The translations under genes and the position numbers were made by a program. This document shows positions 1 to 64,000 of a stretch of 64,000 nt of DNA, piece by piece; the first letter of the stretch is position 1, and the number at the start of each line of letters is the position of its first letter. The notes below the pieces were generated by a model. That model did not search any database. It had not been told where the DNA came from and saw nothing but the letters and a program-made list of their open reading frames with translations. This DNA is from Candidatus Bathyarchaeota archaeon (GTDB taxonomy: Archaea > Thermoproteota > Bathyarchaeia > Bathyarchaeales > Bathycorpusculaceae), in contig CAWDYC010000007.1 in the NCBI GenBank assembly GCA_963806535.1, forward strand, positions 32,001 through 96,000, in the 5' to 3' direction.

Positions 1-2
1 CA

Positions 3-1022
3 AATAGCGGCGCAATCAGGGAAGAAGAATTGACAACGCAACAGGCTAAAGATGTGGTTGATCAAATTGCAGACGCTGGAGTTACGGCGCTTGCTTTTTC
101 AGGTGGTGAACCCTTAACCCGAAGTGACTTTTTTGAGGTGGCCCGTTACGCAGCCGACCGGGGGCTCTACATATCCGTTGCCACAAATGGAACTCTCCTC
201 ACCAAAGAAACGGTCCAAAAACTCAAAGCCGCCAAAGTCAATTATTTGGACATCAGCATTGACGGCGCATGCGCCAAAACACACGACGAATTCCGAGGAG
301 TGCTAGGAGCGTTTGATAAAGCGGTCGCTGGTTTGAAGAATTGTATTGAAGCAGATCTATGTGTGTGCATAGCGACGACGGCGACAAAAAATAATCTTGA
401 AGAAATGCCTGCAATAATTGATTTAGCTGAAGAGTTGGGAGCAGAGAGGTTTACTAACTTTAATTTTGTTCCAGCCGGCAGAGGAAAAGCACATTATGAA
501 CAGGATCCGTCTCCTGAAGAACGGGAAAAACTTATGCGCTATTTGCTGGCGAGAATGTCTAAGGGATGCAAAACAACAATTCTTACAACCGCGCCTCAGT
601 TAGCGCGCGTGGGTATTCAGTGTCAAGGAGAAATGGGTACGGGCGAGTTAACAATGTCTATGGCACACATGCAAACCGTTAAGGTAACGAAGAAAGCCAT
701 TCCATTGGCAGATTTTATCGGCGGATGCGGCGCAGGACGATTGTATTGCTCACTCTCACCCCAAGGAGATGTTCACCCATGCGTCTTTCTACCAGTAAAT
801 GTTGGCAACCTCAAAACGGAAAAATTCCAAGACATCTGGCTAAACGCACCACTCTTCAATGCTTTTAGAAACAGAGCAAACCTCAAAGGAGCATGCGGAA
901 AATGCACATACAAATATATTTGTGGCGGCTGCAGAGCCCGTTCATCAGCATACCATAATGGTGACATGTTAAATTCCGACCCCGGCTGCATAATGGGAGT
1001 GAAAGGTGCCAAAAGTGCCTAA
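3..1022 (+). CDS. Radical SAM/SPASM domain protein (NirJ/AhbC-D/PqqE-like), 5'-truncated by the window edge
   Basis: Frame is open from the window start. FSGGEPL, ATNG and SIDG rSAM motifs; SPASM motifs GCGAG, HPC and CxxCxxxxxCGGCRAR. The CxxxCxxC motif would lie upstream of the window. Confidence 0.88.
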   Translation, partial: NSGAIREEELTTQQAKDVVDQIADAGVTALAFSGGEPLTRSDFFEVARYAADRGLYISVATNGTLLTKETVQKLKAAKVNYLDISIDGACAKTHDEFRGVLGAFDKAVAGLKNCIEADLCVCIATTATKNNLEEMPAIIDLAEELGAERFTNFNFVPAGRGKAHYEQDPSPEEREKLMRYLLARMSKGCKTTILTTAPQLARVGIQCQGEMGTGELTMSMAHMQTVKVTKKAIPLADFIGGCGAGRLYCSLSPQGDVHPCVFLPVNVGNLKTEKFQDIWLNAPLFNAFRNRANLKGACGKCTYKYICGGCRARSSAYHNGDMLNSDPGCIMGVKGAKSA

Positions 1023-1971
1023 CCCACAAACAGTTAAAATTTTCCGTGCAAAAGACGACATAAGCGAAATTGTCAAGGAAGCCGTCGCTAATTCAGGGCT
1101 AAGAGGTAAACATAGAATTTTCATTAAGCCAAACTTAAGTCACCCAGAATATCTGCCAGGTGTAGTTACTAGTCCTGAATTGATGAAGCAACTCGTGGGT
1201 TTGTTGCGTGACGGAAATAGCGAGGTCATTGTGGGCGAATCAAACGGCTTCAACTATCCTTGCTGGACAGCCTTCGATAAAACAGGAGCCGAAGCCGCAG
1301 TCAAAGCTGCTGGCGGCAGTGTCATTAACCTATCCGAAGACAAAGTCGTTGAAGTAAAATTCCAAGGCAACACTCCCTTGAAACGGCTGTTTCTTCCCAA
1401 AACCATCCTCGAAGCCGATGCTGTGGTCGATTTGCCGTTGATGAAAACGCATGAATTTATGGCTTATAGTGGTGCCATCAAAAACCTTTTTGGTTGCGTT
1501 CCCAGCAACAAACGAATTTATTTACATCCTTACTTGCCTGAAGTTTTCTATCGCTTATACACTCTTTTCAATCCACAATTAACCATTATGGATGCAAGAA
1601 CAGGCATCGAAGGTAATGGACCTACTAAAGGCAAACCAGTCAGAATGGGGTTAATGTTGACTGGCAATGATGCGTTAGCCGTAGACATAATCGCTGCCAA
1701 AGTCATGATGCTTAACTGGAAAGAAACCTATCTGAACTACATCGCTAACAAAACTGGCATGCACGAAGACGACATCGGAGTTGAAGGTGTACCGATTGTC
1801 AAAGTTGAGCACAGGTTTGAGCCTCCACGGATTGATTTGCCAGTGAAAGCACAAATGTTGATTTATCAACATGAATACCTGACGAAAGTTTTCTTCTGCT
1901 CGCTAGACTTAGTTAAGTTGTTCCAGAAGGTAACGGTAGCTTATCGGGGCAAACCTATAGAAATCGGCTAA
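1006..1971 (+). CDS. DUF362 family protein
   Basis: IKPNL, PLMKTH, GAIKNLFG and GIEGNGP motifs; overlaps the end of the rSAM gene, suggesting an operon. Confidence 0.85.
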   Translation: MPKVPNPQTVKIFRAKDDISEIVKEAVANSGLRGKHRIFIKPNLSHPEYLPGVVTSPELMKQLVGLLRDGNSEVIVGESNGFNYPCWTAFDKTGAEAAVKAAGGSVINLSEDKVVEVKFQGNTPLKRLFLPKTILEADAVVDLPLMKTHEFMAYSGAIKNLFGCVPSNKRIYLHPYLPEVFYRLYTLFNPQLTIMDARTGIEGNGPTKGKPVRMGLMLTGNDALAVDIIAAKVMMLNWKETYLNYIANKTGMHEDDIGVEGVPIVKVEHRFEPPRIDLPVKAQMLIYQHEYLTKVFFCSLDLVKLFQKVTVAYRGKPIEIG

Positions 1972-3167
1972 CTTAGGGCTTGATCGTAGACTTTCATGGC
2001 GTCTTTGACAACTATGCGCCAGTCAAGTTGCTCCTCAACCGTTTTACGTGCTTTTTTGCCCATCTCCTCAGCCTCAACTGGATGTTCTAACAAATACAAG
2101 ATTCTATCCGAGAACTGCTTGGGATTGAAGGGTTCGACTAGAAATCCGTTTTTGCCGCTGTCAATGGTTTCTGGGATGCCTCCTACAGTGGTGGTGACGA
2201 CAGGTAAGCCAGTTGCTAATGCTTCCAACACGGCGAAGGGGTGATGCTCATAAAAGGTTGAGAACGCGAAGATGTCTGCGGCTTGGTAGAGTTTTGGCAG
2301 TTTCTTGTCTGGGTAGTAGCCTGTGAAGATGATGTTGTTTTTGACGCCGAGTTTCTCCGCGTGAGCGATTAATTTGTTCATTTCGTCGCTTTGTCCTTTA
2401 CCTGAAATGATGAATTTGACATTGCTAAAATGTTTTGTTACAGCGGGCATGCTTTCGATTAGGGTAAACAAGCCTTTGCGGGCATATAGTCGCCCAACGG
2501 AGACGATGGCTATGTCATTTGGGTTAAAGCCCAATTCGGCCTTGACCTTGCGTTTGTTAATGGCTGGCTTAAACTTGTTGATGTCAACGCCGTTGTGGAT
2601 GACCTGTATCTTGTTTGCAGGAATCTTGTAGTAATTTGTCAACTCCCACTTAGTGAAGTGGCTGACAGCGATTATTTTTCGTGCTCGCCTAAGCATGCCT
2701 TCTTCGAAGAAACGCAAAAACCAGTTAAAACTCACCAAAAACTTCTCGTTTGCGTTTAGACGGCTATAAGGTTCACCTCGAATGGCTTCAGCCTCGCCTT
2801 TCCATGTGGAGTGAACGGTACATACCAGGGCTTTTCCAAAGCTTGTTGGTACAGCAAAGTTGGGTGTCAAAGGCAGTTGGGGATGGGTAATATCCACATT
2901 TGCTGTGTTTCGAACGCTTTGGAGTTTGCGGTTGCTGGCGGCTGCGAGCATGAAGGATTTGACGATTGGAGTTCTTGGGATTTTCAGGAAGGAAACGTTG
3001 AGGTTAGGGTTTACTTGGATGTCTTGGGCTTGGTTTGAGCCTGTGACGACGTAAATTTTGTAGCCTTTCTTGAGAAGTTCGTTTGAGAGGTAGTAAACGT
3101 AGGAACCGGTTCCGCCTGTGAGCGGCCAGTACTCGGGTGAAATAAAACAAACTTTATGTGCCGTCAC
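1968..3167 (-). CDS. Glycosyltransferase family 4 (GT-B fold)
   Basis: PEYWPLTGG, IHNGVD, VGRLYARKG and EHHPFAVLEA (Ex7E) motifs. Probable GTG start at 3167 overlapping the upstream stop (GTGA). Confidence 0.92.
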   Translation of the reverse strand: MTAHKVCFISPEYWPLTGGTGSYVYYLSNELLKKGYKIYVVTGSNQAQDIQVNPNLNVSFLKIPRTPIVKSFMLAAASNRKLQSVRNTANVDITHPQLPLTPNFAVPTSFGKALVCTVHSTWKGEAEAIRGEPYSRLNANEKFLVSFNWFLRFFEEGMLRRARKIIAVSHFTKWELTNYYKIPANKIQVIHNGVDINKFKPAINKRKVKAELGFNPNDIAIVSVGRLYARKGLFTLIESMPAVTKHFSNVKFIISGKGQSDEMNKLIAHAEKLGVKNNIIFTGYYPDKKLPKLYQAADIFAFSTFYEHHPFAVLEALATGLPVVTTTVGGIPETIDSGKNGFLVEPFNPKQFSDRILYLLEHPVEAEEMGKKARKTVEEQLDWRIVVKDAMKVYDQALS

Positions 3168-4153
3168 TTGTTCCTCCCAATCAAGTATTTTATTGTCGTG
3201 TTCGTTGCGCCAACAAACCACGCCGCCGCCCGTACAAAGTAAAGCACGAATAGACGCATCGCGGTCCAATCGTGAAACTTGACTGATATCTTAATCGCTG
3301 AATAAACAAAGTAAACCACCATCGCCAACAAGATTAAGCCTGAAACAACCCACAGCAAACGCAATATAGGTACGATACCCAAAATGAAAAACAAAATAAC
3401 GCCCAGAATCAACAAGGGTTGGATATTCATGCCTACATCCGTGATTTCGTCACCGCGAGCCAAGCGTCCGTGTTTAAAGTAGAGTTTTAGCGTATTTTTG
3501 CCATATTGCAGTTGCTGCCGATAAAATGCCTTCAAAGTGGGACGATTATAGTGATAACAGATGGCTTTAGGCTCGTACGCAATCTTGTAGCCCTTAGCAC
3601 TGATTCTAAAACCAAGGTCCGTGTCGTATTGGCTTGGCAAGTTTTCGTCCCATCCTCCGGCTTCTTCGACAACAGCTTTTTTCAGCAACAGATTCATTGT
3701 AGCTATACGGCCAGTGAATTTTCCAATTCTGCGATAACGGTTTCTAAGTTCATAGCCGATGCTTCGTGCCCATAGGTTGTCATAGTTCCATGTTTCTATG
3801 CTGCCGCTGACGCCTACCACTTGATGCTCGTTCAAGTGAGGCACAAGAAGCTTAAGCCATTGGGGCTGCACTTTGGCATCGGCATCTATAAAGCCTAAAA
3901 CCTCGTGTGAAGCGATTTTCATGGCGTAATTGTAAGCAGCTGGAGCGTTCAAGCGAATAGAAACCACCTTAACAGGGAGTTTTTCTGCAAGCTTAACTGT
4001 GGCATCTTTGGAGCCGCCATCCATCACTATAACTTCGATATAGCTCGCAGGATAATCAAGAGCCAAAACGGATTTGAGACATTCCTCTATGGTTTGCTCG
4101 CTGTTGTAAGCTGCAACTATAACTGAAACTTGAGGATACTCGTCGTCAGCCAC
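3164..4153 (-). CDS. Glycosyltransferase family 2 with C-terminal TM helices
   Basis: VSVIVAAYN, DGGSKD, DAD and QQLQY motifs; hydrophobic C-terminus; probable GTG start at 4153. Confidence 0.9.
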   Translation of the reverse strand: MADDEYPQVSVIVAAYNSEQTIEECLKSVLALDYPASYIEVIVMDGGSKDATVKLAEKLPVKVVSIRLNAPAAYNYAMKIASHEVLGFIDADAKVQPQWLKLLVPHLNEHQVVGVSGSIETWNYDNLWARSIGYELRNRYRRIGKFTGRIATMNLLLKKAVVEEAGGWDENLPSQYDTDLGFRISAKGYKIAYEPKAICYHYNRPTLKAFYRQQLQYGKNTLKLYFKHGRLARGDEITDVGMNIQPLLILGVILFFILGIVPILRLLWVVSGLILLAMVVYFVYSAIKISVKFHDWTAMRLFVLYFVRAAAWFVGATNTTIKYLIGRNK

Positions 4154-4157
4154 CTGT

Positions 4158-4874
4158 TTAACCCTTCGCAAATGCTGAAAATATTGAAAGCAGAATTTTG
4201 AAGCCGTCAACCAAGGGATCAACGCCCGACCTACCGTAGGTTCGTTGCTCAAAGCTTATCGGCACCTCGGTTACACGAAATTTTTCCTTTGCTGTTTTTA
4301 CAAGCATTTCGGATTCGATTTCGTAAGTGCCAGAAGTAAGTTTCTGACTCTTTAGTACATCACTTTTCATGGCTCGATATCCCGATTGAGAATCAGTTAT
4401 GCCTACGCCTGTTAAAAGTTCGATGGAACCGTTGAATAGTTTTACGCCAAAGGCATTGAGTTTGCGTGCAGCCACTTTTTTGTGGTTCATGTATCTTGAT
4501 CCTATAACTAAGTCTGCTTTGTCTTTCAACACGGGCGCCAGCACTTCCGAAAGCTCTTCAGGCCGGTGTGAACCATCTGAGTCAATGGTTACTATTATGT
4601 CGCCATGTGCCTTGGAAAAGCCTGCCCTTAATGCATAGCCTTTGCCCATATGCTGCTTTAGCGTGTAGAGTTTTACACTTTGCCGTTTTGCAATCGCAAG
4701 CGACTTATCATAGGAGTGGTCGTCTACAACTATGATTTCATTTTTTAAGCCGGTTTGCTGGGCAGCCTCTTTTACGCGTTCAATAATGTCGCCTATTGTT
4801 GACTGCTCGTTGTAAACAGGAATTATTATTGAAAGCAGCATTTGCGAGGGGCTCATTTGACTTTTAGATGCCAA
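4158..4874 (-). CDS. GT2 polyprenol-phosphate glycosyltransferase (DPM1-like)
   Basis: SIIIPVYNE, VDDHSYD, GKGYA, DSDGSH, GSRY and DSQSGYRA motifs. Confidence 0.92.
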   Translation of the reverse strand: MASKSQMSPSQMLLSIIIPVYNEQSTIGDIIERVKEAAQQTGLKNEIIVVDDHSYDKSLAIAKRQSVKLYTLKQHMGKGYALRAGFSKAHGDIIVTIDSDGSHRPEELSEVLAPVLKDKADLVIGSRYMNHKKVAARKLNAFGVKLFNGSIELLTGVGITDSQSGYRAMKSDVLKSQKLTSGTYEIESEMLVKTAKEKFRVTEVPISFEQRTYGRSGVDPLVDGFKILLSIFSAFAKG

Positions 4875-4953
4875 TGGAAGACCTTATAAAGTTTGGCACT
4901 GCAACCTTGTAAGCAGTTGAATGGTTAGTTTGATGTCAAAGATGGAAGCCACT

Positions 4954-5496
4954 ATGCAGACTAAAGTTTACTCTGACAGAAAAATCTGGTTTTCCATGTG
5001 GTTTCTGGGCGCAGTTGTTACTTTCGGCATAGTTTTTTTCCCCATGTTTTACCGCTTAGTTGACGGTAGGAACAGGCATTTTCAACATGAAAACGAACTT
5101 GAAAAACAGGTTGGTGAACGTTTAGAGAAACAGGGTAAGAAATCGCCACCAACAAGTAGCCGTTTTACGCGGATGAATGCGAAGGCGTGGGCAGTAAGCA
5201 TCATTCTTGTCGTGCCAGTTTTCATCATCGTTTATTTGTTATCAAGAGATTTGGCGGTTCACGAGCGAAATGAGGATGCGTTTCTTGCAGCTGCTTTTCC
5301 ACAGCGAATATTTATGCCTCAGACGATACCGATAAAAACATATGTTTTGGTCACAATTTGTACGTTGGGCGTTGGAGTTGTTTACTGGCTTTACAAGGTT
5401 GTTAACTTGTATAACGCTCACTATAAAGCAGAGTTGCAAGTGGAAAAAGAAATAGGTAGGCTAATGGAGGAAGAAAAAGCTGACGGGCACATGTAA
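4954..5496 (+). CDS. Membrane protein of unknown function (DUF4234-like repeats)
   Basis: Three hydrophobic segments and repeated VTFGI / ICTLGVGVVYWLYK...NAH pattern; start uncertain (4921-4954). Confidence 0.6.
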   Translation: MQTKVYSDRKIWFSMWFLGAVVTFGIVFFPMFYRLVDGRNRHFQHENELEKQVGERLEKQGKKSPPTSSRFTRMNAKAWAVSIILVVPVFIIVYLLSRDLAVHERNEDAFLAAAFPQRIFMPQTIPIKTYVLVTICTLGVGVVYWLYKVVNLYNAHYKAELQVEKEIGRLMEEEKADGHM

Positions 5497-6598
5497 GGAA
5501 CATAGGTTTGTTAGTCACGGCGGAGATATCTGGGGTTTTAGCAGAAAATATAATGTGCCACTTGAAGATGTGCTTGAATTCAGCGGTCCCATCAATTTTC
5601 TTGGACCTTCGCCTAAAGCTGTTGAAGCTGTGAAACAGTATGCTAAACTTATCAAGTTTTATCCTGATCCTAACCCTGTAGAGTTCAAAATGGAAGTTGC
5701 AAAGTACGTGGGTCATGGCGTGGAGGAAGAAAACATTGTCTTAGGTAATGGCTCCATCGAACTAATCTACGCCATAACAGAAATTTTACCCAGAGGATTC
5801 AAAGCACTCATTCCAGTACCGTCGTTCAGCGAGTACGAAAAGGCTGCAATACGAGTTGGCGGAGAGGCAGTGTTTATCCAATTACCCGAAAGCTGCACTT
5901 TAGAAACAGAAAAAATCAAACGAGCAGTTACCGACAATACAAAAATTCTCTGCATTTGCAATCCTCATAGTCCATCAGGAACGCTCTACAGCAAAGAAAC
6001 ATTGCTTGACCTTCTTGATTTCTGCCACAAAAAAAATGTCATTTTCAGTGTAGATGAAAATTATATAGAATTTGCTGATAAAGGGCAAGAGACAACATTG
6101 GCAGGTTTGGTTAAAGACTACGAGAATCTTTTTGTTATTCGGTCAGTTACAAAATTCTACGGTATGGCAGGCATACGCTTAGGCTATGGCATAGCCGAAC
6201 CAAACCTCGTCAAGAAGCTTGAAAATGTCAGGATACCCTGGAGCATTAATAGTCTCGCAAGCTGCGCTACGCTTGCAGCATTTAATGATATTGATTTTAT
6301 TGAAAGCACAAAGAAAACAATATGCAAAGAACGAGCAGAGCTTGCAAAGAATCTAAACGAAATTGAAGGTTTGCAGGTTTACCCATCAGTGACAAATTTC
6401 CTGCTTGTAAGAATAACAAACCGAAAAATAACGTCCACAAAGCTCAAGGAACTACTCGCCAAAGAGCACATGCTAATCCGCGATTGCTGCACCTTCGTAG
6501 GCTTAGACGACAGCTACTTCAGAGTAACTGTAAGATCAGGCAAAGATAACCAGAAATTGGTACAATCTATAAAGCAAATACTGGGCAGTGTCAGTTAG
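5480..6598 (+). CDS. cobD: Threonine-phosphate decarboxylase CobD (HisC-like PLP enzyme)
   Basis: In-frame N-terminal HGGD motif upstream of the ORF-track start; YPDP, GNGS, CNPHSPSG, DENY and SVTKFYGMAGIRLG (PLP lysine); cobamide genes nearby. Probable CTG start at 5480. Confidence 0.8.
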   Translation: MTGTCKEHRFVSHGGDIWGFSRKYNVPLEDVLEFSGPINFLGPSPKAVEAVKQYAKLIKFYPDPNPVEFKMEVAKYVGHGVEEENIVLGNGSIELIYAITEILPRGFKALIPVPSFSEYEKAAIRVGGEAVFIQLPESCTLETEKIKRAVTDNTKILCICNPHSPSGTLYSKETLLDLLDFCHKKNVIFSVDENYIEFADKGQETTLAGLVKDYENLFVIRSVTKFYGMAGIRLGYGIAEPNLVKKLENVRIPWSINSLASCATLAAFNDIDFIESTKKTICKERAELAKNLNEIEGLQVYPSVTNFLLVRITNRKITSTKLKELLAKEHMLIRDCCTFVGLDDSYFRVTVRSGKDNQKLVQSIKQILGSVS

Positions 6599-6602
6599 GA
6601 TT

Positions 6603-7430
6603 CTATTTTTTTGCTATCCAAAAACTCATTTCGGGGCTACCGATCAATTGATAAATCAAAGTCAAGGGGTTCCATATCCAAGTGCTGTTCTGATAATAAT
6701 CCGTTCTCTTCGAAAATTCAAAGCCTTCTTGTTTGAAAACCTCTTCGACACTTTTGTGGTTTAACGCATGTTCCTTTTTATGCCAATAATCAGAAAGCGA
6801 ATAATCTATCAATGGAACCTTTAACCCGATAATTTGGAAATACAAACTGTTGAGCAACGGGTTTGAATGAAAATAGATGCCTTTTATGAGGCTTGCCAAG
6901 CCGCTTTGTTCACTTTTCCAATATGACGGTGATGCTTCGTGGTCAACGTAGATTACGCCGCCCTTCTTGAGGAAAACGCTTAGGCCTTTAAGAGCAGATA
7001 TATAATCTGGAAAATGATGCAGAGCAGAGTAGCAAGTTATTAAATCAAATTTTCCAACGTTAAAATCGAGGTTTTCTACAGGGGAATTAATTATTGTTAA
7101 CTTTTTTGATTTTACGTATGCATTATATTTTGTTTGCAGAATAGCGCACATTTCAGGTGAAATATCTACAGCTACAACCCGATAGCCCATCTGCAAAAGC
7201 TTACCGGTTAAATTGCCTGTGCCCGCTCCAACATCAAGAGCAAACTTGTGGTTTTCAGCAACAAGTTTGTCTGCCATTATCAGTTTGTCACTTATTCTCT
7301 TCTGCTCTTTTTTACTATAAACTTCTGGATGGAGAGCTTCGTAGTATTTCGCTTCAGAGCGATGTACCTCAACGTTTGCTTGATGAATTTGATCTTTGAG
7401 ACTTGGGTTGTTTAGCAATCCGGTTTCCAT
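6603..7430 (-). CDS. Class I SAM-dependent methyltransferase
   Basis: LDVGAGTG, VDIS, FDLI and LKKGG motifs; start uncertain (7430 or 7451). Confidence 0.88.
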   Translation of the reverse strand: METGLLNNPSLKDQIHQANVEVHRSEAKYYEALHPEVYSKKEQKRISDKLIMADKLVAENHKFALDVGAGTGNLTGKLLQMGYRVVAVDISPEMCAILQTKYNAYVKSKKLTIINSPVENLDFNVGKFDLITCYSALHHFPDYISALKGLSVFLKKGGVIYVDHEASPSYWKSEQSGLASLIKGIYFHSNPLLNSLYFQIIGLKVPLIDYSLSDYWHKKEHALNHKSVEEVFKQEGFEFSKRTDYYQNSTWIWNPLTLIYQLIGSPEMSFWIAKK

Positions 7431-7487
7431 CCAGCCAGAACAATTGGTCACTATGTCCGTTTTGGAGTTTATATATTGTTTGAAAAC

Positions 7488-8846
7488 TCAGGACAACATC
7501 ATGGGAGCCTTTTTGATAACAGTCCAGAAACCTTCCCTCTTAATCTTATGCAGAATCCGCTTCGGCGACTTATTGAAGCTCATGTGGAATTGCCGCTGAA
7601 TCTTTAATAAAGACGCATAATCGAAATCCGCAGTTTTCACATATGCCGCGTAATCTTCAATTTGGTCGTAGAGGTGGTTCTGCATGACTTCATCATAGAG
7701 TGGGCTGCCTGGAACTGCAATGTAGATGTTCCAACGGCAGAAGTCAGGGTCAAGTTTTCTAGCGAACTTAAATGAAGTTTTCATGTCCTCGACTGTTTCG
7801 CCGGGGATGCCCAGCAGAAAAGAACAGGCAGTTTGAATTCCCTCATCTCTGCACAGCTCAAATGCACGTTCAGTCTGCTCGACTGTGATACCCTTGTTAA
7901 TTTTCTCGAGAATTCGAGGAGAGCCAGATTCGACCCCGAACCATATGGTTTTGCAGCCTGCAGATTTCATTTCTTGCACGAGTTCTTTTGAGAGGAGATC
8001 GGCTCGGGTGTCACAGACCCATTGGAGGTCAAGTTTACTTTCACGGATTAATCTACAAAGCTCAATGGTTTCTTTCTTTTTAATGGTAAAATTATCGTTT
8101 ATGAAATACACGCCTTTGGTGCCGAAGTTAGTCATTAAATATTTGATTTCGTCCAAAACCCTTTGAGGGCTGAAAGTGCGGCATGTTCGCCCCATCAACC
8201 CCGTGGTTTCACAGAAAGCACAACTAAACGGGCAGCCCCTAGCAATACTCATGTTATCCACGGGTTTAACGTTTAGATATTCCATTTCTCTTACGTAACG
8301 GTCCATCGGCAACAGATGCCAAGCGGGAAAAGGAATCTCATCCATATTCTTAATGAATTGCCGCTGGTTTTTGATGATTTTATCGTTACTTCTATATGCA
8401 AGTCCAGCAATGTTGGAGGGTCCGCTGGTTTTGTCGCCTTTGATGATGTAGTTGGCAAGCTGCTTCATGGCGAATTCGCCCTCGCCCATAACAACATAGT
8501 CAACTTCGGGATTCTGCAACAAGGTTTCGGGTTCGTATGAGGCATGCCAGCCGCCGACAACAACTTTGCAGGTTGGCACGGTTTCTTTAACTGCCTTGGC
8601 GGTTTCGATAACTCGACTATAAGTCACTGAGCTGCAAGTTATACCGACTATTTCAGGTTTGAGTTTCGCTAATTCAGCCGTTATCTCTTCAATAGGCTTC
8701 TCCAGCATGTAGTTATCTATCATCTGGACTTGAAAACCGCTCCTTTCTATGGCAGCAGCAACGTAAGCTAAGCCTATTGGAATGAATTTTCTGCCATGAA
8801 TCCAAGGTCCCTTTACTGGGGGTGCAGGCGTCATTAACAAAATCAA
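7488..8846 (-). CDS. Cobalamin-binding radical SAM protein (class B-like), copy 1
   Basis: PIGLAYVAA and GGWH in the B12-binding domain; RGCPFSCAFC; DDNF-like NDNF; GVESGS. Confidence 0.92.
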   Translation of the reverse strand: MILLMTPAPPVKGPWIHGRKFIPIGLAYVAAAIERSGFQVQMIDNYMLEKPIEEITAELAKLKPEIVGITCSSVTYSRVIETAKAVKETVPTCKVVVGGWHASYEPETLLQNPEVDYVVMGEGEFAMKQLANYIIKGDKTSGPSNIAGLAYRSNDKIIKNQRQFIKNMDEIPFPAWHLLPMDRYVREMEYLNVKPVDNMSIARGCPFSCAFCETTGLMGRTCRTFSPQRVLDEIKYLMTNFGTKGVYFINDNFTIKKKETIELCRLIRESKLDLQWVCDTRADLLSKELVQEMKSAGCKTIWFGVESGSPRILEKINKGITVEQTERAFELCRDEGIQTACSFLLGIPGETVEDMKTSFKFARKLDPDFCRWNIYIAVPGSPLYDEVMQNHLYDQIEDYAAYVKTADFDYASLLKIQRQFHMSFNKSPKRILHKIKREGFWTVIKKAPMMLS

Positions 8847-9078
8847 TCAGTATACGTCCTATCTGTTGCGAGTAGAAATAGTTACTATGGAAGTTTGTAG
8901 ATAAAGATTTCTTTAAAAATCAAAATCTTGCTTTTTTCGCAGTTGAAGGTCAAATAAAGTGGAAACAGTAGGTGTTTCATCTCATAAACCCAGTTTTGCA
9001 GTTTTTATTTAAAATTACGAAATGTTTAAGCACCCGTCATCTTGTATTTTCAGGAAATAAGGCATTTAGTGAAACGGA

Positions 9079-10464
9079 ATGAAGCCGCACGTAACTCTTG
9101 TAAATCCACCAACTCCGCAGGGATCTATGGGACATTTACCCTTTGCAGTTTTAGGTTTAGGCTATTTAGGCGCGGTTTTGGAGAAAAACAACTTTACAGT
9201 TGACGTTATTGATTGCCAGGCGCTCAACCTCTCATTTGAACAGGTTAAAGAGGAACTCAAAAAGCGTCAGCCCGACATAGTTGGCTTAACGGCAAGCACA
9301 CTCTCATACAAATCAGGATTAAAAATAATAAAATTAGCAAAAGAAGTTAACCCAAACATCTTAACCATAATGGGTGGACCGCACGTTACCTTCTGGGACA
9401 CCCAAGCCTTAGAAGAATGCCCGCAACTCGATGTTGTAATAAGAAGAGAAGGAGAGTACACATTACTGGAGTTAGTGCAGAAGGTGGAGGCAAAACAGGG
9501 TTTCCAAGATGTTCTGGGCATTACATACCGTATCGATGGCAAAATCGTCAAGAATGAAGACCGACCCTACATAGAAAACCTCGATGAACTGCCTTTTCCG
9601 GCACGGCATCTCTGGCCTATGGAGCAGCTGCGCAAGTATGAGGATGTTCTTTACTTAACCACCAGCAGAGGCTGCGTATTCTGGTGTAATTTCTGTGCCA
9701 CTGTACGAATGCATGGCCGAAAATATCGGTGGAGAAGCCCAGAAAATGTGGCGGATGAACTGGAGTTGCTGCATAAAAACTATGGCGTAGTCACATTTAC
9801 CTTCTGTGACGACGCATTCACCGTGGACCAAGCAAGAACCGAAAAGTTGTGCAAGGAAATTCTTAACCGCAAATTACAAATAAAATGGAACTGCGGCACC
9901 CGCGTTGATATGCTAACTAAAGAGTTGCTTGTTAAAATGAAGGAGGCTGGTTGCATCTCGGTTTGGTTCGGTGTGGAGTCGGGTTCTCAGCAAGTCCTAG
10001 ACGAAATGAAGAAAGGCATCACTACTGAACAAACCATAAAAGTGTTGGGCTGGGTGAGAGAAGTCGGGTTAAAACCGGTTCCCAACGTAATCTTAGGATT
10101 CCCCAGCGAAACAAAGAAAACCGCTTGGAAAACGATAAAGTACGCAGAAAAACTAAGTCCTAAAGATGTCCCATTCTACAACATTGCCACTCCGTTTCCG
10201 GGCACGCCTATGTACGACCAGGTTATAGAGAAAGGCTGGCTAAAAGTAGCCGACTTTGACAAATATGACACTGCAACACCCATTTTTGAAACGCCCTGGA
10301 TAAGCATGAAACAACTCAAAGAGATTCGGCAACAGGCGTTCAACCACTTCTATCTGCGACGCGCTTACTATCTTGACAAATCCCGGCGGTTCAAAATTTC
10401 CACGGCGCTCACTGTTGGAATTAACTTGGCAGCATTCATAAAATCGAAGTTTAGAGCACTATAA
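9079..10464 (+). CDS. Cobalamin-binding radical SAM protein, copy 2
   Basis: LGLGYLGA, GGPH, RGCVFWCNFC, DDAF, GVESGS and TPFPGT motifs. Confidence 0.92.
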   Translation: MKPHVTLVNPPTPQGSMGHLPFAVLGLGYLGAVLEKNNFTVDVIDCQALNLSFEQVKEELKKRQPDIVGLTASTLSYKSGLKIIKLAKEVNPNILTIMGGPHVTFWDTQALEECPQLDVVIRREGEYTLLELVQKVEAKQGFQDVLGITYRIDGKIVKNEDRPYIENLDELPFPARHLWPMEQLRKYEDVLYLTTSRGCVFWCNFCATVRMHGRKYRWRSPENVADELELLHKNYGVVTFTFCDDAFTVDQARTEKLCKEILNRKLQIKWNCGTRVDMLTKELLVKMKEAGCISVWFGVESGSQQVLDEMKKGITTEQTIKVLGWVREVGLKPVPNVILGFPSETKKTAWKTIKYAEKLSPKDVPFYNIATPFPGTPMYDQVIEKGWLKVADFDKYDTATPIFETPWISMKQLKEIRQQAFNHFYLRRAYYLDKSRRFKISTALTVGINLAAFIKSKFRAL

Positions 10465-10631
10465 CAAAAAAATGAGCTCACAGTTAGTCTCTGACGTTTT
10501 TTAATAACTACTAATTTTCAGTCATTTCTCAGGTTTTTGAGGCAGCCTAGTACTGAGATGCAGAAAAATGCAAAATATATATGGTGCAGTTCGTATTACA
10601 GCTAACTAACAACGCATATTAGGGAAGAGAA

Positions 10632-12035
10632 ATGACCACTCACATTACACTAGTAAATCCCCCATATCCTTTAGGGTCTCATTTGCACCCACCGTTCCTC
10701 CCATTGGGTCTTGGTTATTTAGCTGCAGTTTTAGAAAAAAACAACTACAAAGTCGACATAATCGATTGCCAAGCTCTCAAAATTGGTTATGATCAAGCTA
10801 AAGAGGAAATTAAAACTCGCCAGCCCGACATAGTTGGAGTTACCTCAACCACACTTACATACAAATCTGCACTAAAAATTGTGCAAATGGCAAAAGAAGT
10901 AAATCCTAACATTTTAACAATTATGGGTGGACCACACGTCACATTCTGGGATCAAGAAGCCTTAGGAGAATGCCCACAACTCGACGTCGTAGTAAGAAGA
11001 GAAGGCGAACAAACCGTACTAGAATTGGTACAAAAAGCCGAAGCAAAACAAAGCTTCAAAGACATATTAGGCATAACTTACCGCGACAACGGACAAACAG
11101 TGAGAACTGAAGATCGCCCTTGGCTAGAAAACCTCGATGAATTACCCTTCCCAGCCATTCATCTGTGGCCTATTGAAAAAATGAGAAGCTTCGGCGAAGT
11201 AATCTTTCCCCTAACCACGAGCAGAGGCTGCGTATTCTGGTGCAACTTCTGTACTGCCGTTCGTATGTTTGGCAGAAAATACCGCATGAGAAGCGTAAAG
11301 AACGTAGTAGATGAAATTGAATATCTGCACAAAACCTTTGGTGCTGAACACTTCACCTTCTACGATGACGCATTCACGGTAGATCAATCCCGAACCGAAG
11401 CACTATGCCAAGACATCCTTAACCGAGGGTTAAAAATACGGTGGAACTGCGAAACCCGCGTTGACATGGTTACCAAAGAGTTACTTGCTAAAATGAAAGC
11501 TGCAGGATGCACTGATGTCTGGTTTGGCGTTGAATCCGGTTCAAATAAAGTGTTAAACTCTATGGATAAGGGAATCTCCATTGAGCGAACACAACAAGCC
11601 TTCAGATGGGCACATGAAGTCAAACTAATGACAGTTGCAAACGTGATTCTTGGCTTCCCAACTGAAACCAAAGAAAGCATCTGGCAAACCGTTAAATTTA
11701 TCGAAAAACTAGACCCAAACGACGTTGGCTACTACATTGCAACACCTTACCCTGGAACACCCATGTACAACCAAGTGAAAGAAAGCGGTGCACTGCAAAT
11801 CTTCGACTTCGACAAATACGACACAGCAACACCAACCTTTAAACTCGATAACTTAACCATGGAAGAACTCAGAGAAACACGCGAAAAAGCATTCCACAGC
11901 TTCTACTTACGACCCCGCTACATGTTAAGCGTGATCTTCAAAGGCGGAGTCTACGGCCGAGCATCAACCATGCTGGTCTTAGCTCACCTTCGCAGAGCAA
12001 TAAGGTCCAAATTCTCTTTCAAAAAATCAGCTTAG
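10632..12035 (+). CDS. Cobalamin-binding radical SAM protein, copy 3 (close paralog of copy 2)
   Basis: PLGLGYLAA, GGPH, RGCVFWCNFC, GVESGS and TPYPGT motifs. Confidence 0.92.
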   Translation: MTTHITLVNPPYPLGSHLHPPFLPLGLGYLAAVLEKNNYKVDIIDCQALKIGYDQAKEEIKTRQPDIVGVTSTTLTYKSALKIVQMAKEVNPNILTIMGGPHVTFWDQEALGECPQLDVVVRREGEQTVLELVQKAEAKQSFKDILGITYRDNGQTVRTEDRPWLENLDELPFPAIHLWPIEKMRSFGEVIFPLTTSRGCVFWCNFCTAVRMFGRKYRMRSVKNVVDEIEYLHKTFGAEHFTFYDDAFTVDQSRTEALCQDILNRGLKIRWNCETRVDMVTKELLAKMKAAGCTDVWFGVESGSNKVLNSMDKGISIERTQQAFRWAHEVKLMTVANVILGFPTETKESIWQTVKFIEKLDPNDVGYYIATPYPGTPMYNQVKESGALQIFDFDKYDTATPTFKLDNLTMEELRETREKAFHSFYLRPRYMLSVIFKGGVYGRASTMLVLAHLRRAIRSKFSFKKSA

Positions 12036-12140
12036 ACCCAGTTTTCTTGTAGGCAAGCTCCAAGCAGTTTTTCTTTTCTTCATTTAGTCAAAAGTGAGGC
12101 TTTATATCACATTTCAGTAACTTCTTCCACGGGGTATATC

Positions 12141-12975
12141 ATGAAAGTTGCCTCTATGTGGAGCGGAGGAAAAGACAGTTCACTTGCTACTTACGATGCT
12201 ATTATGCAAGGCCATGAAGTTTCAGACTTTGTAAGCTACAGTTACAAAGGAACCTCTCAACCAAATCCAAATATGCCCATCAGTCCACTAAGTCGAATCT
12301 TCAATATAGTTGGAAGAGCAAGCCCAAGTATAGTATCTAACCTTGCAAGCGTCATTTACCATAAAGACCTCAGCACCATGATTCCCCATGAGGTTGCACC
12401 AGAAATCATACAGAAACAAGCCCAAGCAATTGAAGTGCCTCTTGTTCAGGGTGAAGTAAGATGGGACACAATCGATCAATTCTTAAAAACCAGCATTCGC
12501 TCACTAAAGACGAAAGGAGTTGAAGGTTTAGTTTTTGGAGTGGTGCCGCCCACATTTTCCTCTGGACACTAGCGAGAAACTCAGAGAATACCAGACTCTC
12601 GTGGCACATAAGGAATGGATGAACCGCATCTGCAGTGAATTAAACGTAAAACCAATTACGCCACTTTGGGAAAGCAACCCTGATCAGATTCTAAGAGACC
12701 TCATCACCAAAGGGTTTGAATCAATTATCCTTGTGGTAGATTCGAAATATTTTGGTGAAGAATGGTTGGGCCGAAAAATAGACAAGGACTTTTTGGATGC
12801 TGTATACAAGCTTAAACGGGAAAAAAGCGTACACATCGGAGGCAGCGGATACCACACGCTGGTTTTAGACGGCCCGCTTTTCAAGAAACGATTAAAAATT
12901 CAGAAAAGCCGAAAAATTTGGAAACGCGGATACGGTGTCTTAGAAATCGATGAACTAGATCTCGTAGCAAAATAG
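12141..12975 (+). CDS. Dph6-like (diphthine-ammonia ligase family) PP-loop ATP pyrophosphatase, one frameshift near 12550
   Basis: SGGKDS PP-loop in the first ORF; PLW, LGRKID and TLVLDGPLFKKR in the second; removing one C at about 12550 joins them. Confidence 0.78.
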
Positions 12976-13076
12976 TAAAACAGCAAGTTTAAACCATCTT
13001 AGTCTTTGGCTGGTTTTTTTGGAAACTATATAAACTGTAGCTACGTATAGTTTGGAAACTAAATGGGTGTCTCTAT

Positions 13077-14531
13077 ATGTCGATGGTGGAAAAGAAAAAT
13101 GTGAAGGTCGCATTAGTTAACCCACCTATCATTGAAGGTACGTTCCGCCATCAACTTTATCTGCCGATGGGTTTAGCCTATTTGGCAGCTGTTCTTCAAC
13201 AAAACGGCATCGAAGTTAAAGTCATCGATTGCCAAGCCATATACATAAATCATGAGCACCTAAAATCAGAGTTGAGCTCTTTTCAACCCGACATTGTGGG
13301 GATAACATCAATTGCCCCGTTGATGAGTTCAGCGTTGCTGTCAGCGAAGGCGGCAAAGGAAACCTTGCCTGGCGTCCAAGTGATAATGGGTGGGCCTCAC
13401 GCGACGTTTATGGATGAGCAAATCATCGCGCAGGAATCAGCGGTTGACCTCATCGTTAGAGGTGAAGGCGAACAGACGCTACTCGAAATTGCGCAAAACC
13501 TAGGCGAACACAGCAAACTCCACGACATTAAAGGAATCACTTACAAAGAAAACAACCAGGTTCTCCGAACACCCAACCGACCTTTCATTCAAGATTTGGA
13601 TGCTCTACCCAAACCAGCCTACAACCTCTTCGAGCTTGACAGGTATCGGCTGTTTGGAAAAAGACTCTTACCCGTAATCACAAGTCGAGGATGCCCCTTC
13701 CAATGCAATTTTTGCGTTGCAACACGCATGTTCGGCAAAGAATATCGTATGCGAAGTGCAGAAGGCGTGCTCGACGAGTTGGAATGGTTAAAGAATACTC
13801 ATGGAGCTGAAGCGTTCACGTTCTATGACGATACTTTAACGTTTAACAAAGAGAGACTTTTCAAAATCTGCGACGGAATGAAAAGCCGAGGAATCAATCT
13901 GCCATGGGATTGCCAAACAAGAGTTGACCAGGTGTCGCCTGAGGTTTTGGCAAAGATGCGGGCGGCAGGCTGCCAACAGGTGTTCTTCGGTGTTGAATCA
14001 GGCTGCCAAAAAGTCCTCAATGCTATAAGCAAAAAAACGCGTGTTGAACAAAACGAAAAAGCGATAAAGATGGCAAAAGAAGCGGGTCTTTTCGTTACAA
14101 TCTCATTAATAATTGGCTATCCAGGCGAAACACAAGATACATTAAAAGAAACATTGACTTTTGTTCAAAAAACAAAACCTGACGACGTTTATGTTTGTGT
14201 AGCTACGCCTTTTCCAGGGACAGAGCTGCGGAATGTTGTTGAGAAAAATGGGTGGCAAATATCTGCTAACTGGGATTGCTTTGATACGATGACGCCTGTT
14301 TTTGAAAATCCTGAGTTATCGCTTTCACCCAAAGAGATTAAGAGATTTAGAGAACAATTCTACGACAGCATTTATTCTCCACGCTATGTTATTCAGCATT
14401 TGCTTAGAAGGAATTCTTACAGTAGAATGATGGCGCGAACAGCTGCAAACCATATTTTGTGGAGAATCAAATCATCTCGGAAACAAGAAGAGGATGTTCC
14501 TTCAGAAAATAGTGCACAACAGACAACCTAA
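13077..14531 (+). CDS. Cobalamin-binding radical SAM protein, copy 4
   Basis: PMGLAYLAA, GGPH, RGCPFQCNFC, GVESG and TPFPGT motifs. Confidence 0.92.
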   Translation: MSMVEKKNVKVALVNPPIIEGTFRHQLYLPMGLAYLAAVLQQNGIEVKVIDCQAIYINHEHLKSELSSFQPDIVGITSIAPLMSSALLSAKAAKETLPGVQVIMGGPHATFMDEQIIAQESAVDLIVRGEGEQTLLEIAQNLGEHSKLHDIKGITYKENNQVLRTPNRPFIQDLDALPKPAYNLFELDRYRLFGKRLLPVITSRGCPFQCNFCVATRMFGKEYRMRSAEGVLDELEWLKNTHGAEAFTFYDDTLTFNKERLFKICDGMKSRGINLPWDCQTRVDQVSPEVLAKMRAAGCQQVFFGVESGCQKVLNAISKKTRVEQNEKAIKMAKEAGLFVTISLIIGYPGETQDTLKETLTFVQKTKPDDVYVCVATPFPGTELRNVVEKNGWQISANWDCFDTMTPVFENPELSLSPKEIKRFREQFYDSIYSPRYVIQHLLRRNSYSRMMARTAANHILWRIKSSRKQEEDVPSENSAQQTT

Positions 14532-14541
14532 TTCAAAAAAA

Positions 14542-15680
14542 TTATTTTGGATAATAACCTAGAACCTTCAGCAATGCCTTGGTAGAAGGGTGTTTTCCAT
14601 ACTTAACATGAATTAGCTGAAGAATCTCTTTTGCAGGAAATAGAAAATTAACGGTCTTGTTTAGTTCATGAAAGGGCTTGCCGCTGAATTGCGAGTAGTT
14701 GTGAATGTAAAAGAGAAGCGCTTGTTTGCGCGAATAGAAGTGAGGAATGTAATTTTCGATTTTGTACTTTCTGCAGACAGAATCGAACCGCACATATGTC
14801 GCGTATAAGTAAGACTCGTCCATATTGCCGCATGAAGGAGACATTGGTCTTCCCTCATACAGCTCATTATATTTTGAAAGCAACGGTGTACGTTGACTGA
14901 TTCAGGAAAGTTTTTGAAGCGGTCCGATCCCCTCATATCCAACATTCCGCTTAAAACAAATTTGGCACCGTTTTTCTTAGCTGCCTCAATAACCTGCGAC
15001 ATATTTTCCTCGGTGTCTGTTACAAATGGAATAAGCGGAATCATCCACAAACCGACCGTTATGCCCTTATCTGACAGCTTTTTTATCACTTCTAGTCTTC
15101 GTTTTGGAGAGGGCGCATTCGGTTCTAGAGTTTTTGCTAATTTTTCATCAAGCGTTGTTATCGTTACTGCGATGCAGCACCATGATTTTTTAGAAGCCTC
15201 TTCCAAAAGGTCTAGGTCACGTAGAATAAGATCGGACTTCGTGCCGATTGCAAAAGGCCAACCGTTCTCATTCAACACTTCCAAAATTCGGCGTGTAATT
15301 TGATATTTCTTTTCCGCTGGCTGGTATGGGTCCGTGCTTAAGCTTAATCTAACGACACCCTTCCGCTTAAACGTGGATAATTCTTTGGCTAATATTTGGG
15401 GTGCATTCGTCTTAGCATAAACAGGAACGGAAAAATCCTTGCATCCTTCATATTTTTGAGAACTAGTGTGGCAGTATAAGCAGTTAAATTCGCAGTTATT
15501 GTAGGGATCAAAACAGTAGCTTGTCCAAAACTGAGTTTTTAACATCTCAAATGTGCCCAAAACACTCTTGCAGTTTGTTTCTTGATATTTAGCCGGTTCT
15601 GGAGGCATTGAATCCCTTTTCAGTTTCATTTCATCCTGTAAGATATTATTAACTTTAGCTATTTTTGTCTGAATAATCAT
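14542..15680 (-). CDS. SPL-like/Rv2578c-type radical SAM protein, frameshifted near 14900
   Basis: DPYNNCEFNCLYC, TDPYQPAE, TKSDLILRD and LEPNAPSPKRRL motifs; the C-terminus continues in ORF 14542-14883. Confidence 0.8.
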
Positions 15681-15760
15681 CCCTCAAACTCGTTGAACAG
15701 TATAATGTCAGCAGAATACTCCTTTAACGGTGTGAATTGTTACAAACTTCTTAGCTGCAT

Positions 15761-17210
15761 TCATTTTCCCAACAAAAACTGAATTGTTCTTTTTGGGTTG
15801 CGAAGTGCCTTTGCAATCTTCGCGGGAGTTAGTGAGTAGTTTATGAGATTTGCTTTGGCGCATAATTCGCTAAGTTCGGTTGCTGTGAACTCTGGAGTTT
15901 CAATTAGAGGTTCAACTTCGGCTAGGGCTTCATCGCTGAATTTCTCCTTTAAATAGCCGCCTCTTACTGCTTGTTCGTAAAGTTCAGTCCCGTAAAGAGG
16001 CATGGCTATGCTGAAGTAAAATCTGTCAGCGCCAAGGCTTCTTAGTTTGTAAGCATACTTTATTGTTTCGTTTATGTCGTCTTTTGTTTCGCCTATAAGA
16101 CCAATAACAAAGAAACAACCAACTTTGATGCCCACTTTCTTAGATAAAATAACAGCTGTTTCAACATCTTTCAAATTCAAGTTCTTCTTGACAATCTTGA
16201 TCTAAAACTCGTTGAACACCAGATTCTGGAGCAATACGTATTTTTTTGCAGCCGGAAGCTTTCATTTTTCTTAAAAGATTTTCATCAAGAGTGTCTGCTC
16301 TAACGCCGTTGGGTGTAAACCATTCAATGTGTAATTTTCTTTTTACGATCAGATCGCAGATGGCTTCTCCTCTTTTTTTGTCTAGCATCATATTGTCATC
16401 GTAAAAATCAATCTGTTTAATTTTATACGTGTTAACCAAATATTCGATTTCATCAACCACATTCTGGGGACTTCTTCCTCGCCAAGTTTTTCCCATAACG
16501 TTATGAATTGAACAAAAAACGCAGCCATAAGGGACAGCCTCTGCTGGTTATCATCATTGCCCAGGGTTTGCTAATTTCACCTCGCAGGGGATTTTCTTTC
16601 ACAGCTTCAAAATATGTATTCATTGGAAGTAGATGTCTTGCAGGAAATGGCAGCGAATCTAAATTTTCGATTGGAGGTCTCGGAGGCGTAATAACTATTT
16701 TTTCTTTCTCGGCAAAGCCAATACCTTTTACGTTCTTGACTTTGTCTCTATTTTTCTCTAGTGCATCCACTAACTCGGACATAGTTTGTTCTGGTTCGCC
16801 AATAACAACAAAATCAATGTCGGGATTTGCAAGGCATTCAGTTAGGTCTTGTAGAGGGATGTAAACCATTCAGTACGACGGTGACGTCTTTGTTGATGTT
16901 TTTTATTGCGGAAACAACTTCAGCGGTAGATTTCCACCAACCAGAGAACGGAACTGAAATATCAACGACGCTTGGCGACCATTCTTTTACTCTATTTGCT
17001 ATTTCCTCGTTGGATAAACCCTGTCGATAATTCATTCCCTTTATTTCTTCAAGGTTTTTCCAGCCTTCAGCAGGCGCATCTATTATTCGGACGTCGATGT
17101 TCCTTTTCAAGAACAGCTGCTATATACGCTATATCTAAAGGTTGAAATACACTTGGTTTTCCCCATAATTTGGGATGAATACGCGGGGGATTAATTAAAC
17201 AAACGCGCAT
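15761..17210 (-). pseudogene. Cobalamin-binding radical SAM protein, copy 5, split by at least 4 indels (pseudogene or assembly errors)
   Basis: ATG at 17210 gives MRVCLINPP; later fragments carry NGLHPS, GEPE, SRGCP..., DDNM, ESG and PLYGT in the expected order. Confidence 0.82.
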
Positions 17211-17410
17211 ATGAATTTACCACAGTTTTTAATGCGTAGTAAGGTATCTGATTTTTTGTTGTATTAGGATTGAAGATTCTGATTAACATTTGCTTTATGG
17301 AAGGTTTAGTTCTGGAGACATCGAAAATTGGAGAGTACTCGAAGATTCCCTTTTGTCAAAACTTCAGTTTTCCGAGAATATCCCGAAAAGCATCCATTGT
17401 CTATGATATA

Positions 17411-17846
17411 TTACAATTTTTGTTTATTTCTAAATCGCAATGCCTCAACAAGAAAAATAACTGCAGAAACAACTGTCACCACTGTTAAAAGCCAAAACGA
17501 TTCTTGAATGGGGTCGTTTAAAATCAAATGAGGAACCAAAATTGCAATCTCTGAGATCAAAACTCCCAATAAAAACAAAGCCGAATATTGCAAAGCTAGG
17601 CAAAAGGGTTTTTCCTACCCAGACATAGCCTTTCATGTTTACTTTTTCCTTAACAACGTAATTTCCATATTCGTCTTTAACAACCAAACCTAAATCCAAA
17701 AGTTTCTGAAGGTTTCGATAAGCAACGCTTGGGCTGCTAAGGTTGGCTCCGCGCATCAAATCTCTGGGTCCAACAGGCTTTCCCATCTTGACCATGTAGA
17801 CGTAAGTTTGAAATGTCGTTGCATTCAGTTCTTCGTCGGGTTGCAA
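17411..17846 (-). CDS. Winged-helix protein with two C-terminal TM helices, one frameshift
   Basis: GKPVGPRDLMRGANLSSPSVAYRNLQKL; paralog of the intact gene at 37257-37712. Confidence 0.75.
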
Positions 17847-18019
17847 GCTATAACCAACCTTTAACCAATTAACGATGCTCTTGCTTAAAAAACCAAGCCA
17901 TCAAAAGCCGCAAATGTTTTTTCACATTGAAAAGGAATAACTATTCTGTAACTTTGCAAACCGTAATTGATATAAACACTTTACCCGAAGTATCACGAAA
18001 GCAGTGCTTGGGTTAACTC

Positions 18020-19015
18020 TTGGAACTAAACATCTTAAACGTATCAATTGCCATTCTCATGGTGGCTTCTAGCAATCTTATTAGATTTGGTTCTTGGTGA
18101 CCCATCACCCAACTACCCTGACAGATGGTTTTTCAAGCTTCACCCAACTGTTTTAATGGGTAACTTTACCAGCAAAATTGAACCCTACTTCAAAAATCCC
18201 AACCCAAAAACAGAAAAATTCTTAGGCGTTCTTTTGGGATTAACGGTAATTGCCACATTTGCGATTCCAGTTTACTTTGGTTTATGGGCAATCTTCACTT
18301 ATGTCAGCATTTTTGTTTATGCACTTCATTGGCATTATCTTGCTTAAAATGACGATTTGCATTAAACTTGAAACCGACTGGGCAAAAGCTGCTGCCAAAG
18401 CCATAAAGACAAACGACTTAGATGAAGCAAAAAAATACAGTCATTTCTCAAGAAGAGACTCAAGAACCCTAAACGGTTCTCAAATCAGCAGTGCAGTTAT
18501 CGAGTCTATGGCTGAGAACCTAATTGACTTCAAACTGTCTCCTATGATGTCCTTTGCATTGTTTGGAGTTACTGGCGCCATTGCTTTTCGAGCCATAAAC
18601 ACGCTTGATGGCATGGTGGGTTTCAAAGATAAAAAGCACATCAATACAGGATGGTTTAGCGCAAATCTGGACACAGTTGTAAATTACATTCCCACAAGAC
18701 TCACGGCGTTTGCTGATGATTGTTGCTGCAGCAATCCTTCGCATGGACGCTAAGAACGCTTGGAAAATCGCTTACAGAGATCACAAGAAAGACGCCGAGC
18801 AGAAATCATGGTTGGCCAATGGCGGCTATGGCTGGCGCATTGCGGGTGCAGCTTGGAGAAGCCTGGGCAATACGTTCTTGGGTGACAGTTTGGAGCCTTT
18901 AACAGGGGACAAGATTTTGGGTGCTTTGCGAATTAGAGATGTTACAATTGTTTTGTGGGCGATTTTGTGTGTCGGCGTAATTGTGGCTGTGCGTTTGTTC
19001 TTTTTGCCTATTTAG
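18020..19015 (+). pseudogene. cbiB: Adenosylcobinamide-phosphate synthase CbiB, several indels
   Basis: LDLVLGDP, HP, IESMAEN, RAINTLDGMVG, LDTVVNYIPTRL and GWPMAAMAGAL spread over successive frames. Confidence 0.85.
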
Positions 19016-20581
19016 TTAACCTTTGAATAAACCACTTTTCCGTCGATAATTGTCATTTCTACTTTAATATTTTCAAAATTAGTCGCATAGAAGCATCCAA
19101 AGGATCATCTGATAGAACCGTTAAATCTGCCAGCATGCCATCTTGAATTGACCCTTTAAGTGTTCTTCACCAGAAGAGTAGGCTGCATCGATTGTGTACA
19201 TGTTTAAGGCTTCCTCAGGCGTTAAGCGTTGTTCAGGAAAGCTTGGTCTCAGCACAGCTTCATGCATTCCAAGAAATGGGTTTAGAGGTTCCATTGGGCA
19301 GTCTGAGCCTCCAGCAACTTTTATGCCTTCTTTGATGAGGCTTTTTAGCGGATGAAGCCACTTAGCTCTTTCCAAACCCAGACGCTTTGTAGCTGACCAA
19401 ACAGCAAATTCAGTTGAAATAACTTTGGGCTGAACAGTAACGACGACATTTAATACTTTTGAGTCGCTCAACCAATTGTTTGTTTAGAATTGCTGCTTGT
19501 TCAATTCGGAAACGAACGCTTTTTTGTTTGGACGTTTGCTCGATTACTCTTAGCACTGCATCAACAGCCTTGTCGCCCATAGCATGAATAATCTGGCTGA
19601 AAACCTGCGGATAGCACATCAGCAACTGAAGACTCCAATGTTTCCTCGGTTAAAAGCAATTTACCATTGTTATTTGAGTTCATCACTGTAGGGTTCGAAT
19701 AGCGCTGCGGTTTTAGAATCTAAATACCCGTCCACGAAAATCATTATGCCTCCAACATGTAGCATTAAATTGTCAATTGTTTGAAAACCTACAGTTTGTT
19801 TCATGAACGCTTCCGGAACAATAACGTTAACCCTGACAGGAAGCTTTCCTTGCGAATGTAAGTCTCTGAATTAAAGTCAACTCATTTTCCGAAAGAATTA
19901 TCCAGTGCACGCTTGTTAATCCTGCTTTCACAATTTCTTGGCAAGCTAACACCGTAGCCTCTGAAAGCTCATCAACCGTTGGTTCAGGAACCACTCGCCA
20001 AACCAGGTTTGTGGCGCTATCCCTTAAAATGCCTGTTAGTTCACCTGTCTGTGGGTTTTTGTCGATGTTTCCGCCTGAAGGTACCGTAGTTTGTTTTGTT
20101 ACACAAGCTAAACTCAAAGCTTTGTCGTTTACTACGCACATCATTTCTGTTTCATGATAAAGAATTACTGGATTATCTAATGCAGCCGCATTTAGATCCG
20201 AGAGGTTAAGCAGACGCTTTTCTTCAAACAGGTTTTGGTTCCATCCGCGACCAATTATCCATTTACCAGCTGGGATTTGCTTAACCTTCTCGTTTTATGC
20301 AGCTTTGCAGTTGTTTGATTGATTTTACGTTGGTTAAGTCAAGCCACAACAAGCATCTACCAAAGTCTGCCACATGTATGTGCGTGTCAATCAAGCCGGG
20401 AATGATTGTTTTGCCGTTTAGATTGACTAACTTTCGTGCTCTTGCCGATTAACTGGTTCACAGTCTCGTTTGTCCCAACTTTGACGATTTTGTTTTTTCT
20501 AATTGCTACTGCTTGAGCGATAGGCTGATTTGTGTTCATGGTTCTAACAATTGCGTTTAGAAGAACTAAATCCGCCGGCAA
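19012..20581 (-). pseudogene. YtcJ-like amidohydrolase (Amidohydro_3), several indels
   Basis: ADLVLLNA, PGLIDTHIH, GELTGILRD, HAMGD, RIEQ, GSDCP and YTIDAAY fragments in the expected order. Confidence 0.82.
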
Positions 20582-20584
20582 ATT

Positions 20585-23144
20585 CTATTTTCGCCTTTGT
20601 TTTCTGAGCAGATAGGCAATAGCGGCGATGGCTGCAAGCAATAATGCTACAACGATGATAATGATTAATGTCATGGGCTGAAATTTGAAATTATTTGTTG
20701 AATTTGGTGAATTTGAGGGATTCGACGGAGTTGGGGAGACTACTGCGTTTAAAGAATTAGAGAAACAGTAAAGATTCCAGTCGTTGCATCCTACATATAA
20801 GTCTTCCGTTGGCTATAGTTGGCGATGACCAGCTGCTGGAAGCTGTAGTAAAGTTTGCGATTTTTGTGCCATTATTTGTTGTATCAAGGACGAAAATGTG
20901 ACGTTGACTCGTAACCATATAGACTTTTCCATCAGCGTAAGAGGGGGAGACAGTTAACTCGTCGCCAGTAAAATAGCTCCAAATTGTTTGACCATTGTTT
21001 GCGTTAAGACATGCTAAGTTAAATTTGTCAATAATGAAAAGTTGACCATTTACATAAATTGGAGAGGATATGATAAATTCGCTTGCATCTGGGTCTTTAA
21101 AAGTCCATATGATTTTTCCCGTTGTCTCATTTACTCCATAATAAGTGCCCAAGTTAGACGATGTAAATACCAGCCCAGCTGCGACTGAGGGAGAACCGAG
21201 CATCTCTGTGCCTCCTTGATATATATATACATAGGGTAAGGACAGATTCCATATTACTTCTCCACTTTTCGCATCTAGTTTGTATAGAGCTCCCGCGTTT
21301 GGTTCTTGGGAAACAAAAAAGACAGCACCATCAGCAACTGCTGGAGAAGATTCTATTGGTCCATTTGTCTTGGTTTTCCATACGACATTGCCGTTTTCTG
21401 CGTTAAGCGCATACATGTAATTATCTAATGAGCCAACGTAAACTATTCCATCAGACACAGCGGGTGAAGATTTAAGCACTATCGTATTGTAAGTGAAAGG
21501 TAAATCACCATTGACAAAAGTGCTCCAAATAAGAGCGCCCGTGTAAGCGTCTAGACAATAAACGTATCCGTCATCACCGCCTGTGTAAACTTTACCATTA
21601 GCAACCGCTGGTGAAGATTCAATAGCATCTTGAGTTGTAAAGCTCCAAATAAGTGCACCACTCCATGCGCCAACAGCATAAATCTTTTTGTCCTGAGAAC
21701 CAAAATAGACTATTCCATTTGCAACGCTTGGCGAAGAGATAACGGATCCATTAGTTGTGAATTTCCAATCCAATGTCAGACTTGAAGGACCTTGTTGCGC
21801 TGTAGAAGAGTGCATTGGGTCGGCACGCCACATTGGCCAATTGCTTGCCGGAACTGAGCTCGTTCCTATGCACCATACTTGATTAAGTCTCGAATATTCG
21901 TTACCGGTAGTTGCATCGACAGATGTTGTTACGTCGCCTGGAATAATGTACAGGTTGCCGTATGCTATAGCGATTGACTCTCTAGGAGCTAATGCTTCCA
22001 TAGGAAGCGTCCAAATTGGCTTCCCACTGTACGCGTTTAGACATGCAAACTGGGAGACGCCAACTTGTCCACCGTACTCGGCATTTTCACCGATCGTTAC
22101 ATAAACTTTGCCGTCTGCAACGGCAGGCATTCCTGGCCAAAGGAGAGTATCGTCTGGACCGTTGGTTCTCCAAATCAGATTGCCTGTTTGTACGTCGAGG
22201 CAGTAAAGATACCCGTCTTTGTTCATTTCATAAACCATTCCGTAAGCGATTGCAGGCCCTGTTACGAAATATCCATCGTTGTCTGATAGTGGAGTATACG
22301 TCCACAGTATCTCGCCGTTTGTAGTGTTGAAACAGTAAAGTGTATTGTCGTCGGTTCCTCCTCTGATGAATCTGCCCTCAGAATATGCACCATTGAAAAT
22401 CATCGGTCCCTTTGTGGGTGTATCCCATACAACAGCGCCCGTCTTGGCATTAAGCGCTATTTGTTGATTTTCGAAAGAGCCAGCGAAAACCAAACCGTCG
22501 CCATATGTTGTTCCAATCCCTGTTTTTCCGCCACCAGGGATGTAGGTTTCCCAAGCTAAAGTTGGCGGTTTAGAGGGATCAGAAAAGTCCCAGGCTTGAA
22601 TATACGAATTCAATTTAACGTAGAACATTTTTTGCTCAGGACTGTAAACGTTGGCGGTGAAAATGCCAGTATCTGGTAAGAAATTGGAACTAGTCCATAA
22701 TAACTTCCCTGTTTGTGGATCAAGACAATTGCTTTCTACAATCATGTGAGAATTATCTATTTTGTAGGCTATTGGCCAAGTGCCATTAATGAAAATTGGT
22801 GTTTCCCACACTTTCTTTCCTGTTTGGTCTAGTGCCACAACCGATGTGTTAGTGCAAACGTAAATCATTCCGTTAAAGGCTACAAGATAAGGTTGTATTC
22901 CCGTTACATTCGATTTCCAAAGTATTGAGGATGTGGAAGGAGCTGGTCCTGCTGAAAATCGGGTAAAAGAGGAATCACCTTGAAACTGTGGCCACTCGTA
23001 CTGATTCAAATTAAAGTTAGAAGTTGTAGTTGTACTAACTTGTGCGTTAACATTCGAATGATAGGTTGATATTGCAGCAAAAATTGATGAGACAAGAAGT
23101 ATAGTCAAAATAGCTATAGCGCAGATTTTTTTGGGAATTTTCAT
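20585..23144 (-). CDS. Secreted, membrane-anchored PQQ-type beta-propeller repeat protein (frameshift near 20780)
   Basis: Signal peptide; WPQFQGD and WPMWRAD domain starts; SSPAV..G.VY.G repeats; a C-terminal TM segment with basic tail in the shifted frame. Confidence 0.85.
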
Positions 23145-23393
23145 TTACCCCCGAATATCACTGTAAATTGGAAGAGGTTAACCCTTGAACACCAATAAGG
23201 GTAGATAGTCTGTTTCACTATAAATCTTGCGGAAAAGCCATCGTTTATCAATTTCAATTAATGAAAAACAAAAATTTATGCAAAGTTAAGCTAAAAATGA
23301 AAACACTAATAGTACCGCACAATCTTTTTTAAGACGAAAAGAAACCTTAAAGTAAATAATGAATTAGCGAAGAGAATTTGAGGGAATTTTGCT

Positions 23394-24468
23394 TTGACAA
23401 ATAAAGGTCCTTTACTTATGACTTCTTGGAGGGCTACAGGTGCTTGCAATGCCCGATGTAAATATTGTAATGTTGATGCTTCCGGCAAGCGATCGTCCCA
23501 GAGAAATGACAACAAAAGAAGCCCTACATTTGGTTGATGAAGTACACAGTTTTGGTGTAAGATGGTTCGGCCTGAAAGGTGGAGAACCTTTGATGCGTGA
23601 AGACATTTTTGAAATTGTCACCTACGCAAAAAACTTAGGATTAAATGTTTGCCTACTAACCAATGGATGCTTTGTAGATGGAAAAATTTACGATAACTTG
23701 GTCAAGAATCAAGTTTGGACCTCAGTAAGCATTGATGGACCTGAAGAAATCAATGATCAGTTGAGAGGAAAAGGTTCATACAAAAAGGCGTTGGCAGCAA
23801 TCGAGAAGTTGTCGCAAGGTAAAATCCTAAACGGTTTAGCATGTGCAATTACATCCATTAACTACAAGCATTTAGACCATGTCGCCGAGTTGGCTGACAA
23901 ATATCATGCAAACTTTGTCTGGTACAACCATCTAGTTCCAAGCGGCAGAGCAAAAGAAACAATGGAACTAACCCCGACGCCAGAACAATATGAATGGACA
24001 CTTAACCACATATGGGATATAACCCAGAAGTACGATGGAAAGTTTGAAGTACATGTTCATTGCCCACATTTCGCTCGAGTGGTAAAGCAGAGAAACATAC
24101 CAAACTTTGACGAATGGTATCAACACAAGTTTCACGGCAAATGCACTTACTTTGCCTTCGGCGGATATCTAAGCGTCACAGAAAATGGCGATCTAATACC
24201 TTGCTTTTACACTGATCTTAGACCTTCTGAACCAATGATGCTTGGCAACATACGTGAAAAAAGCCTCACAGAAGCTTGGAAAGAAGTTCAAGAATCAAAG
24301 TATTATAGAAGTTTCCAGGACAAAAACGTTTTGAAAGGCAAATGCGGAGTCTGCGAATATCGTGAACTGTGCGGAGGTTGCAGAAACAGAGCTTATGCTT
24401 ACACTGGAGACATTTACGAATCTGACCCAGCATGCGCTTATGTGCCTGAGAGTCTACGCAAAAAATAG
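23394..24468 (+). CDS. Radical SAM/SPASM protein, one frameshift near 23490
   Basis: TTG at 23394 gives ...WRATGACNARCKYC (CxxxCxxC); then GGEPL, SIDG and SPASM motif CGVCEYRELCGGCRNR. Confidence 0.85.
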
Positions 24469-24557
24469 TGCTTTTCTTTCATTTATCCTCTATTTAATTT
24501 AGAAAAAGAAAATATCTTATAAGCAAATTAGATTCGAGAGTAATAGTAAGAGAAAAG

Positions 24558-26799
24558 ATGAACAAAATACTGTTATTTGCGTTGTCTTGTTAGCTGCGGT
24601 TTTAGCCTCAGGTGTTTCAGGAAGTTTTGTTAATGGAACTAACCAGCAGAGCGCTATATCGTGGCCTATGTTCCACAACGATCTATCACATTCTGGCTTC
24701 TCGAATTCTTCGGTCGCCAAGAACAAACAAAACACTATGGAAGTTTAATACCGGAGGCCAAGTTGGGTCACCTTCAGTAAGTGATGGTGTGGTATATGTT
24801 GGTTCATACGACCATAAGATTTACGCTTTTAATTCCTTCAACGGAGCGTTAATATGGAATGATTCAACGGGTGGCATAGTAATTTCTCGTCCTGCAATTG
24901 CAGGCGACATTGTTTACGTTGGTTCTGAAGACTACAAACTCTACGCCTTAAACGCGACTAATGGAAATCAGCTTTGGACTTACAAAACTGGTTATTATGT
25001 TGATTCCGATCCAGCAGTTGCTAACGGCGTTGTCTATTTTGGTTCTGAGGATAAGAAAGTTTACGCACTCAATGCCACATCGGGCGAATACCTTTGGAGT
25101 TATGTCACTGGTGACAAAATCATGCTTTCGTCTGTTGCGGTGAGTGATGGCTTAGTTTACATTGGCTCGTTAGATCACAATATCTATGCTATGAACGGTA
25201 CTGATGGCAAGCTTGTTTGGAGTTACAGAACAGGCGACCAAATAATTTCTACACCAGAAATTGTTGGCGACGTCATATACGTGGGTTCATTGGATCATAA
25301 CCTATACGCTTTAGACGCTTCCGATGGAAAGCTAAATTGGAACTTCACAGCAGATGACGCCATCTATTCCTCTCCAGACGTTTCAAATGGCTTAGTCTAT
25401 GTAGGCTCATTAGACGGCAAAGTTTACGCGTTAAACATTTTAGATGGCAAAGATGTTTGGAACTACAAAACAGGGGCTGCAATAGCGTCTTCTCCAACAG
25501 TTGTCAACAATGTAGTCTACATTGGATCGGATGACAACAATGTTTATGCGTTAAAAGCTTCAAACGGCGAATTTTTGTGGAGTTATAAGACAGGCGATCA
25601 AGTGATTTCTCGACCTGCTGTTGCTAGGGACATGATTTTTGTTGGTTCATGGGATGGCACATTTTACGCGTTAAACGCTAAGAGTAGGTAATCTCGTTTG
25701 GAGTTATGTAACTGGTGGCGAAATTGATTCGTCTCCAACAGTAGCAGACGGCTTGGTTTATGTGGGCTGTCATGACGGCAAAATATATGCTTTGAACGCT
25801 TCCACCGGAATGGTGGGTTACAACTCGGAGATGCATAACAGCGTTGTATGGAGCTATGCAACTGGAAATATGGTTATGCTTTCTTCACCTGCAGTTGCGA
25901 ATGGAGCAGTTTATGTTGGCTCTTACGACGGCAATGTTTATGCTCTTAATTCGTTGACAGGAACATACTTGTGGAGCTTTAAAACAGACGGTCCAGCGAT
26001 TTCGTCTCCAGCAATCTATAAGGGGGTGGTATACATAGGCTCTGAGGACCACAACGTTTACGCTCTAAACGAGACAAACGGCAACCTTGTTTGGAAATTC
26101 ACTACCGGCGACATGATAATGGTCTCTTCGCCCGCTATTTCAGACGGAAAAGTTTTCATCGGTTCAAACGACCATAAGATCTATGCGTTGGATGCATCTA
26201 ATGGAACTTCTATCTGGAATTATACTACAAACGGTTTTGTTGTTTCTTCTCCGAGTGTTGCAGCTGGACTAGTCTATGTTGGTTCATATGATCATGAGAT
26301 TTATGCTTTAAATGCCACAACTGGGCATGCTGTATGGAATTTCACAACAGGCGGTGTTGTCGCCTCATCTCCAGCCATCGCAAACGGTATTGTCTACGTA
26401 GGTTCAGGAGATAACAGAGTTTATGCTTTGCATGCAGCCAACGGAAAAATGGTGTGGAGTTATTCAACTGGAGGAGAAGTGTCTTCCTCGCCTGCCGTAT
26501 CAAACGGGATAGTTGTTGTAGGCTCGTATGATGGCAAAGTTTACGCTTTTGATAGCATAAATGGAGCTTGCATTTGGAGTTATGCAACTGGAGAAATGGT
26601 TGTTTCTTCGCCGGCAATAGCTAATGGTTTGGTTTACATTGGGTCATACAACCATATGCTCTACGCGTTTGGTTCTTCTGAGCACAAACAAACTTATTCC
26701 GCAACTTTTCCGATCGTTATCATACTGATTTTGGCGGCAATAGCACTCATCGCAATTCTGCTGGCTACAGTGCTCTATAAAAAGCGACAGAATTCATAA
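24558..26799 (+). CDS. Secreted, membrane-anchored PQQ-type beta-propeller repeat protein (frameshifts near 24715 and 25690)
   Basis: Signal peptide and WPMFHND in the frame starting at 24558; about 16 repeats of SSP.V..G.VYVGS.D..VYALNA..G...W; C-terminal TM plus KKR. Confidence 0.85.
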
Positions 26800-27030
26800 T
26801 TTTTTAGCCGAAATATACTGGAAAAGCAGCATAAACAACCAAACAAAATTGAACCTTGTTTCTAATTTCTTGGGTTTGCTGAGATTCTGGACAAACTTAA
26901 GGAAGAAAAACGCAAAATGAAAACTCTAACCTTTCGCGTAATCTTAACCAAAGCCTACTCAGCCCCCATTCTTATCCATTTCTCTTTAAATCTAAAAAAA
27001 AGGGAAAGAGATGTTTTTTGTTTGGCATTT

Positions 27031-29757
27031 TTATGGTCGCTTCCTAAACATCTGCAGTGCAACTAATGCGAGTACTATAATGATTAGAACAAATAGTCCA
27101 GCGATTGCAGGAACAAAATATGTATCAGCGACAGATGTAGCAGCAGTTACAGTAGGAGCAGTTGTTGCATGTGCCGAATTTGCGACAAAAGTGGTTTCTG
27201 CGTATGATGGCCAGTAACCTTTGGTGCCTGCGAAGTTAGCGTAGACGGTGAAGTTGCCTGAGATGTCAGGTGTCCATGTTAAACTATACAAGCCGGTTGC
27301 GTCAGTTGTTGTAGTACCAATGGTTCTGAAATTGTCGTTAGAGTCCAAGACACTGATTGCCACTGGAACGCCTGTAAAGTTGGTTGGAAGCGGTTTTTGC
27401 TGGTAGACATAGCCCATCCAATCTTTCATGCTAGCATCAGATGCGACTGGAACACCATTTGGAAAGTCAGCCGCCTGCTGGTCTTGTGTTGTACCAGCTG
27501 AAATGTCGGTGACTGTGCCTCGTATCACTACTGGCGATCCAGATTCTACAGCAGTGTTTGGTGCTGAAACTGTGGTAGCGCTGGGTCCTCTGCCTACACT
27601 GTAAATTTGGTTGTCATAACCGTTAAACCACGTCGCGTAGCCATCTGCAATAGCATAACTCATCTGCCCGAATTCCATGGTGACGCCTGAAATAGTCCAG
27701 ATTTCTTTTCCGTCAGTTGCATTAACAGCACGTGCTAATCCGCCTTTATAAATCGGTGTCGTCCAAGTGTGCTCAGTGGTAATCAGGTATACAACTCCGT
27801 TGCCAATAGCGTTTATGAAAGTTGGAATGTTACCATAAGGCCAGTTATAGCCAGAGTTAGTGCTGTTTCCGTCGCCGCCATTACCATAAGTCCACAATAA
27901 TTGACCAGTTTTATCGTCATAGCAATAGAGTATTCCAGCGTATGCACTGCTGTAGATTTTGCCATAAGCAACCTGACCGGATAAAATGCCTGCGCTTGAA
28001 CTACCATAGTAGTCAAAGGCCGCTTGAGATGCACTTGTCCAAAGGTACTTACCTGTATTTAGATCGAATCCGACCCAGTTTGCAGCTTCTTTGTATGATT
28101 GAAGGAAAACGCGAGTGTTCCAATCAACTCCCTCTTGTACGACAGTATAGTTGTTTGCTGGAGGTTGCACTGTATTCCACCATGATACTGAACCGACTGT
28201 ACCCAAAGATGCATTGAGGTTGACAAAGAAGTACGTATACGGAGCTGAACTTGCGGCACCATAAAGCAAGTTTTCACCGTTTGAAGGCAGTGAACCATTG
28301 TAGCAAAGTATTCCATCGCCATATTTTGCTGCCACAACAGTAGTTGGTGAGGTCATAGTATTGAACCATGGTATTGAAACGTTCCAGTCATAACGACAGT
28401 TAGGATCAAGCGGGTTACAAATGCTTCCATCAATTGTCCCAGTAAATGTGGGAGCACCTGCATTTTCGGGTAGAAACAGTCTGGAGGAATTCCACTCACC
28501 CAAACGCCAATCAGGATTCGATGCATTGCCTGCGTTTGCCATGACAAAGTTCAAGTATTCACCGTCTGGACCCATTACTCTCGAAGAGCCGAAGGCGGGA
28601 ACATTAGTTATGTTGAATAGCATGTTTCCTGTGTCTCCATCGTATCCCATCCAGGTTAATGGTCCAGCGAATCCTCCGCCTGAAGGTGCAACTAGAATTG
28701 GTGGGCTAACGCCGTGCTCGTTTTGTGTTTGAACGTCCATGACTAAGCCGAATGATAACGCAGGTACATCAGTGCGAGACCAAACAAGTTGTCCTGTTTG
28801 CAGGTTAACGCAGTCAGTTGGTCCATAGCCGCTGCCAGCGCTTCCAAAGTTGTAACCACTAGCTGTGAATCCTAATGGTTCAGTGTAGTAGAGCATTCCA
28901 TCGAGTATTATGGGATTGTTGTATCTGATGAGGTATGCGGATCCGTCGAAATATGTCTGTGCTTGAAGGGCAAAATTGCCTCCTCCGACAACTCCTCCAG
29001 ATTGAAGCGGCTTAGTCCACATAACATGGCTAGTTTGAGGCCCTATTGCGTCTCCTGGAAACACCTGCTGACCACCAGAACCGCCTCCGGCAGCATCGCC
29101 ACCGGTATTGGTCCAACCACCATAGTTAGGTGCGCCATTACCGAGCCAGTTTGACGAAATCGACCACCAGTCAGTGTTTTCACCGTAAATTGGGCGAGTC
29201 CAATAAGCAGTTGGGAGAGGATAGCTAGTTACTCCTAAAGGTATAGCTGTTTGTTGCACTGTAATTGTTGTTGTTGCACTACTTGGTAGAAAAGAGTCGT
29301 TTGTGTATGGGTTGGGTCCTATAGGTTGACCAAGTCCGCCTGATATTGGCAATGTCGATGTGTAGGTTTCTCCTGGGTAAGTGAAGGTTATATTGTACGT
29401 GCCGGTTTGGTCAGGAATAAATGTGGTAAATTGATTTGATGTTGTGTCAGTAATTGTAGCAAAAGTCTGTTTTGTTATTGCACCATTAGGTGCTGTGATG
29501 GCAAGTTGGAAGTTGTGGAATCTAAGATCGTTTGTATAACCTGCGCCGTAATAATAGTTTGTGAGCCACATGAAAACGTTCACTTTCTGACCCACGCCTA
29601 CTGGGTTCGGTGTAGCATATACGTAGGCGTATGTGGGAATTTGCCAAGCCGGTGTATGTGCATTAGCAGTTGGTGATAGTATCATTGAAGCTGACATTGA
29701 AAGCATTAAGAATATAGCAATCATAATAGTCGCAATTTTATTTATTTTTCTTTTCAT
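27031..29757 (-). CDS. Large secreted, membrane-anchored PQQ-like propeller surface protein
   Basis: Signal peptide, PNPVGVGQ, YWTRPI, propeller-like blades, Thr-rich linker and C-terminal TM plus RKRP. Confidence 0.82.
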   Translation of the reverse strand: MKRKINKIATIMIAIFLMLSMSASMILSPTANAHTPAWQIPTYAYVYATPNPVGVGQKVNVFMWLTNYYYGAGYTNDLRFHNFQLAITAPNGAITKQTFATITDTTSNQFTTFIPDQTGTYNITFTYPGETYTSTLPISGGLGQPIGPNPYTNDSFLPSSATTTITVQQTAIPLGVTSYPLPTAYWTRPIYGENTDWWSISSNWLGNGAPNYGGWTNTGGDAAGGGSGGQQVFPGDAIGPQTSHVMWTKPLQSGGVVGGGNFALQAQTYFDGSAYLIRYNNPIILDGMLYYTEPLGFTASGYNFGSAGSGYGPTDCVNLQTGQLVWSRTDVPALSFGLVMDVQTQNEHGVSPPILVAPSGGGFAGPLTWMGYDGDTGNMLFNITNVPAFGSSRVMGPDGEYLNFVMANAGNASNPDWRLGEWNSSRLFLPENAGAPTFTGTIDGSICNPLDPNCRYDWNVSIPWFNTMTSPTTVVAAKYGDGILCYNGSLPSNGENLLYGAASSAPYTYFFVNLNASLGTVGSVSWWNTVQPPANNYTVVQEGVDWNTRVFLQSYKEAANWVGFDLNTGKYLWTSASQAAFDYYGSSSAGILSGQVAYGKIYSSAYAGILYCYDDKTGQLLWTYGNGGDGNSTNSGYNWPYGNIPTFINAIGNGVVYLITTEHTWTTPIYKGGLARAVNATDGKEIWTISGVTMEFGQMSYAIADGYATWFNGYDNQIYSVGRGPSATTVSAPNTAVESGSPVVIRGTVTDISAGTTQDQQAADFPNGVPVASDASMKDWMGYVYQQKPLPTNFTGVPVAISVLDSNDNFRTIGTTTTDATGLYSLTWTPDISGNFTVYANFAGTKGYWPSYAETTFVANSAHATTAPTVTAATSVADTYFVPAIAGLFVLIIIVLALVALQMFRKRP

Positions 29758-29978
29758 TTTTTATTCTCCTTTATTCTGTGTGCACCAATTTCAAGCGTTA
29801 GCTATTTAAAATCTTTCATTAATTGGCTTCATATATCCGTAAACTAAATACCTAAGTCCAAAAAACATTTAGAAAAAAGTCAGTATTTGGAAACTCTTAA
29901 AAGCAAGAAGCTCTAAAAATATCAAAAAAGTTCATTCTCGCATGCAACATCCAAAAAACTATTTAACGAGAAAGGTTA

Positions 29979-30992
29979 TTGGAACTGAAGGTTGAAAAAA
30001 CGAAACAAATTGACGAAACCGATTCCAAGATTCTAAATACACTTTTAACAGAATCACGCACAAGTTTCACTGAATTAGCCAAAATATGCGGCATATCCAT
30101 AACAGCAACAATAAGAAGGTATAATCGTTTAAAAAAAACAGGCATAATTTGTGGAGAAAACATGCACCTTAACCCTTTAAGTGTGGGTTACGAAAGCATA
30201 GCGGAAATCGGCATTATGACAGATTTAGCAGACAAAGAAAAAGCCGCACAAGCAATAAACAAGATACAATCCGTAAGAATTGAAACCTTCATCGAAAGCT
30301 CGTTAGGGAAATATAATATATATGGTCAGTTAAGGGCACGAAAACTAGATGAATTAATGCGACTAGTCCAAAGAATAGACATTAAACCATTTACAAAAAG
30401 TTTAGACATTTTAATTTTTGCTGATTTATGGAATAATCCTTGGCATCCAGAAAATCTTGTTGCTAAGCCGTCTGAATGGGAAAATTTTATTATAAGAACT
30501 AGAAAGTCAATACCCAATTTTGAACACGTAACCTTAGATGAGATAGACAAACGTATAATGAAAATGTTAATGGAAAATTCGCGGATAGCATTCAAAGACA
30601 TTGCAGAAAAAAATAAAATTTCAACAAAAAATGTTATTCAGAGATATCAATTTCTTCGAGAAAAAAATGTTCTCAATCTTTCAACAATATCAATTGATCT
30701 TTTCAAGATAGGTTATAATGCAATATTAGATATTTACATAAACGTCGACAACAGAGGACCCCTACATGAGGTCGAGACGCAATTACTTCAGACACCCAAT
30801 TTAGTCTTTTGCGCTAAATATGTTGGCGGAGCGTATGATCTTAGAGTAGCAATTATTCTATCGAATTTTAAGGACGTCTTTCGATTAAAAAAACGAATTA
30901 ATTCAATAGAAAACATCAGGAAAGCAGAATTCTATCTGCATGAAATTCCAGGTCCTTGGCCAACCGATATTTTAGGCCCAACTCTTTTGTAG
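29979..30992 (+). CDS. Tandem-domain Lrp/AsnC transcriptional regulator
   Basis: Two HTH modules (IDETDSKIL..ESRTSF and LDEIDKRIM..NSRIAF); divergent from the surface protein gene. Confidence 0.88.
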   Translation: MELKVEKTKQIDETDSKILNTLLTESRTSFTELAKICGISITATIRRYNRLKKTGIICGENMHLNPLSVGYESIAEIGIMTDLADKEKAAQAINKIQSVRIETFIESSLGKYNIYGQLRARKLDELMRLVQRIDIKPFTKSLDILIFADLWNNPWHPENLVAKPSEWENFIIRTRKSIPNFEHVTLDEIDKRIMKMLMENSRIAFKDIAEKNKISTKNVIQRYQFLREKNVLNLSTISIDLFKIGYNAILDIYINVDNRGPLHEVETQLLQTPNLVFCAKYVGGAYDLRVAIILSNFKDVFRLKKRINSIENIRKAEFYLHEIPGPWPTDILGPTLL

Positions 30993-31230
30993 GGAAATAA
31001 GTTTGCTGGCAACAGTCGGGTTGTTTTTTTGGTATGACAAGAAAGGTGCTGTGGTGCCATATTTGAAGTCTAAATGTTGAATAGTTGCCTGTTAAAAAAT
31101 CTTTCAATTTTTGAAACATAAATCTGATTTTCCCATAATTTCATCTCTGCAATCAAGAACACAATTGTGGCTTTTTGGCTTCCAGTCATTAAATGCAAAA
31201 AAGAAATAAGTGATAGAAAATAAATAGCGG

Positions 31231-32506
31231 CTGGGTCCGTAGAACGCCTAAACAAACAGACAAAAACATTTCAAGGATTCATTACGGCTGGATTTGCGCA
31301 ACCGGTGGATTAAGTTCACGATTCGTTTATGCAACAGCTGCGTCAACGCTGCCGCTAGTTTTGGTAGAAGTTGAAGGAGGGCTGGGAATATCGAATGCTC
31401 AAGCAGGAGCTATATCAGCCACGTACGGGGTCCTTTTCATTATTAGTGCTCTTTTCTGGGGAATATTAGCCGATAGAATAGGATTGAGGAAATCGTTAAC
31501 GATAGCTTGCCTAATTCTATCGATTGGAACATTAGGTATGGGAACAATAAATTCAACTGTTATGGGAATGGTATTTTATTCACTTATTGGATTCGCGGCT
31601 GGAGCACCAATAACTCTAAGCGCAATGCTCACGGGGGCATGGTTTGATAGACGCAGAAGAGGCATAGCACAAAGTTACATCAGCAGCACTGATTCTCTTT
31701 GGATGGCAATGTTGGGAATTACAGTACCAATAATCATGCTCATTTATGGTTGGAGAAATGTTTGGTACATATTAGGCGCAGTGAGTCTTGTCTTGTCTGG
31801 CATAGTATATGTCCTAATAAGAAATAATCCCAGAGAAAAGGGTCTATCTCCCTGTGGGTCACCATTGAAAGCGGCAGCCAACATTATAGAAGCAATTCCA
31901 CAAACAGTTCCTCAAGAACAAGTAAGGAGCAGAGATTTACTTAAAATGAGAATAACATGGCACCTAGGCACAATGTTTATTTTGACTGTTTTCATACTCA
32001 CAACACCCACGTTTTTTGTTGTCACTTACCTTATGACGGAAGTTGGACTGACGTCGGTTGAAGCCGGTGGTGCATTCAGTATTTTTTTGATATCAATGAT
32101 GCTTGGTGGTTATGTATGGGGGTTTATATCCGATCGTGTACCGAGAAAATATGTTGTATCGACTTGTTCCATTTTGTACGCAGTGTTACTTCTAGCCTTG
32201 GTAGGCTTCGGGAAGGAAACAGAGGGTATCTATGTTATAATTGGTGCAATGGGCTTTGCAATAGGAATCCCTTCAGTGACGTTTGCAATGATTTCAGACT
32301 ACTTCCCTTTAAAAGTTGTTGGAACCGCATCAGGATTAATAAATGCCATAAGCGGAGTAGGTTTCATATTGGGACCTTTAATCGCAGGAAATATAGCAAC
32401 AACGACTGGAAGCTTTGTTCCAGCTTTCCAAGTAACTGCTGTAGTGGCAGTTGTGTTAGCAGTAGTATCATTAGCATTAAGACAACCAATATCTCACTCA
32501 ACTTGA
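31231..32506 (+). CDS. MFS transporter
   Basis: GILADRIG, WFDRRRG and GFISDRVP motifs, about 12 TM segments. The frame is open upstream of 31361 (RIHYGWI); the true start is uncertain, possibly CTG at 31231 with one extra C. Confidence 0.88.
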
Positions 32507-32664
32507 TAAGATGCACTGAAACAAACAAGGCATCAATCTGTTGCCAGTATTTCTTGTAGCAGTGCTAAATATGTCGCTTAAGCAAAATAGCTAGTTGAGA
32601 CCTTCTTAACGTAAACTTTATTATGTTATCAAACCGTTTAAAACTCCAATCAAGGGAAAACGTC

Positions 32665-33969
32665 ATGACAAAAGTTTCAGAGCTCCAAAAAGGCAAGCCA
32701 GAAGTTTACGAGACACGAGAAAATTGGCCACCCTACACTTACAGGGACTATCCGGGTATAGAACCAGAAACCTACAAAGCCTTCATGAACTTTTTAAATA
32801 CTGAGAACACATCAGGCAGATTAATGGAACTCCAGCCTTGGATTTCTGTTTGCGATTCAAGATGTGCCTTCTGCTATTTCCCAACAACTGCCACAAGCAA
32901 GGTAAAGATAGAACCTTACCTTGAACTGCTCAAAAAAGAATTGATGATGTACGCTAAAACCAAATATGTGAAGACGAGCATGTTTGATGAAATAGTTTTA
33001 GGCGGCGGAACACCAAGTGTCTTGGCTGCTGAGCAAATGATTGATTTAATCGACTTCTGTAAAGCAAACTTCAACATTAACAAGGAATATTTCATTAAAG
33101 TCACTGGTTCCTCAAAAACATTGGCGCTTCCAAAAATCGATAAACTGGCTAAGTATGGGGTTTATCAGATGGACATGGGCGCTCAAACCTTTGATGATAA
33201 ACTAAGAAAAAACCTATGCTTACCTGACAACGCTGCAGACGTAGAAAAAGCCATTCGGCATGCCCGAAAGCTCGACCTTTGTGTATGTGTGGATTTAATG
33301 TATAATCTTCCAGGGCAGACGATGGAAAGTTGGATCAGCACACTCAAGAAGGCAATTGAACTTGACGTCGAGATTGACGCTTACTCGTTACATGTCGATC
33401 CAGGCACCACGCTTGAAAAGATGATTAAGACAGGGGTCTCTCCTCCACCAGGTGATGCCGAATATGAAAAAGAAATGTACTTAACAGCTTACAAAATGTT
33501 GACTGGGGCTGGCTACAAGGCAGTAGGTCACGACCGTTACAGTCGCGTTGAATGGCATATGCGAGAGAACTGTTTAAACGGTTGGCCATGGGGCGGTATT
33601 TTAACAACTGGGGCAGGTTGCTTCATGGGGTATCTACAGCAGTTTTCATATTCTAACCTTGAAAACATAAACGATTACATGAACACCGTGAAAGATGGAA
33701 AACTGCCTATCAACAGGCTTTCTGAATCTACGACTGAAGACATGATGAGACGAACCATGACAAGGCTATATTTACGCCTGCCAGTCAGCAAAGAAGAGTT
33801 CATGCAAAAATTCGGAACCACACCCGAAAAAGTGTTTCCAAAGCAGCTTCAGAAACTAAAAGATAAAGGATTAATTGAAATCGACGAGAAAGAGGTTAGA
33901 TTAACCAAGTTGGGCGAAGTTTGGAAAGGCAATATCGCTTGGGAATTTGCACCTAACCAAGCAAAATAA
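32665..33969 (+). CDS. HemN-like (class C) radical SAM protein
   Basis: CDSRCAFC, GGGTPS, GAQTF, DLMYNLPGQT and C-terminal RLTKLG. Confidence 0.88.
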   Translation: MTKVSELQKGKPEVYETRENWPPYTYRDYPGIEPETYKAFMNFLNTENTSGRLMELQPWISVCDSRCAFCYFPTTATSKVKIEPYLELLKKELMMYAKTKYVKTSMFDEIVLGGGTPSVLAAEQMIDLIDFCKANFNINKEYFIKVTGSSKTLALPKIDKLAKYGVYQMDMGAQTFDDKLRKNLCLPDNAADVEKAIRHARKLDLCVCVDLMYNLPGQTMESWISTLKKAIELDVEIDAYSLHVDPGTTLEKMIKTGVSPPPGDAEYEKEMYLTAYKMLTGAGYKAVGHDRYSRVEWHMRENCLNGWPWGGILTTGAGCFMGYLQQFSYSNLENINDYMNTVKDGKLPINRLSESTTEDMMRRTMTRLYLRLPVSKEEFMQKFGTTPEKVFPKQLQKLKDKGLIEIDEKEVRLTKLGEVWKGNIAWEFAPNQAK

Positions 33970-34014
33970 TTTTTTTGTTTTTTATTTAAACTAAAAAAGA
34001 AAAGAAAATGGGAT

Positions 34015-34698
34015 TTACTTGTGCCTCATCGGCTGTATACCATACCAGGTCATTACTTTTGCAAGAATTGGCACGATTACTCCTAAAGCAATGCTCGGAA
34101 TGAATGCTAACGTGAATCCGTACAAAAGAGAGCCAGCAGTAACAGCGCCATTTGATTCAAGCCAAAGGTTATGAGCCATAGTTCGTGCCGGTGAAAGTGA
34201 ATAATTGTAGTTCATGAATAGTTGAATTAATGCGGTAATTATTGCTGCTGTTAAGCCTGCACCAAGCATTCGTTTGAAATTTGATGAGCCATTGTTTAGT
34301 GCTCCTGCCATGTAGCCGATTACGACAGCGTTAACAAGGTAGAAAAGCATGCTTAGGTCGCCGAAGAAGTTGTAATTGACAGCTCCTGAGGAATATACTG
34401 CATAAACCGCGGTGAATTGACCCGCGTTTGCTAAGTAGTAGATGCCTCCCATGATAAAGCCTGCTGCACCACCTGCCCATTTATTCCAGAGTAAGCCCAG
34501 TACTAGTGGAATGCCTAGAACGATCATTTGAGCAAAGCCAGAGGTTAGAATAACAGCGATAACGTTTGATTCTCCGAATATATGTTGAGTTCCGCTTACG
34601 TTGACATAGACAGCCAAGAGAAAGATCAGTAATACAAGAATTAATGGTATGATTACGCCGTTGAATATGTCTGTCAGTTTAAATTTTTCTGTTTCCAA
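34015..34698 (-). CDS. Polytopic membrane protein of unknown function (ECF S-component-like size and topology)
   Basis: About 6 hydrophobic helices; GLLWNKWAGGAAGF. Confidence 0.65.
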   Translation of the reverse strand: METEKFKLTDIFNGVIIPLILVLLIFLLAVYVNVSGTQHIFGESNVIAVILTSGFAQMIVLGIPLVLGLLWNKWAGGAAGFIMGGIYYLANAGQFTAVYAVYSSGAVNYNFFGDLSMLFYLVNAVVIGYMAGALNNGSSNFKRMLGAGLTAAIITALIQLFMNYNYSLSPARTMAHNLWLESNGAVTAGSLLYGFTLAFIPSIALGVIVPILAKVMTWYGIQPMRHK

Positions 34699-34887
34699 TT
34701 TTTATCCCTTGACTTATTTACATAGTGGCAAGTTTATAAGCTTAATGCTTGAAAGCTATCGCAATAATTAGTCTAAGATTAAGAAATACTGGACTTAATT
34801 ATGCTCGCAAAAGAAATTTTTGAAATTCTTTACCCAACAAAAGTGGTCAACAAAAATAAAAAAAAGATTAGGGATTTATTTTTCAGT

Positions 34888-37044
34888 TTAAGCGTTTTCT
34901 TCTGCGCGTTTCTTTTTGAGAGTCGCCAACTTAGCTACTTCTTCTTTCTTTACTTCACCTTTAGCTAAGTCTAAGCCCTCGACCAGTTTTGCACCGACAT
35001 CTGACCGCACTATTACAGTTGAACGTCCATCTTCGCTGCCGACTGAGCCAACTGCTACATCAGCATATTTTGAAGCGAAATCAGGACAGCTTAAGCACCC
35101 TTTTTCTACAGCTGCGCCTAATTCTTTAACAGGTATTGAGTTTTCTTTTCCATCAATGACTACAATGAATTTGCCTTTGCGAATCTGAGTTTTTTCTGCT
35201 TTGTCTAGATCAACGTTTAGTAAGCGCTGTACTTCTGATTTGAGGTCTCTATAATTGAAGTCTTCGAAGCAGAACAAGCCTATCATTGTCAATTCTAGAT
35301 CTGGACAGTCACTTAGCATTTGCATCTGGATTCTTCGCGCTGCACGAATTTCGCATGGTGTACCAACAATCGCTATTTTTCGTTTACCTTTTGCAATCAA
35401 TTCGCCAAGCTTTGACATCATTCGCACTCTAACATATTTGGTGCCGCTAGCTTTGACGATGTCTTCGACGTTTTCAGCGACGTATGATTCAGCTAAGTAG
35501 CCTTGGCTTTTTCGAACTACGATTGCCGCATCAAACAAGCCTTTCTGCATACCTGAAACTAGTAATGCTGTAACCACTCCGCCGTCTTGTCCGTTATAGG
35601 AGCTTTTGGCTGAGAAAATTTCTTTGTAGACGCCTAAGTTTTCATCTTGTGTTCCGCTAAGGAATGTTTGCTCTATGACTTGTGCATCTTCTTCATTCAA
35701 TGGATAGTTGAGTATGTTGCTCTTCAGATCTATTCTTGCTGGGCAAACGTAATTGCAGCTTCCACATCCGGCGCAGAAGTCTGCGTCAAGTGCCATCAGT
35801 TCTTTTATGTTGTTTTTATCACGTGCCTGCTTAATCAATATTGGACTTAGTCTATTGCAACAGATACGCATACAAGCGCCACATCTAATGCAAGGGGTGG
35901 TTTTTACGTTTGTGAAGACTTTTCCTTTTGGTAACTTTGGTTCTTTTCCACCTTCAGCGGGTTTAAGTTTTCCTATTTTGTCAAGTTTAGGTACAGTTAG
36001 GTTCATGATGATTAATGCAACAAAGGAGGCTCCGAAGAACTGTAAGTAAGTCTGCATTAGTACGGTTATGATTGCTAAGCCGGTTCCGAAAATTGCTTGT
36101 CCTGTGTAGGTTAGAGGTGTGGTTGCAGGATCTGTTGCCATAAAGAACGCTAAGAATATTGAACTTCCGATGAACAACTCGAACAAAAGTCTAGTAGTGA
36201 GGTCTGAGTCACCATAAGCAAAAGCTAAGATCAGTGACATTACAGCGACAACTACAAGGTAGCTTACGGTTATTCTCCATTTAACGTATCTACGTGCTAT
36301 GGCGAAGAATGCTATACCAACTATGATTACTGCTATAGCTGAAGCACCGCCTGGCCAGCCGTGGAACTTATCTAAGAACATTGTCTGAAGCAAGTTGGTT
36401 GTGTCTGTAGTTGGTGCTTTGAGGTTAGCGTTAGCGAAGCAGTTGATTACATAAGAACCAAACCCTGGATATCCAGTACCTCCATTGCCATTTACGACAT
36501 TGACTAATCCAATAGGGCCTGATAGTGCAGGGACCTGAAGCACAGAGCTTTTTAGGTGATCTAATGCCAATAGCACTGTGCCAAGGAAAGGTATCATAAC
36601 AACGAATTTTGCAGCTGCAGCAGGATTAACGTATTTTCTTCCAGTGGTGCCGACAAGTTTTTTGAAAATCACTAAGCCAATTATCGAAATCAAAGCAACA
36701 TAGAGGAAACAGTCAGGTGCTTGTAAAGGAAGTACTTTATCCATGGCCATAGTAGGCATGCCGAGAGAGTAGGAGTCAGTGACAATTAATCCAAAAACAG
36801 CGGCAGACATGACATTAAGCGGGCTATCGGCGGTAACCTTGTACAATAAAGCATCAAGTCCAACGGCAAAACCTACAGCGATTATAGCATTGATACCTAA
36901 AGTAAGACCTAGATTCCAACCTGAAGGGGTTTTCTCAGCAGACCATATAATTGAGGTGATAACAGTGAGTGCGAGTAGCGCTATGAATGTGTAAATCATT
37001 AGTTTATCTTTAGTCATCGATGAATATTCTTTCGGTTTAGACAT
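34888..37044 (-). CDS. Fusion protein: RnfD/NqrB-like membrane domain + 2[4Fe-4S] domain + FrhB/FdhB F420-binding domain
   Basis: NPAAAAK and FFMATDPATTP (RnfD); CIRCGACMRICC and CAGCGSCNYVCP (RnfC-type dicluster); GQDGGVVTALL, VGTPC, IGLFC, GCLSCPDF and DVAVGSVGS (FrhB). Confidence 0.85.
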   Translation of the reverse strand: MSKPKEYSSMTKDKLMIYTFIALLALTVITSIIWSAEKTPSGWNLGLTLGINAIIAVGFAVGLDALLYKVTADSPLNVMSAAVFGLIVTDSYSLGMPTMAMDKVLPLQAPDCFLYVALISIIGLVIFKKLVGTTGRKYVNPAAAAKFVVMIPFLGTVLLALDHLKSSVLQVPALSGPIGLVNVVNGNGGTGYPGFGSYVINCFANANLKAPTTDTTNLLQTMFLDKFHGWPGGASAIAVIIVGIAFFAIARRYVKWRITVSYLVVVAVMSLILAFAYGDSDLTTRLLFELFIGSSIFLAFFMATDPATTPLTYTGQAIFGTGLAIITVLMQTYLQFFGASFVALIIMNLTVPKLDKIGKLKPAEGGKEPKLPKGKVFTNVKTTPCIRCGACMRICCNRLSPILIKQARDKNNIKELMALDADFCAGCGSCNYVCPARIDLKSNILNYPLNEEDAQVIEQTFLSGTQDENLGVYKEIFSAKSSYNGQDGGVVTALLVSGMQKGLFDAAIVVRKSQGYLAESYVAENVEDIVKASGTKYVRVRMMSKLGELIAKGKRKIAIVGTPCEIRAARRIQMQMLSDCPDLELTMIGLFCFEDFNYRDLKSEVQRLLNVDLDKAEKTQIRKGKFIVVIDGKENSIPVKELGAAVEKGCLSCPDFASKYADVAVGSVGSEDGRSTVIVRSDVGAKLVEGLDLAKGEVKKEEVAKLATLKKKRAEENA

Positions 37045-37256
37045 TTTACAATCTCCTTAATTTCTGCCTTCAATTTAGGGCTAGTTGGTTTTATAAGACT
37101 TTCCCAAAACGTAATGGCAGTTCTATATTTAGTATAGAAGATATAGGAAATAGAAAAACTTTGACTCTTTTTACTTGTGATGTTAGAAAGCAAAATCTGA
37201 TAAGCAAAGCTAATACGGATAAACTGCCAAAGTCAATTTGTAAGTGAATCTTCAGC

Positions 37257-37712
37257 ATGACTAAGGCGAATAACGTTGAACTTGAAGGAACTACATTAAA
37301 CGTTTATTTACACGTGGTAAAAAAGGGCAAACCAGTAGGCCCAAGAGATGTCATGAAAGCTTTGAACCTAAGCAGCCCTAGCGTAGCCTACAGACACTTA
37401 CAGAAACTGGAAGACCTAAGCTATCTTCAAAAAAATGATTACGGCGAATACATAGCAAAAAACAAAGCACCCATAAGAGGTTACTTTTGGCTCGGTCGAC
37501 GTTTACTGCCGGTAATGTGGCGTTACTCCATTGTTTTCCTAGGCATTTTAATAGTAGAGAGTTATGTTCTTGCTGTGCATTTTCCAGTTGAGACTTATGA
37601 GTTTAAAGTTTTCTTTTTGCTGCTGATGCTCATTACCGGTTTAGCATTGATCATTTTTACAATTGAAGGATTTCTTCAAAACAAGCGTAAACGAAAAAGC
37701 ATAGATGAATAA
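37257..37712 (+). CDS. Winged-helix protein with two C-terminal TM helices
   Basis: GKPVGPRDVMKALNLSSPSVAYRHLQKL followed by two hydrophobic segments. Confidence 0.8.
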   Translation: MTKANNVELEGTTLNVYLHVVKKGKPVGPRDVMKALNLSSPSVAYRHLQKLEDLSYLQKNDYGEYIAKNKAPIRGYFWLGRRLLPVMWRYSIVFLGILIVESYVLAVHFPVETYEFKVFFLLLMLITGLALIIFTIEGFLQNKRKRKSIDE

Positions 37713-37863
37713 ACACCTATAAGACTGCAAATTTAGGTCTCCTAAGAAAAATAACAATTATATATTGAACCAAGCTTCCTCAGTTCACTAAGAAACAGAA
37801 AATCGGTTTCCAAGAGCAAGTTTTATATCGACTATGCTAATTTACCTTGACAATGTGAATTCA

Positions 37864-38979
37864 ATGAATAATTCAATGAATCCAATTACTGCCCCGTTAT
37901 TCATGGTTGTTTGGCGATGTACCCGCGGTTGTGTGGGCAGTTGCACATATTGTAGTTATATCAAAGAATATGCTAAAGACAAAGAACTAAACACTGAGCA
38001 AGCCAAACACATGGTTGATGAAATGGCAGAGTTCGGCTCACAATGGCTAGGAATCAGCGGCGGAGAACCCCTGATTCGACCTGACGTATGGGAAGTTATT
38101 GAATACGCAGAGAAAAAGCATGACATGAAAGTCAGCTTGATCACAAGCGGCTATGCATGGGACGAGAAACGCTTTGATTTATTGCGCAAATATGAAGTCC
38201 ACACTGCCATCAGCATTGATGGAGATAAAGAGTCAAATGACAAAATCAGGCGCAAGGGCGGCTATGACCAAGCCGTGCATGCAATGGAGAAACTTAGCAG
38301 CGTGGGCCTACTAGATTGCTTAGTTACAACCATGACTAAGTTTAATATTGACAAGATGGCTCATCCGGCTATGTTGGCGGAGAAATACAGTGCCCGCATG
38401 CTCGTTTACCATAACTTGGTTCCAGTTGGTAGAGCAGGAGAACATATGGAGGAAATAGCTCCATCACCAGAACAATACGAAACGGCATTCAACGAAATCT
38501 ATGATATCCAACGCAAACTCTACGGAAAAGTAAAAGTCAACGTCTACGCACCCTTCTACGCCCGTATCGTACGCCAAAAAAACCCAGTTGACTTCTGGCA
38601 ATGGTACAATGAAGGCTACCTCGGTAAATGTACCATCGGCGGCAACTACATTGGCATAACCGAAAACGGCGACTACCGAAGCTGCGGCTTCCACGAAGGC
38701 TACCGTATCGGCAACGTCAAAGACAAGAAACTGCGCACCGCATGGGATGAATTACAGAAGAGCGAACTGCACCTAAAGTTGCGCGACAAAAACAACCTCA
38801 AAGGCAGATGCGGAATTTGTGAGTACCGAGAAATCTGCGGCGGATGCCGAACACGCGCTGAATACTATACAGGCGACCTATTCGAATCAGATCCAGCATG
38901 CAATTACATACCTAAGGTGCTCCGCGAAGACCCCAAAATACTTGAAGAAATGCGCAAAACCGCGTGCAAAAAACAATAA
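37864..38979 (+). CDS. Radical SAM/SPASM protein (paralog of 23394-24468)
   Basis: CVGSCTYC, SGGEPL, SIDG, YHNLVPVGRA and CGICEYREICGGCRTR; start uncertain (37834-37876). Confidence 0.9.
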   Translation: MNNSMNPITAPLFMVVWRCTRGCVGSCTYCSYIKEYAKDKELNTEQAKHMVDEMAEFGSQWLGISGGEPLIRPDVWEVIEYAEKKHDMKVSLITSGYAWDEKRFDLLRKYEVHTAISIDGDKESNDKIRRKGGYDQAVHAMEKLSSVGLLDCLVTTMTKFNIDKMAHPAMLAEKYSARMLVYHNLVPVGRAGEHMEEIAPSPEQYETAFNEIYDIQRKLYGKVKVNVYAPFYARIVRQKNPVDFWQWYNEGYLGKCTIGGNYIGITENGDYRSCGFHEGYRIGNVKDKKLRTAWDELQKSELHLKLRDKNNLKGRCGICEYREICGGCRTRAEYYTGDLFESDPACNYIPKVLREDPKILEEMRKTACKKQ

Positions 38980-39042
38980 ACTCTTTTTTGTTTCCTTCAA
39001 TTTTATTTCTAATTATCTCGTAATCAATCAAAATTTTTAGTT

Positions 39043-41363
39043 TCAGGTTTGTGTTTGGTTAAAGTTATTCAGAATTTTGAAGATGTCATAACGGTCGTTT
39101 GAGTAGATTAGTTGCAGAAATTTGCAGCGAATCATGTTAGGATCAAGTTGGTTTTTGTCATAAACTATGAATTCAATGTTGTTTTCGGCAATGTAATTTT
39201 TGTAATCTCTTGAAGATACTGTAAATTGGTCAGGTTTGTAGTTAAAGAGGCTTTGCAGATTGTTTTGCTGCAGTGCCGGGAAACTGTTTTTGGTAAGAGT
39301 TAGAACTTGGTATTGCCGTGCAATTGTCTGGTTGGCGTTAATTTCGTTGAATTGATATTGGAATCTTACAGCATCTATCTGCCTGTTTGTCAAGGCACCG
39401 ACGTTTCCCCAGTCGGGTAAATCGGTGAAGTTAAAAGCATATGCAAGCTGATTTTTGTCGTCGTAGAGTCCTATGTAATTATCCGTTGAATCAGAGTTCG
39501 TAAAAGGTGCAACCGCCCATTCTTTTCCAACTGGACCACCAATAATTTTTGAAGGCAACGTCCCATGGATTAATCCAATTCATAAGTTGAGGTATCTGAG
39601 CTTTCTCAAAGTCAAATTGAAGATTAAAAGAAGTTGTCAAATACAGAATCACGTTGGATATGTCGCTTTGCAAGGGGTGTTACTGCCCAAGATATACCTA
39701 TCGCGTAACTGTCATTTTGAACAAGCATTGTTTGCGTTAAGTCTACATAATCGTTCGAGTATGTCAACGTTAAATTCTTTGGGTAGCTTTGGTCATTAAA
39801 AGAAATTTCTTTTTTCAAATCAGATAAAGGAAACGTGCAGTTTTTGCCGTTTTGTATAAAGGAAAGAAAATCTCCGTCACTTTTAGAAACTGATATTTGA
39901 TACCACACTTGATCTATCGAGACATAATTTTCGTCGGTAACTAAACCTTTAGCTTCGTAGGCTCTTATCAAGTTTTGCGGATCTTGGATTTCATAAGATA
40001 AACTCAAAACTGATTCCGCAATTTCTGTTCTTTGAACAGTCGGATCAGTTTGCGCAATTATGTTTTTTCCCGAAAAGGTTGAAAACCAAAAGCCCGGAAT
40101 TTCTGTGACGACGGCTGTGGCGTTACCCGGATAGTTTTGGCTTAGCCAGACTCCTGCATCACAGGCTTTTATGTCAGTTGTCGAGTAGTAAACGCTAGCT
40201 TCCATGATTTTTCCATACACTGTGTCTGAACGAAAAACAAGAGATAATGAGAACAAAATGATTATAGTAATAGTCAGGATTTTTAACCAATTTTTCCTAA
40301 AGATTTGTCTATTTTTGGAGTAAGATGCTTCGAATTTATCCATTATGAAGACAAGAGTAACCCCAGCAAAAATTGCCATCGGGGGCGTCAAGTAATAAAT
40401 GAACCACTGAAATGGCATAAAAAAACCAATCAGGTAAGATTCAGCAAAAAATAGAGGAACAAAAAAACTAAGCATCAAAATAAGATAAAAAATTGGTTTC
40501 TTCTTTTGTTTTAAAATGTAGTAGGAGAGGATTATTCCAGCTAAAGCAAAGAAGAAAATAAAGCCGAAATTTTCTATGAAAGAACTGAAATTTACGTATG
40601 GAATTTGGTAAGCGTAAGTTTTTATCTCAAAAAATACGTATTTTATTACTAAGTCAAGGTAACCTATCATCGCTTGAAAATAATAAAGGAAGAAAGCAAT
40701 TCCCCCGCCTAAAATAAGAGCTATTATAACTTTAAGGTATGAGCCTCTAGATTTTATTAACATGAAAAGGAGAACTGGAGGTAATATGAAAACGGCAAGG
40801 AAGGCAGCAAGCTGATGAGACAATACTAGGGAAAACGCAGCAAAAAAAGCCACCATAAGGTATCCAAAATGCTCTGCTGCTAAAGTAGAATAAAGTAAAA
40901 CTAAAAGCATAAACACCAGAGCAAGAACCGTGGTGTAACCGCCAAACGCATTTACCTCATACATAGGAACACACATCAACAACAAAACGGCCGCGACAGC
41001 GCCGACTTTTTTACTGAAAAATTTACTTGCAACTAGGTAAACGGAGAGGAAAAGAAGCCAATCAATTATCACCGCTAAAGCCTTTACCAAAAAAATTAGT
41101 TGCCCAATATTACTTGCGCCACTTAAAGAAATGAACATTGCAAGAACAAGTTCGTAAAGCGGAGGAGTCCAACCTAAGTTAACTAAAGGTATTTTTCCTG
41201 TTTCAAGGAAGATTTGGGCTTTCTTCAAATGCACGGAAGAGTCATTTCCTAAAACCACACCATTCATTGAAATAAAGGTAAAGAAAATGCTGAAAATTAG
41301 GACTGAGAAAACTATGATAAACAGGATTTCAATTTGTCGCTCTTTGGACAATTTACCCATCAA
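39043..41363 (-). CDS. GT-C-like polytopic membrane protein with extracellular domain (frameshifts near 39550-39670)
   Basis: GNDSSVH, TPPLY and LSHQL; about 12 TM segments followed by a soluble domain; paralog of the upstream gene. Confidence 0.72.
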
Positions 41364-41371
41364 GGTTACAG

Positions 41372-43696
41372 CTAACTCCCCGCGATATTGATGTTCTCTT
41401 TAACCTTAAAGATGGCTATTTCACTGTTAATAAATACAAGGCTAAAGTTGGGGTCCTGCAGAAATTTTGGTTGGATTTCAATATTTCTGCAAACAATGTA
41501 AGATACATTGTTGGTTTGCATCGCAGTTCTGTAGTCAAACCATTCCTTAAAATCTACAGTTGCTTGGATTTTAGTGGAATTTAAGTTGGCAGCAATCACA
41601 GGGAGGAAATAGTTGTTTATGCTTTCGCTATTTTTGTAAATATCAGGGTTGTTATCGGCGGAGTAAGCACTTGCTAAAATTTGGATTTGACCGTATGAAA
41701 AGTTTTGGAATTGATATTCTAAATCGATTAAACGTGGATCTGCAACTTTTGTAGTCACATTTGGCTGATTAACGTTGAAAACTAATTGACCAAACGTTTT
41801 CACGCCTACATCTAATAAAGCAATTGTTTTTTTGTCATCGAATGGTATTTGCGTTCCCTTGCTTTGAACATCGATATTATTCCATAGCAAGGAGACGCCC
41901 GGAATAGTGCTTTCTATAGTTGAAGTCAAGTTAACGAAAAGCAATCCCTTGTAAACAGTTGTAAACTGTGTGTAATTAAAGAAATCGTTGCCTCTAGTAA
42001 CAATAATTGTCTTATGGTCATTGAAATTCTCAAAACTCATCCCTTCCACCGCGAGCTGATCCAAATAGACGGATTGAGGGATTCCGTTAATCGTGTACCT
42101 GATTTCGTTTTGACTACTGTCAAAAGTAAAAAATGAAAATGGGAAATAAGTCCAGTTGAGCGTGGCCAAAATTTCAGGATTATGTCTTGCTATATAGCCA
42201 CCATCTTCTCGAACCTGTACTAAATTGTTATCAATTAAGTAATCGGTGTCAAGGAGGTAACTGGCATTCTTTGCATATGGAAGCTCTCTTGCAAGGGTCA
42301 AATATTGAGGGTCAACAGCACTCAATGTTGGCCTCAGGGCAAATCCACCTAACCACCAGCCATAGAGTGCATCAGAAACAAATACGGATCCGGGTTGAGT
42401 ATTTTGTTTGATCCAATTAATCGCTTGGTAACCAGGATTATCCATAACTTGATAGAAACTTTGGTCTGTAGTGCCTTGCCAAGGAGTCATAAAAATTGGA
42501 AAGGAAAAGATGCATATGAGCACTATAACTACTATGAAAGAAGCATAGAGTGTTTTTTGGGTTATATGGCTTAAGACCTTATCTAGTGTTTTGTGTACGT
42601 TTTTTGTTGTTTTCTGAAGTTGACTCGTTAAAATATGGTAATTATTTATAATATGTGCTAAGAAAAAGGAACCTCGTTCCATGAACATGCCAATAAGTAG
42701 CATAACTGGTAAAACAAGGAAGTAAAGAAACCTATTGTAATCTACAATGAGCCCAAACAGGAATCCTTGAGTAAGCACAGTGGGAACAAGTAACCACATG
42801 AAAAGCAGTAACGCTGGAAGGGAAAGAAATCGACCTCTATATTCTTTTGACAAGAAGAAGAACAAGAACGTACAGGCGAAAAGCGGCAATATTAAGGTGA
42901 GAGGAAGCAGTCTTGTGGAAAGAATTGCTGAGTTAATTGCAGAGATATCAATGAACGAAGAGTTAGAACTCAAATAGGCTGGAACAGCGTTTACCAAAAA
43001 AGGCGAAACGAGAACAGCCCCAAGAACAAGCGGAAGTAGCCAATAGAATATATGTTTTCTTGAAGTGCCAAACGTTTTTGGAGAAATCATAGTCACTAAT
43101 ACTGTTGCAGCCGTTATGGCTACGAATACGGCCGCACTCAACGAGTGTGTGAGGTAAATTGAACCTACTAAAATAGAGGTTGAGACAAGAAAGGGTGTTA
43201 GCGTAAACCTATCTTTTTGCAAGTACAAGTAGAAAGCTACTGGAATTAAGAGCAGAGTAATTATGTTAGGGTAGCCTCCCCAAAGAAGTATTTCCATGTC
43301 GGGTCTAGAGATTGCAACTATGAAAGCTACTATAAAGGCACCCGATTCTGTCCAGCAGCTTTTTGTTATTAAGAAAGCGCCGAGAACGAGGAGGGAGGAA
43401 AACAAAGCTACAATAACAGTTTGCGCTATGTAACTAGGCATTCCAGTCATTATTATAATTCCTGCAGCGAAAATGTGGTATCCTGGAAAAGTCAAAGATA
43501 AGCCACCTCCCATCTGGTAATTATTCCATAAAAAATTAGTATTACCCGATTGAGTTATTGAATTAATGACGCTGTTATGTAAGCCTATGTCTGCGCCTGG
43601 TGGATAAGAAGTCCACAGCATTATAATCATTCGGTAGGCGAAGGCAAAAGCAAAAATCATAAGTAGTAAGATATGTTTTCTGGTCGCTTTGAACAT
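41372..43696 (-). CDS. GT-C-like polytopic membrane protein with extracellular domain
   Basis: GADIGLH, FPGYH, WGGYPN, LTHSL and AINWIKQNT motifs. Confidence 0.75.
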   Translation of the reverse strand: MFKATRKHILLLMIFAFAFAYRMIIMLWTSYPPGADIGLHNSVINSITQSGNTNFLWNNYQMGGGLSLTFPGYHIFAAGIIIMTGMPSYIAQTVIVALFSSLLVLGAFLITKSCWTESGAFIVAFIVAISRPDMEILLWGGYPNIITLLLIPVAFYLYLQKDRFTLTPFLVSTSILVGSIYLTHSLSAAVFVAITAATVLVTMISPKTFGTSRKHIFYWLLPLVLGAVLVSPFLVNAVPAYLSSNSSFIDISAINSAILSTRLLPLTLILPLFACTFLFFFLSKEYRGRFLSLPALLLFMWLLVPTVLTQGFLFGLIVDYNRFLYFLVLPVMLLIGMFMERGSFFLAHIINNYHILTSQLQKTTKNVHKTLDKVLSHITQKTLYASFIVVIVLICIFSFPIFMTPWQGTTDQSFYQVMDNPGYQAINWIKQNTQPGSVFVSDALYGWWLGGFALRPTLSAVDPQYLTLARELPYAKNASYLLDTDYLIDNNLVQVREDGGYIARHNPEILATLNWTYFPFSFFTFDSSQNEIRYTINGIPQSVYLDQLAVEGMSFENFNDHKTIIVTRGNDFFNYTQFTTVYKGLLFVNLTSTIESTIPGVSLLWNNIDVQSKGTQIPFDDKKTIALLDVGVKTFGQLVFNVNQPNVTTKVADPRLIDLEYQFQNFSYGQIQILASAYSADNNPDIYKNSESINNYFLPVIAANLNSTKIQATVDFKEWFDYRTAMQTNNVSYIVCRNIEIQPKFLQDPNFSLVFINSEIAIFKVKENINIAGS

Positions 43697-43818
43697 TTGC
43701 TCCCCCGCCTTTCTCTTATTTTATGGTTTTAGGATTGATGAAATGTTGGTCAAACTTTAAATATGAAATTCGAGTATAAAAAGCCCAGAGTAACTAAAAA
43801 GGAAAACAAGGTGTTTAA

Positions 43819-44247
43819 ATGTCATGGCTTAAATCTATGATGGAAAAAGAGCCCCCAGAACCAGAAAATCCACTCGGCATCGTCGTAATCGGAAACATTG
43901 AACCCGACATGCATGACACAGCAAAAGAAGCAGTAAGAAGATCACTGAAACGCGCAGGTTTCAAGACAATTGACGTTGGAAAAAGCGTTGCTCCGCAAGT
44001 ATTTGTTGACAAAGCAAAAGAAAACAATGCAAATATTATCGCAATATCAGTTAACACAGTACCCGCAAAAAATAACCTTGCAAAACTCGACGAATTATTA
44101 AAAGCAGCTGGATTAAAAGGTAAAATAGCAATAATCATGGGTGGCGCTGCAGTCAAGAAAGAAGATGCTGACGCGATGGGCGCACTCTTTGGCAAAAACA
44201 AGGAAGAAGCTCCCGAGTTAGCAAAGAAAGCTCTTGGCAAGAAATAA
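43819..44247 (+). CDS. Stand-alone corrinoid (B12-binding) protein
   Basis: DMHDTAK (variant of DxHxxG), DVGKSV, IAISV and IMGGAAV motifs. Confidence 0.85.
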   Translation: MSWLKSMMEKEPPEPENPLGIVVIGNIEPDMHDTAKEAVRRSLKRAGFKTIDVGKSVAPQVFVDKAKENNANIIAISVNTVPAKNNLAKLDELLKAAGLKGKIAIIMGGAAVKKEDADAMGALFGKNKEEAPELAKKALGKK

Positions 44248-44265
44248 TCCATCAGATGAGGAAAA

Positions 44266-45177
44266 ATGTCCTTTAAATTCAATACAAACCAAAATATCTA
44301 CACCATTGGAAGAGCGAAAGTCGGTGGTCAGCCAGGGGAATTACCAACCTTTTTGATTGGTTCCATCTTTTGGCTAGGTCAGAAAATGGTTACAGATGCT
44401 AACAAAGGTATCTTCGATGCCAAAGTTGCAGAACAAATAATCAATACGATGCAAACTCAAAGTGACATTACCGGTGTACAATTTGCTTTTGACATAGTTG
44501 GAACGACTGAATTAGCTTTTGAGAAATACATTGATTTCGTCTCAAAACACAGTGACGCACCATTGATGCTTGACGCAATGAGCCCAAAGACCCGTATGGC
44601 AGCAGCCGACATGGCAAAAAAGATGGGTCTTGCGGACAGGTGCCTCTACAACTCAGTTTACAAAGGCGTTACTGACGTAGAACTTGCAAAGCTCAAAGAA
44701 AGCGGAATTAAAATGTCAATAGTGCTTGCTGACGATCCGAAAGATACAACTCTCGAAGGCAAAATGAAAGTTATCCAAGAAGCATTAGCTTTAGCTGATA
44801 AAGCCGGAATCACAAAACCGCTAATTGACACAGCTATTCCCGCGTTTGCTCCAGACATGGGAACTGCAGTAAGAACCATACCAATCATGAAAGAAAAGTA
44901 TGGTCACCCAGTCGGCTTAGGCAGCGGAAACGTTGTAACAACAATGGGTTGGGTCAAAGCAAACGTTGCTAAAGAATTCCGCCCAGGATGCAGAACAGCA
45001 ACCAACGCAATAATGCAGGTAGCAGGCGCAAACTGGCTAATGATCGGTCCAGCAGAACAGGCAGAATGGATATTCCCAGCAGTCGCAGTAACAGACTCAT
45101 ACATTGCATCAGCAGCAGGCGACCTCGGCACAAGACCAGTTGAGGAATCACACCCGATATACAAGATGTTCATGTAA
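44266..45177 (+). CDS. mtrH: MtrH-family methylcorrinoid:tetrahydropterin methyltransferase (MtrH/MtxH/MtgA-like)
   Basis: FKF..Q....IG..KVGGQPGE.PT.LIGSIF, YNS, LIDT, GHPVG and HPI motifs. Confidence 0.88.
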   Translation: MSFKFNTNQNIYTIGRAKVGGQPGELPTFLIGSIFWLGQKMVTDANKGIFDAKVAEQIINTMQTQSDITGVQFAFDIVGTTELAFEKYIDFVSKHSDAPLMLDAMSPKTRMAAADMAKKMGLADRCLYNSVYKGVTDVELAKLKESGIKMSIVLADDPKDTTLEGKMKVIQEALALADKAGITKPLIDTAIPAFAPDMGTAVRTIPIMKEKYGHPVGLGSGNVVTTMGWVKANVAKEFRPGCRTATNAIMQVAGANWLMIGPAEQAEWIFPAVAVTDSYIASAAGDLGTRPVEESHPIYKMFM

Positions 45178-45224
45178 AACTTTCCTTTTCTTTTTTATTA
45201 TTTAATTTTTGTGAAGGTTAAAAA

Positions 45225-45605
45225 CTGAAACCTCTCCTATGGCTCGAAATAATTGTTATTTTCACAGTTCTAACATTATTGTCGGCCATTCTAATACCGG
45301 GTAATTCAGTTCTTGTTGCTTTCCGATATTTTTTCAGCTTCATTTTTATCGCTTTTTTGCCTGGTTACTGCCTAGTAAACGTGCTTTTTCTCGGCAAGAA
45401 TAGGCTTGATTTTGTTGAAGAAATAGTTTTGTCAGTTGCCTTAAGCTTTGGTTTAACTGGATTAGATGGTTTATTTTTGGGATTATCGCCCATCGGCATT
45501 AATTTTACGTCAATAACAATTTCTCTCAGCGCCATTGTGTTGGTTCTTGCGTCAGTAGCTCTAATTAGAAAAAAACAAGTTGCAAAGATTAAGCAGGAAG
45601 TTTAG
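45225..45605 (+). CDS. DUF1616-like small membrane protein
   Basis: FLPGY and E.IVLSVALS motifs; frame open back to a CTG at 45225. Confidence 0.7.
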   Translation: MKPLLWLEIIVIFTVLTLLSAILIPGNSVLVAFRYFFSFIFIAFLPGYCLVNVLFLGKNRLDFVEEIVLSVALSFGLTGLDGLFLGLSPIGINFTSITISLSAIVLVLASVALIRKKQVAKIKQEV

Positions 45606-45763
45606 AGACAACTTATAGAATCCTCGTTTCAGCGTCACAACTTTTTGTCGTCTTTCGATCATAAATGAAGCATATTTTTCAGGAAAAATCAAGTTCCAAC
45701 TTGTTAACTAAAAAATGAATAGAATAGTAGATAAAAGAAATTAATGATAAATGAAAAATTATG

Positions 45764-46669
45764 CTAAGCTTTTAGCATCTTTTCCCATCTGTCGAAAAGT
45801 TCCAGTACTTCGTCGCCGTTGTGGCCTTTCAGGAACTCTCGTGTTTCTTTGTCTGCAACTGCATTCTTTTGGAACTCCCGTATGTAGTCGGCTTTTTCTG
45901 CAAGGAATATTATGCCGTCGACGCCTTGTCTCGCAACGCGAGTGGCTACTGTCATTATTTGTTTTGTGGGTGCAACTGTATCCCATGTTTCGTTTGGACC
46001 CCGTACGTAGAAGTTTACGAATACAGGCTTTTTGAGGAAGCTTTTGTATCCTCTTGCAATGGTTTCCCAGTACCAGGGGGTTGGGTAAGCCTTGCTAAAC
46101 ATTGGGATCACGAAGTAGTCAGTGTATTGTGCCATGGCTTCAAAGTCGTAACCGAAACGTTCCTTGCCTAACAAAGGATCAGGAAGACAGTTGACGAAAA
46201 GAGGTTTGCCTGAGACTACTTCTTTAACTTCTGCTAGGAAGTCAGTTACTGTTTTTGCACGCCATGCGATCCAGCTTAAGCCGCTTTTGCTTTGTTGCTC
46301 TATGCATCTGGGGCAGGTGCAGAAGCCTTGGTCTGCGAAGTGTTGGCTGCTGATGCTTATGCCAGGGGTGGCTTTAGCGGATTCAGCGATGATTTTTAGG
46401 TTGTATTCTCTGGCTTCTGGATTTGTCATGCAGACGACATCCCAGCGGAGATTGTAGCGTTTGTTAGTGCGGAGTGCTGGGCCGAACGAGCTTGTGGAGA
46501 CCCAATCGGGGCGTTTTGCCGCCATGAAATTGTCGCCGAAGCATGCGATGTTAGTGTACATTTTTGGGTTGGGTTTTCCAACGATTCCTGATTCAGATTT
46601 TAAACGATAAAAGTTGTAATCAACGCCTTCAACAGGCTCTGGTTGATAGAGAAATACGCCGAATTTCAA
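45764..46669 (-). CDS. Uncharacterised glycoside-hydrolase-like TIM-barrel protein with CxCxxC (paralog A)
   Basis: HFADQGFCTCPRC, WIAWRAKTVTDFL and PDP...ERFG; no signal peptide. Confidence 0.7.
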   Translation of the reverse strand: MKFGVFLYQPEPVEGVDYNFYRLKSESGIVGKPNPKMYTNIACFGDNFMAAKRPDWVSTSSFGPALRTNKRYNLRWDVVCMTNPEAREYNLKIIAESAKATPGISISSQHFADQGFCTCPRCIEQQSKSGLSWIAWRAKTVTDFLAEVKEVVSGKPLFVNCLPDPLLGKERFGYDFEAMAQYTDYFVIPMFSKAYPTPWYWETIARGYKSFLKKPVFVNFYVRGPNETWDTVAPTKQIMTVATRVARQGVDGIIFLAEKADYIREFQKNAVADKETREFLKGHNGDEVLELFDRWEKMLKA

Positions 46670-46980
46670 GTTTGATTCACCATTTATCTCTTGTTTTTAT
46701 AACCGAATAAAAGTGCAAGTTATTTAAGTCTTTTTGGAGAACTTACACTGCAGGATAAATGTAGAAAGTTGAACTGATCGATTTTCGATGTTAAAACATT
46801 GGTTTAAATTTGAAAAAACAGACTCTACTTCCATTCGCATCTATTCAAAAGCGGAAGAAGTGTGCTCCCCCGAGGTTTCTTCTTCTTTCTGAATTTTTAG
46901 AAGAAGTAGTTTTGATTGTTTGGGACGATGAAAACAGGTGATTTGTTTTCGGAAAAATGCAAGACTTAAGTTGCGAAAAT

Positions 46981-47128
46981 ACTTTTCTGTTCTTTTTTAT
47001 ACTTTTTTGTACTTTCCCATTCTTTTCTAACCTTTTCTGTACGTGACCTGCAAATATAGCAAGCCCCAAATCAAAAAAGCAACTCAAAACACAAAGAAAA
47101 AAATTGCACTAAAAAATCCGTCAATAAC
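46981..47128 (+). repeat. Dispersed non-coding element, copy 1: six 10-bp T-tract units plus an 83 bp conserved segment
   Basis: ACTTTTCTGT-like units at exact 10-bp spacing (46981-47042); 47046-47128 aligns to the reverse complement of 53876-53957. Confidence 0.75.
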
Positions 47129-47196
47129 AAATACCTAACGCCAATAGCAAATCATTAGAGAGCGGAGAAAGCAAACCATCAGCTCATTCAAGCACG

Positions 47197-48249
47197 TTAA
47201 CGCTTGGAAAGAGATTCACTCACAATTCTGATTAAAACATGTTTTAGGTATGGCGGCAAATCAACCAAATTATATCCCTTCAGCTTTGAGCAGTCCAATT
47301 GAGCTATGGAAATACTTCCAAAACATTTGCTTGAGTCAGCTACCTCCCCAAGGTCGGGAGGCAACAGGTTCTTTTTGATGTCGTCATCCAGTTTTGCTGC
47401 TGTCAGCACATAAGGTAGAGCAAGCTGGTTATTTTTCAAAATTTCCGCTAAACCCTTTGCATCAACAGATAACCCCTCAATTTTTGACACCTCGGCGGCT
47501 AGTTTCTCGAGCGGCAGATGCCTCTCTCTGAGCCTATCTACAACTGTTCGACAAGCCCAAAATGGCTCTTGCTTGATTAAGGCTTCAGTAACCGCTTTTC
47601 TTGTGCAGGATCCGACAAGCTTTCCCAATTTTGATGCGGGTCCTCCGTAGCTGATTGTTTTACCTTTGTTTGTTGAAGCTATTGCTATGCTGTCGGTTAT
47701 TGATCCTGTGGCTGAGTCTCCAGTGTAGAGGCTTCTTACGTCAAGGTCTCTTAATGCTGCTGATTTTGCTTCAGTTGCGGTGATTACAGATGCTACCATG
47801 CAGCTTTCGGTAGGGTTTCCATCAATTAACACGATAACGTTAATGGTTCCGTGGATTTCTTGAACATCCATTTCTTCACCTGAGGATTCACCATGCTTGC
47901 AGCCTGCAGTTGCAACAACGCAGACTGAAAAATCATCAGTCCTTTTTATTACTAAACTGTAATTTTTAATTTTGGCAGCAGTAACCATTGCAAGATAGTC
48001 TTTCGAAAATCCTAGTTTTGCCGCCGATGAGGTGATTAGTTCAAGCGGGTCAAGGTGCAAGGAAAGGTCATTGTACCCTTCCGGCACGCCTACATTGAGG
48101 ACAGCTTTAATCTGTTTGTGCCCGCCATTATAAAACGCTGAACTTACAGTCATTAAAGCGTTATCACAAAATACGGCTAGCACGTTATCTTTTACGAAAA
48201 GTTTGGCGCCGCCAGCAAGGTTAAACTCTTCCACAGGCAAGTCACCCAC
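47197..48249 (-). CDS. cbiZ: Adenosylcobinamide amidohydrolase CbiZ with C-terminal extension
   Basis: SSAFYNGG, MVTAA, ATAG, GTIN, TATEAK, ATGSITD and YGGPASKLG motifs. Confidence 0.85.
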   Translation of the reverse strand: MGDLPVEEFNLAGGAKLFVKDNVLAVFCDNALMTVSSAFYNGGHKQIKAVLNVGVPEGYNDLSLHLDPLELITSSAAKLGFSKDYLAMVTAAKIKNYSLVIKRTDDFSVCVVATAGCKHGESSGEEMDVQEIHGTINVIVLIDGNPTESCMVASVITATEAKSAALRDLDVRSLYTGDSATGSITDSIAIASTNKGKTISYGGPASKLGKLVGSCTRKAVTEALIKQEPFWACRTVVDRLRERHLPLEKLAAEVSKIEGLSVDAKGLAEILKNNQLALPYVLTAAKLDDDIKKNLLPPDLGEVADSSKCFGSISIAQLDCSKLKGYNLVDLPPYLKHVLIRIVSESLSKR

Positions 48250-48257
48250 ACAAAAAA

Positions 48258-48479
48258 CTATTTTTTTGGTTGGTCTGAATTAACTGTAATCGCTTTGGTC
48301 GGGCATAAGTTTACGCATATGCCACACTTTGTACATTGCACGACATCGACAACTTGAGGTTTCCTATTTTTTCCCTCTTCCAGTGCGCCTTGTGGACAAA
48401 CACCAATACAAATCTGTCCTGTGCATGGAGAACATTTGGCGATGTCAATGAGAATAGCGGATTTCTGCTGCTTGCCCAT
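48258..48479 (-). CDS. 2[4Fe-4S] ferredoxin
   Basis: CSPCTGQICIGVCP and CTKCGICVNLCP. Confidence 0.88.
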   Translation of the reverse strand: MGKQQKSAILIDIAKCSPCTGQICIGVCPQGALEEGKNRKPQVVDVVQCTKCGICVNLCPTKAITVNSDQPKK

Positions 48480-48537
48480 GAGAATCAACAATTAAATAAG
48501 CGCCAAGAATATATTGTTTGCGCGATGTGTCTTAACC

Positions 48538-49422
48538 ATGAAAATAGGCTTAGTCACCTACACCCCACAAAAAGTCGAAGGCTTTGACCCTCACGTTTAC
48601 TACTCCAAATGGGCAGACGGCCAAGCATTTCCAGCAGCCAAAGATATGCAAAACGACGTAACCGTATTCTGCGACGCAAAAGCAATACGAGAAGACCCAA
48701 ACATGGTTGCCCTCTCCAAAAATGGACCAGCTATTCGAAAGAACAGAAGAAACAATCTTGCTTTCGATTTCATTTGCCCCACGCATCCAAACTACCGAAC
48801 TAAAGTCTTTAACTATCTTGACAGCCTCAACAAAGAAAAAATCACGGGCGTAACACTGAACCTTTATCATTTTCCTGACCAAGAATTTTGTATATGCCCA
48901 AGATGCACCCAATTGTGGAAACAAAGCGGCTTGAACTGGACAGATTGGAGAGCCAAAACAGTAACAGAATTCCTAAAAGAAGCCAAAACACACACCAAAG
49001 GCACTTTTGCCGTTGAAATTTACCCTGACCCAGTACTATCCAAAGAAAGATTTGGTTTAGACCTAACTGCGATTTCTGAATTGGTTGATTACTTCCATGT
49101 ACCGCTTTCGTCAAGAGATTACTTGACAAATTACTGGGTTGATATGTTAACAAGAGATTTCGTTGCTTTGTTGAAGAAGCCTATTGTTGTTGAGTTAAGT
49201 GCTGAAATGCCAACTGAGGAGAAACTGGAGGCATTATTGAAAACAGTGGCATATGTTTCGAGACACAAGTTAGATGCAGTGTTGCTTTTAGTACATGATT
49301 CAGAGAATGCTAGGCAAGTTTGCCGTTTTGCCGTTAAGAACATTGACTTTCGAGAATGGCTTAGGAACTACAATTTTGATGAAATGAGCCTAATTGTTGA
49401 TCAGTGGGCTAAGATTTATTGA
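48538..49422 (+). CDS. Uncharacterised glycoside-hydrolase-like TIM-barrel protein with CxCxxC (paralog B)
   Basis: HFPDQEFCICPRC, WTDWRAKTVTEFL and PDP...ERFG; colinear with 45764-46669. Confidence 0.7.
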   Translation: MKIGLVTYTPQKVEGFDPHVYYSKWADGQAFPAAKDMQNDVTVFCDAKAIREDPNMVALSKNGPAIRKNRRNNLAFDFICPTHPNYRTKVFNYLDSLNKEKITGVTLNLYHFPDQEFCICPRCTQLWKQSGLNWTDWRAKTVTEFLKEAKTHTKGTFAVEIYPDPVLSKERFGLDLTAISELVDYFHVPLSSRDYLTNYWVDMLTRDFVALLKKPIVVELSAEMPTEEKLEALLKTVAYVSRHKLDAVLLLVHDSENARQVCRFAVKNIDFREWLRNYNFDEMSLIVDQWAKIY

Positions 49423-50161
49423 GTTTTTTTCTGTATTCTTTAAGCCGTTGCATATCAATTTCTCGTGTTAGGATAGAGTCTTCAGGCGCGTCGGTTACTT
49501 CTCCAAGTATCCCCCATGGTGCAATAATTGCGCTTCGTCCTCCACGCATACTTGAACATACATTGCCGACTTTTAGCACAACCAATCCGTAATCTCGTGC
49601 GATCTGCTCAGTTAACGGGTGACCATTGACAGTTGGGTGAGTACCCATTGCTGCGACTGGAAGAGAAATTATCTCCGCGCCTAAATTAGCAATTTGTTTA
49701 ACAAGTTCAGGGTCAAACGTATCAGCACATACCAAAAGCCCGATTTTGCCGATTTCTGTGTTAATTACAAGTGGTTGTTTGCCTTTGGCTACCCCAGCTT
49801 TTATCTCAGCTTGGATAGGATTTATTTTTTTGTATTTAGCTAATAAGGAACCATTTCTCCATAGTGTGCTTGTGTTGTAGTATTTTCCGTTGTCTTCTTC
49901 AAGCACTGAACCACCGAGAAGATAGATATCGCCCAGCTCTTTTGAAATTGTTTCAAGAAAATCCAATGTCTTTTTGCATGTTTCTTGCGAGATTTTCCCT
50001 GCGTTGTTAAAGTCGCCCATGCAATTGGGAACTGTAAAGTATTCTGGAAGAGCAATTAGGCTTGGTTTTTCTTTAGCTGCTTTTTGGATTGCTGTTTTGG
50101 CTGCTTCTATGTTACTTTCTAGTGAATCCCGTATTTTCATGTGGAGTACGCATGTTTTCAA
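49409..50161 (-). CDS. Carbon-nitrogen hydrolase (nitrilase superfamily)
   Basis: Glu-Lys-Cys triad contexts LPEYF, YKK and LVCAD; GRSAIIAPWG. Confidence 0.9.
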   Translation of the reverse strand: MKTCVLHMKIRDSLESNIEAAKTAIQKAAKEKPSLIALPEYFTVPNCMGDFNNAGKISQETCKKTLDFLETISKELGDIYLLGGSVLEEDNGKYYNTSTLWRNGSLLAKYKKINPIQAEIKAGVAKGKQPLVINTEIGKIGLLVCADTFDPELVKQIANLGAEIISLPVAAMGTHPTVNGHPLTEQIARDYGLVVLKVGNVCSSMRGGRSAIIAPWGILGEVTDAPEDSILTREIDMQRLKEYRKKLNKS

Positions 50162-50370
50162 TTGTTAATCCTCTTTGATGATTGCGCTGGGTGTCTATTG
50201 ATTTTCGATTTTGCACTTTTAAATGTGCTGTTTTAGATATGCAATAACTCGATTGTTCAGTATTTTGCACACTTTCAACACATCTGTTTACTATTTTTTT
50301 GCTTTTGTTTGCATATGGAGAAACCTTAAATACTGGATGCATGACAAACAATGTATTGCGAGGGAAAGAA

Positions 50371-51354
50371 ATGACGCTAAATCCATCGGAATACACTAAA
50401 CTCTTGCCCCAAGTAAGAACCTTAGTAAATAAAGTTGTCAAGAAAAACATGGCTGATGGCTTCCTGTTTTCAGCTGGAACCGACACCCAAATAATCGCTT
50501 ATGAAGCTGTAAAATACAAACCTGATATCCCATGCCTAACATTAGCTTTCAAACATGGGAAACCAAAAGACACTGAATATGTCAAGAAAATGGTAGAACT
50601 CCTACATCTAAAGCAGGAAACCTATGAGTTCGGCAAAGAAGATGTATTCAAATTTTACCCGAAAGTTGTAGAAGCACTCAAAAAATTTGACCCCATGGAA
50701 ATAAGAAACAGCCTACCAGTTTACATTGGCTTAACTCTTTTAAAACCTAAGGGAATAAAAAGCGTGTTCACAGGCGATGCACTCGACGAACTATTTGGTT
50801 ATCCGTGGCAATTCCACCTAACTGAAGCAGAATTCGCTAAGAAACAAGAAGAAATGTGGGCGGAAATGGGCTTCTCCTCAGTCCCCATGGCAGAATCTCT
50901 AGGAATGACCATCAAGTCACCTTACAGAGACCCCGAATTCATGGAGTGGGCAATGAAACTACCAATCAAATACAAGATAAACATCTATAACGGCGTAAAA
51001 TACAGCAAATGGATACTACGCAAAGCATACGAAGACGTAATACCAAAAGACATCATTTGGAGACCAAAAGCACCACTTGAACAGGGAACGGGAACAGAGA
51101 CTCTCAGAACTTACTTCAACGACCTGGTTACCGACAAAGATTTCGCGGAGAAAAAGAAGACAATAAAGGCAGAAGACGACGTCGAGATTCAAGACAAAGA
51201 ACAATTACTCTACTACGAGCACTTCCGGAAGAAATTCGGCAAACCAAAAGACGTATTCCCAAAAGTTGAAGGCGCTATCCAATGTCCTAAGTGCAAAAGC
51301 TACATAAAAACCAAAATCCAGTTCTGCAAAACCTGCGGAGCCTACCCAATCTAA
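50371..51354 (+). CDS. Asparagine-synthase-like ATP pyrophosphatase lacking the glutaminase domain, with C-terminal zinc ribbon
   Basis: FSAGTDT PP-loop, TGDALDELFGY, KWILRKA, WRPKAP and CPKC..CKTC. Confidence 0.82.
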   Translation: MTLNPSEYTKLLPQVRTLVNKVVKKNMADGFLFSAGTDTQIIAYEAVKYKPDIPCLTLAFKHGKPKDTEYVKKMVELLHLKQETYEFGKEDVFKFYPKVVEALKKFDPMEIRNSLPVYIGLTLLKPKGIKSVFTGDALDELFGYPWQFHLTEAEFAKKQEEMWAEMGFSSVPMAESLGMTIKSPYRDPEFMEWAMKLPIKYKINIYNGVKYSKWILRKAYEDVIPKDIIWRPKAPLEQGTGTETLRTYFNDLVTDKDFAEKKKTIKAEDDVEIQDKEQLLYYEHFRKKFGKPKDVFPKVEGAIQCPKCKSYIKTKIQFCKTCGAYPI

Positions 51355-51456
51355 TCTTTCTTTTTATTTTTTTAAAATTAAACAAGTTGTAATTTTGGGA
51401 AAGACTTAATTCCTTATTATAATATCTGTTTGAAAAATAGTAAGAGGACTGTATAA

Positions 51457-52500
51457 TTGGCTAGTCTTTCACAATTGAAGTTTGCTATGTGGCTTTCGAT
51501 TTTCTTATCAGCCTTCATATTTGCCCTTCTTGTGTTTGCAATTGTTTTCTTCTTGCAACTGGATGTTTATGTGGGTTTAGCTGTTGCTTTGGGCGGTTCA
51601 GCACTCTTCATATTATTCCAGTATGCAGTGGGCCCAGCTATTGTTGCTGCAACAACCCATCTGCATTATCTTAAACCTGGCGAAAACCCGTGGCTTGAAA
51701 AAACAGTTAAAGAAATAGCTGACAAAAGCGGTTTACCCATGCCTAAATTAGCCACAGTTCCAAATAACACGCCTAACGCGTTTACTTTTGGCAGAGGTAC
51801 AAGCAGCGCCACCTTAGCTGTGCATGAAGGATTACTTAAGCAATTAAATGAAGACGAAGTTAAGGGTGTTATAGCTCACGAATTAGGCCATGTTAAACAT
51901 AAAGATTACATTGTTATGACTGTGCTCTCAGCCTTGCCCTTAATCGCATACTACGTTGCGCAGGTAACGTTGTATGCAGGTGCTTTCAGCGGTGGACGAA
52001 GAAACAGTAAAGACAATTCCGGGGCTGCATTGATTGCAATCGGTGTGATTGCTTTTGTAATATACATTTTAACGTTCCTCATTGTTATGAGACTGAGCCG
52101 ACTTCGAGAACACTATGCTGATGCTTACTCCGCTTATGTGACAGGGAACCCGCGAGAGCTTGAAAGTGCATTGGCAAAAATCACCTATGGCTTGTCCCTT
52201 TCACCTAAAGCCCCGGAAGGAGCAAGAGCATTCTACATTGAAGACCCAGCCGCGGCTAAACAAGAAGTGCAGCATATAATGGATCACAAAGATGAATATG
52301 ATTTAGACCACGACGGCGTGTTGGATGAACGTGAGTTGGAGCTAGCGATGGAGAAAGAATCCAAAAGCACCTGGGTTCAAATGAACAGTTTATTTGCCAC
52401 TCATCCACCCACGTTTAAACGCATTTTGCTTCTCAAAGAAATCGAGCAAGAAATGGACACAGGAAAGTACAGCAGCGACAAAGTCTACGCGCACGTCTAA
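51457..52500 (+). CDS. htpX: Zinc metalloprotease HtpX (M48)
   Basis: PNAF, AHELGH, SRLREHYAD and FATHPP motifs. Confidence 0.92.
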   Translation: MASLSQLKFAMWLSIFLSAFIFALLVFAIVFFLQLDVYVGLAVALGGSALFILFQYAVGPAIVAATTHLHYLKPGENPWLEKTVKEIADKSGLPMPKLATVPNNTPNAFTFGRGTSSATLAVHEGLLKQLNEDEVKGVIAHELGHVKHKDYIVMTVLSALPLIAYYVAQVTLYAGAFSGGRRNSKDNSGAALIAIGVIAFVIYILTFLIVMRLSRLREHYADAYSAYVTGNPRELESALAKITYGLSLSPKAPEGARAFYIEDPAAAKQEVQHIMDHKDEYDLDHDGVLDERELELAMEKESKSTWVQMNSLFATHPPTFKRILLLKEIEQEMDTGKYSSDKVYAHV

Positions 52501-52608
52501 GATAATAAATGCCCTATTTTTTTGGTTAAAACTCCTCTAAGCCATGCGAAGACTAATATCTTTGCGCTATCGATTTACTATAAAAAATAATCAGGAGAGA
52601 AACAAGAA

Positions 52609-52815
52609 ATGGTAAATTACTGTCCTGAATGCGGCGGAGAAATGCAATACATATCTTTGACAAAGCATTACGTCTGCAAAAGCTGCGGTTTATCCTGTAC
52701 CGGCCAAGAACTAAACGACTACAAAGACAAAAATAGACCAGGCGACGAAACCGAAGAAGAAGCAAAACAGAACCGCAAAAAAGAATACCTAAAATGGTAT
52801 CTTAGCAAAAAATAA
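52609..52815 (+). CDS. Small zinc-ribbon protein
   Basis: CPECGG...CKSCG; AGGAG ribosome-binding site upstream. Confidence 0.8.
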   Translation: MVNYCPECGGEMQYISLTKHYVCKSCGLSCTGQELNDYKDKNRPGDETEEEAKQNRKKEYLKWYLSKK

Positions 52816-52978
52816 AAACTCTAAAACCGCCATTAAACCTTTTTGTTAGCTTTGACTCTAACTTAATTTTGAGTTTCCATCGATCTTAAACCATAACGAT
52901 ATGCTAGGAATAAGCAAACGGTATAAAAGAAAACAACCAATTTCTAATTTAGCTACATGTAAAACGATGCGAAGCGCA

Positions 52979-53812
52979 ATGTCTGTAGATATTGAAATAA
53001 TCTGTGTGGGCAACGAGCTGCTAATAGGCAAGATCCTGAACACAAATGCGTTTTGGCTATCCAAACAAGCCACGCAGCTTGGAGCAAACGTTAAGCGAAC
53101 AACGGTAATCCAAGACATCATTGAAGAAATTGGTAAATGCATCGTTGAAGCAATAGAGCGAAAACCACAGTTCATAATCACCACAGGTGGATTAGGGCCA
53201 ACTTTTGACGATAAAACGTTACAAGGCATAGCAAAAACATTAAACCGCAAATTACAAGTAAACCCAAAAGCATTGGCCATGATCAATCAAAAATGTATAG
53301 AATACGCGAAAAAACACCAATTATCAACAGAGATTGAGTTGACGGCGCCACGGGTTAAAATGGCAACCTTTCCAGAGGCCACAGAGGTCGTGAAAAACCC
53401 TGTTGGCACCGCGCCGGGGCTGCGAGTTGATGTAGATGGAACGGTTTTGTTTGCTTTGCCAGGCGTGCCTTCAGAAATGGAAGCTATTTTTATAGAAACA
53501 ATAGCGCCTATGATTAGACGAGCCGTCGGCGACAATGTTTTTTGTGAAAAAAGCATGTTCGTCGATAGCATGCCTGAATCCTATTTGGCGCCCCTAATCG
53601 ACCAAGCGATGGCTAACAATGAAGGCATCTACATAAAATCTCATGTATGCACAAAATCAAATCCAAATCCAGCCAAAAATAAGCCCCATATTGAAGTTCA
53701 CCTAACCATAAGAGCAAAGGAAGAAGAAAAGCCAGCTCAAAAGCTTTTGAAAGCCGCCGGGGAACTTGCAAGTTTAGTAGAGGCAAATGGCGGAAAAGTC
53801 AATATTGAATAA
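52979..53812 (+). CDS. CinA N-terminal-like molybdopterin-binding domain protein
   Basis: VGNELLIG, NTNA, TGGLGPTFDD, NPVGTAPG and LPGVPSEM motifs. Confidence 0.9.
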   Translation: MSVDIEIICVGNELLIGKILNTNAFWLSKQATQLGANVKRTTVIQDIIEEIGKCIVEAIERKPQFIITTGGLGPTFDDKTLQGIAKTLNRKLQVNPKALAMINQKCIEYAKKHQLSTEIELTAPRVKMATFPEATEVVKNPVGTAPGLRVDVDGTVLFALPGVPSEMEAIFIETIAPMIRRAVGDNVFCEKSMFVDSMPESYLAPLIDQAMANNEGIYIKSHVCTKSNPNPAKNKPHIEVHLTIRAKEEEKPAQKLLKAAGELASLVEANGGKVNIE

Positions 53813-53875
53813 AACTTTGACTTAGTAAACTTGATTAAAAAAGTGCGTTTGATTAGTTTTTTCTGAATGGAAGGA

Positions 53876-54044
53876 GTTATTGACGGTTTTTGCTGCAGTT
53901 TTTGTTCTTTGTGTTTTAAGTTGCTTTTCTGAAATAAAGCTTAATTTCTTTGCAGGTTGAGTCAAAAAAAGTCTAAAAAAGTCAGAAAAAGTTAAAATTA
54001 GTCAATAAAAGTCAATAAAAGTCAAAATAAGTCAATAAAAGTCC
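53876..54044 (-). repeat. Dispersed non-coding element, copy 2: 82 bp conserved segment plus 8.4 x 10-bp tandem array (GTCAATAAAA on the + strand)
   Basis: Units start exactly every 10 bp from 53961 to 54041; the adjoining segment matches 47046-47128 in inverted orientation. Confidence 0.85.
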
Positions 54045-54214
54045 TACTCTGACTCATTTCTTTCAGATACCTCTCTTTAAGTCCCGAAAAGACCCCTAAT
54101 ACATCAGCAAGCTCTAAAAACTGTTTCTGACCATTCGGCCTTAACTGAATTTAGAGCTAAAGAAAAATCAGGTTTAAATCTATCTTAAGAAAAGAAAAAT
54201 TAAAAAGGGAAAAA

Positions 54215-55390
54215 TTATGCTTTTTTGGCTTTTAGTGCTTGTTTAAGTATTTCTGCCTTGTCGGTTTTTTCCCAGCTAAATTCTGGTTCTTCCCTTCCGA
54301 AGTGGCCAAAAACCGCTGTTTTCTTGTAGATTGGTCTAAGCAGGTCAAGTTGTTCAATGATTGCTTTTGGTCTCATGTCAAAGTTCTTCTTAATGAGCTC
54401 AAGAATTTGCTCGTCTACCAATTTCCCAGTTTGGTAAGTATTGACTAGCACCGAAATAGGTTCAGCCACGCCGATTGCATATGAAATTTGTATTTCGCAT
54501 TGATCAGCTAACCCGGCTGCGACAACGTTTTTGGCGATGTATCTTGCCATGTAGCAGCCTGAACGGTCTACTTTTGATGGGTCTTTGCCGCTGAAACATC
54601 CGCCACCGTGGCTTCCAACTCCACCATATGTGTCAACAATGATTTTTCTGCCGGTTAAGCCTGAGTCTGCAAGTGTTCCGCCGATAACGAATCTGCCTGT
54701 ACCATTAATAACATATTTCACGTCTGGGCTCAGCATATCTGGTGGAATAACATATTTTATGACCTTTTCTATAATATCGTCCTTAAGTTTGGCGTCGTCG
54801 AGTGTTCCATTGTTTTGGGCAGCAATAACCACCGCAGTAACGCATTTTGGTTTGCCATTCTCATATTGTACTGTAACTTGAGATTTGCAGTCAGGACGCA
54901 GACAAGGAATAAGTTTAGTTTTTCTGCATTCAGCTAATCGTTTAACAAGTTTATGCGCCAGCATAATTGGTAGTGGCATAAGCTCTTTTGTCTCGTTGCT
55001 TGCGTAGCCAAAAACCATGCCTTGATCTCCGGCGCCTTGCTCGTGACCCGCGGTTTCGTTTACTCCCATTGCAATATCTGGAGACTGCGCGGTCAATGAA
55101 ACCAAAATGCCGCAGGTTTCCCAGTCCAAACCATCCTTCGCATTGTCAAACCCGATTTCTTTTAGGGTTTGGCGAACAATTTTTGGGATATCAATATAGG
55201 TGCAGGTGGTAATTTGACCAGTAATCATTACGGTTCCCTGCATAACGAGTGTTTCACAGTCAACTCGTGCTTTAGGGTCGTGGGTAAATATTGCGTCTAA
55301 AACGCTGTCGGATATTTGGTCTGATACTTTATCTGGGTGACCTTCACCGACTGATTCAGAAGTGAACAAATATTTTCCGTTTATTCTCAC
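54215..55390 (-). CDS. metK: S-adenosylmethionine synthetase, bacterial/eukaryal type
   Basis: [50 protein letters not shown] and GHFGR; probable GTG start at 55390. Confidence 0.96.
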
Positions 55391-55551
55391 AGGAATCTTT
55401 CTCCATGCTTTAATGAATAAGAACATAAGTAACTTGGCGTTTTTCTTAAAAGTCTTTCTGAAAAACAAGCATCTAATTAACGAAGAACAATAGTTGAACT
55501 CAGGACAAAAACCATTTTAACCCGTTAAACACCCAGAAGAATGAGAAAGAA

Positions 55552-55929
55552 ATGAAAAAAATCATATTTACTGAAAAAGCGCCAAAACCTATAGGTCCTT
55601 ACAATCAAGCAGTATTAGTGGGAAAATTTCTATTTGTCTCAGGGCAGCTTGGAATTGATCCAAAGGAAGGAAAAATAGTTGCCAGCGACATCACATTGCA
55701 GACAAAGCAAGTTATGGAGAACATAAAAGCTATTTTGAAAGCTGCAGGGTTCAGTCTTAGAGACATCGTTCAATCAAACGTTTTTCTTTCTTCAATGGTT
55801 TTATTTGATGAGTTTAACAAAGAGTATGCCAGGTTTTTTGATGGAGAATTTCCGGCGCGGGCAACAGTTGGCGTGGAATTGAAGGGGAACGCGTTAATTG
55901 AGGTTTCAGTAGTTGCTTACAAAAAATAA
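55552..55929 (+). CDS. ridA: RidA/YjgF family reactive-intermediate deaminase
   Basis: APKPIGPYNQA, SGQLG, FPARATV and IEVS motifs. Confidence 0.9.
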   Translation: MKKIIFTEKAPKPIGPYNQAVLVGKFLFVSGQLGIDPKEGKIVASDITLQTKQVMENIKAILKAAGFSLRDIVQSNVFLSSMVLFDEFNKEYARFFDGEFPARATVGVELKGNALIEVSVVAYKK

Positions 55930-56047
55930 GCCGTTTTTCATTGGCGCCTTTTTTCAAATTAATCAGAATGGCGGTACCCTAAACGTCACAAGCTGTTACT
56001 TCATCCATTCTTCGGCTGATGTTTCGTTGTTTTTATTTGGAATAACG

Positions 56048-57310
56048 TTACTTTTGGTTCCAATAAATATTGTATGCTGAAACGAAAGCAGTAAAGTCTT
56101 TAGAGTCTATTTTGCCGTCATGATTAAAGTCCGCCGCAGGATTAACATAGCCATTATTCCAATAAGAATTGTAAGCTCGCGAGAAGGCTATAAAGTCATT
56201 TCCGTCAACTCTAAAGTCGCCATTCAAGTCGCCTTTAGGAGTTACCCCGAGTGTTATTGGCGAAAAAGTGTTAGCCTGCCCCGATGAAGACTCAACATAG
56301 GCAGTAATCGTATAGTTTCCTATAGGCAAGTTTTCGCTGCCCAAAGAGCTGTTTATAATTATTGAGTTTCCGCTACCTAAAGTCTCCGTTCCATTGTATA
56401 TTAAGGTTGAAAAGTTTTTGGAAGTTGCAATCAAGTGAAATTGCGCGGTCTCTGAAGAGCTGCCCTTATTCTGCAATGAAATGCCTACGGGGAATGTAAA
56501 ACCGGACTCCACAAGAGATTGCTGCAGCATAATGTTAGTAACTGTAATGTTTGAAGGTGAAGAAGCAGTGGTAGCAGAATCAACAGGATTTATCAAAAAT
56601 ACAGGGTCAGCAAACCAACAATTGGCATTTGCTGATACATCACGCCCTTCAAACCAAGGAACCACAGAATCGATCTGAACAGAACTACATGAATAAGGTG
56701 CAAAGGGCAATGAATTAGACGAAATTGTAACATAATTATAATACGTAGTTGGAACTGTCAAATCCCAAGTTATCTGCGTCCAATCTTGACCCCAATGAAC
56801 ATAAGTTATTCCTCCCGTAAAACTGCTATAATCTTGTTCGATTTCTGCATTTTGCGGGTGCCCTGCTTGATGCCCCGCAGTATCAACAGTGGCTATTCCA
56901 TAACCCAAATTACTATGAATGTAAAAGTCTAAGCCTATTTCTGCTCCAGAATATTGACTGTTACTTGTGTAGGTTGCAGTTTTTATCCATGCCGAAAACA
57001 CAATATGGTCGCCTGGTTTAACGTTGAGCCAAGCTCCGTCAACCTCTCTTGTACCCCTAACATAGTCTGGTCCCGTCCGAATACTAACATCACCATTATG
57101 AAGAGTGCCATAATCAAGAGACGCATAAGAAGCAGCTGCACCATTCATATCAGGATAGAAGGCACTAATAGGTTCCAAATTTAGTGAAGAAGAGGGGGAA
57201 ACCGTAGTTGTACTATGAACAAGCAAAGTCAAGAACGGAAATAATGCCAAAACCACAAGAAACAACAAACAAAAAGATTTACGACTATTCTTAATTACGC
57301 ATCCCCTCAT
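56048..57310 (-). CDS. Secreted protein with CARDB-like and C-terminal dockerin-like domains
   Basis: Signal peptide; GDLNGDFRVDGNDF and ADFNHDGKIDSKDF repeats; start uncertain (57301-57328). Confidence 0.78.
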   Translation of the reverse strand: MRGCVIKNSRKSFCLLFLVVLALFPFLTLLVHSTTTVSPSSSLNLEPISAFYPDMNGAAASYASLDYGTLHNGDVSIRTGPDYVRGTREVDGAWLNVKPGDHIVFSAWIKTATYTSNSQYSGAEIGLDFYIHSNLGYGIATVDTAGHQAGHPQNAEIEQDYSSFTGGITYVHWGQDWTQITWDLTVPTTYYNYVTISSNSLPFAPYSCSSVQIDSVVPWFEGRDVSANANCWFADPVFLINPVDSATTASSPSNITVTNIMLQQSLVESGFTFPVGISLQNKGSSSETAQFHLIATSKNFSTLIYNGTETLGSGNSIIINSSLGSENLPIGNYTITAYVESSSGQANTFSPITLGVTPKGDLNGDFRVDGNDFIAFSRAYNSYWNNGYVNPAADFNHDGKIDSKDFTAFVSAYNIYWNQK

Positions 57311-57515
57311 CCCGTAATCCTCAAACATAGCCTGAGGGCTTTCCTTTGATGCTAAGGCTAATTTGCTTTATCTACATAGAATATATGGAAAATAGGAGCC
57401 ACAATAGTTGGAAGATTTACTCGTTGAGATTTTTTGTTGTAATTAAATAGACCAAAGGTATTCTTTTCGGCAAATTATAAAAACCTTATAAGACTTAGTT
57501 AAAGCAGTGCAAAAC

Positions 57516-58142
57516 ATGGCTTCATCGCTAAAAAAGTTTATACAAGAAATCGCTGGAAAAAAAGCCCCAGGACCATCAACTACATTCACCGTATTCCATG
57601 TTTTCTATTCTTTAGAGCTAATGTCTCAGAAACCTATAGGCAGAAACAAATTAGCCAAGAAACTAAATGTTGGAGACGGAGCTGTACGCACAATAATAAG
57701 TAGGCTCAGAAATGCCCGTTTAATTGAAACCTCAAAAGAAGGATGCAGTTTAACAAAAAAAGGCGCAGATATTTGGAAGCAATTTGAGGAGATTTTTCCC
57801 AAACGCGTCGAAATCGTGAAATCTGAACTAAATCAATCTGATAATAATTTTGCTTTTCTAGTTAAAAACAGTGGACAAAAGGTACAATCTGGAATTGATC
57901 AACGAGACGCAGCTATAATTGCTGGCGCACGTAAGGCCCTAGTTATCGTTTTCAAAGAGGGGCATTTACGTATTGAATCAGTCAGCAATTGCATAGAGAA
58001 AGAATACCCAACGGCGGCAAACCAAATTCTTCAAGAATTAAGCCCTGAGGAAAACGATGTCATCATAGTTGCTGGCGCGGATTCAGCTTTTAAGGCTAAA
58101 CGTGGAGCTTTTGCAGCCAGCTGGTCACTTATTACCGCTTGA
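57516..58142 (+). CDS. Winged-helix regulator (DUF4443/DUF2111-like)
   Basis: PIGRNKLAKKLNVGDGAVRTII HTH and GIDQRDAAIIAGA. Confidence 0.75.
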   Translation: MASSLKKFIQEIAGKKAPGPSTTFTVFHVFYSLELMSQKPIGRNKLAKKLNVGDGAVRTIISRLRNARLIETSKEGCSLTKKGADIWKQFEEIFPKRVEIVKSELNQSDNNFAFLVKNSGQKVQSGIDQRDAAIIAGARKALVIVFKEGHLRIESVSNCIEKEYPTAANQILQELSPEENDVIIVAGADSAFKAKRGAFAASWSLITA

Positions 58143-58144
58143 GT

Positions 58145-58906
58145 TTATGTTGTGTATTTTTCGCCTTCGTTTAAAATCCGTTCAAGAGTCGTATTAATGT
58201 TGGTCATTCCCTCATTTGTTTTTGAAGAAAGAGGCATAAGCAAGAATTTCATACCGAGTTTATTTATCGCTTGCATCATATTACGGCTAAAAAGGCGTTT
58301 CGTACCTTCTAGTTTCTCTTCTATGGCGTCTTCAAGTGCTCTGGTGTTAGCTGACCAAGAAGCAATTGCCTGAACATCCTTTTTCGGTAACAAATCAGTT
58401 TTAGACAGCACATGAAGTTGGGGCTGGAAAAAACGGTTGAAAACAGCGGCTGAAAGAAACATGTTTGAGACATAGTTAAGTGGGTTAATTGAGAAGACTG
58501 CGTCAAAGAGGTAAATTAACGCCTTAGGCTCTTTTGTTAACTCGTTGACTATATACGGTCCGCTTGCTCTAAAGGCAAATAATTCCATTTGTCCAGGAGT
58601 ATCAACTAAAACAAAGTCAGCGTGAGCTTCCTCGATATCACGGGTTAAATTTTCAATTTCATCCGCAATTAAATCAGCGGCCATAATCAAAGCGCCATTC
58701 GGCCCCAAACCATACTTCTCCATTATATCGCCAACATCAACGTAATTGCGTACATCAACATCTGGAGAATATGGAAGTTTTAATGCTCCAGGATCCAAAT
58801 TGACCACAGCAACATCTTGTTTTGACATTTTCAGCCATTCACTAAACGCGGCTGTAAAAAGGGACTTACCAGAACCAGCTGTTCCAATAATAAACGTAAG
58901 AGGCAC
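58145..58906 (-). CDS. GPN-loop GTPase
   Basis: GTAGSGKS, NLDPG, LGPNG, DTPGQME and SKTD; GTG start at 58906 after a GGAG. Confidence 0.93.
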   Translation of the reverse strand: MPLTFIIGTAGSGKSLFTAAFSEWLKMSKQDVAVVNLDPGALKLPYSPDVDVRNYVDVGDIMEKYGLGPNGALIMAADLIADEIENLTRDIEEAHADFVLVDTPGQMELFAFRASGPYIVNELTKEPKALIYLFDAVFSINPLNYVSNMFLSAAVFNRFFQPQLHVLSKTDLLPKKDVQAIASWSANTRALEDAIEEKLEGTKRLFSRNMMQAINKLGMKFLLMPLSSKTNEGMTNINTTLERILNEGEKYTT

Positions 58907-59084
58907 TTTAATATCTCCAACCAACGATTGAATCATTCTAAAAGTAATAACCTTTCTGTAATAATCCCTTTTATTGTAACTAGTTTTAGTTTTTAGACCT
59001 ATGATTAGCCAACGGAGGATGAGTGTTATGCAGAGTGTGTAGCTAAACCAAATGGGCTTGGGTGTAATCATTTTAAAACTAATT

Positions 59085-59191
59085 GCTCAGCGAATCTAAC
59101 GTTCAACAAGGTGGGATAAGATTGGGGATTATATGGGCTGTTAAACGTTGATTCGCTGAGGCATTCCATTTGATGGACTGTATTTCTCGGC
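59085..59191 (-). ncRNA. Candidate structured small RNA B (may extend to about 58981)
   Basis: Stem of about 21 bp (59086-59108 with 59139-59160); TATA-like CTTAAG 25 nt upstream of a GCC start; stem homologous to RNA A. Confidence 0.55.
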
Positions 59192-59315
59192 AATAGGACA
59201 TACTATCATGGCGATTCTTAAGAATTTCACAAATATTCTATAGATTAAAAAGTAAACTACATTGAATTAGTAGGTGAGATCATTATTCTGCAGAATTTCA
59301 TTTTTAACACTTAAG

Positions 59316-59470
59316 AAAAAAAAGTCGTATCTGCCTTGGCGGATCAACGATAACTAGGAGCGTGCATAGGAAACGGGGAGGAGTCATGGCAAAATAGGAG
59401 TGGCTCACACCTGTGTCAGCGTTGATTCGCCAAGGCTACTGGTCGAGTGGTGAGGTAGCCGCCTTATGGC
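59316..59470 (-). ncRNA. Candidate structured small RNA A (about 155 nt)
   Basis: 17-bp stem with one mismatch (59333-59349 with 59420-59436); 5' hairpin GGCTAC/GTAGCC; TATA-like CTTAAT 25 nt upstream of a GCC start; T8 tract at 59323-59316. Confidence 0.6.
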
Positions 59471-59650
59471 TAAACTATTGAAGCGTAACCTAGAAATTAA
59501 GAGTTATACCAATAAACTATGTAGAAAATAGAAAACAATTTAATGTTTTATGGAGATAACCAATTTTTGGAAAAAGTATTGCTGAATTAAAATGGAAATC
59601 AAAATGCTTACCTATGAGAAATTAACTAATAACTTAGTGTAGTGCTTTGT

Positions 59651-59893
59651 TTATCTAAATGTTGCGCGTATCAATCGCTGGTAAATATAGATAAAGTAGA
59701 TTGCAGCGAAAGCTGTTAGTGTCACTTCAATTGTTAGGATTGATGGGCTTGACTCTACCGCTTTGAAATACCCTTGCATGAGGATGTCGGAAAAGACAAG
59801 GATTTGGAGGAAAATTGCACCGCCTAAACAGCTTAAGCCTAAACTGTGAATAACTAGGCTGATTCGATGATTTAGTTTTGGGTCGATAGTCAT
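59651..59893 (-). CDS. Small two-TM membrane protein
   Basis: 80 aa ORF with ATG, two hydrophobic segments and a promoter-like CTTAAG upstream. Confidence 0.65.
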   Translation of the reverse strand: MTIDPKLNHRISLVIHSLGLSCLGGAIFLQILVFSDILMQGYFKAVESSPSILTIEVTLTAFAAIYFIYIYQRLIRATFR

Positions 59894-59990
59894 TGGTTAT
59901 CGGAATACTAGCAGTATCATATTAAGACTTAAGATTTATGAAGATAAAAGCTGAATTACAAATTAATTTGGAAAAAAAGAATGTTAGAGT

Positions 59991-60821
59991 CTACCCGAAC
60001 ATGCCCTTTATATAATTTGTAGTCAATTCACTTTCAGGCTTCTCGAAAAGAGTTTTGGTTTCATTGAACTCAATAAGCTCACCAACATACATAAAAGCTG
60101 TATAATCGGAAACCCTTAGCGCTTGCTGTAAGTTATGTGTAACTATTATAACAGTGTATTTTTCTTTAAGCTCTCCGACAAGGGATTCGATTCTTGAAGT
60201 AGCAGCTGGATCTAATGCGCTGCAGGGTTCATCCATCAGAATCAGTTCAGGTTCAGCAGCCAATGCGCGGGCTATGCACAGCCTTTGCTGTTGCCCACCT
60301 GAGAGACAAAAAGCGCTTTCATTCAATCGATCTTTTACTTCATCCCACAACCCAGCGCCTATAAGGCTATTTTCGACAATTTCCTTAAGTTTTTCTCCTT
60401 TCGCCGTGTTATGTATTCTAGGTCCAAAAGCTACATTTTCAAAAATTGATTTTGGGAATGGATTTGGTTTTTGAAAAACCATTCCAATTTTTCTCCTTAA
60501 GTCGTAAACATTACTATCGTCTCCATAAATATTTTGACCGCCAAAAATTATTTCGCCTGAGGTTTTGCAGCCAATAATAAAATCATTCATTCGATTAATT
60601 GACCGCAGAAGTGTTGATTTACCGCATCCTGAAGGACCCATTATAGCAGTTGTTGCATTTTCTCTTATTCCTATATCGACATCTTTCAGAACATGATTGT
60701 TTTTGAACCATAGATTGAATTTTTTTGTTTGGACTTTTCCCAAGTTTCCTCCTCCGGGTGACGAGTTGGCATTAACAAATGGTTTACCGTCCTTTCGTGT
60801 CTCAATTGGCTTCGATAACAA
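59991..60821 (-). CDS. pstB: Phosphate ABC transporter ATP-binding protein PstB
   Basis: [36 protein letters not shown] and [10 protein letters not shown] motifs. Confidence 0.95.
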
Positions 60822-60983
60822 TATTTGGTCTCCTTGGCATTTCTGCTGAAAATGTGAGCTCGTTTGGTTATATTGGTTTCCACAATAGGCATTATAGTAT
60901 ATATATTCTGTTTAGGCAACGAATTTATTATATAATTCATGAATAGGACACATACTTGCTAGCTTATTATGTGAGAAGGATCA

Positions 60984-62024
60984 ATGGTGTGGCAAACGAA
61001 ACAAGATGAAGAAACAAGAAAGGTCCAATTTACTGGCGGCTCAACTTATATTATTTCTCTTCCCAAAAGATGGATCTCTCAAAATCGAATAGAAAAAGGA
61101 AGCTTTATAAAATTACGTGAGGAAGAAGGCGGACTCTTAACAATTGTTCCACCAGGTTCATTAATTCATAACAAATTGGAAGAAGCAGTAATAAAAGTGT
61201 CTCTTGATGATGATTCCGAATCAATCACTCGAAAGATGGTGTCTGCCTATTTAGCAGGTTATGATTCAATTTACGTTAAAGCAGACAAACAGAATTTTTC
61301 AAATAAGCAAAGGCATGAAATGAAAAATTTTGTTCGACACATGCTTGTTGGAACCGAAATCGTAAGCGACACTTCCAATCAATTAATCTTGCAAGTTCTC
61401 TTAAGTTTTCCTGAATTGACCATTCAAAGCGCTTTAAGAAGAATGAGCATAATCACCAAATCGATGCACAATGACGCTGTAACGTGTATTACAACAAACG
61501 ATAAAGGACTTGCCAAAGAGGTCGTATCAACAGATAATGAGGTAGACAGATTCAATCTTTATGTAACTAGACTTTTGAAGACAGCCGTATACAGCCCACG
61601 ACTAATCAAAGAAATTGGGCTTCTAAACGGAGACGATTGTTTAGGATATCGCCTGGTAACAAAGTATGTTGAACGCACTGCTGACCATGCAGTGAGGATA
61701 GCAGAAAATGCATTGAACCTCAAGAGTACTCCAAATCATGAAATCACTCAAAGAATTGAAAAAATGAGCACAGCTGCCATAGAAATGTTTAGCAACGCAA
61801 TGGAATCGTTGTTTAGGCAAGACTACAAAGGCGCAGAAAAAATAATTCAAAGTCTCAAACAGCTTATAGACTTTGAAAAAGATGCCGTGTTGTTGTCTCA
61901 GTCAGATATAGAGCAAGATGCTATTTTGCGTTTGATTATTGAAAGCATAAAGAGAACCGCTGAATACGCGTGCGATATTTCGGAGATTGTTCTAAATTTG
62001 ACTATTGGTTCAATACTCGTGTGA
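60984..62024 (+). CDS. phoU: Archaeal phosphate uptake regulator (AbrB-like N-domain + PhoU domains)
   Basis: RKVQFTGGSTYIISLPKRW, DNEVDR, ERTADHA and KRTAEYACDISE motifs. Confidence 0.9.
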   Translation: MVWQTKQDEETRKVQFTGGSTYIISLPKRWISQNRIEKGSFIKLREEEGGLLTIVPPGSLIHNKLEEAVIKVSLDDDSESITRKMVSAYLAGYDSIYVKADKQNFSNKQRHEMKNFVRHMLVGTEIVSDTSNQLILQVLLSFPELTIQSALRRMSIITKSMHNDAVTCITTNDKGLAKEVVSTDNEVDRFNLYVTRLLKTAVYSPRLIKEIGLLNGDDCLGYRLVTKYVERTADHAVRIAENALNLKSTPNHEITQRIEKMSTAAIEMFSNAMESLFRQDYKGAEKIIQSLKQLIDFEKDAVLLSQSDIEQDAILRLIIESIKRTAEYACDISEIVLNLTIGSILV

Positions 62025-62030
62025 TATGAT

Positions 62031-62558
62031 ATGGCCGAAGAATTTCGCAGTTATTTTTCGGAGTTTAAGAAAAATTTCGTCACTAAGATTGAAAAGTATA
62101 CTTCCAATAGGGTGATAGTTACAGATGTATTATCGAAACTTGTTATGACATTTGGGGTAGTTCTAATTATTGGTGGACTTTACTTAATGCTTTTCAATTC
62201 AGGGACTTCTCCTGAATCTAGCATGTTAGCAGTATCCACCCTTGGTTGGATTCCGGGAATTCCTTTCAGTGTTGGCGACCTATCTCAGCGGGGAACATCA
62301 GTTGTTGGACTGGCTTCTTGGGTCATAGGCGTTGATCTTCTTTTAGTCGGATTGGGTTTCTGGGTAAGAAACAAATTAGCTCGTTTTATTGGCATGGCAA
62401 TATTTATGTTAGCAACAATTTTTCAATTTATAGGCTTCCTTTACGCTGGAATAATTGGCTCGCCCAGTTCGGCTGTTGGCTTTTGTGTGAACGGAGTCTT
62501 AGTATTTTTCTTATTCTCTAGATTTGATTTAGAAAAGAATCAGATAAAAAGTATTTAG
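62031..62558 (+). CDS. Membrane protein of unknown function
   Basis: Four hydrophobic helices; starts 6 bp after phoU. Confidence 0.7.
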   Translation: MAEEFRSYFSEFKKNFVTKIEKYTSNRVIVTDVLSKLVMTFGVVLIIGGLYLMLFNSGTSPESSMLAVSTLGWIPGIPFSVGDLSQRGTSVVGLASWVIGVDLLLVGLGFWVRNKLARFIGMAIFMLATIFQFIGFLYAGIIGSPSSAVGFCVNGVLVFFLFSRFDLEKNQIKSI

Positions 62559-62755
62559 GTGTTAATCAGGGCTTAGATGTGACTGCAGTTTTGTTCGGTT
62601 AATTAATCAGGTTTTGTTATTTAGATTCTAGTCGGCGGGTCGAATCTTCCATAAAATCCCATGAACTGAAAACCATCGTGGAATTATGCGCTATTCAACG
62701 ACAGTAATAAGTCGGCTTTGATTTAGACTATATTCGAATTTCAAGTAAACAAAAA

Positions 62756-64000
62756 TTAACTCGGGCTATTGTAAGATATATAAGAGTTCATGAAAACAAT
62801 AAAATCCTTGGAGGTTATTTTTCCATCCTGATTAAAATCGGCTAAACCATTATAAACACTGAGATTTACTCGGTTAAAACCTACGTACGCTCCAGCAAAT
62901 GATATAAAGTCGTGACCATCAACTTTGAATTCACCGTTTAAATCACCTAAATATGTTATCTCCGCCATCTCTATTGTCGTATTCTTGGAATTAATGCTAG
63001 CTGTTATTGTGTAGTTTCCGACAGATAGGTTGCTCGTGTCTATTTGGGAAATAGCATTCGATGAATTATCGCTTATTACGACCGTATCGTTATACTCAAG
63101 TTTGTCGTTGGCGTAGATTTGAATCGTATTGGAGCCGTTTTGAACTGGTACGTTGATTGATAGCGGGAAACCTTTTTCAGTGTATGTATAATTAAGCGGT
63201 GATTCATGTTGACTATTGCCTGTATACATGTATATTCGATTTGTTGGTAATTGTCCAAGAAAATTTGCATCGACGACGGAATTCCAATCAGAAGCAAAAG
63301 TAACATTCCAAACGCCGATTTTGTTGAAGTAGAGGGATAGTGGCGTTGACCCATACAAGAAAGTTAGGTTGCCTGTTGCTGCTATCGGAATTAGGACGGA
63401 GTTTGAGCTAAAGTCTATTGCGGTAAGATCCTTATCAATTATATTGTAGTTGTATTCATAGTGAAGTTCTTCGAGAGGTACGGCCAGCTTAGCTGTTGTT
63501 TGTATTATTGCCAAATTAATCAGCAGATTTGCAGCAAGCGCTGTAGCTGAGTCGCTAGGAACTGCGTCTGAACGGATTCTGTATAGTCCAGTAGATTGAT
63601 CATAAAGCCCTGCTGAAGGGTCACTAAGCAAACTCCATGCTGGTATGTTCAGATTGCTTCCTGTTGTAATATTGTATGCTGCGCCGTTTAGCATTTCCTG
63701 AATTTTGTTTTGATCAGATGGGGGAAGCAAAGGATAAGTTGCGATTATTGATTGCCACGTCATTTGTGTGTTTTCAAGTCTTCTCTGTGAATTCGAGTCG
63801 GCATGTTGGACCACATAGTCGAGCCATTGGGGACTATTCCATAAGCTAGCTAAGTATCGGCTATGTATGTCTGTTAATAAGTTCTGTGTATTTGTAATAT
63901 TGGAATCATAGTTATACAACTTCCAAATTATTTGTTCAAAGCCGCCAGCTTCACATTCATAGAGCCCGTTAGCGGAAGTATATCCGTAGTACGCTCCGTT
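62756..64000 (-). CDS. Surface protein with C-terminal dockerin-like domain, 5'-truncated by the window edge
   Basis: GDLNGEFKVDGHDF and ADFNQDGKITSKDF; Asn/Thr-rich; frame continues toward the window edge. Confidence 0.78.
   Translation of the reverse strand, partial: NGAYYGYTSANGLYECEAGGFEQIIWKLYNYDSNITNTQNLLTDIHSRYLASLWNSPQWLDYVVQHADSNSQRRLENTQMTWQSIIATYPLLPPSDQNKIQEMLNGAAYNITTGSNLNIPAWSLLSDPSAGLYDQSTGLYRIRSDAVPSDSATALAANLLINLAIIQTTAKLAVPLEELHYEYNYNIIDKDLTAIDFSSNSVLIPIAATGNLTFLYGSTPLSLYFNKIGVWNVTFASDWNSVVDANFLGQLPTNRIYMYTGNSQHESPLNYTYTEKGFPLSINVPVQNGSNTIQIYANDKLEYNDTVVISDNSSNAISQIDTSNLSVGNYTITASINSKNTTIEMAEITYLGDLNGEFKVDGHDFISFAGAYVGFNRVNLSVYNGLADFNQDGKITSKDFIVFMNSYISYNSPS

Follow-up and report, generated by a model that had tools for sequence, protein, structure and literature searches.

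Organisation of the locus

The window, meaning the whole 64,000-nucleotide stretch of DNA that was analysed, contains a 718-aa fusion gene (product P0001) and, downstream on the same strand, a gene for a 227-aa membrane protein (P0002), flanked by radical SAM enzymes and further membrane proteins (Table 1). The fusion gene is a single unbroken frame with no internal stop, and its make-up of an RnfD/NqrB-like membrane domain, an RnfC-like dicluster domain and an FrhB-like domain, as proposed in a preliminary description of this DNA, is borne out by Pfam and NCBIfam; the Pfam architecture search returned NQR2_RnfD_RnfE, a Fer4 dicluster and FrhB_FdhB_N/C. Position 34015, the first coordinate given in the preliminary description, is the end of the adjoining P0002 gene.

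Table 1. Features of the fusion-gene locus (window positions)
Feature	Position	Strand	Basis
718-aa fusion gene (P0001): RnfD-like + 2x[4Fe-4S] + FrhB domains	34888..37044	-	ORF, Pfam, relatives
RnfD/NqrB-like membrane domain, residues 3-357	35974..37038	-	Pfam PF03116, PDB matches
2x[4Fe-4S] ferredoxin domain, residues 380-440	35725..35907	-	Fer4 Pfam families, TIGR01945
FrhB-type FAD/[4Fe-4S] domain, residues 468-702; presumed F420H2/F420 site	34939..35643	-	PF04422 + PF04432
Spacer between fusion gene and 6-TM gene	34699..34887	-	Sequence, alignment of 10 loci
227-aa membrane protein (P0002), conserved partner, predicted ECF S-component-like fold	34015..34698	-	Loci survey, AF2
HemN-like radical SAM enzyme, convergent with 6-TM gene	32623..33969	+	Pfam Radical_SAM + HemN_C
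151-aa divergent gene, possible tethered regulator	37257..37712	+	Loci survey, hydrophobic segments
Radical SAM/SPASM enzyme	37834..38979	+	Pfam Radical_SAM + SPASM
Two polytopic membrane proteins (579 + 774 aa), C-terminal soluble parts	39624..43696	-	Hydrophobicity, loci survey

The architecture of P0001 recurs in all 120 relatives among the matches listed, at 53–94% identity, which excludes chance. With at least 120 database relatives and 22 other genome loci sharing it, a chimeric join between the domains can be dismissed, and P0001 is a real, conserved gene of Bathyarchaeia, archaea of sediment and peat. A literature search for an RnfD-ferredoxin-FrhB protein found no paper describing such a fusion, and no characterised protein of this make-up was met with, in agreement with the earlier statement that no characterised example was known.

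The RnfD/NqrB-like membrane domain

The N-terminal domain matches NQR2_RnfD_RnfE with 120.4 bits (cut-off 27.7) and finds RnfD and NqrB chains among solved structures (8ahx_D, 2e-15; 7zc6_D; 9eri_D; NqrB 7xk3_B, 5e-8). Its score against the rnfD equivalog TIGR01946 is 81.6 bits, under the cut-off of 207, and all NCBIfam equivalogs on P0001 likewise fall below their cut-offs.

As had been noticed, the flavinylation motif (S/T)GAT does not occur in P0001. HMMER alignment places the SGAT of Vibrio cholerae NqrB on S175-G-P-I178, which is the ALSGPIG of the preliminary description, and the TGAT of Azotobacter vinelandii RnfD on T190-G-Y-P193; the two loop alignments differ on where the motif falls, but in both the flavinylated threonine is replaced, by I178 or P193 respectively. 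The loop is rich in indels and contains no invariant or nearly invariant threonine or serine across 83 family members. The reading of GETS as GGAS also held, the motif aligning with G232-G-A-S235.

Several NqrB residues have been assigned roles in the riboflavin pocket and gate in the parts of PMC9293633 and PMC10643135 that concern them, the latter describing a Na+ path in NqrB of Na+-NQR with F338 and F342 as gate residues. NqrB G198, N200, N203, A205, F338, F342 and D346 map by alignment to G135, K137, N140, A142, F297, F301 and D305 of P0001, which are invariant or nearly invariant in the 83 sequences. Five of the six riboflavin-pocket positions (NqrB G198, N200, N203, A205, F342 and D346) are kept, the exception being N200, which is K137 in P0001. 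Judged from these alignments, the RnfD/NqrB-like domain is non-flavinylated, with a mostly kept riboflavin-type pocket.

The dicluster and FrhB domains

The sole RnfC match in P0001, residues 378–443, corresponds to positions 358–423 of the 435-position TIGR01945 rnfC profile, that is, the C-terminal dicluster part, and the same dicluster is all that is matched in the RnfC chains 9eri_C, 7zc6_C and 8ahx_C. The eight dicluster cysteines (385, 388, 391, 395, 424, 427, 430 and 434) are invariant in the 83 sequences. From residue 419 to residue 715, P0001 is collinear with residues 10–320 of Fsr, including that protein's N-terminal ferredoxin domain.

In the FrhB-type domain, FrhB_FdhB_N is matched at residues 482–544 (55.8 bits, cut-off 22) and FrhB_FdhB_C at residues 555–699 (123.5 bits, cut-off 23.3). 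Matches to PRK09325 (188.4 bits, cut-off 269), TIGR03289 frhB (156 bits, cut-off 331.5) and NF040616 FpoF (1.4e-41, 142.6 bits, cut-off 475) are all under the NCBIfam thresholds, and equivalog-level identity with FrhB, FpoF or FqoF was rejected. The nearest solved relatives of this part are Fsr (1.1e-41) and FrhB (~1e-34), followed by the ferredoxin-type HCAR (5dqr_A, 9.8e-7). C564, C592, C650 and C653 do not vary among 15 long forms and are, by analogy with the family, putative ligands of the domain's own [4Fe-4S] cluster.

The nearest dicluster-FrhB paralogue in the same genome, 51% identical over 368 aa, is the FrhB-bearing subunit of a NuoE/NuoF-type operon that adjoins genes for CofC, a luciferase-like oxidoreductase and CofE. 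The search for F420 synthesis genes that the preliminary description proposed thus gave a divided answer: CofC, CofD and CofE are present in the genome, and CofE in all 81 genomes of the order, but CofG and CofH (FO synthase) were not found in the genome (best matches 21–23 bits), and CofH was found in none of the 31 genomes of the family sample. Mtd was also not found in the genome. Since FO synthase was not found, F420 would depend on salvaged FO or an unknown synthase; an F420 pool in the host is plausible. The FrhB domain is presumed, from its relationships, to react with F420, whose site cannot be read from sequence; in the Fsr crystal too, according to the part of PMC10229431 describing it, F420 was not visible.

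Search for other Rnf subunits

Pfam assignment of the nine flanking ORFs and BLAST of all window ORFs of at least 100 aa against the locus families revealed no other rnf gene nearby, consistent with the preliminary description. The check for rnf and apbE genes elsewhere was negative: RnfA/E (PF02508), the RnfG-type FMN_bind (PF04205) and ApbE (PF02424) have no match in the 91.75%-complete genome. In the order sample, RnfA/E is found in none of 81 genomes and ApbE in one, as a weak 20-bit match. P0001 was accordingly rejected as a subunit of an Rnf complex, the flavinylated threonine being missing and RnfA/E, FMN_bind and ApbE not being found in the genome; by this gene complement, it is predicted to work without the rest of the Rnf pump. 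The earlier proposal that F420 replaces the NAD-reacting end of RnfC survives in so far as the FrhB domain stands in the place of the RnfC NADH/FMN domain, behind an RnfC-type dicluster, whereas the "minimal or rewired Rnf-like complex" built upon it does not: these Rnf components were not found, the FrhB domain is optional and the neighbours are non-bioenergetic.

The six-helix partner and the spacer

The 6-TM gene following the fusion was correctly recognised in the preliminary description. Of 81 loci, 68 have a homologue of P0002, in most cases immediately 3' of the fusion gene. P0002 has no match in Pfam or NCBIfam, no cysteine, and belongs to a family without conserved histidine or cysteine, the profile of which picks out no more than 120 representatives from 1.84 billion. 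Structure prediction, proposed earlier for the pair, succeeded for one member: the AF2 model of P0002 (pLDDT 80.8) consists of six long helices and one short, while that of full-length P0001 (pLDDT 60.1) is too poor to show docking of the dicluster on the membrane domain.

In VIA-align comparisons, ECF S components make up 10 of the top 11 chains for P0002 at Z scores of 8.0–11.4, led by 4rfs_S (Z 11.4, rmsd 3.3 Å over 143 aligned residues) and including RibU (5kbw_A, Z 10.5), a range in which helical bundles may match by chance, scores below about 13 being unsafe for them. Foldseek returned nothing at E ≤ 1e-3 (best E 0.076), and an Atlas search placed an S-component cluster at rank 6 with a score of 0.88. 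PF12822 is weakly matched by two of 34 members of the family (best E 0.014), and neither Pfam nor NCBIfam places P0002 in a known S-component family. There is no ECF T or A gene in the cluster; two genes of CbiQ/EcfT type are located in other parts of the genome. The fold of P0002 may be ECF S-component-like.

The spacer between the two genes contains an oligo-T run 3' of the fusion gene and, before the start of the 6-TM gene, a block of about 65 nt whose DNA sequence hardly varies in the alignment of 10 loci. This block is a candidate TATA-like promoter or operator, and the 6-TM gene appears to be expressed from a promoter of its own. The spacer has no Rfam match at E ≤ 1.

Gene neighbourhood and distribution

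Conserved alongside the module are genes for radical SAM enzymes, a possible tethered regulator and envelope proteins, with no bioenergetic genes among them. The SPASM family is present in 66 of 81 loci, the HemN-like family in 61 and the B12 radical SAM family in 46. In the window there are four B12 radical SAM genes that are intact, besides three of SPASM type and a single HemN-like gene. The SPASM enzyme is nearest to AhbD (201 bits, cut-off 500) and the HemN-like enzyme to ChuW/HutW (185 bits, cut-off 400) and HemW (150 bits, cut-off 205), all under the NCBIfam thresholds. The 151-aa divergent gene, whose family occurs in 29 of 81 loci, has a weak winged-helix N-terminus (weak HTH matches in one representative) and hydrophobic segments at residues 82–100 and 113–131; the window copy has no Pfam match. 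The 579- and 774-aa membrane proteins, with 12 and 9 hydrophobic segments respectively, belong to a family found in 36 of 81 loci and match nothing in Pfam or NCBIfam.

Only 23 of the 81 orthologous loci carry the FrhB domain; the other 58 lack it in the same gene context, which indicates that the core function does not need F420. These short RnfD-ferredoxin fusions of Bathyarchaeia are of the same family as P0001, 53–74% identical over residues 1–446 and with a common neighbourhood, and differ in that P0001 bears the additional FrhB domain. The genome that encodes P0001 has a short copy of its own on contig C6, of 438 aa and 53% identical to it. At least six long/short label changes are needed on trees of 83 rows, and the tree of the FrhB domain recovers a deep all-long clade (SH-aLRT 88); this is consistent with a single ancient fusion, after which FrhB was lost repeatedly. 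In the class sample, the fusion gene is found in 2 of 30 families and 18 of 151 genomes.

Comparison with known redox systems

With the Rnf complexes of A. vinelandii (8ahx), Clostridium tetanomorphum (7zc6) and Acetobacterium woodii (9eri), P0001 has the RnfD-type membrane domain in common. The RnfC-type dicluster and the RnfD-type domain form one chain in P0001, in the order expected for a dicluster on the cytoplasmic face. In contrast to Rnf, no RnfA/E, RnfG or ApbE was found, the flavinylated threonine is missing, and FrhB takes the place of the RnfC NADH/FMN domain.

The best solved match is the N-terminal half of Fsr (7np8, 7npa), which has the same order of two [4Fe-4S] clusters followed by an FrhB-type FAD/[4Fe-4S] domain. 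As described in part of PMC10229431, electrons in Fsr leave FAD for cluster 1 and then reach the pair of clusters in the fused ferredoxin domain, and the shared logic would be that of a module for F420H2 input joined to the enzyme that it feeds. The acceptors differ, being a C-terminal siroheme sulfite reductase in Fsr and an N-terminal membrane RnfD-like domain in P0001, for which the use of F420 is presumed. FpoF/FqoF, the input subunit of F420H2 dehydrogenase, likewise has an FrhB-family domain linking the F420 pool to a membrane complex, as proposed for P0001, whose membrane part is however RnfD-like rather than complex-I-like and is in the same chain.

Bacterial NQR/RNF-like two-subunit systems offer a further parallel. 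According to the relevant portions of Meheust et al. 2021 (PMC8238504) and bioRxiv 10.1101/2024.03.13.584918, a stand-alone NqrB/RnfD-like domain is fused to a cytosolic input domain, the flavinylation threonine is not conserved, as in P0001, and one-way transmembrane electron transfer is predicted, the systems themselves being only predicted. In those accounts electrons enter through an NqrF-type NAD-binding domain (PF00175), which is not among the Pfam matches of P0001 at E ≤ 0.1 and in whose place P0001 has Fe-S and FrhB domains; the partner is an ApbE-flavinylated NqrC/RnfG-like subunit, whereas P0001 has an S-component-like 6-TM protein and neither an FMN-binding (NqrC/RnfG-like) protein nor ApbE was found in its gene cluster; and the hosts are Actinobacteria and CPR rather than archaea.

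Proposed function and alternatives

The reading favoured here, with moderate confidence, is that P0001 represents the F420-type variant of a membrane redox module that consists of two genes and is specific to Bathyarchaeia, and not an Rnf complex, and that it provides a path for electrons from F420H2 to the membrane. The module comprises the RnfD-ferredoxin fusion and the 6-TM ECF S-component-like protein, within a conserved cluster of SPASM, HemN-like and B12-binding radical SAM enzymes. Cytoplasmic F420H2 would reduce the FrhB-domain FAD by hydride transfer. Single electrons would then travel over three [4Fe-4S] clusters, that of the FrhB domain and the two of the ferredoxin domain, as in the N-terminal half of Fsr, to a non-covalent flavin. 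This flavin would sit in the riboflavin-type pocket of the RnfD-like domain, on its cytoplasmic side, and the electrons would enter where RnfC feeds or drains RnfD in Rnf. Onward flow would be one-way, to an acceptor in or beyond the membrane; the 6-TM partner might hold this acceptor as a cofactor or substrate, or it might be a lipophilic compound on which the neighbouring radical SAM enzymes work. The FrhB-less forms would take electrons from another donor. The probable role of P0001 is to link cytoplasmic reducing power to the membrane in the service of a radical-enzyme pathway.

That the FrhB-type domain does without F420, and either exchanges electrons with ferredoxin or another carrier, as in HCAR and BciB, or acts on a pathway substrate, for example a tetrapyrrole-like one, is quite unlikely. 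Its family includes ferredoxin-dependent tetrapyrrole reductases, HCAR itself is matched, FO synthase was not found and every NCBIfam F420 equivalog was missed, but by E-value the domain lies about 35 orders of magnitude nearer to Fsr and FrhB than to HCAR, its closest paralogue adjoins CofC, CofE and a luciferase-like gene, and every genome sampled from the order has CofE. The nearest curated families of the three radical SAM types are also tetrapyrrole enzymes (ChuW/HemN, AhbD/NirJ and BchE), far under their cut-offs; BchE, AhbD and HemN are, however, common best matches for unassigned members of their superfamilies. Alternatively, the module could be a dedicated supplier of low-potential electrons to the neighbouring radical SAM/B12 enzymes, for [4Fe-4S] or cob(II)alamin reduction, with the membrane potential perhaps lifting the electrons of F420H2, as Rnf does for nitrogenase. 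Radical SAM enzymes require an external reductant, and at most of the 81 loci the module is the only redox carrier kept in a cluster with two or three radical SAM families, which occur in the window as well. This is nevertheless unlikely: donor and acceptors would both be cytoplasmic, so that a membrane domain is needed only with energy coupling, whose parts were not found; there is no sign of contact with any radical SAM enzyme; and the position of the dicluster between the FrhB and membrane domains suggests flow into the latter and not to soluble clients.

A minimal ion-translocating F420H2:acceptor oxidoreductase, standing in for Fpo/Fqo or Rnf and driving or driven by Na+ or H+ flow, is also quite unlikely. 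The NqrB gate phenylalanines, as identified in the section of PMC10643135 on the gate, align with the invariant F297 and F301, D346 aligns with D305, and a genome without RnfA/E would have use for another coupling site. Coupling in NQR and Rnf, however, needs the RnfA/E or NqrD/E loop, RnfG or NqrC, and covalent FMN, of which none was found, the threonine being missing. The restricted distribution (2 of 30 families, 18 of 151 genomes) is more in keeping with an accessory role than with a core bioenergetic one. FrhB appears to have been lost repeatedly, the neighbourhood consists of radical SAM and envelope genes, and no futalosine-pathway gene was found that would supply a quinone acceptor.

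An extension of the favoured reading, speculative and rather unlikely as a whole, would be a new kind of two-subunit membrane redox machine, composed of the RnfD-ferredoxin(-FrhB) protein and the S-component-like partner, in which the partner would hold a flavin, corrinoid or tetrapyrrole-type cofactor or substrate in the place of RnfG/NqrC and receive electrons derived from F420H2 from the RnfD-like domain, which would drive an undescribed anaerobic radical SAM pathway. If so, the partner would replace the ApbE-flavinylated RnfG/NqrC of Rnf, NQR and the bacterial NQR/RNF-like systems, and the pathway of SPASM, HemN-like and B12 enzymes would act on a membrane-bound or imported compound. The hosts belong to an archaeal group that ranks among the most abundant in sediments and peat.

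Architecture of the fusion protein

The fusion gene is a single open reading frame of 718 residues that starts with ATG and, on reading the sequence, has zero internal stops. Pfam assigns it an RnfD/NqrB-like membrane domain (120.4 bits), a two-cluster ferredoxin domain (the dicluster) and the N- and C-terminal FrhB families, in this order, and no NCBIfam model exceeds its own cut-off; the likeness to RnfC comprises the C-terminal dicluster only (NCBIfam profile positions 358-423 of 435). The 227-residue protein encoded directly downstream, here called the 6-TM partner, has no Pfam or NCBIfam match. Since the reading frame, the domain assignments and this unmatched neighbour agree, the preliminary description, which had one uninterrupted frame joining RnfD/NqrB-like, RnfC-like dicluster and FrhB-like domains and an unknown membrane gene following on the same strand, is correct. 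A 151-nt contig piece from DNA runs, which may derive from the source sample, covers 35657-35807 (residues about 413-462) with no differences. The AF2 model of the full-length protein, built on a 15-row alignment, averages a pLDDT of 60.1 and drops under 50 in the linker and dicluster; it is unusable for domain docking.

Absence of Rnf partners

The fusion had been proposed to form a minimal or rewired Rnf-like complex, and this is not borne out by genome-wide profile searches. The source genome (2.95 Mb, 12 contigs, 91.75% complete) contains no match to RnfA/E (PF02508), to RnfG/NqrC-type FMN_bind (PF04205) or to ApbE (PF02424). In a sample of 81 genomes of the order, each at least 80% complete, none has RnfA/E and one has ApbE, as a 20-bit match in a genome without an RnfD-like gene. 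As judged by these partners (RnfA/E, FMN_bind and ApbE), the fusion gene is not part of an Rnf complex.

The RnfD-like membrane domain

When RnfD and NqrB chains of known structure are aligned to the domain with HMMER, the SGAT motif of NqrB falls at S175-I178 and the TGAT motif of Azotobacter vinelandii RnfD at T190-P193; the two placements differ, and the flavinylated threonine is replaced in both. The loop is variable and indel-rich across 83 family members. These alignments bear out the missing (S/T)GAT flavinylation motif, and the GGAS in place of GETS, that had been noted from the sequence alone.

In NqrB, the riboflavin is described as held by N200, N203 and D346 (PMC9293633), and elsewhere G198, N200, A205, F342 and D346 are named as riboflavin residues and F338 and F342 as gate residues (PMC10643135). 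Residues G198, N200, N203, A205, F338, F342 and D346 of NqrB correspond to G135, K137, N140, A142, F297, F301 and D305 of the fusion protein, all of which are invariant or nearly so in 83 sequences, the sole change relative to NqrB being that of N200 to lysine. Together, these comparisons suggest that the covalent outer FMN has gone and that the cytoplasm-near flavin pocket, which in Rnf faces RnfC, has been kept.

Five further positions, in and around the outer loop replacing the flavinylation site, are conserved in the 83-sequence alignment: H228 and W230 without exception, H163, C202 and K226 almost so. Of these, C202, K226 and H228 are without counterpart in the aligned RnfD chains.

The ferredoxin and FrhB domains and the supply of F420

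All eight cysteines of the dicluster are invariant in 83 sequences, and in the FrhB part four cysteines do not vary among 15 long forms (those with the FrhB domain). Among solved structures, F420-dependent sulfite reductase Fsr (7np8_A) matches the soluble part best, at 1.1e-41; its residues 10-320 align with residues 419-715 of the fusion protein, a stretch that starts at the second cluster motif and takes in the entire FrhB part. FrhB chains come next at about 1e-34, and ferredoxin-dependent HCAR reaches only 9.8e-7. Fsr is reported to have a 2x[4Fe-4S] ferredoxin domain N-terminal to its F420H2-oxidase domain, and electrons are described as moving from FAD first to the cluster of the oxidase domain, then to both clusters of the ferredoxin domain (PMC10229431). 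The fusion protein resembles Fsr in this dicluster-then-FrhB unit, but has it fused behind an RnfD-like domain.

The source genome also encodes a paralogue of the unit, as the C-terminal part of a 491-residue Fer2_4/Fer4/FrhB protein (51% identity over 368 residues) whose gene lies in an operon with NuoE-like and NuoF-like genes outside the window. Downstream of this operon are CofC, a luciferase-like oxidoreductase, an ADP-forming acetyl-CoA synthetase-like gene (by sequence reading) and CofE. The operon matches the 'F420-Bfu' type of Schut et al. 2022 (PMC9304861), which is itself predicted only.

The check for F420 synthesis genes suggested in the preliminary description had a divided outcome, in that CofC, CofD and CofE were found in the source genome and FO synthase was not, CofH and CofG reaching only 21-23 bits; none of 31 family genomes has a CofH match at E ≤ 1e-30. 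Mtd was not found in the source genome either. With the tail enzymes CofC, CofD and CofE present and CofG and CofH not found, F420 use by the fusion protein is likely, but it would depend on salvaged FO or on an as yet unseen FO synthase. A MAG study likewise gives F420 biosynthesis genes as missing in Bathyarchaeota (PMC9534799). CofE occurs in all 81 genomes of the order sample, which leaves a correlation of FrhB presence with F420 genes uninformative.

Distribution and evolution

Of 8000 candidates scored in a clustered protein collection, 981 are relatives at E ≤ 1e-3, and the RnfD, FrhB_N and FrhB_C families lie on one chain in all 120 relatives listed, at 53-94% identity. By source name they trace to Bathyarchaeota, apart from one, P0112, that is named Hodarchaeota and nests within a Bathyarchaeia clade in the tree. 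Gene loci were taken from the best 80 of 226 relatives (one genome per species scanned) and the window. The long form is present in 23 of these 81 loci, in one of them (L064) split into two ORFs, and the other 58 have a short form of ~455 residues that ends after the dicluster. A chimeric assembly join between the domains, which had been raised as grounds for rejecting the fusion, is excluded because independent assemblies have the same architecture.

In the order sample of 81 genomes, RnfD-like genes occur in 21, in two families only, and in a class-wide sample they occur in 18 of 151 genomes (only 2 of 30 families). In a tree built from 83 rows of the RnfD-plus-dicluster part, at least six changes between long and short form are required, and one deep clade consists of 15 long-form rows only; the tree of the FrhB part (30 long forms and one outgroup) recovers the deep all-long clade with an SH-aLRT of 88. 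The trees, which have no established root, would fit one old fusion followed by repeated loss of FrhB.

The conserved gene neighbourhood

An all-against-all BLAST of the ORFs in the 81 loci revealed a conserved neighbourhood common to long and short forms. The 6-TM gene is present in 68 of the 81 loci, usually directly downstream, accompanied by genes for SPASM (66/81), HemN-like (61/81) and B12-binding (46/81) radical SAM proteins, a pair of large polytopic membrane proteins (36/81) and a small HTH-plus-2-TM protein (29/81); PQQ-type β-propeller surface proteins are frequent neighbours too. These counts are lower bounds because contig ends cut many loci.

The window is a radical SAM island, with four intact and one broken B12 radical SAM genes, three SPASM genes and one HemN-like gene. 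Among curated families, ChuW/HemW, AhbD/NirJ and BchE/HpnJ come nearest to them, at scores far under cut-off, a weak hint that the substrates may be tetrapyrrole-like. A NirDL-like double-HTH gene and an MFS gene were considered as an alternative haem pathway; each family is found in only 2 of 81 loci, which places both outside the conserved cluster. At the cluster edge, the family of the MtrH-like methyltransferase occurs in 12 of 81 loci and a small B12-binding protein of about 142 residues in 19 of 81 (L005, L036 and L052 among other loci), a corrinoid methyl-transfer pair next to the B12 radical SAM genes.

Features of the window and related loci (nucleotide positions are those of the window unless a contig or locus is named; C6 and C7 are contigs of the source genome)
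Feature	Position	Strand	Remark
Fusion gene	34888..37044	-	718 aa
NQR2_RnfD_RnfE domain	residues 3-357		Pfam
Two-cluster ferredoxin domain	residues 380-440		Pfam
FrhB_FdhB_N	residues 482-544		Pfam
FrhB_FdhB_C	residues 555-699		Pfam
Spacer	34699-34887		
6-TM partner gene	34015..34698	-	227 aa
B12 radical SAM	7488-8846	-	
B12 radical SAM	9079-10464	+	
B12 radical SAM	10632-12035	+	
B12 radical SAM	13077-14531	+	
Fifth B12 radical SAM	15761-16869	-	three ORFs
SPASM radical SAM	30-1022		upstream island (30-26799)
SPASM radical SAM	23440-24468		upstream island (30-26799)
β-propeller gene	24612-26799		apparently split in two ORFs
Small HTH-2TM gene, second copy	17445-17846	-	
NirDL-like double-HTH gene	29979-30992		
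MFS gene	31361-32506		
MtrH-like methyltransferase	44266-45177	+	about 302 aa
NuoE-like, NuoF-like and Fer2_4-Fer4-FrhB operon and the genes following it	L085:183-9897 = C7:236182-245896		operon genes of 155, 645 and 491 aa
Short form	L001:1198-2514, on C6		438 aa, intact
RnfD-only copy	L003/L004 (C7:158630-159758)		134- and 245-aa ORFs

The 6-TM partner and its promoter region

The partner contains no cysteine, and its AF2 model (pLDDT 80.8) has six long helices and one short. ECF transporter S components (PanT, ThiT, RibU, BioY, FolT, BtuM) make up 10 of the top 11 chains in a structural search against representatives, at Z 8.0-11.4, values that are unsafe for helical bundles; they ranked first too with Foldseek against the PDB, but at E ≥ 0.076, with none at E ≤ 1e-3. 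A language-model search ranked an S-component cluster sixth, with a score of 0.88, and Pfam ECF_trnsprt gives weak matches in 2 of 34 family members. The family is narrow: its profile finds 120 representatives, mostly fragments, among 1.84 billion, and does not connect it with the large S-component families. No His or Cys is conserved among its members, which do share conserved motifs of Trp, Asn and Gly. The source genome has two EcfT-type genes at other loci. Kinship with RnfA/E or NqrD/E was rejected, there being no PF02508 match, no cysteine for a bridging cluster and no such chain among the 50 fold matches listed. A complex prediction of residues 1-450 (81-row alignment) with the partner (34 rows) scored 0.00, which speaks neither for nor against binding.

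The fusion gene is followed in the spacer by an oligo-T run, and the ~65 nt directly upstream of the partner's TTG start codon are nearly invariant in DNA across 10 loci, the proteins being only ~70% identical. With its TATA-like element and short palindrome, the block looks like the 6-TM gene's own, separately regulated promoter or operator. A search for a riboswitch or other RNA in the spacers gave 0 Rfam matches at E ≤ 1 (window 33900-37900).

Proposed electron path and its alternatives

The observed basis for a mechanism is fourfold: the order of the domains, their cofactor-binding residues, the lack of Rnf partners and a conserved gene context. As a general reading, we give somewhat better than even chances to a path in which F420H2 would reduce the FAD of the FrhB domain, and electrons would cross three [4Fe-4S] clusters, arrive at a non-covalent flavin in the RnfD-like pocket and exit to an acceptor within or beyond the membrane. 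The acceptor might be bound by the S-component-like partner as its ligand, or be a compound that the radical SAM enzymes process. Menaquinone was rejected as acceptor, as the source genome has no MqnA/D-type gene (a search of the futalosine-type route only).

The recurrent radical SAM neighbours bear on a role as reductant supplier for radical SAM/B12 enzymes, which we regard as unlikely. That the FrhB domain does not use F420 is rather improbable, the missing CofG and CofH being set here against the closeness to Fsr. A true ion pump, to be weighed between the RnfD/NqrB likeness and the lack of RnfA/E, is the least probable of these readings.

Relation to known systems

The nearest concepts are the RnfC-RnfD contact of Rnf, the input half of Fsr, FpoF and the bacterial NQR/RNF-like systems, and the fusion protein fails defining features of each. 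In the bacterial systems, the NqrB-like domain carries a fused NAD domain of NqrF type and is partnered by a flavinylated NqrC-like subunit (PMC8238504; bioRxiv 10.1101/2024.03.13.584918); the threonine is described as not conserved there, as in the fusion protein. The fusion is best called a new form of stand-alone RnfD-type conduit. No description of an RnfD-FrhB fusion was found in the literature, supplementary tables, which may list such genes, lying outside the search.

Bathyarchaeia are among the most abundant archaea of anoxic sediments and peat, and their membrane electron handling is poorly understood. The stray 'RnfD' matches recorded by a genome survey in Bathyarchaeia MAGs without the remaining Rnf (PMC9534799) belong to a conserved stand-alone module, of which one lineage variant has its own F420-type input domain. 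RnfD/NqrB may be usable as a solitary archaeal electron conduit without covalent flavin, in parallel to the bacterial NQR/RNF-like systems, themselves merely predicted. A testable entry point is offered by a single protein assayable with F420H2, the residues D305 and N140, a defined partner gene and defined client radical SAM genes.

Other RnfD-like loci

The source genome has three RnfD-like loci in total. The short form on C6 lies outside the radical SAM cluster, and the RnfD-only copy on C7 is split by a frameshift or an assembly error. Four contigs (L006, L028, L040 and L072) carry a fusion-family gene and the cluster but are labelled as MAGs of bacteria or nanoarchaea (Acidoferrum, Nanoarchaeia, Limnocylindrales and Sulfotelmatobacter); they are probably mis-binned, because their rows nest among Bathyarchaeia in the tree. 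In related genomes, RnfD-only frames of about 376-393 residues are intact.

Follow-up and report, generated by a model that had tools for sequence, protein, structure and literature searches.

Two minus-strand units of like layout lie in an ORF-poor gap of the 64,000-nt stretch of Bathyarchaeia DNA analysed here (the window), unit A at approximately 59470-59316 and unit B at approximately 59191-59075. Their similarity raises the question of whether they are genes of a structured RNA and, if so, how such an RNA might act. Bathyarchaeia, which abound in soils, peat and sediments, are uncultured archaea, and in the openly searchable full-text literature, judged partly by title or abstract, no small RNA was found to be described from them. 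Comparative sequence analysis gives good support to the view that A and B are tandem genes of a real structured small-RNA family, approximately 120-160 nt in length and divided into two paralogous subfamilies. Having neither an Rfam match nor an earlier description that could be found, this RNA family is new.

Layout and helix of the two units

An earlier note on this DNA described the gap as about 740 bp long and free of credible ORFs. The gap exists, but its size is about 714 bp, and that only if the GPN-loop GTPase gene downstream starts at the ATG at 58936; an in-frame alternative ATG lies at 59071. Short ORFs within the units were rejected as genes, the 7-codon ORF of some B-type members not being conserved, and a coding reading of the 5ʹ domain was rejected because its indels are not multiples of three.

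Several features that the earlier note had read in the units stand as described. In both, a TATA-like CTTAA(G/T) is followed after exactly 25 nt by GCC (CTTAAT at 59501-59496 leading to 59470, CTTAAG at 59222-59217 leading to 59191), and both minimum-free-energy folds contain a small 5ʹ hairpin. The TG/CA difference between the 5ʹ arms of the long helix is matched by CA/TG in the 3ʹ arms, a double compensatory change, and unit A ends in T8 (59323-59316). Unit A (59316-59470, minus strand), an A-type paralogue scoring 74.5 bits with covariance model R1 and 60.5 bits with model R2, is made up of 5ʹ hairpins, the long helix and an apical region with three CUCCU motifs, with the T-run at its 3ʹ end. 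Its helix joins the 5ʹ arm GCCTTGGCGAATCAACG (59436-59420) to the 3ʹ arm CGTTGATCCGCCAAGGC (59349-59333) and is extended inward. Unit B (59075-59191, minus strand) belongs to the B-type, the main subfamily, and scores 121.9 bits with R1 and 98.4 bits with R2. Its 5ʹ domain is A-rich and includes a hairpin of 59177-59173 with 59169-59165; its arms are GCCTCAGCGAATCAACG (59162-59146) on the 5ʹ side and CGTTAGATTCGCTGAGC on the 3ʹ side. The helix of unit B is longer than earlier described, comprising approximately 24 bp (59160-59139 with 59109-59086) with one bulged A at 59097. The apical region that it encloses (59138-59110) has 27 nt, of which 44% are C and none is G, and the tail, CAAUUAGUUUU, closes with a T-run of merely T4 (59078-59075). 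Within the family, the 3ʹ tail CAAUUCG is conserved and ends in a U-run. Compared with shuffled sequences, the folds have z-scores of -2.85 for unit A and -6.80 for unit B.

The helix was followed through two alignments, one made with MAFFT from the 39 distinct members found in genomes (A5) and one of 57 distinct rows that include metagenome members (A6), fitted to the model and containing one reverse-strand row. On A5 (n = 39), 91.3% of the cells of the long helix are paired; both sides have changed in 13 of its 24 pairs, and 2 pairs are invariable. Sliding the partner by 1-3 columns as a control lowers pairing to 24-45%, and none of 500 column shuffles attains the observed covariation score or paired fraction, so that the covariation first seen between A and B holds across the family beyond chance. 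On the 57 rows, 95% of the long helix is paired, in an alignment that was itself fitted to the model. Some helix positions are near-invariant (G-C in 38/39 members, A-U in 39/39, C-G in 39/39), and these conserved positions, together with the covariation, support the earlier idea of a constant handle.

The transcribed strand is fixed by two further observations. At three helix positions (one of them with 17 GU, 13 AU and 3 GC), the most frequent pair is G-U or U-G, and such pairs would be C-A mismatches on the opposite strand. On metagenome contigs, moreover, model scores run to 86-151 bits in the forward direction, whereas reverse-strand echoes reach 32-50 bits.

Predicted transcript ends and the apical domain

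That each unit has its own promoter-like element and T-run, as the earlier note held, can be read directly in the sequence, and we infer that the RNA has its own promoter and terminator and hence predicted transcript ends. Among sequencing runs searched for 58800-59750, none of RNA contains this stretch, and three of DNA contain small shares of it. Upstream of unit A (59496-59526, minus strand), the conserved block TTCTACATAGTTTATTGGTATAAC is followed by the BRE/TATA-like AACTCTTAAT, a layout that also precedes the A-type members L040, L042 and L035. Upstream of unit B (59217-59243, minus strand), the palindrome TCTATAGA is followed by ATATTTGTGAAAT and then by the TATA-like TCTTAAG. At B-type loci, the upstream block TCTATAGATTATTTGTGAAACTCTTAAGA is nearly invariant, and A-types carry a variant of it. 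By a loose regular expression, a BRE/TATA-like match is present in 38 of 40 members, usually 21-26 nt upstream of where the model hit begins.

The sequence GAAACTCTTAAGA, the part GAAAC-T-CTTAAGA of the B-type block and the element of unit A agree with the AAAC-N-CTTAAAT-like boxes that precede the 39 tRNA genes of the same genome, which supports reading the motif as TATA and placing the start near GCC. Member L038 lacks the whole 5ʹ domain, but the spacing between its promoter block and the beginning of the RNA body is unchanged, which is the behaviour expected of a promoter. The 5ʹ hairpin UUUGC ... GCAAA, paired at 78% on A5 and 87% on A6, takes in U residues 5ʹ of GCC, and the true 5ʹ end of the RNA may on this account lie a few nucleotides upstream. 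Searched for in its own genome with up to 6 mismatches, the B block recurs only as one weak site at 6 mismatches besides unit B itself. The palindrome TCTATAGA is specific to the RNA family, which suggests that a dedicated regulator may act there.

Across the 39 members, the apical domain has a mean length of 43 nt (range 24-53 nt) and consists of 35% C and 11% G, as against 40.8% G+C in the window's own genome (2.95 Mb, 12 contigs); the C-rich character that had been seen in the two units thus extends to the family. The loops had also been called unrelated in sequence and exchangeable, and here the picture is divided. Those of the A and B paralogues do differ, and it is mainly between these that the loop changes; however, the B-type apical sequence GGAUUCCC-AAAUCU-YUUKCCCAU is kept across species, and a GAYUCC-like motif occurs in 30 of 40 members by a loose regular expression, among them 3 of the 5 A-types, unit A included, but not unit B. 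Several CUCCU motifs are found in unit A only and are not conserved among A-types. The core, UCCC or GAYUCCC, differs from the anti-Shine-Dalgarno sequence CCUCC.

An apical pseudoknot was sought in 34 non-A-type sequences, the five A-types being left out. A strict H-type pseudoknot with a UCCC-type loop 3 occurs at the homologous place in five of the 34 (L019, L023, L026, L031 and L050), with 0-2 of 40 shuffles scoring as high, and L023 and L031 have compensating changes in both pseudoknot stems. Three others (L029, L037 and L062) have a pseudoknot at another place or with another loop, which 2-6 of 40 shuffles equal. The remaining 26, including unit B and the largest subgroup, have no strict pseudoknot, and since the homologous place is occupied in just five of the 34, the structure was rejected as a family-wide feature.

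Distribution, genomic setting and known RNA classes

BLAST finds homologues in 11 of 41 related genomes, the window's own counted, and no relative in 16 genomes from 11 other families of the order. A covariance model was built and archaeal genomes were searched, with results that agree with the structured family foreseen by the earlier note: the structure covaries, and model R1 has matches in 25 of the 61 sampled genomes of the genus (18 of the 38 high-quality ones) and none in the other 36. Model R2 matches 0 of 145 genomes from 69 other genera of the taxonomic family and, at E up to 0.1, none of five near-complete genomes from within the genus. As many genomes of the genus, these five included, are without it, the RNA family is accessory, and as far as such sequence searches extend it is restricted to one genus of uncultured soil and peat Bathyarchaeia. 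Among lineage markers, McrA was not found in a search whose control gave a signal; archaeal AmoA was not found either, a weak negative, since its control gave none.

An exact two-arm pattern, run on 185,579 species genomes, occurs in 19 stretches, of which 16 are labelled Bathyarchaeia or Bathyarchaeota. One of the other three (L057) has a full model match, and the two without a model match are chance. The pattern also occurs in 34 metagenome contigs, all 34 of which have forward R2 matches of 86-151 bits. Contig L057, of 14.5 kb and labelled a Limnocylindrales MAG, has a B-type RNA of full length, which scores 97 bits with R1 and 126 bits with R2, and its neighbours (ftsY, an unknown ORF and AHSA1) are those of the Bathyarchaeia loci; in view of both, the contig is probably archaeal and was placed in the wrong bin.

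Each matched genome has 1-4 model matches, some of them reverse-strand echoes. The A-type members are unit A, L040, L042, L035 and L055:4454-4603, and the tandem A-B order recurs in L055. More divergent paralogues are present in genome G013 (C10:46538, C2:127519 and C38:10448), whose weak copies score 36-55 bits with R2, and a metagenome contig has a second weak hit (L086:1680-1828) approximately 630 nt upstream of a B-type copy. Subtypes beyond A and B may thus exist.

Clustering of flanking ORFs resolves two main loci for the RNA. At locus I (19 loci), the RNA is flanked at one end by a gene resembling ftsY plus an unknown divergent ORF and at the other by a small basic ORF in convergent orientation, beyond which comes an AHSA1-domain gene. 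Locus II (approximately 13 loci, including that of the window) is downstream of a pstB-like gene, and TM80, wHTH or GPN GTPase genes occur close by without a fixed order. Copies of the A-type and more divergent ones are sited elsewhere. In the window, the upstream neighbour is TM80 (59651-59893, minus strand), an 80-aa predicted membrane protein with no Pfam match, and the downstream neighbour is the GPN-loop GTPase (58145-58936, minus strand; Pfam ATP_bind_1, E 2.2e-58), both outside the RNA. Homologues of TM80 adjoin the RNA, upstream or downstream, in some locus-II genomes. Among the first 13 related loci, tblastn places the GPN GTPase downstream in L005 only; ORF clustering adds L031, which brings to 3, with the window's own, the genomes in which the GPN GTPase cluster (c29) comes after the RNA. 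Because neighbours differ between loci and the next gene is convergent in 19 of them, the RNA is independent rather than the leader of one gene.

Candidate partner proteins were sought among these neighbours. Homologues of the locus-I flanking ORFs P0001 and P0002 stand side by side in the window's own genome, 155 nt apart at C5:113762-114488, with no RNA between them; as this locus I is intact but empty, the RNA gene was either lost there or never entered. P0001 and P0002 were rejected as partners, the pair standing without the RNA in this genome. The wHTH neighbour P0003 was rejected because it is near-universal, being present in 49 of 61 genus genomes regardless of the RNA. TM80, present in 32 of the 61, shares 18 genomes with the RNA, adjoins it in only 4 of these and was likewise set aside; the RNA occurs without TM80 in 7 genomes, TM80 without the RNA in 14 and neither in 22, counts that do not lend themselves to valid statistics because the genomes are related. 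Neither the neighbours nor the two presence/absence profiles point to an effector or partner protein, or to a guide function.

Two smaller features of the surroundings may be recorded. A lone pstB-like ABC ATPase gene (59991-60821, minus strand) is divergent from a gene (60984-62024, plus strand) whose product combines an AbrB/MazE-type N-terminal domain with PhoU domains, a possible phosphate-regulatory pair beside the RNA locus. An 18-nt direct repeat, identical at 16 of 18 positions, links the 3ʹ tail of unit B (59066-59083) to the start of the GPN GTPase gene (58931-58948). ATGATT is present in both copies, at 59071 and at 58936, within one and the same reading frame, giving a possible 45-aa N-terminal extension, and the repeat could be a small duplication or chance.

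Rfam 15 (4,227 models) has no match at gathering thresholds in the whole 64-kb window, and the four rows obtained on 58900-59700 at E up to 10 score 11.9-22.8 bits against thresholds of 40-86, which is chance level. The window also contains no tRNA or tmRNA. The earlier description of an undescribed structured small-RNA family, with no likeness to tRNA, SRP or RNase P RNA, is supported by these results and by the conserved, covarying helix. A housekeeping role was rejected, housekeeping RNAs being universal and this family absent from 36 of 61 genus genomes with R1. The SRP RNA of the same genome lies elsewhere (C4:359408-359723, 145 bits). The archaeal RNase P RNA model is matched best by a 189-nt stretch at C9:153724-153912 (L045), whose 22.1 bits fall short of the cut-off of 84; the genome is 92% complete, and its RNase P RNA may be a divergent or reduced one or may be missing from the assembly. 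A C/D-box-like match to plasmodium_snoR30 (59545-59621, plus strand; 22.8 bits, E 0.74), 5ʹ of the unit A promoter, probably reflects chance in AT-rich sequence.

The archaeal modification guides offer the nearest general comparison, being likewise small structured RNAs with a constant protein-binding part and variable guide parts. In C/D box sRNAs, the C (RUGAUGA) and D (CUGA) boxes form a K-turn, and guides of 10-12 nt lie upstream of D or Dʹ; H/ACA sRNAs have a pseudouridylation pocket, an upper stem with a K-turn or K-loop, and ACA 3ʹ of the lower stem. The RNA described here differs from both in being without their boxes, and no Rfam snoRNA or sRNA model matches it at threshold. On reading of the sequences, a C/D assignment was rejected in the absence of RUGAUGA; A-types have no CUGA, and in B-types it is confined to the paired 3ʹ arm. 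An H/ACA assignment was rejected because the continuous helix of approximately 24 bp, with its one bulged A, leaves no pocket, no K-turn and no conserved ACA.

Candidate functions

The reading favoured here, to which a probability of approximately 0.45 is assigned, is that of a trans-acting regulatory RNA that would use its C-rich apical domain as an interaction surface and its helix as a scaffold. The helix would be stabilising, protein-binding or both, and would present the apical domain, with its core GAYUCCC, to G-rich sequences in other RNAs, most plausibly in translation-initiation regions. Because their apical domains differ, the A and B paralogues would address different partners, and a dedicated transcription factor at the upstream palindrome might control expression of the RNA. 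Shine-Dalgarno sites are in use in the organism, its 16S rRNA ending in GGATCACCTCCT at the 3ʹ end and Shine-Dalgarno-like motifs peaking at -15 to -10, and this use, together with archaeal precedents, makes the pairing idea plausible.

In Firmicutes, small RNAs pair with G-rich Shine-Dalgarno regions through unpaired C-rich stem-loop motifs. This UCCC-motif group includes the Rsa RNAs, RsaE/RoxS and IsrR (PMC2790875, PMC5419742 and PMC9410917). The RNA described here likewise presents a C-rich motif on a stem-loop; however, the Firmicutes RNAs are bacterial, with no homology and no Rfam match to link them to this family, in which a single long helix is combined with a 5ʹ domain. Closer as a model of action are sRNA154 and sRNA41 of Methanosarcina mazei, archaeal stem-loop RNAs that are intergenic and independently transcribed; loop 2 of sRNA154, and sRNA41, mask ribosome-binding sites (review, PMC5867862). 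They come from another phylum and were compared by description rather than by sequence. The helix here, of approximately 24 bp, is much longer than theirs and its sequence is conserved, the core is UCCC-like with no clear anti-Shine-Dalgarno sequence, and the pairing is predicted. In Haloferax volcanii, the intergenic sRNA132 of phosphate starvation is tied to phosphate ABC transporter operons (PMC6560208). At one of its two main loci, the RNA described here closely follows a pstB-like gene and has a PhoU-domain gene in its vicinity, but there is no sign of kinship or phosphate control, and 19 other loci adjoin ftsY.

Pairing with ribosome-binding sites, as proposed in the earlier note, received no support from a crude comparison of duplex energies in one genome, which used 2,215 start regions with guessed start codons, internal windows and shuffled loops. 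Neither loop prefers start regions: the mean energy is -15.8 at start regions, -15.6 at internal windows and -16.0 with shuffled loops for unit A, and -9.9, -9.1 and -9.8, respectively, for unit B. The top duplex hits are not credible because duplexfold gives them structures with long interior loops. Short-word BLAST of both RNAs against their own genome returns chance-level matches only; an 18-mer at C5:371776 is not another RNA copy, and a match within a membrane-protein ORF at C5:20234 is at chance level. Duplexes with the start regions of five neighbouring genes include nothing convincing. An 8-nt match, found by eye, of AUAAUCCC in unit B to GGGAUUAU upstream of the GPN gene is within chance.

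A protein-binding or structural role would account equally well for the strongly conserved sequences of the helix and the B-type apical domain. On this explanation, held tentatively as the main rival of the trans-acting reading and nearly as likely, the RNA would be a scaffold, a sponge or an RNP component that titrates or carries a dedicated protein, bound at the conserved bulged-A helix, at the apical motif GGAUUCCC-AAAUCU or at both. The invariant helix positions (38/39, 39/39 and 39/39) go beyond the needs of structure, the tail CAAUUCG is kept across species along with the apical sequence, and the pairing comparison is without signal at start regions, all of which favour such a role. However, no candidate partner has emerged: neighbours differ between loci, the wHTH gene is distributed irrespective of the RNA and TM80 is beside it in few genomes. 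A more specific variant, which would be something of a long shot, makes the RNA one half of a lineage-specific RNP, in which a protein encoded elsewhere grips the bulged helix and the paralogues, A and B as well as divergent copies like those of G013, serve as interchangeable specificity modules. If so, the C-rich apical domains would steer the complex to different RNA targets, and the system would be guide-like yet without relation to the C/D, H/ACA, CRISPR or Argonaute guides.

It is improbable that the RNA senses a ligand or a condition, or acts as a ribozyme, either through an apical pseudoknot or through a GGAUU that switches between AAUCC upstream and AAUCU downstream. The five strict pseudoknots, with compensating changes in L023 and L031, speak for such a device, but most sequences have none or place it elsewhere, no Rfam riboswitch or ribozyme model matches and no downstream gene is consistent. 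A 5ʹ leader or attenuator that acts in cis on the same-strand downstream gene, which would be the GPN GTPase here and wHTH elsewhere, is very improbable. Locus-II genomes do have a same-strand gene within approximately 25-160 nt, and the short T4 of unit B makes read-through conceivable; nevertheless, the riboswitch or leader class was rejected, the next gene being convergent in 19 loci and wHTH, GPN GTPase or TM80 elsewhere, and unit A precedes the promoter of unit B rather than a gene. The least probable explanation is a DNA-level element (a MITE or another mobile inverted repeat, or else a site of recombination or inversion) for which RNA pairing would be irrelevant. The varied contexts, the empty and ancestral-looking locus I of the window's own genome and the 18-nt repeat between the tail of B and the GPN start region would suit it. 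Against it, the 1-4 matches per genome are too few for a MITE, of which many copies with target-site duplications had been named in the earlier note as the mark; in its own genome the DNA query recurs only at this locus, with no flanking duplication besides the 16/18 repeat. Furthermore, the many G-U pairs would be mismatches in DNA, strand asymmetry is strong in both base composition and model score, and a promoter and a T-run flank each copy.

Whether it proves to be a trans-acting regulator, as favoured here, or a protein-binding RNA, the family offers a concrete handle on the post-transcriptional or RNP biology of Bathyarchaeia. Its narrow distribution and unproven function limit its wider impact at present. 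Its members vary enough in nature for the helix to be defined. Available for follow-on work are a covariance model, predicted ends and a conserved palindrome that points to a dedicated regulator, and the family is suited for addition to RNA family databases. Elsewhere in the window, two genes on the minus strand (56048-57328 and 62756-63919) encode large, secreted-looking proteins with similar end repeats (DLNGDFRVDGNDF... and DLNGEFKVDGHDF..., respectively), which we take to be putative dockerin-type calcium-binding repeats.
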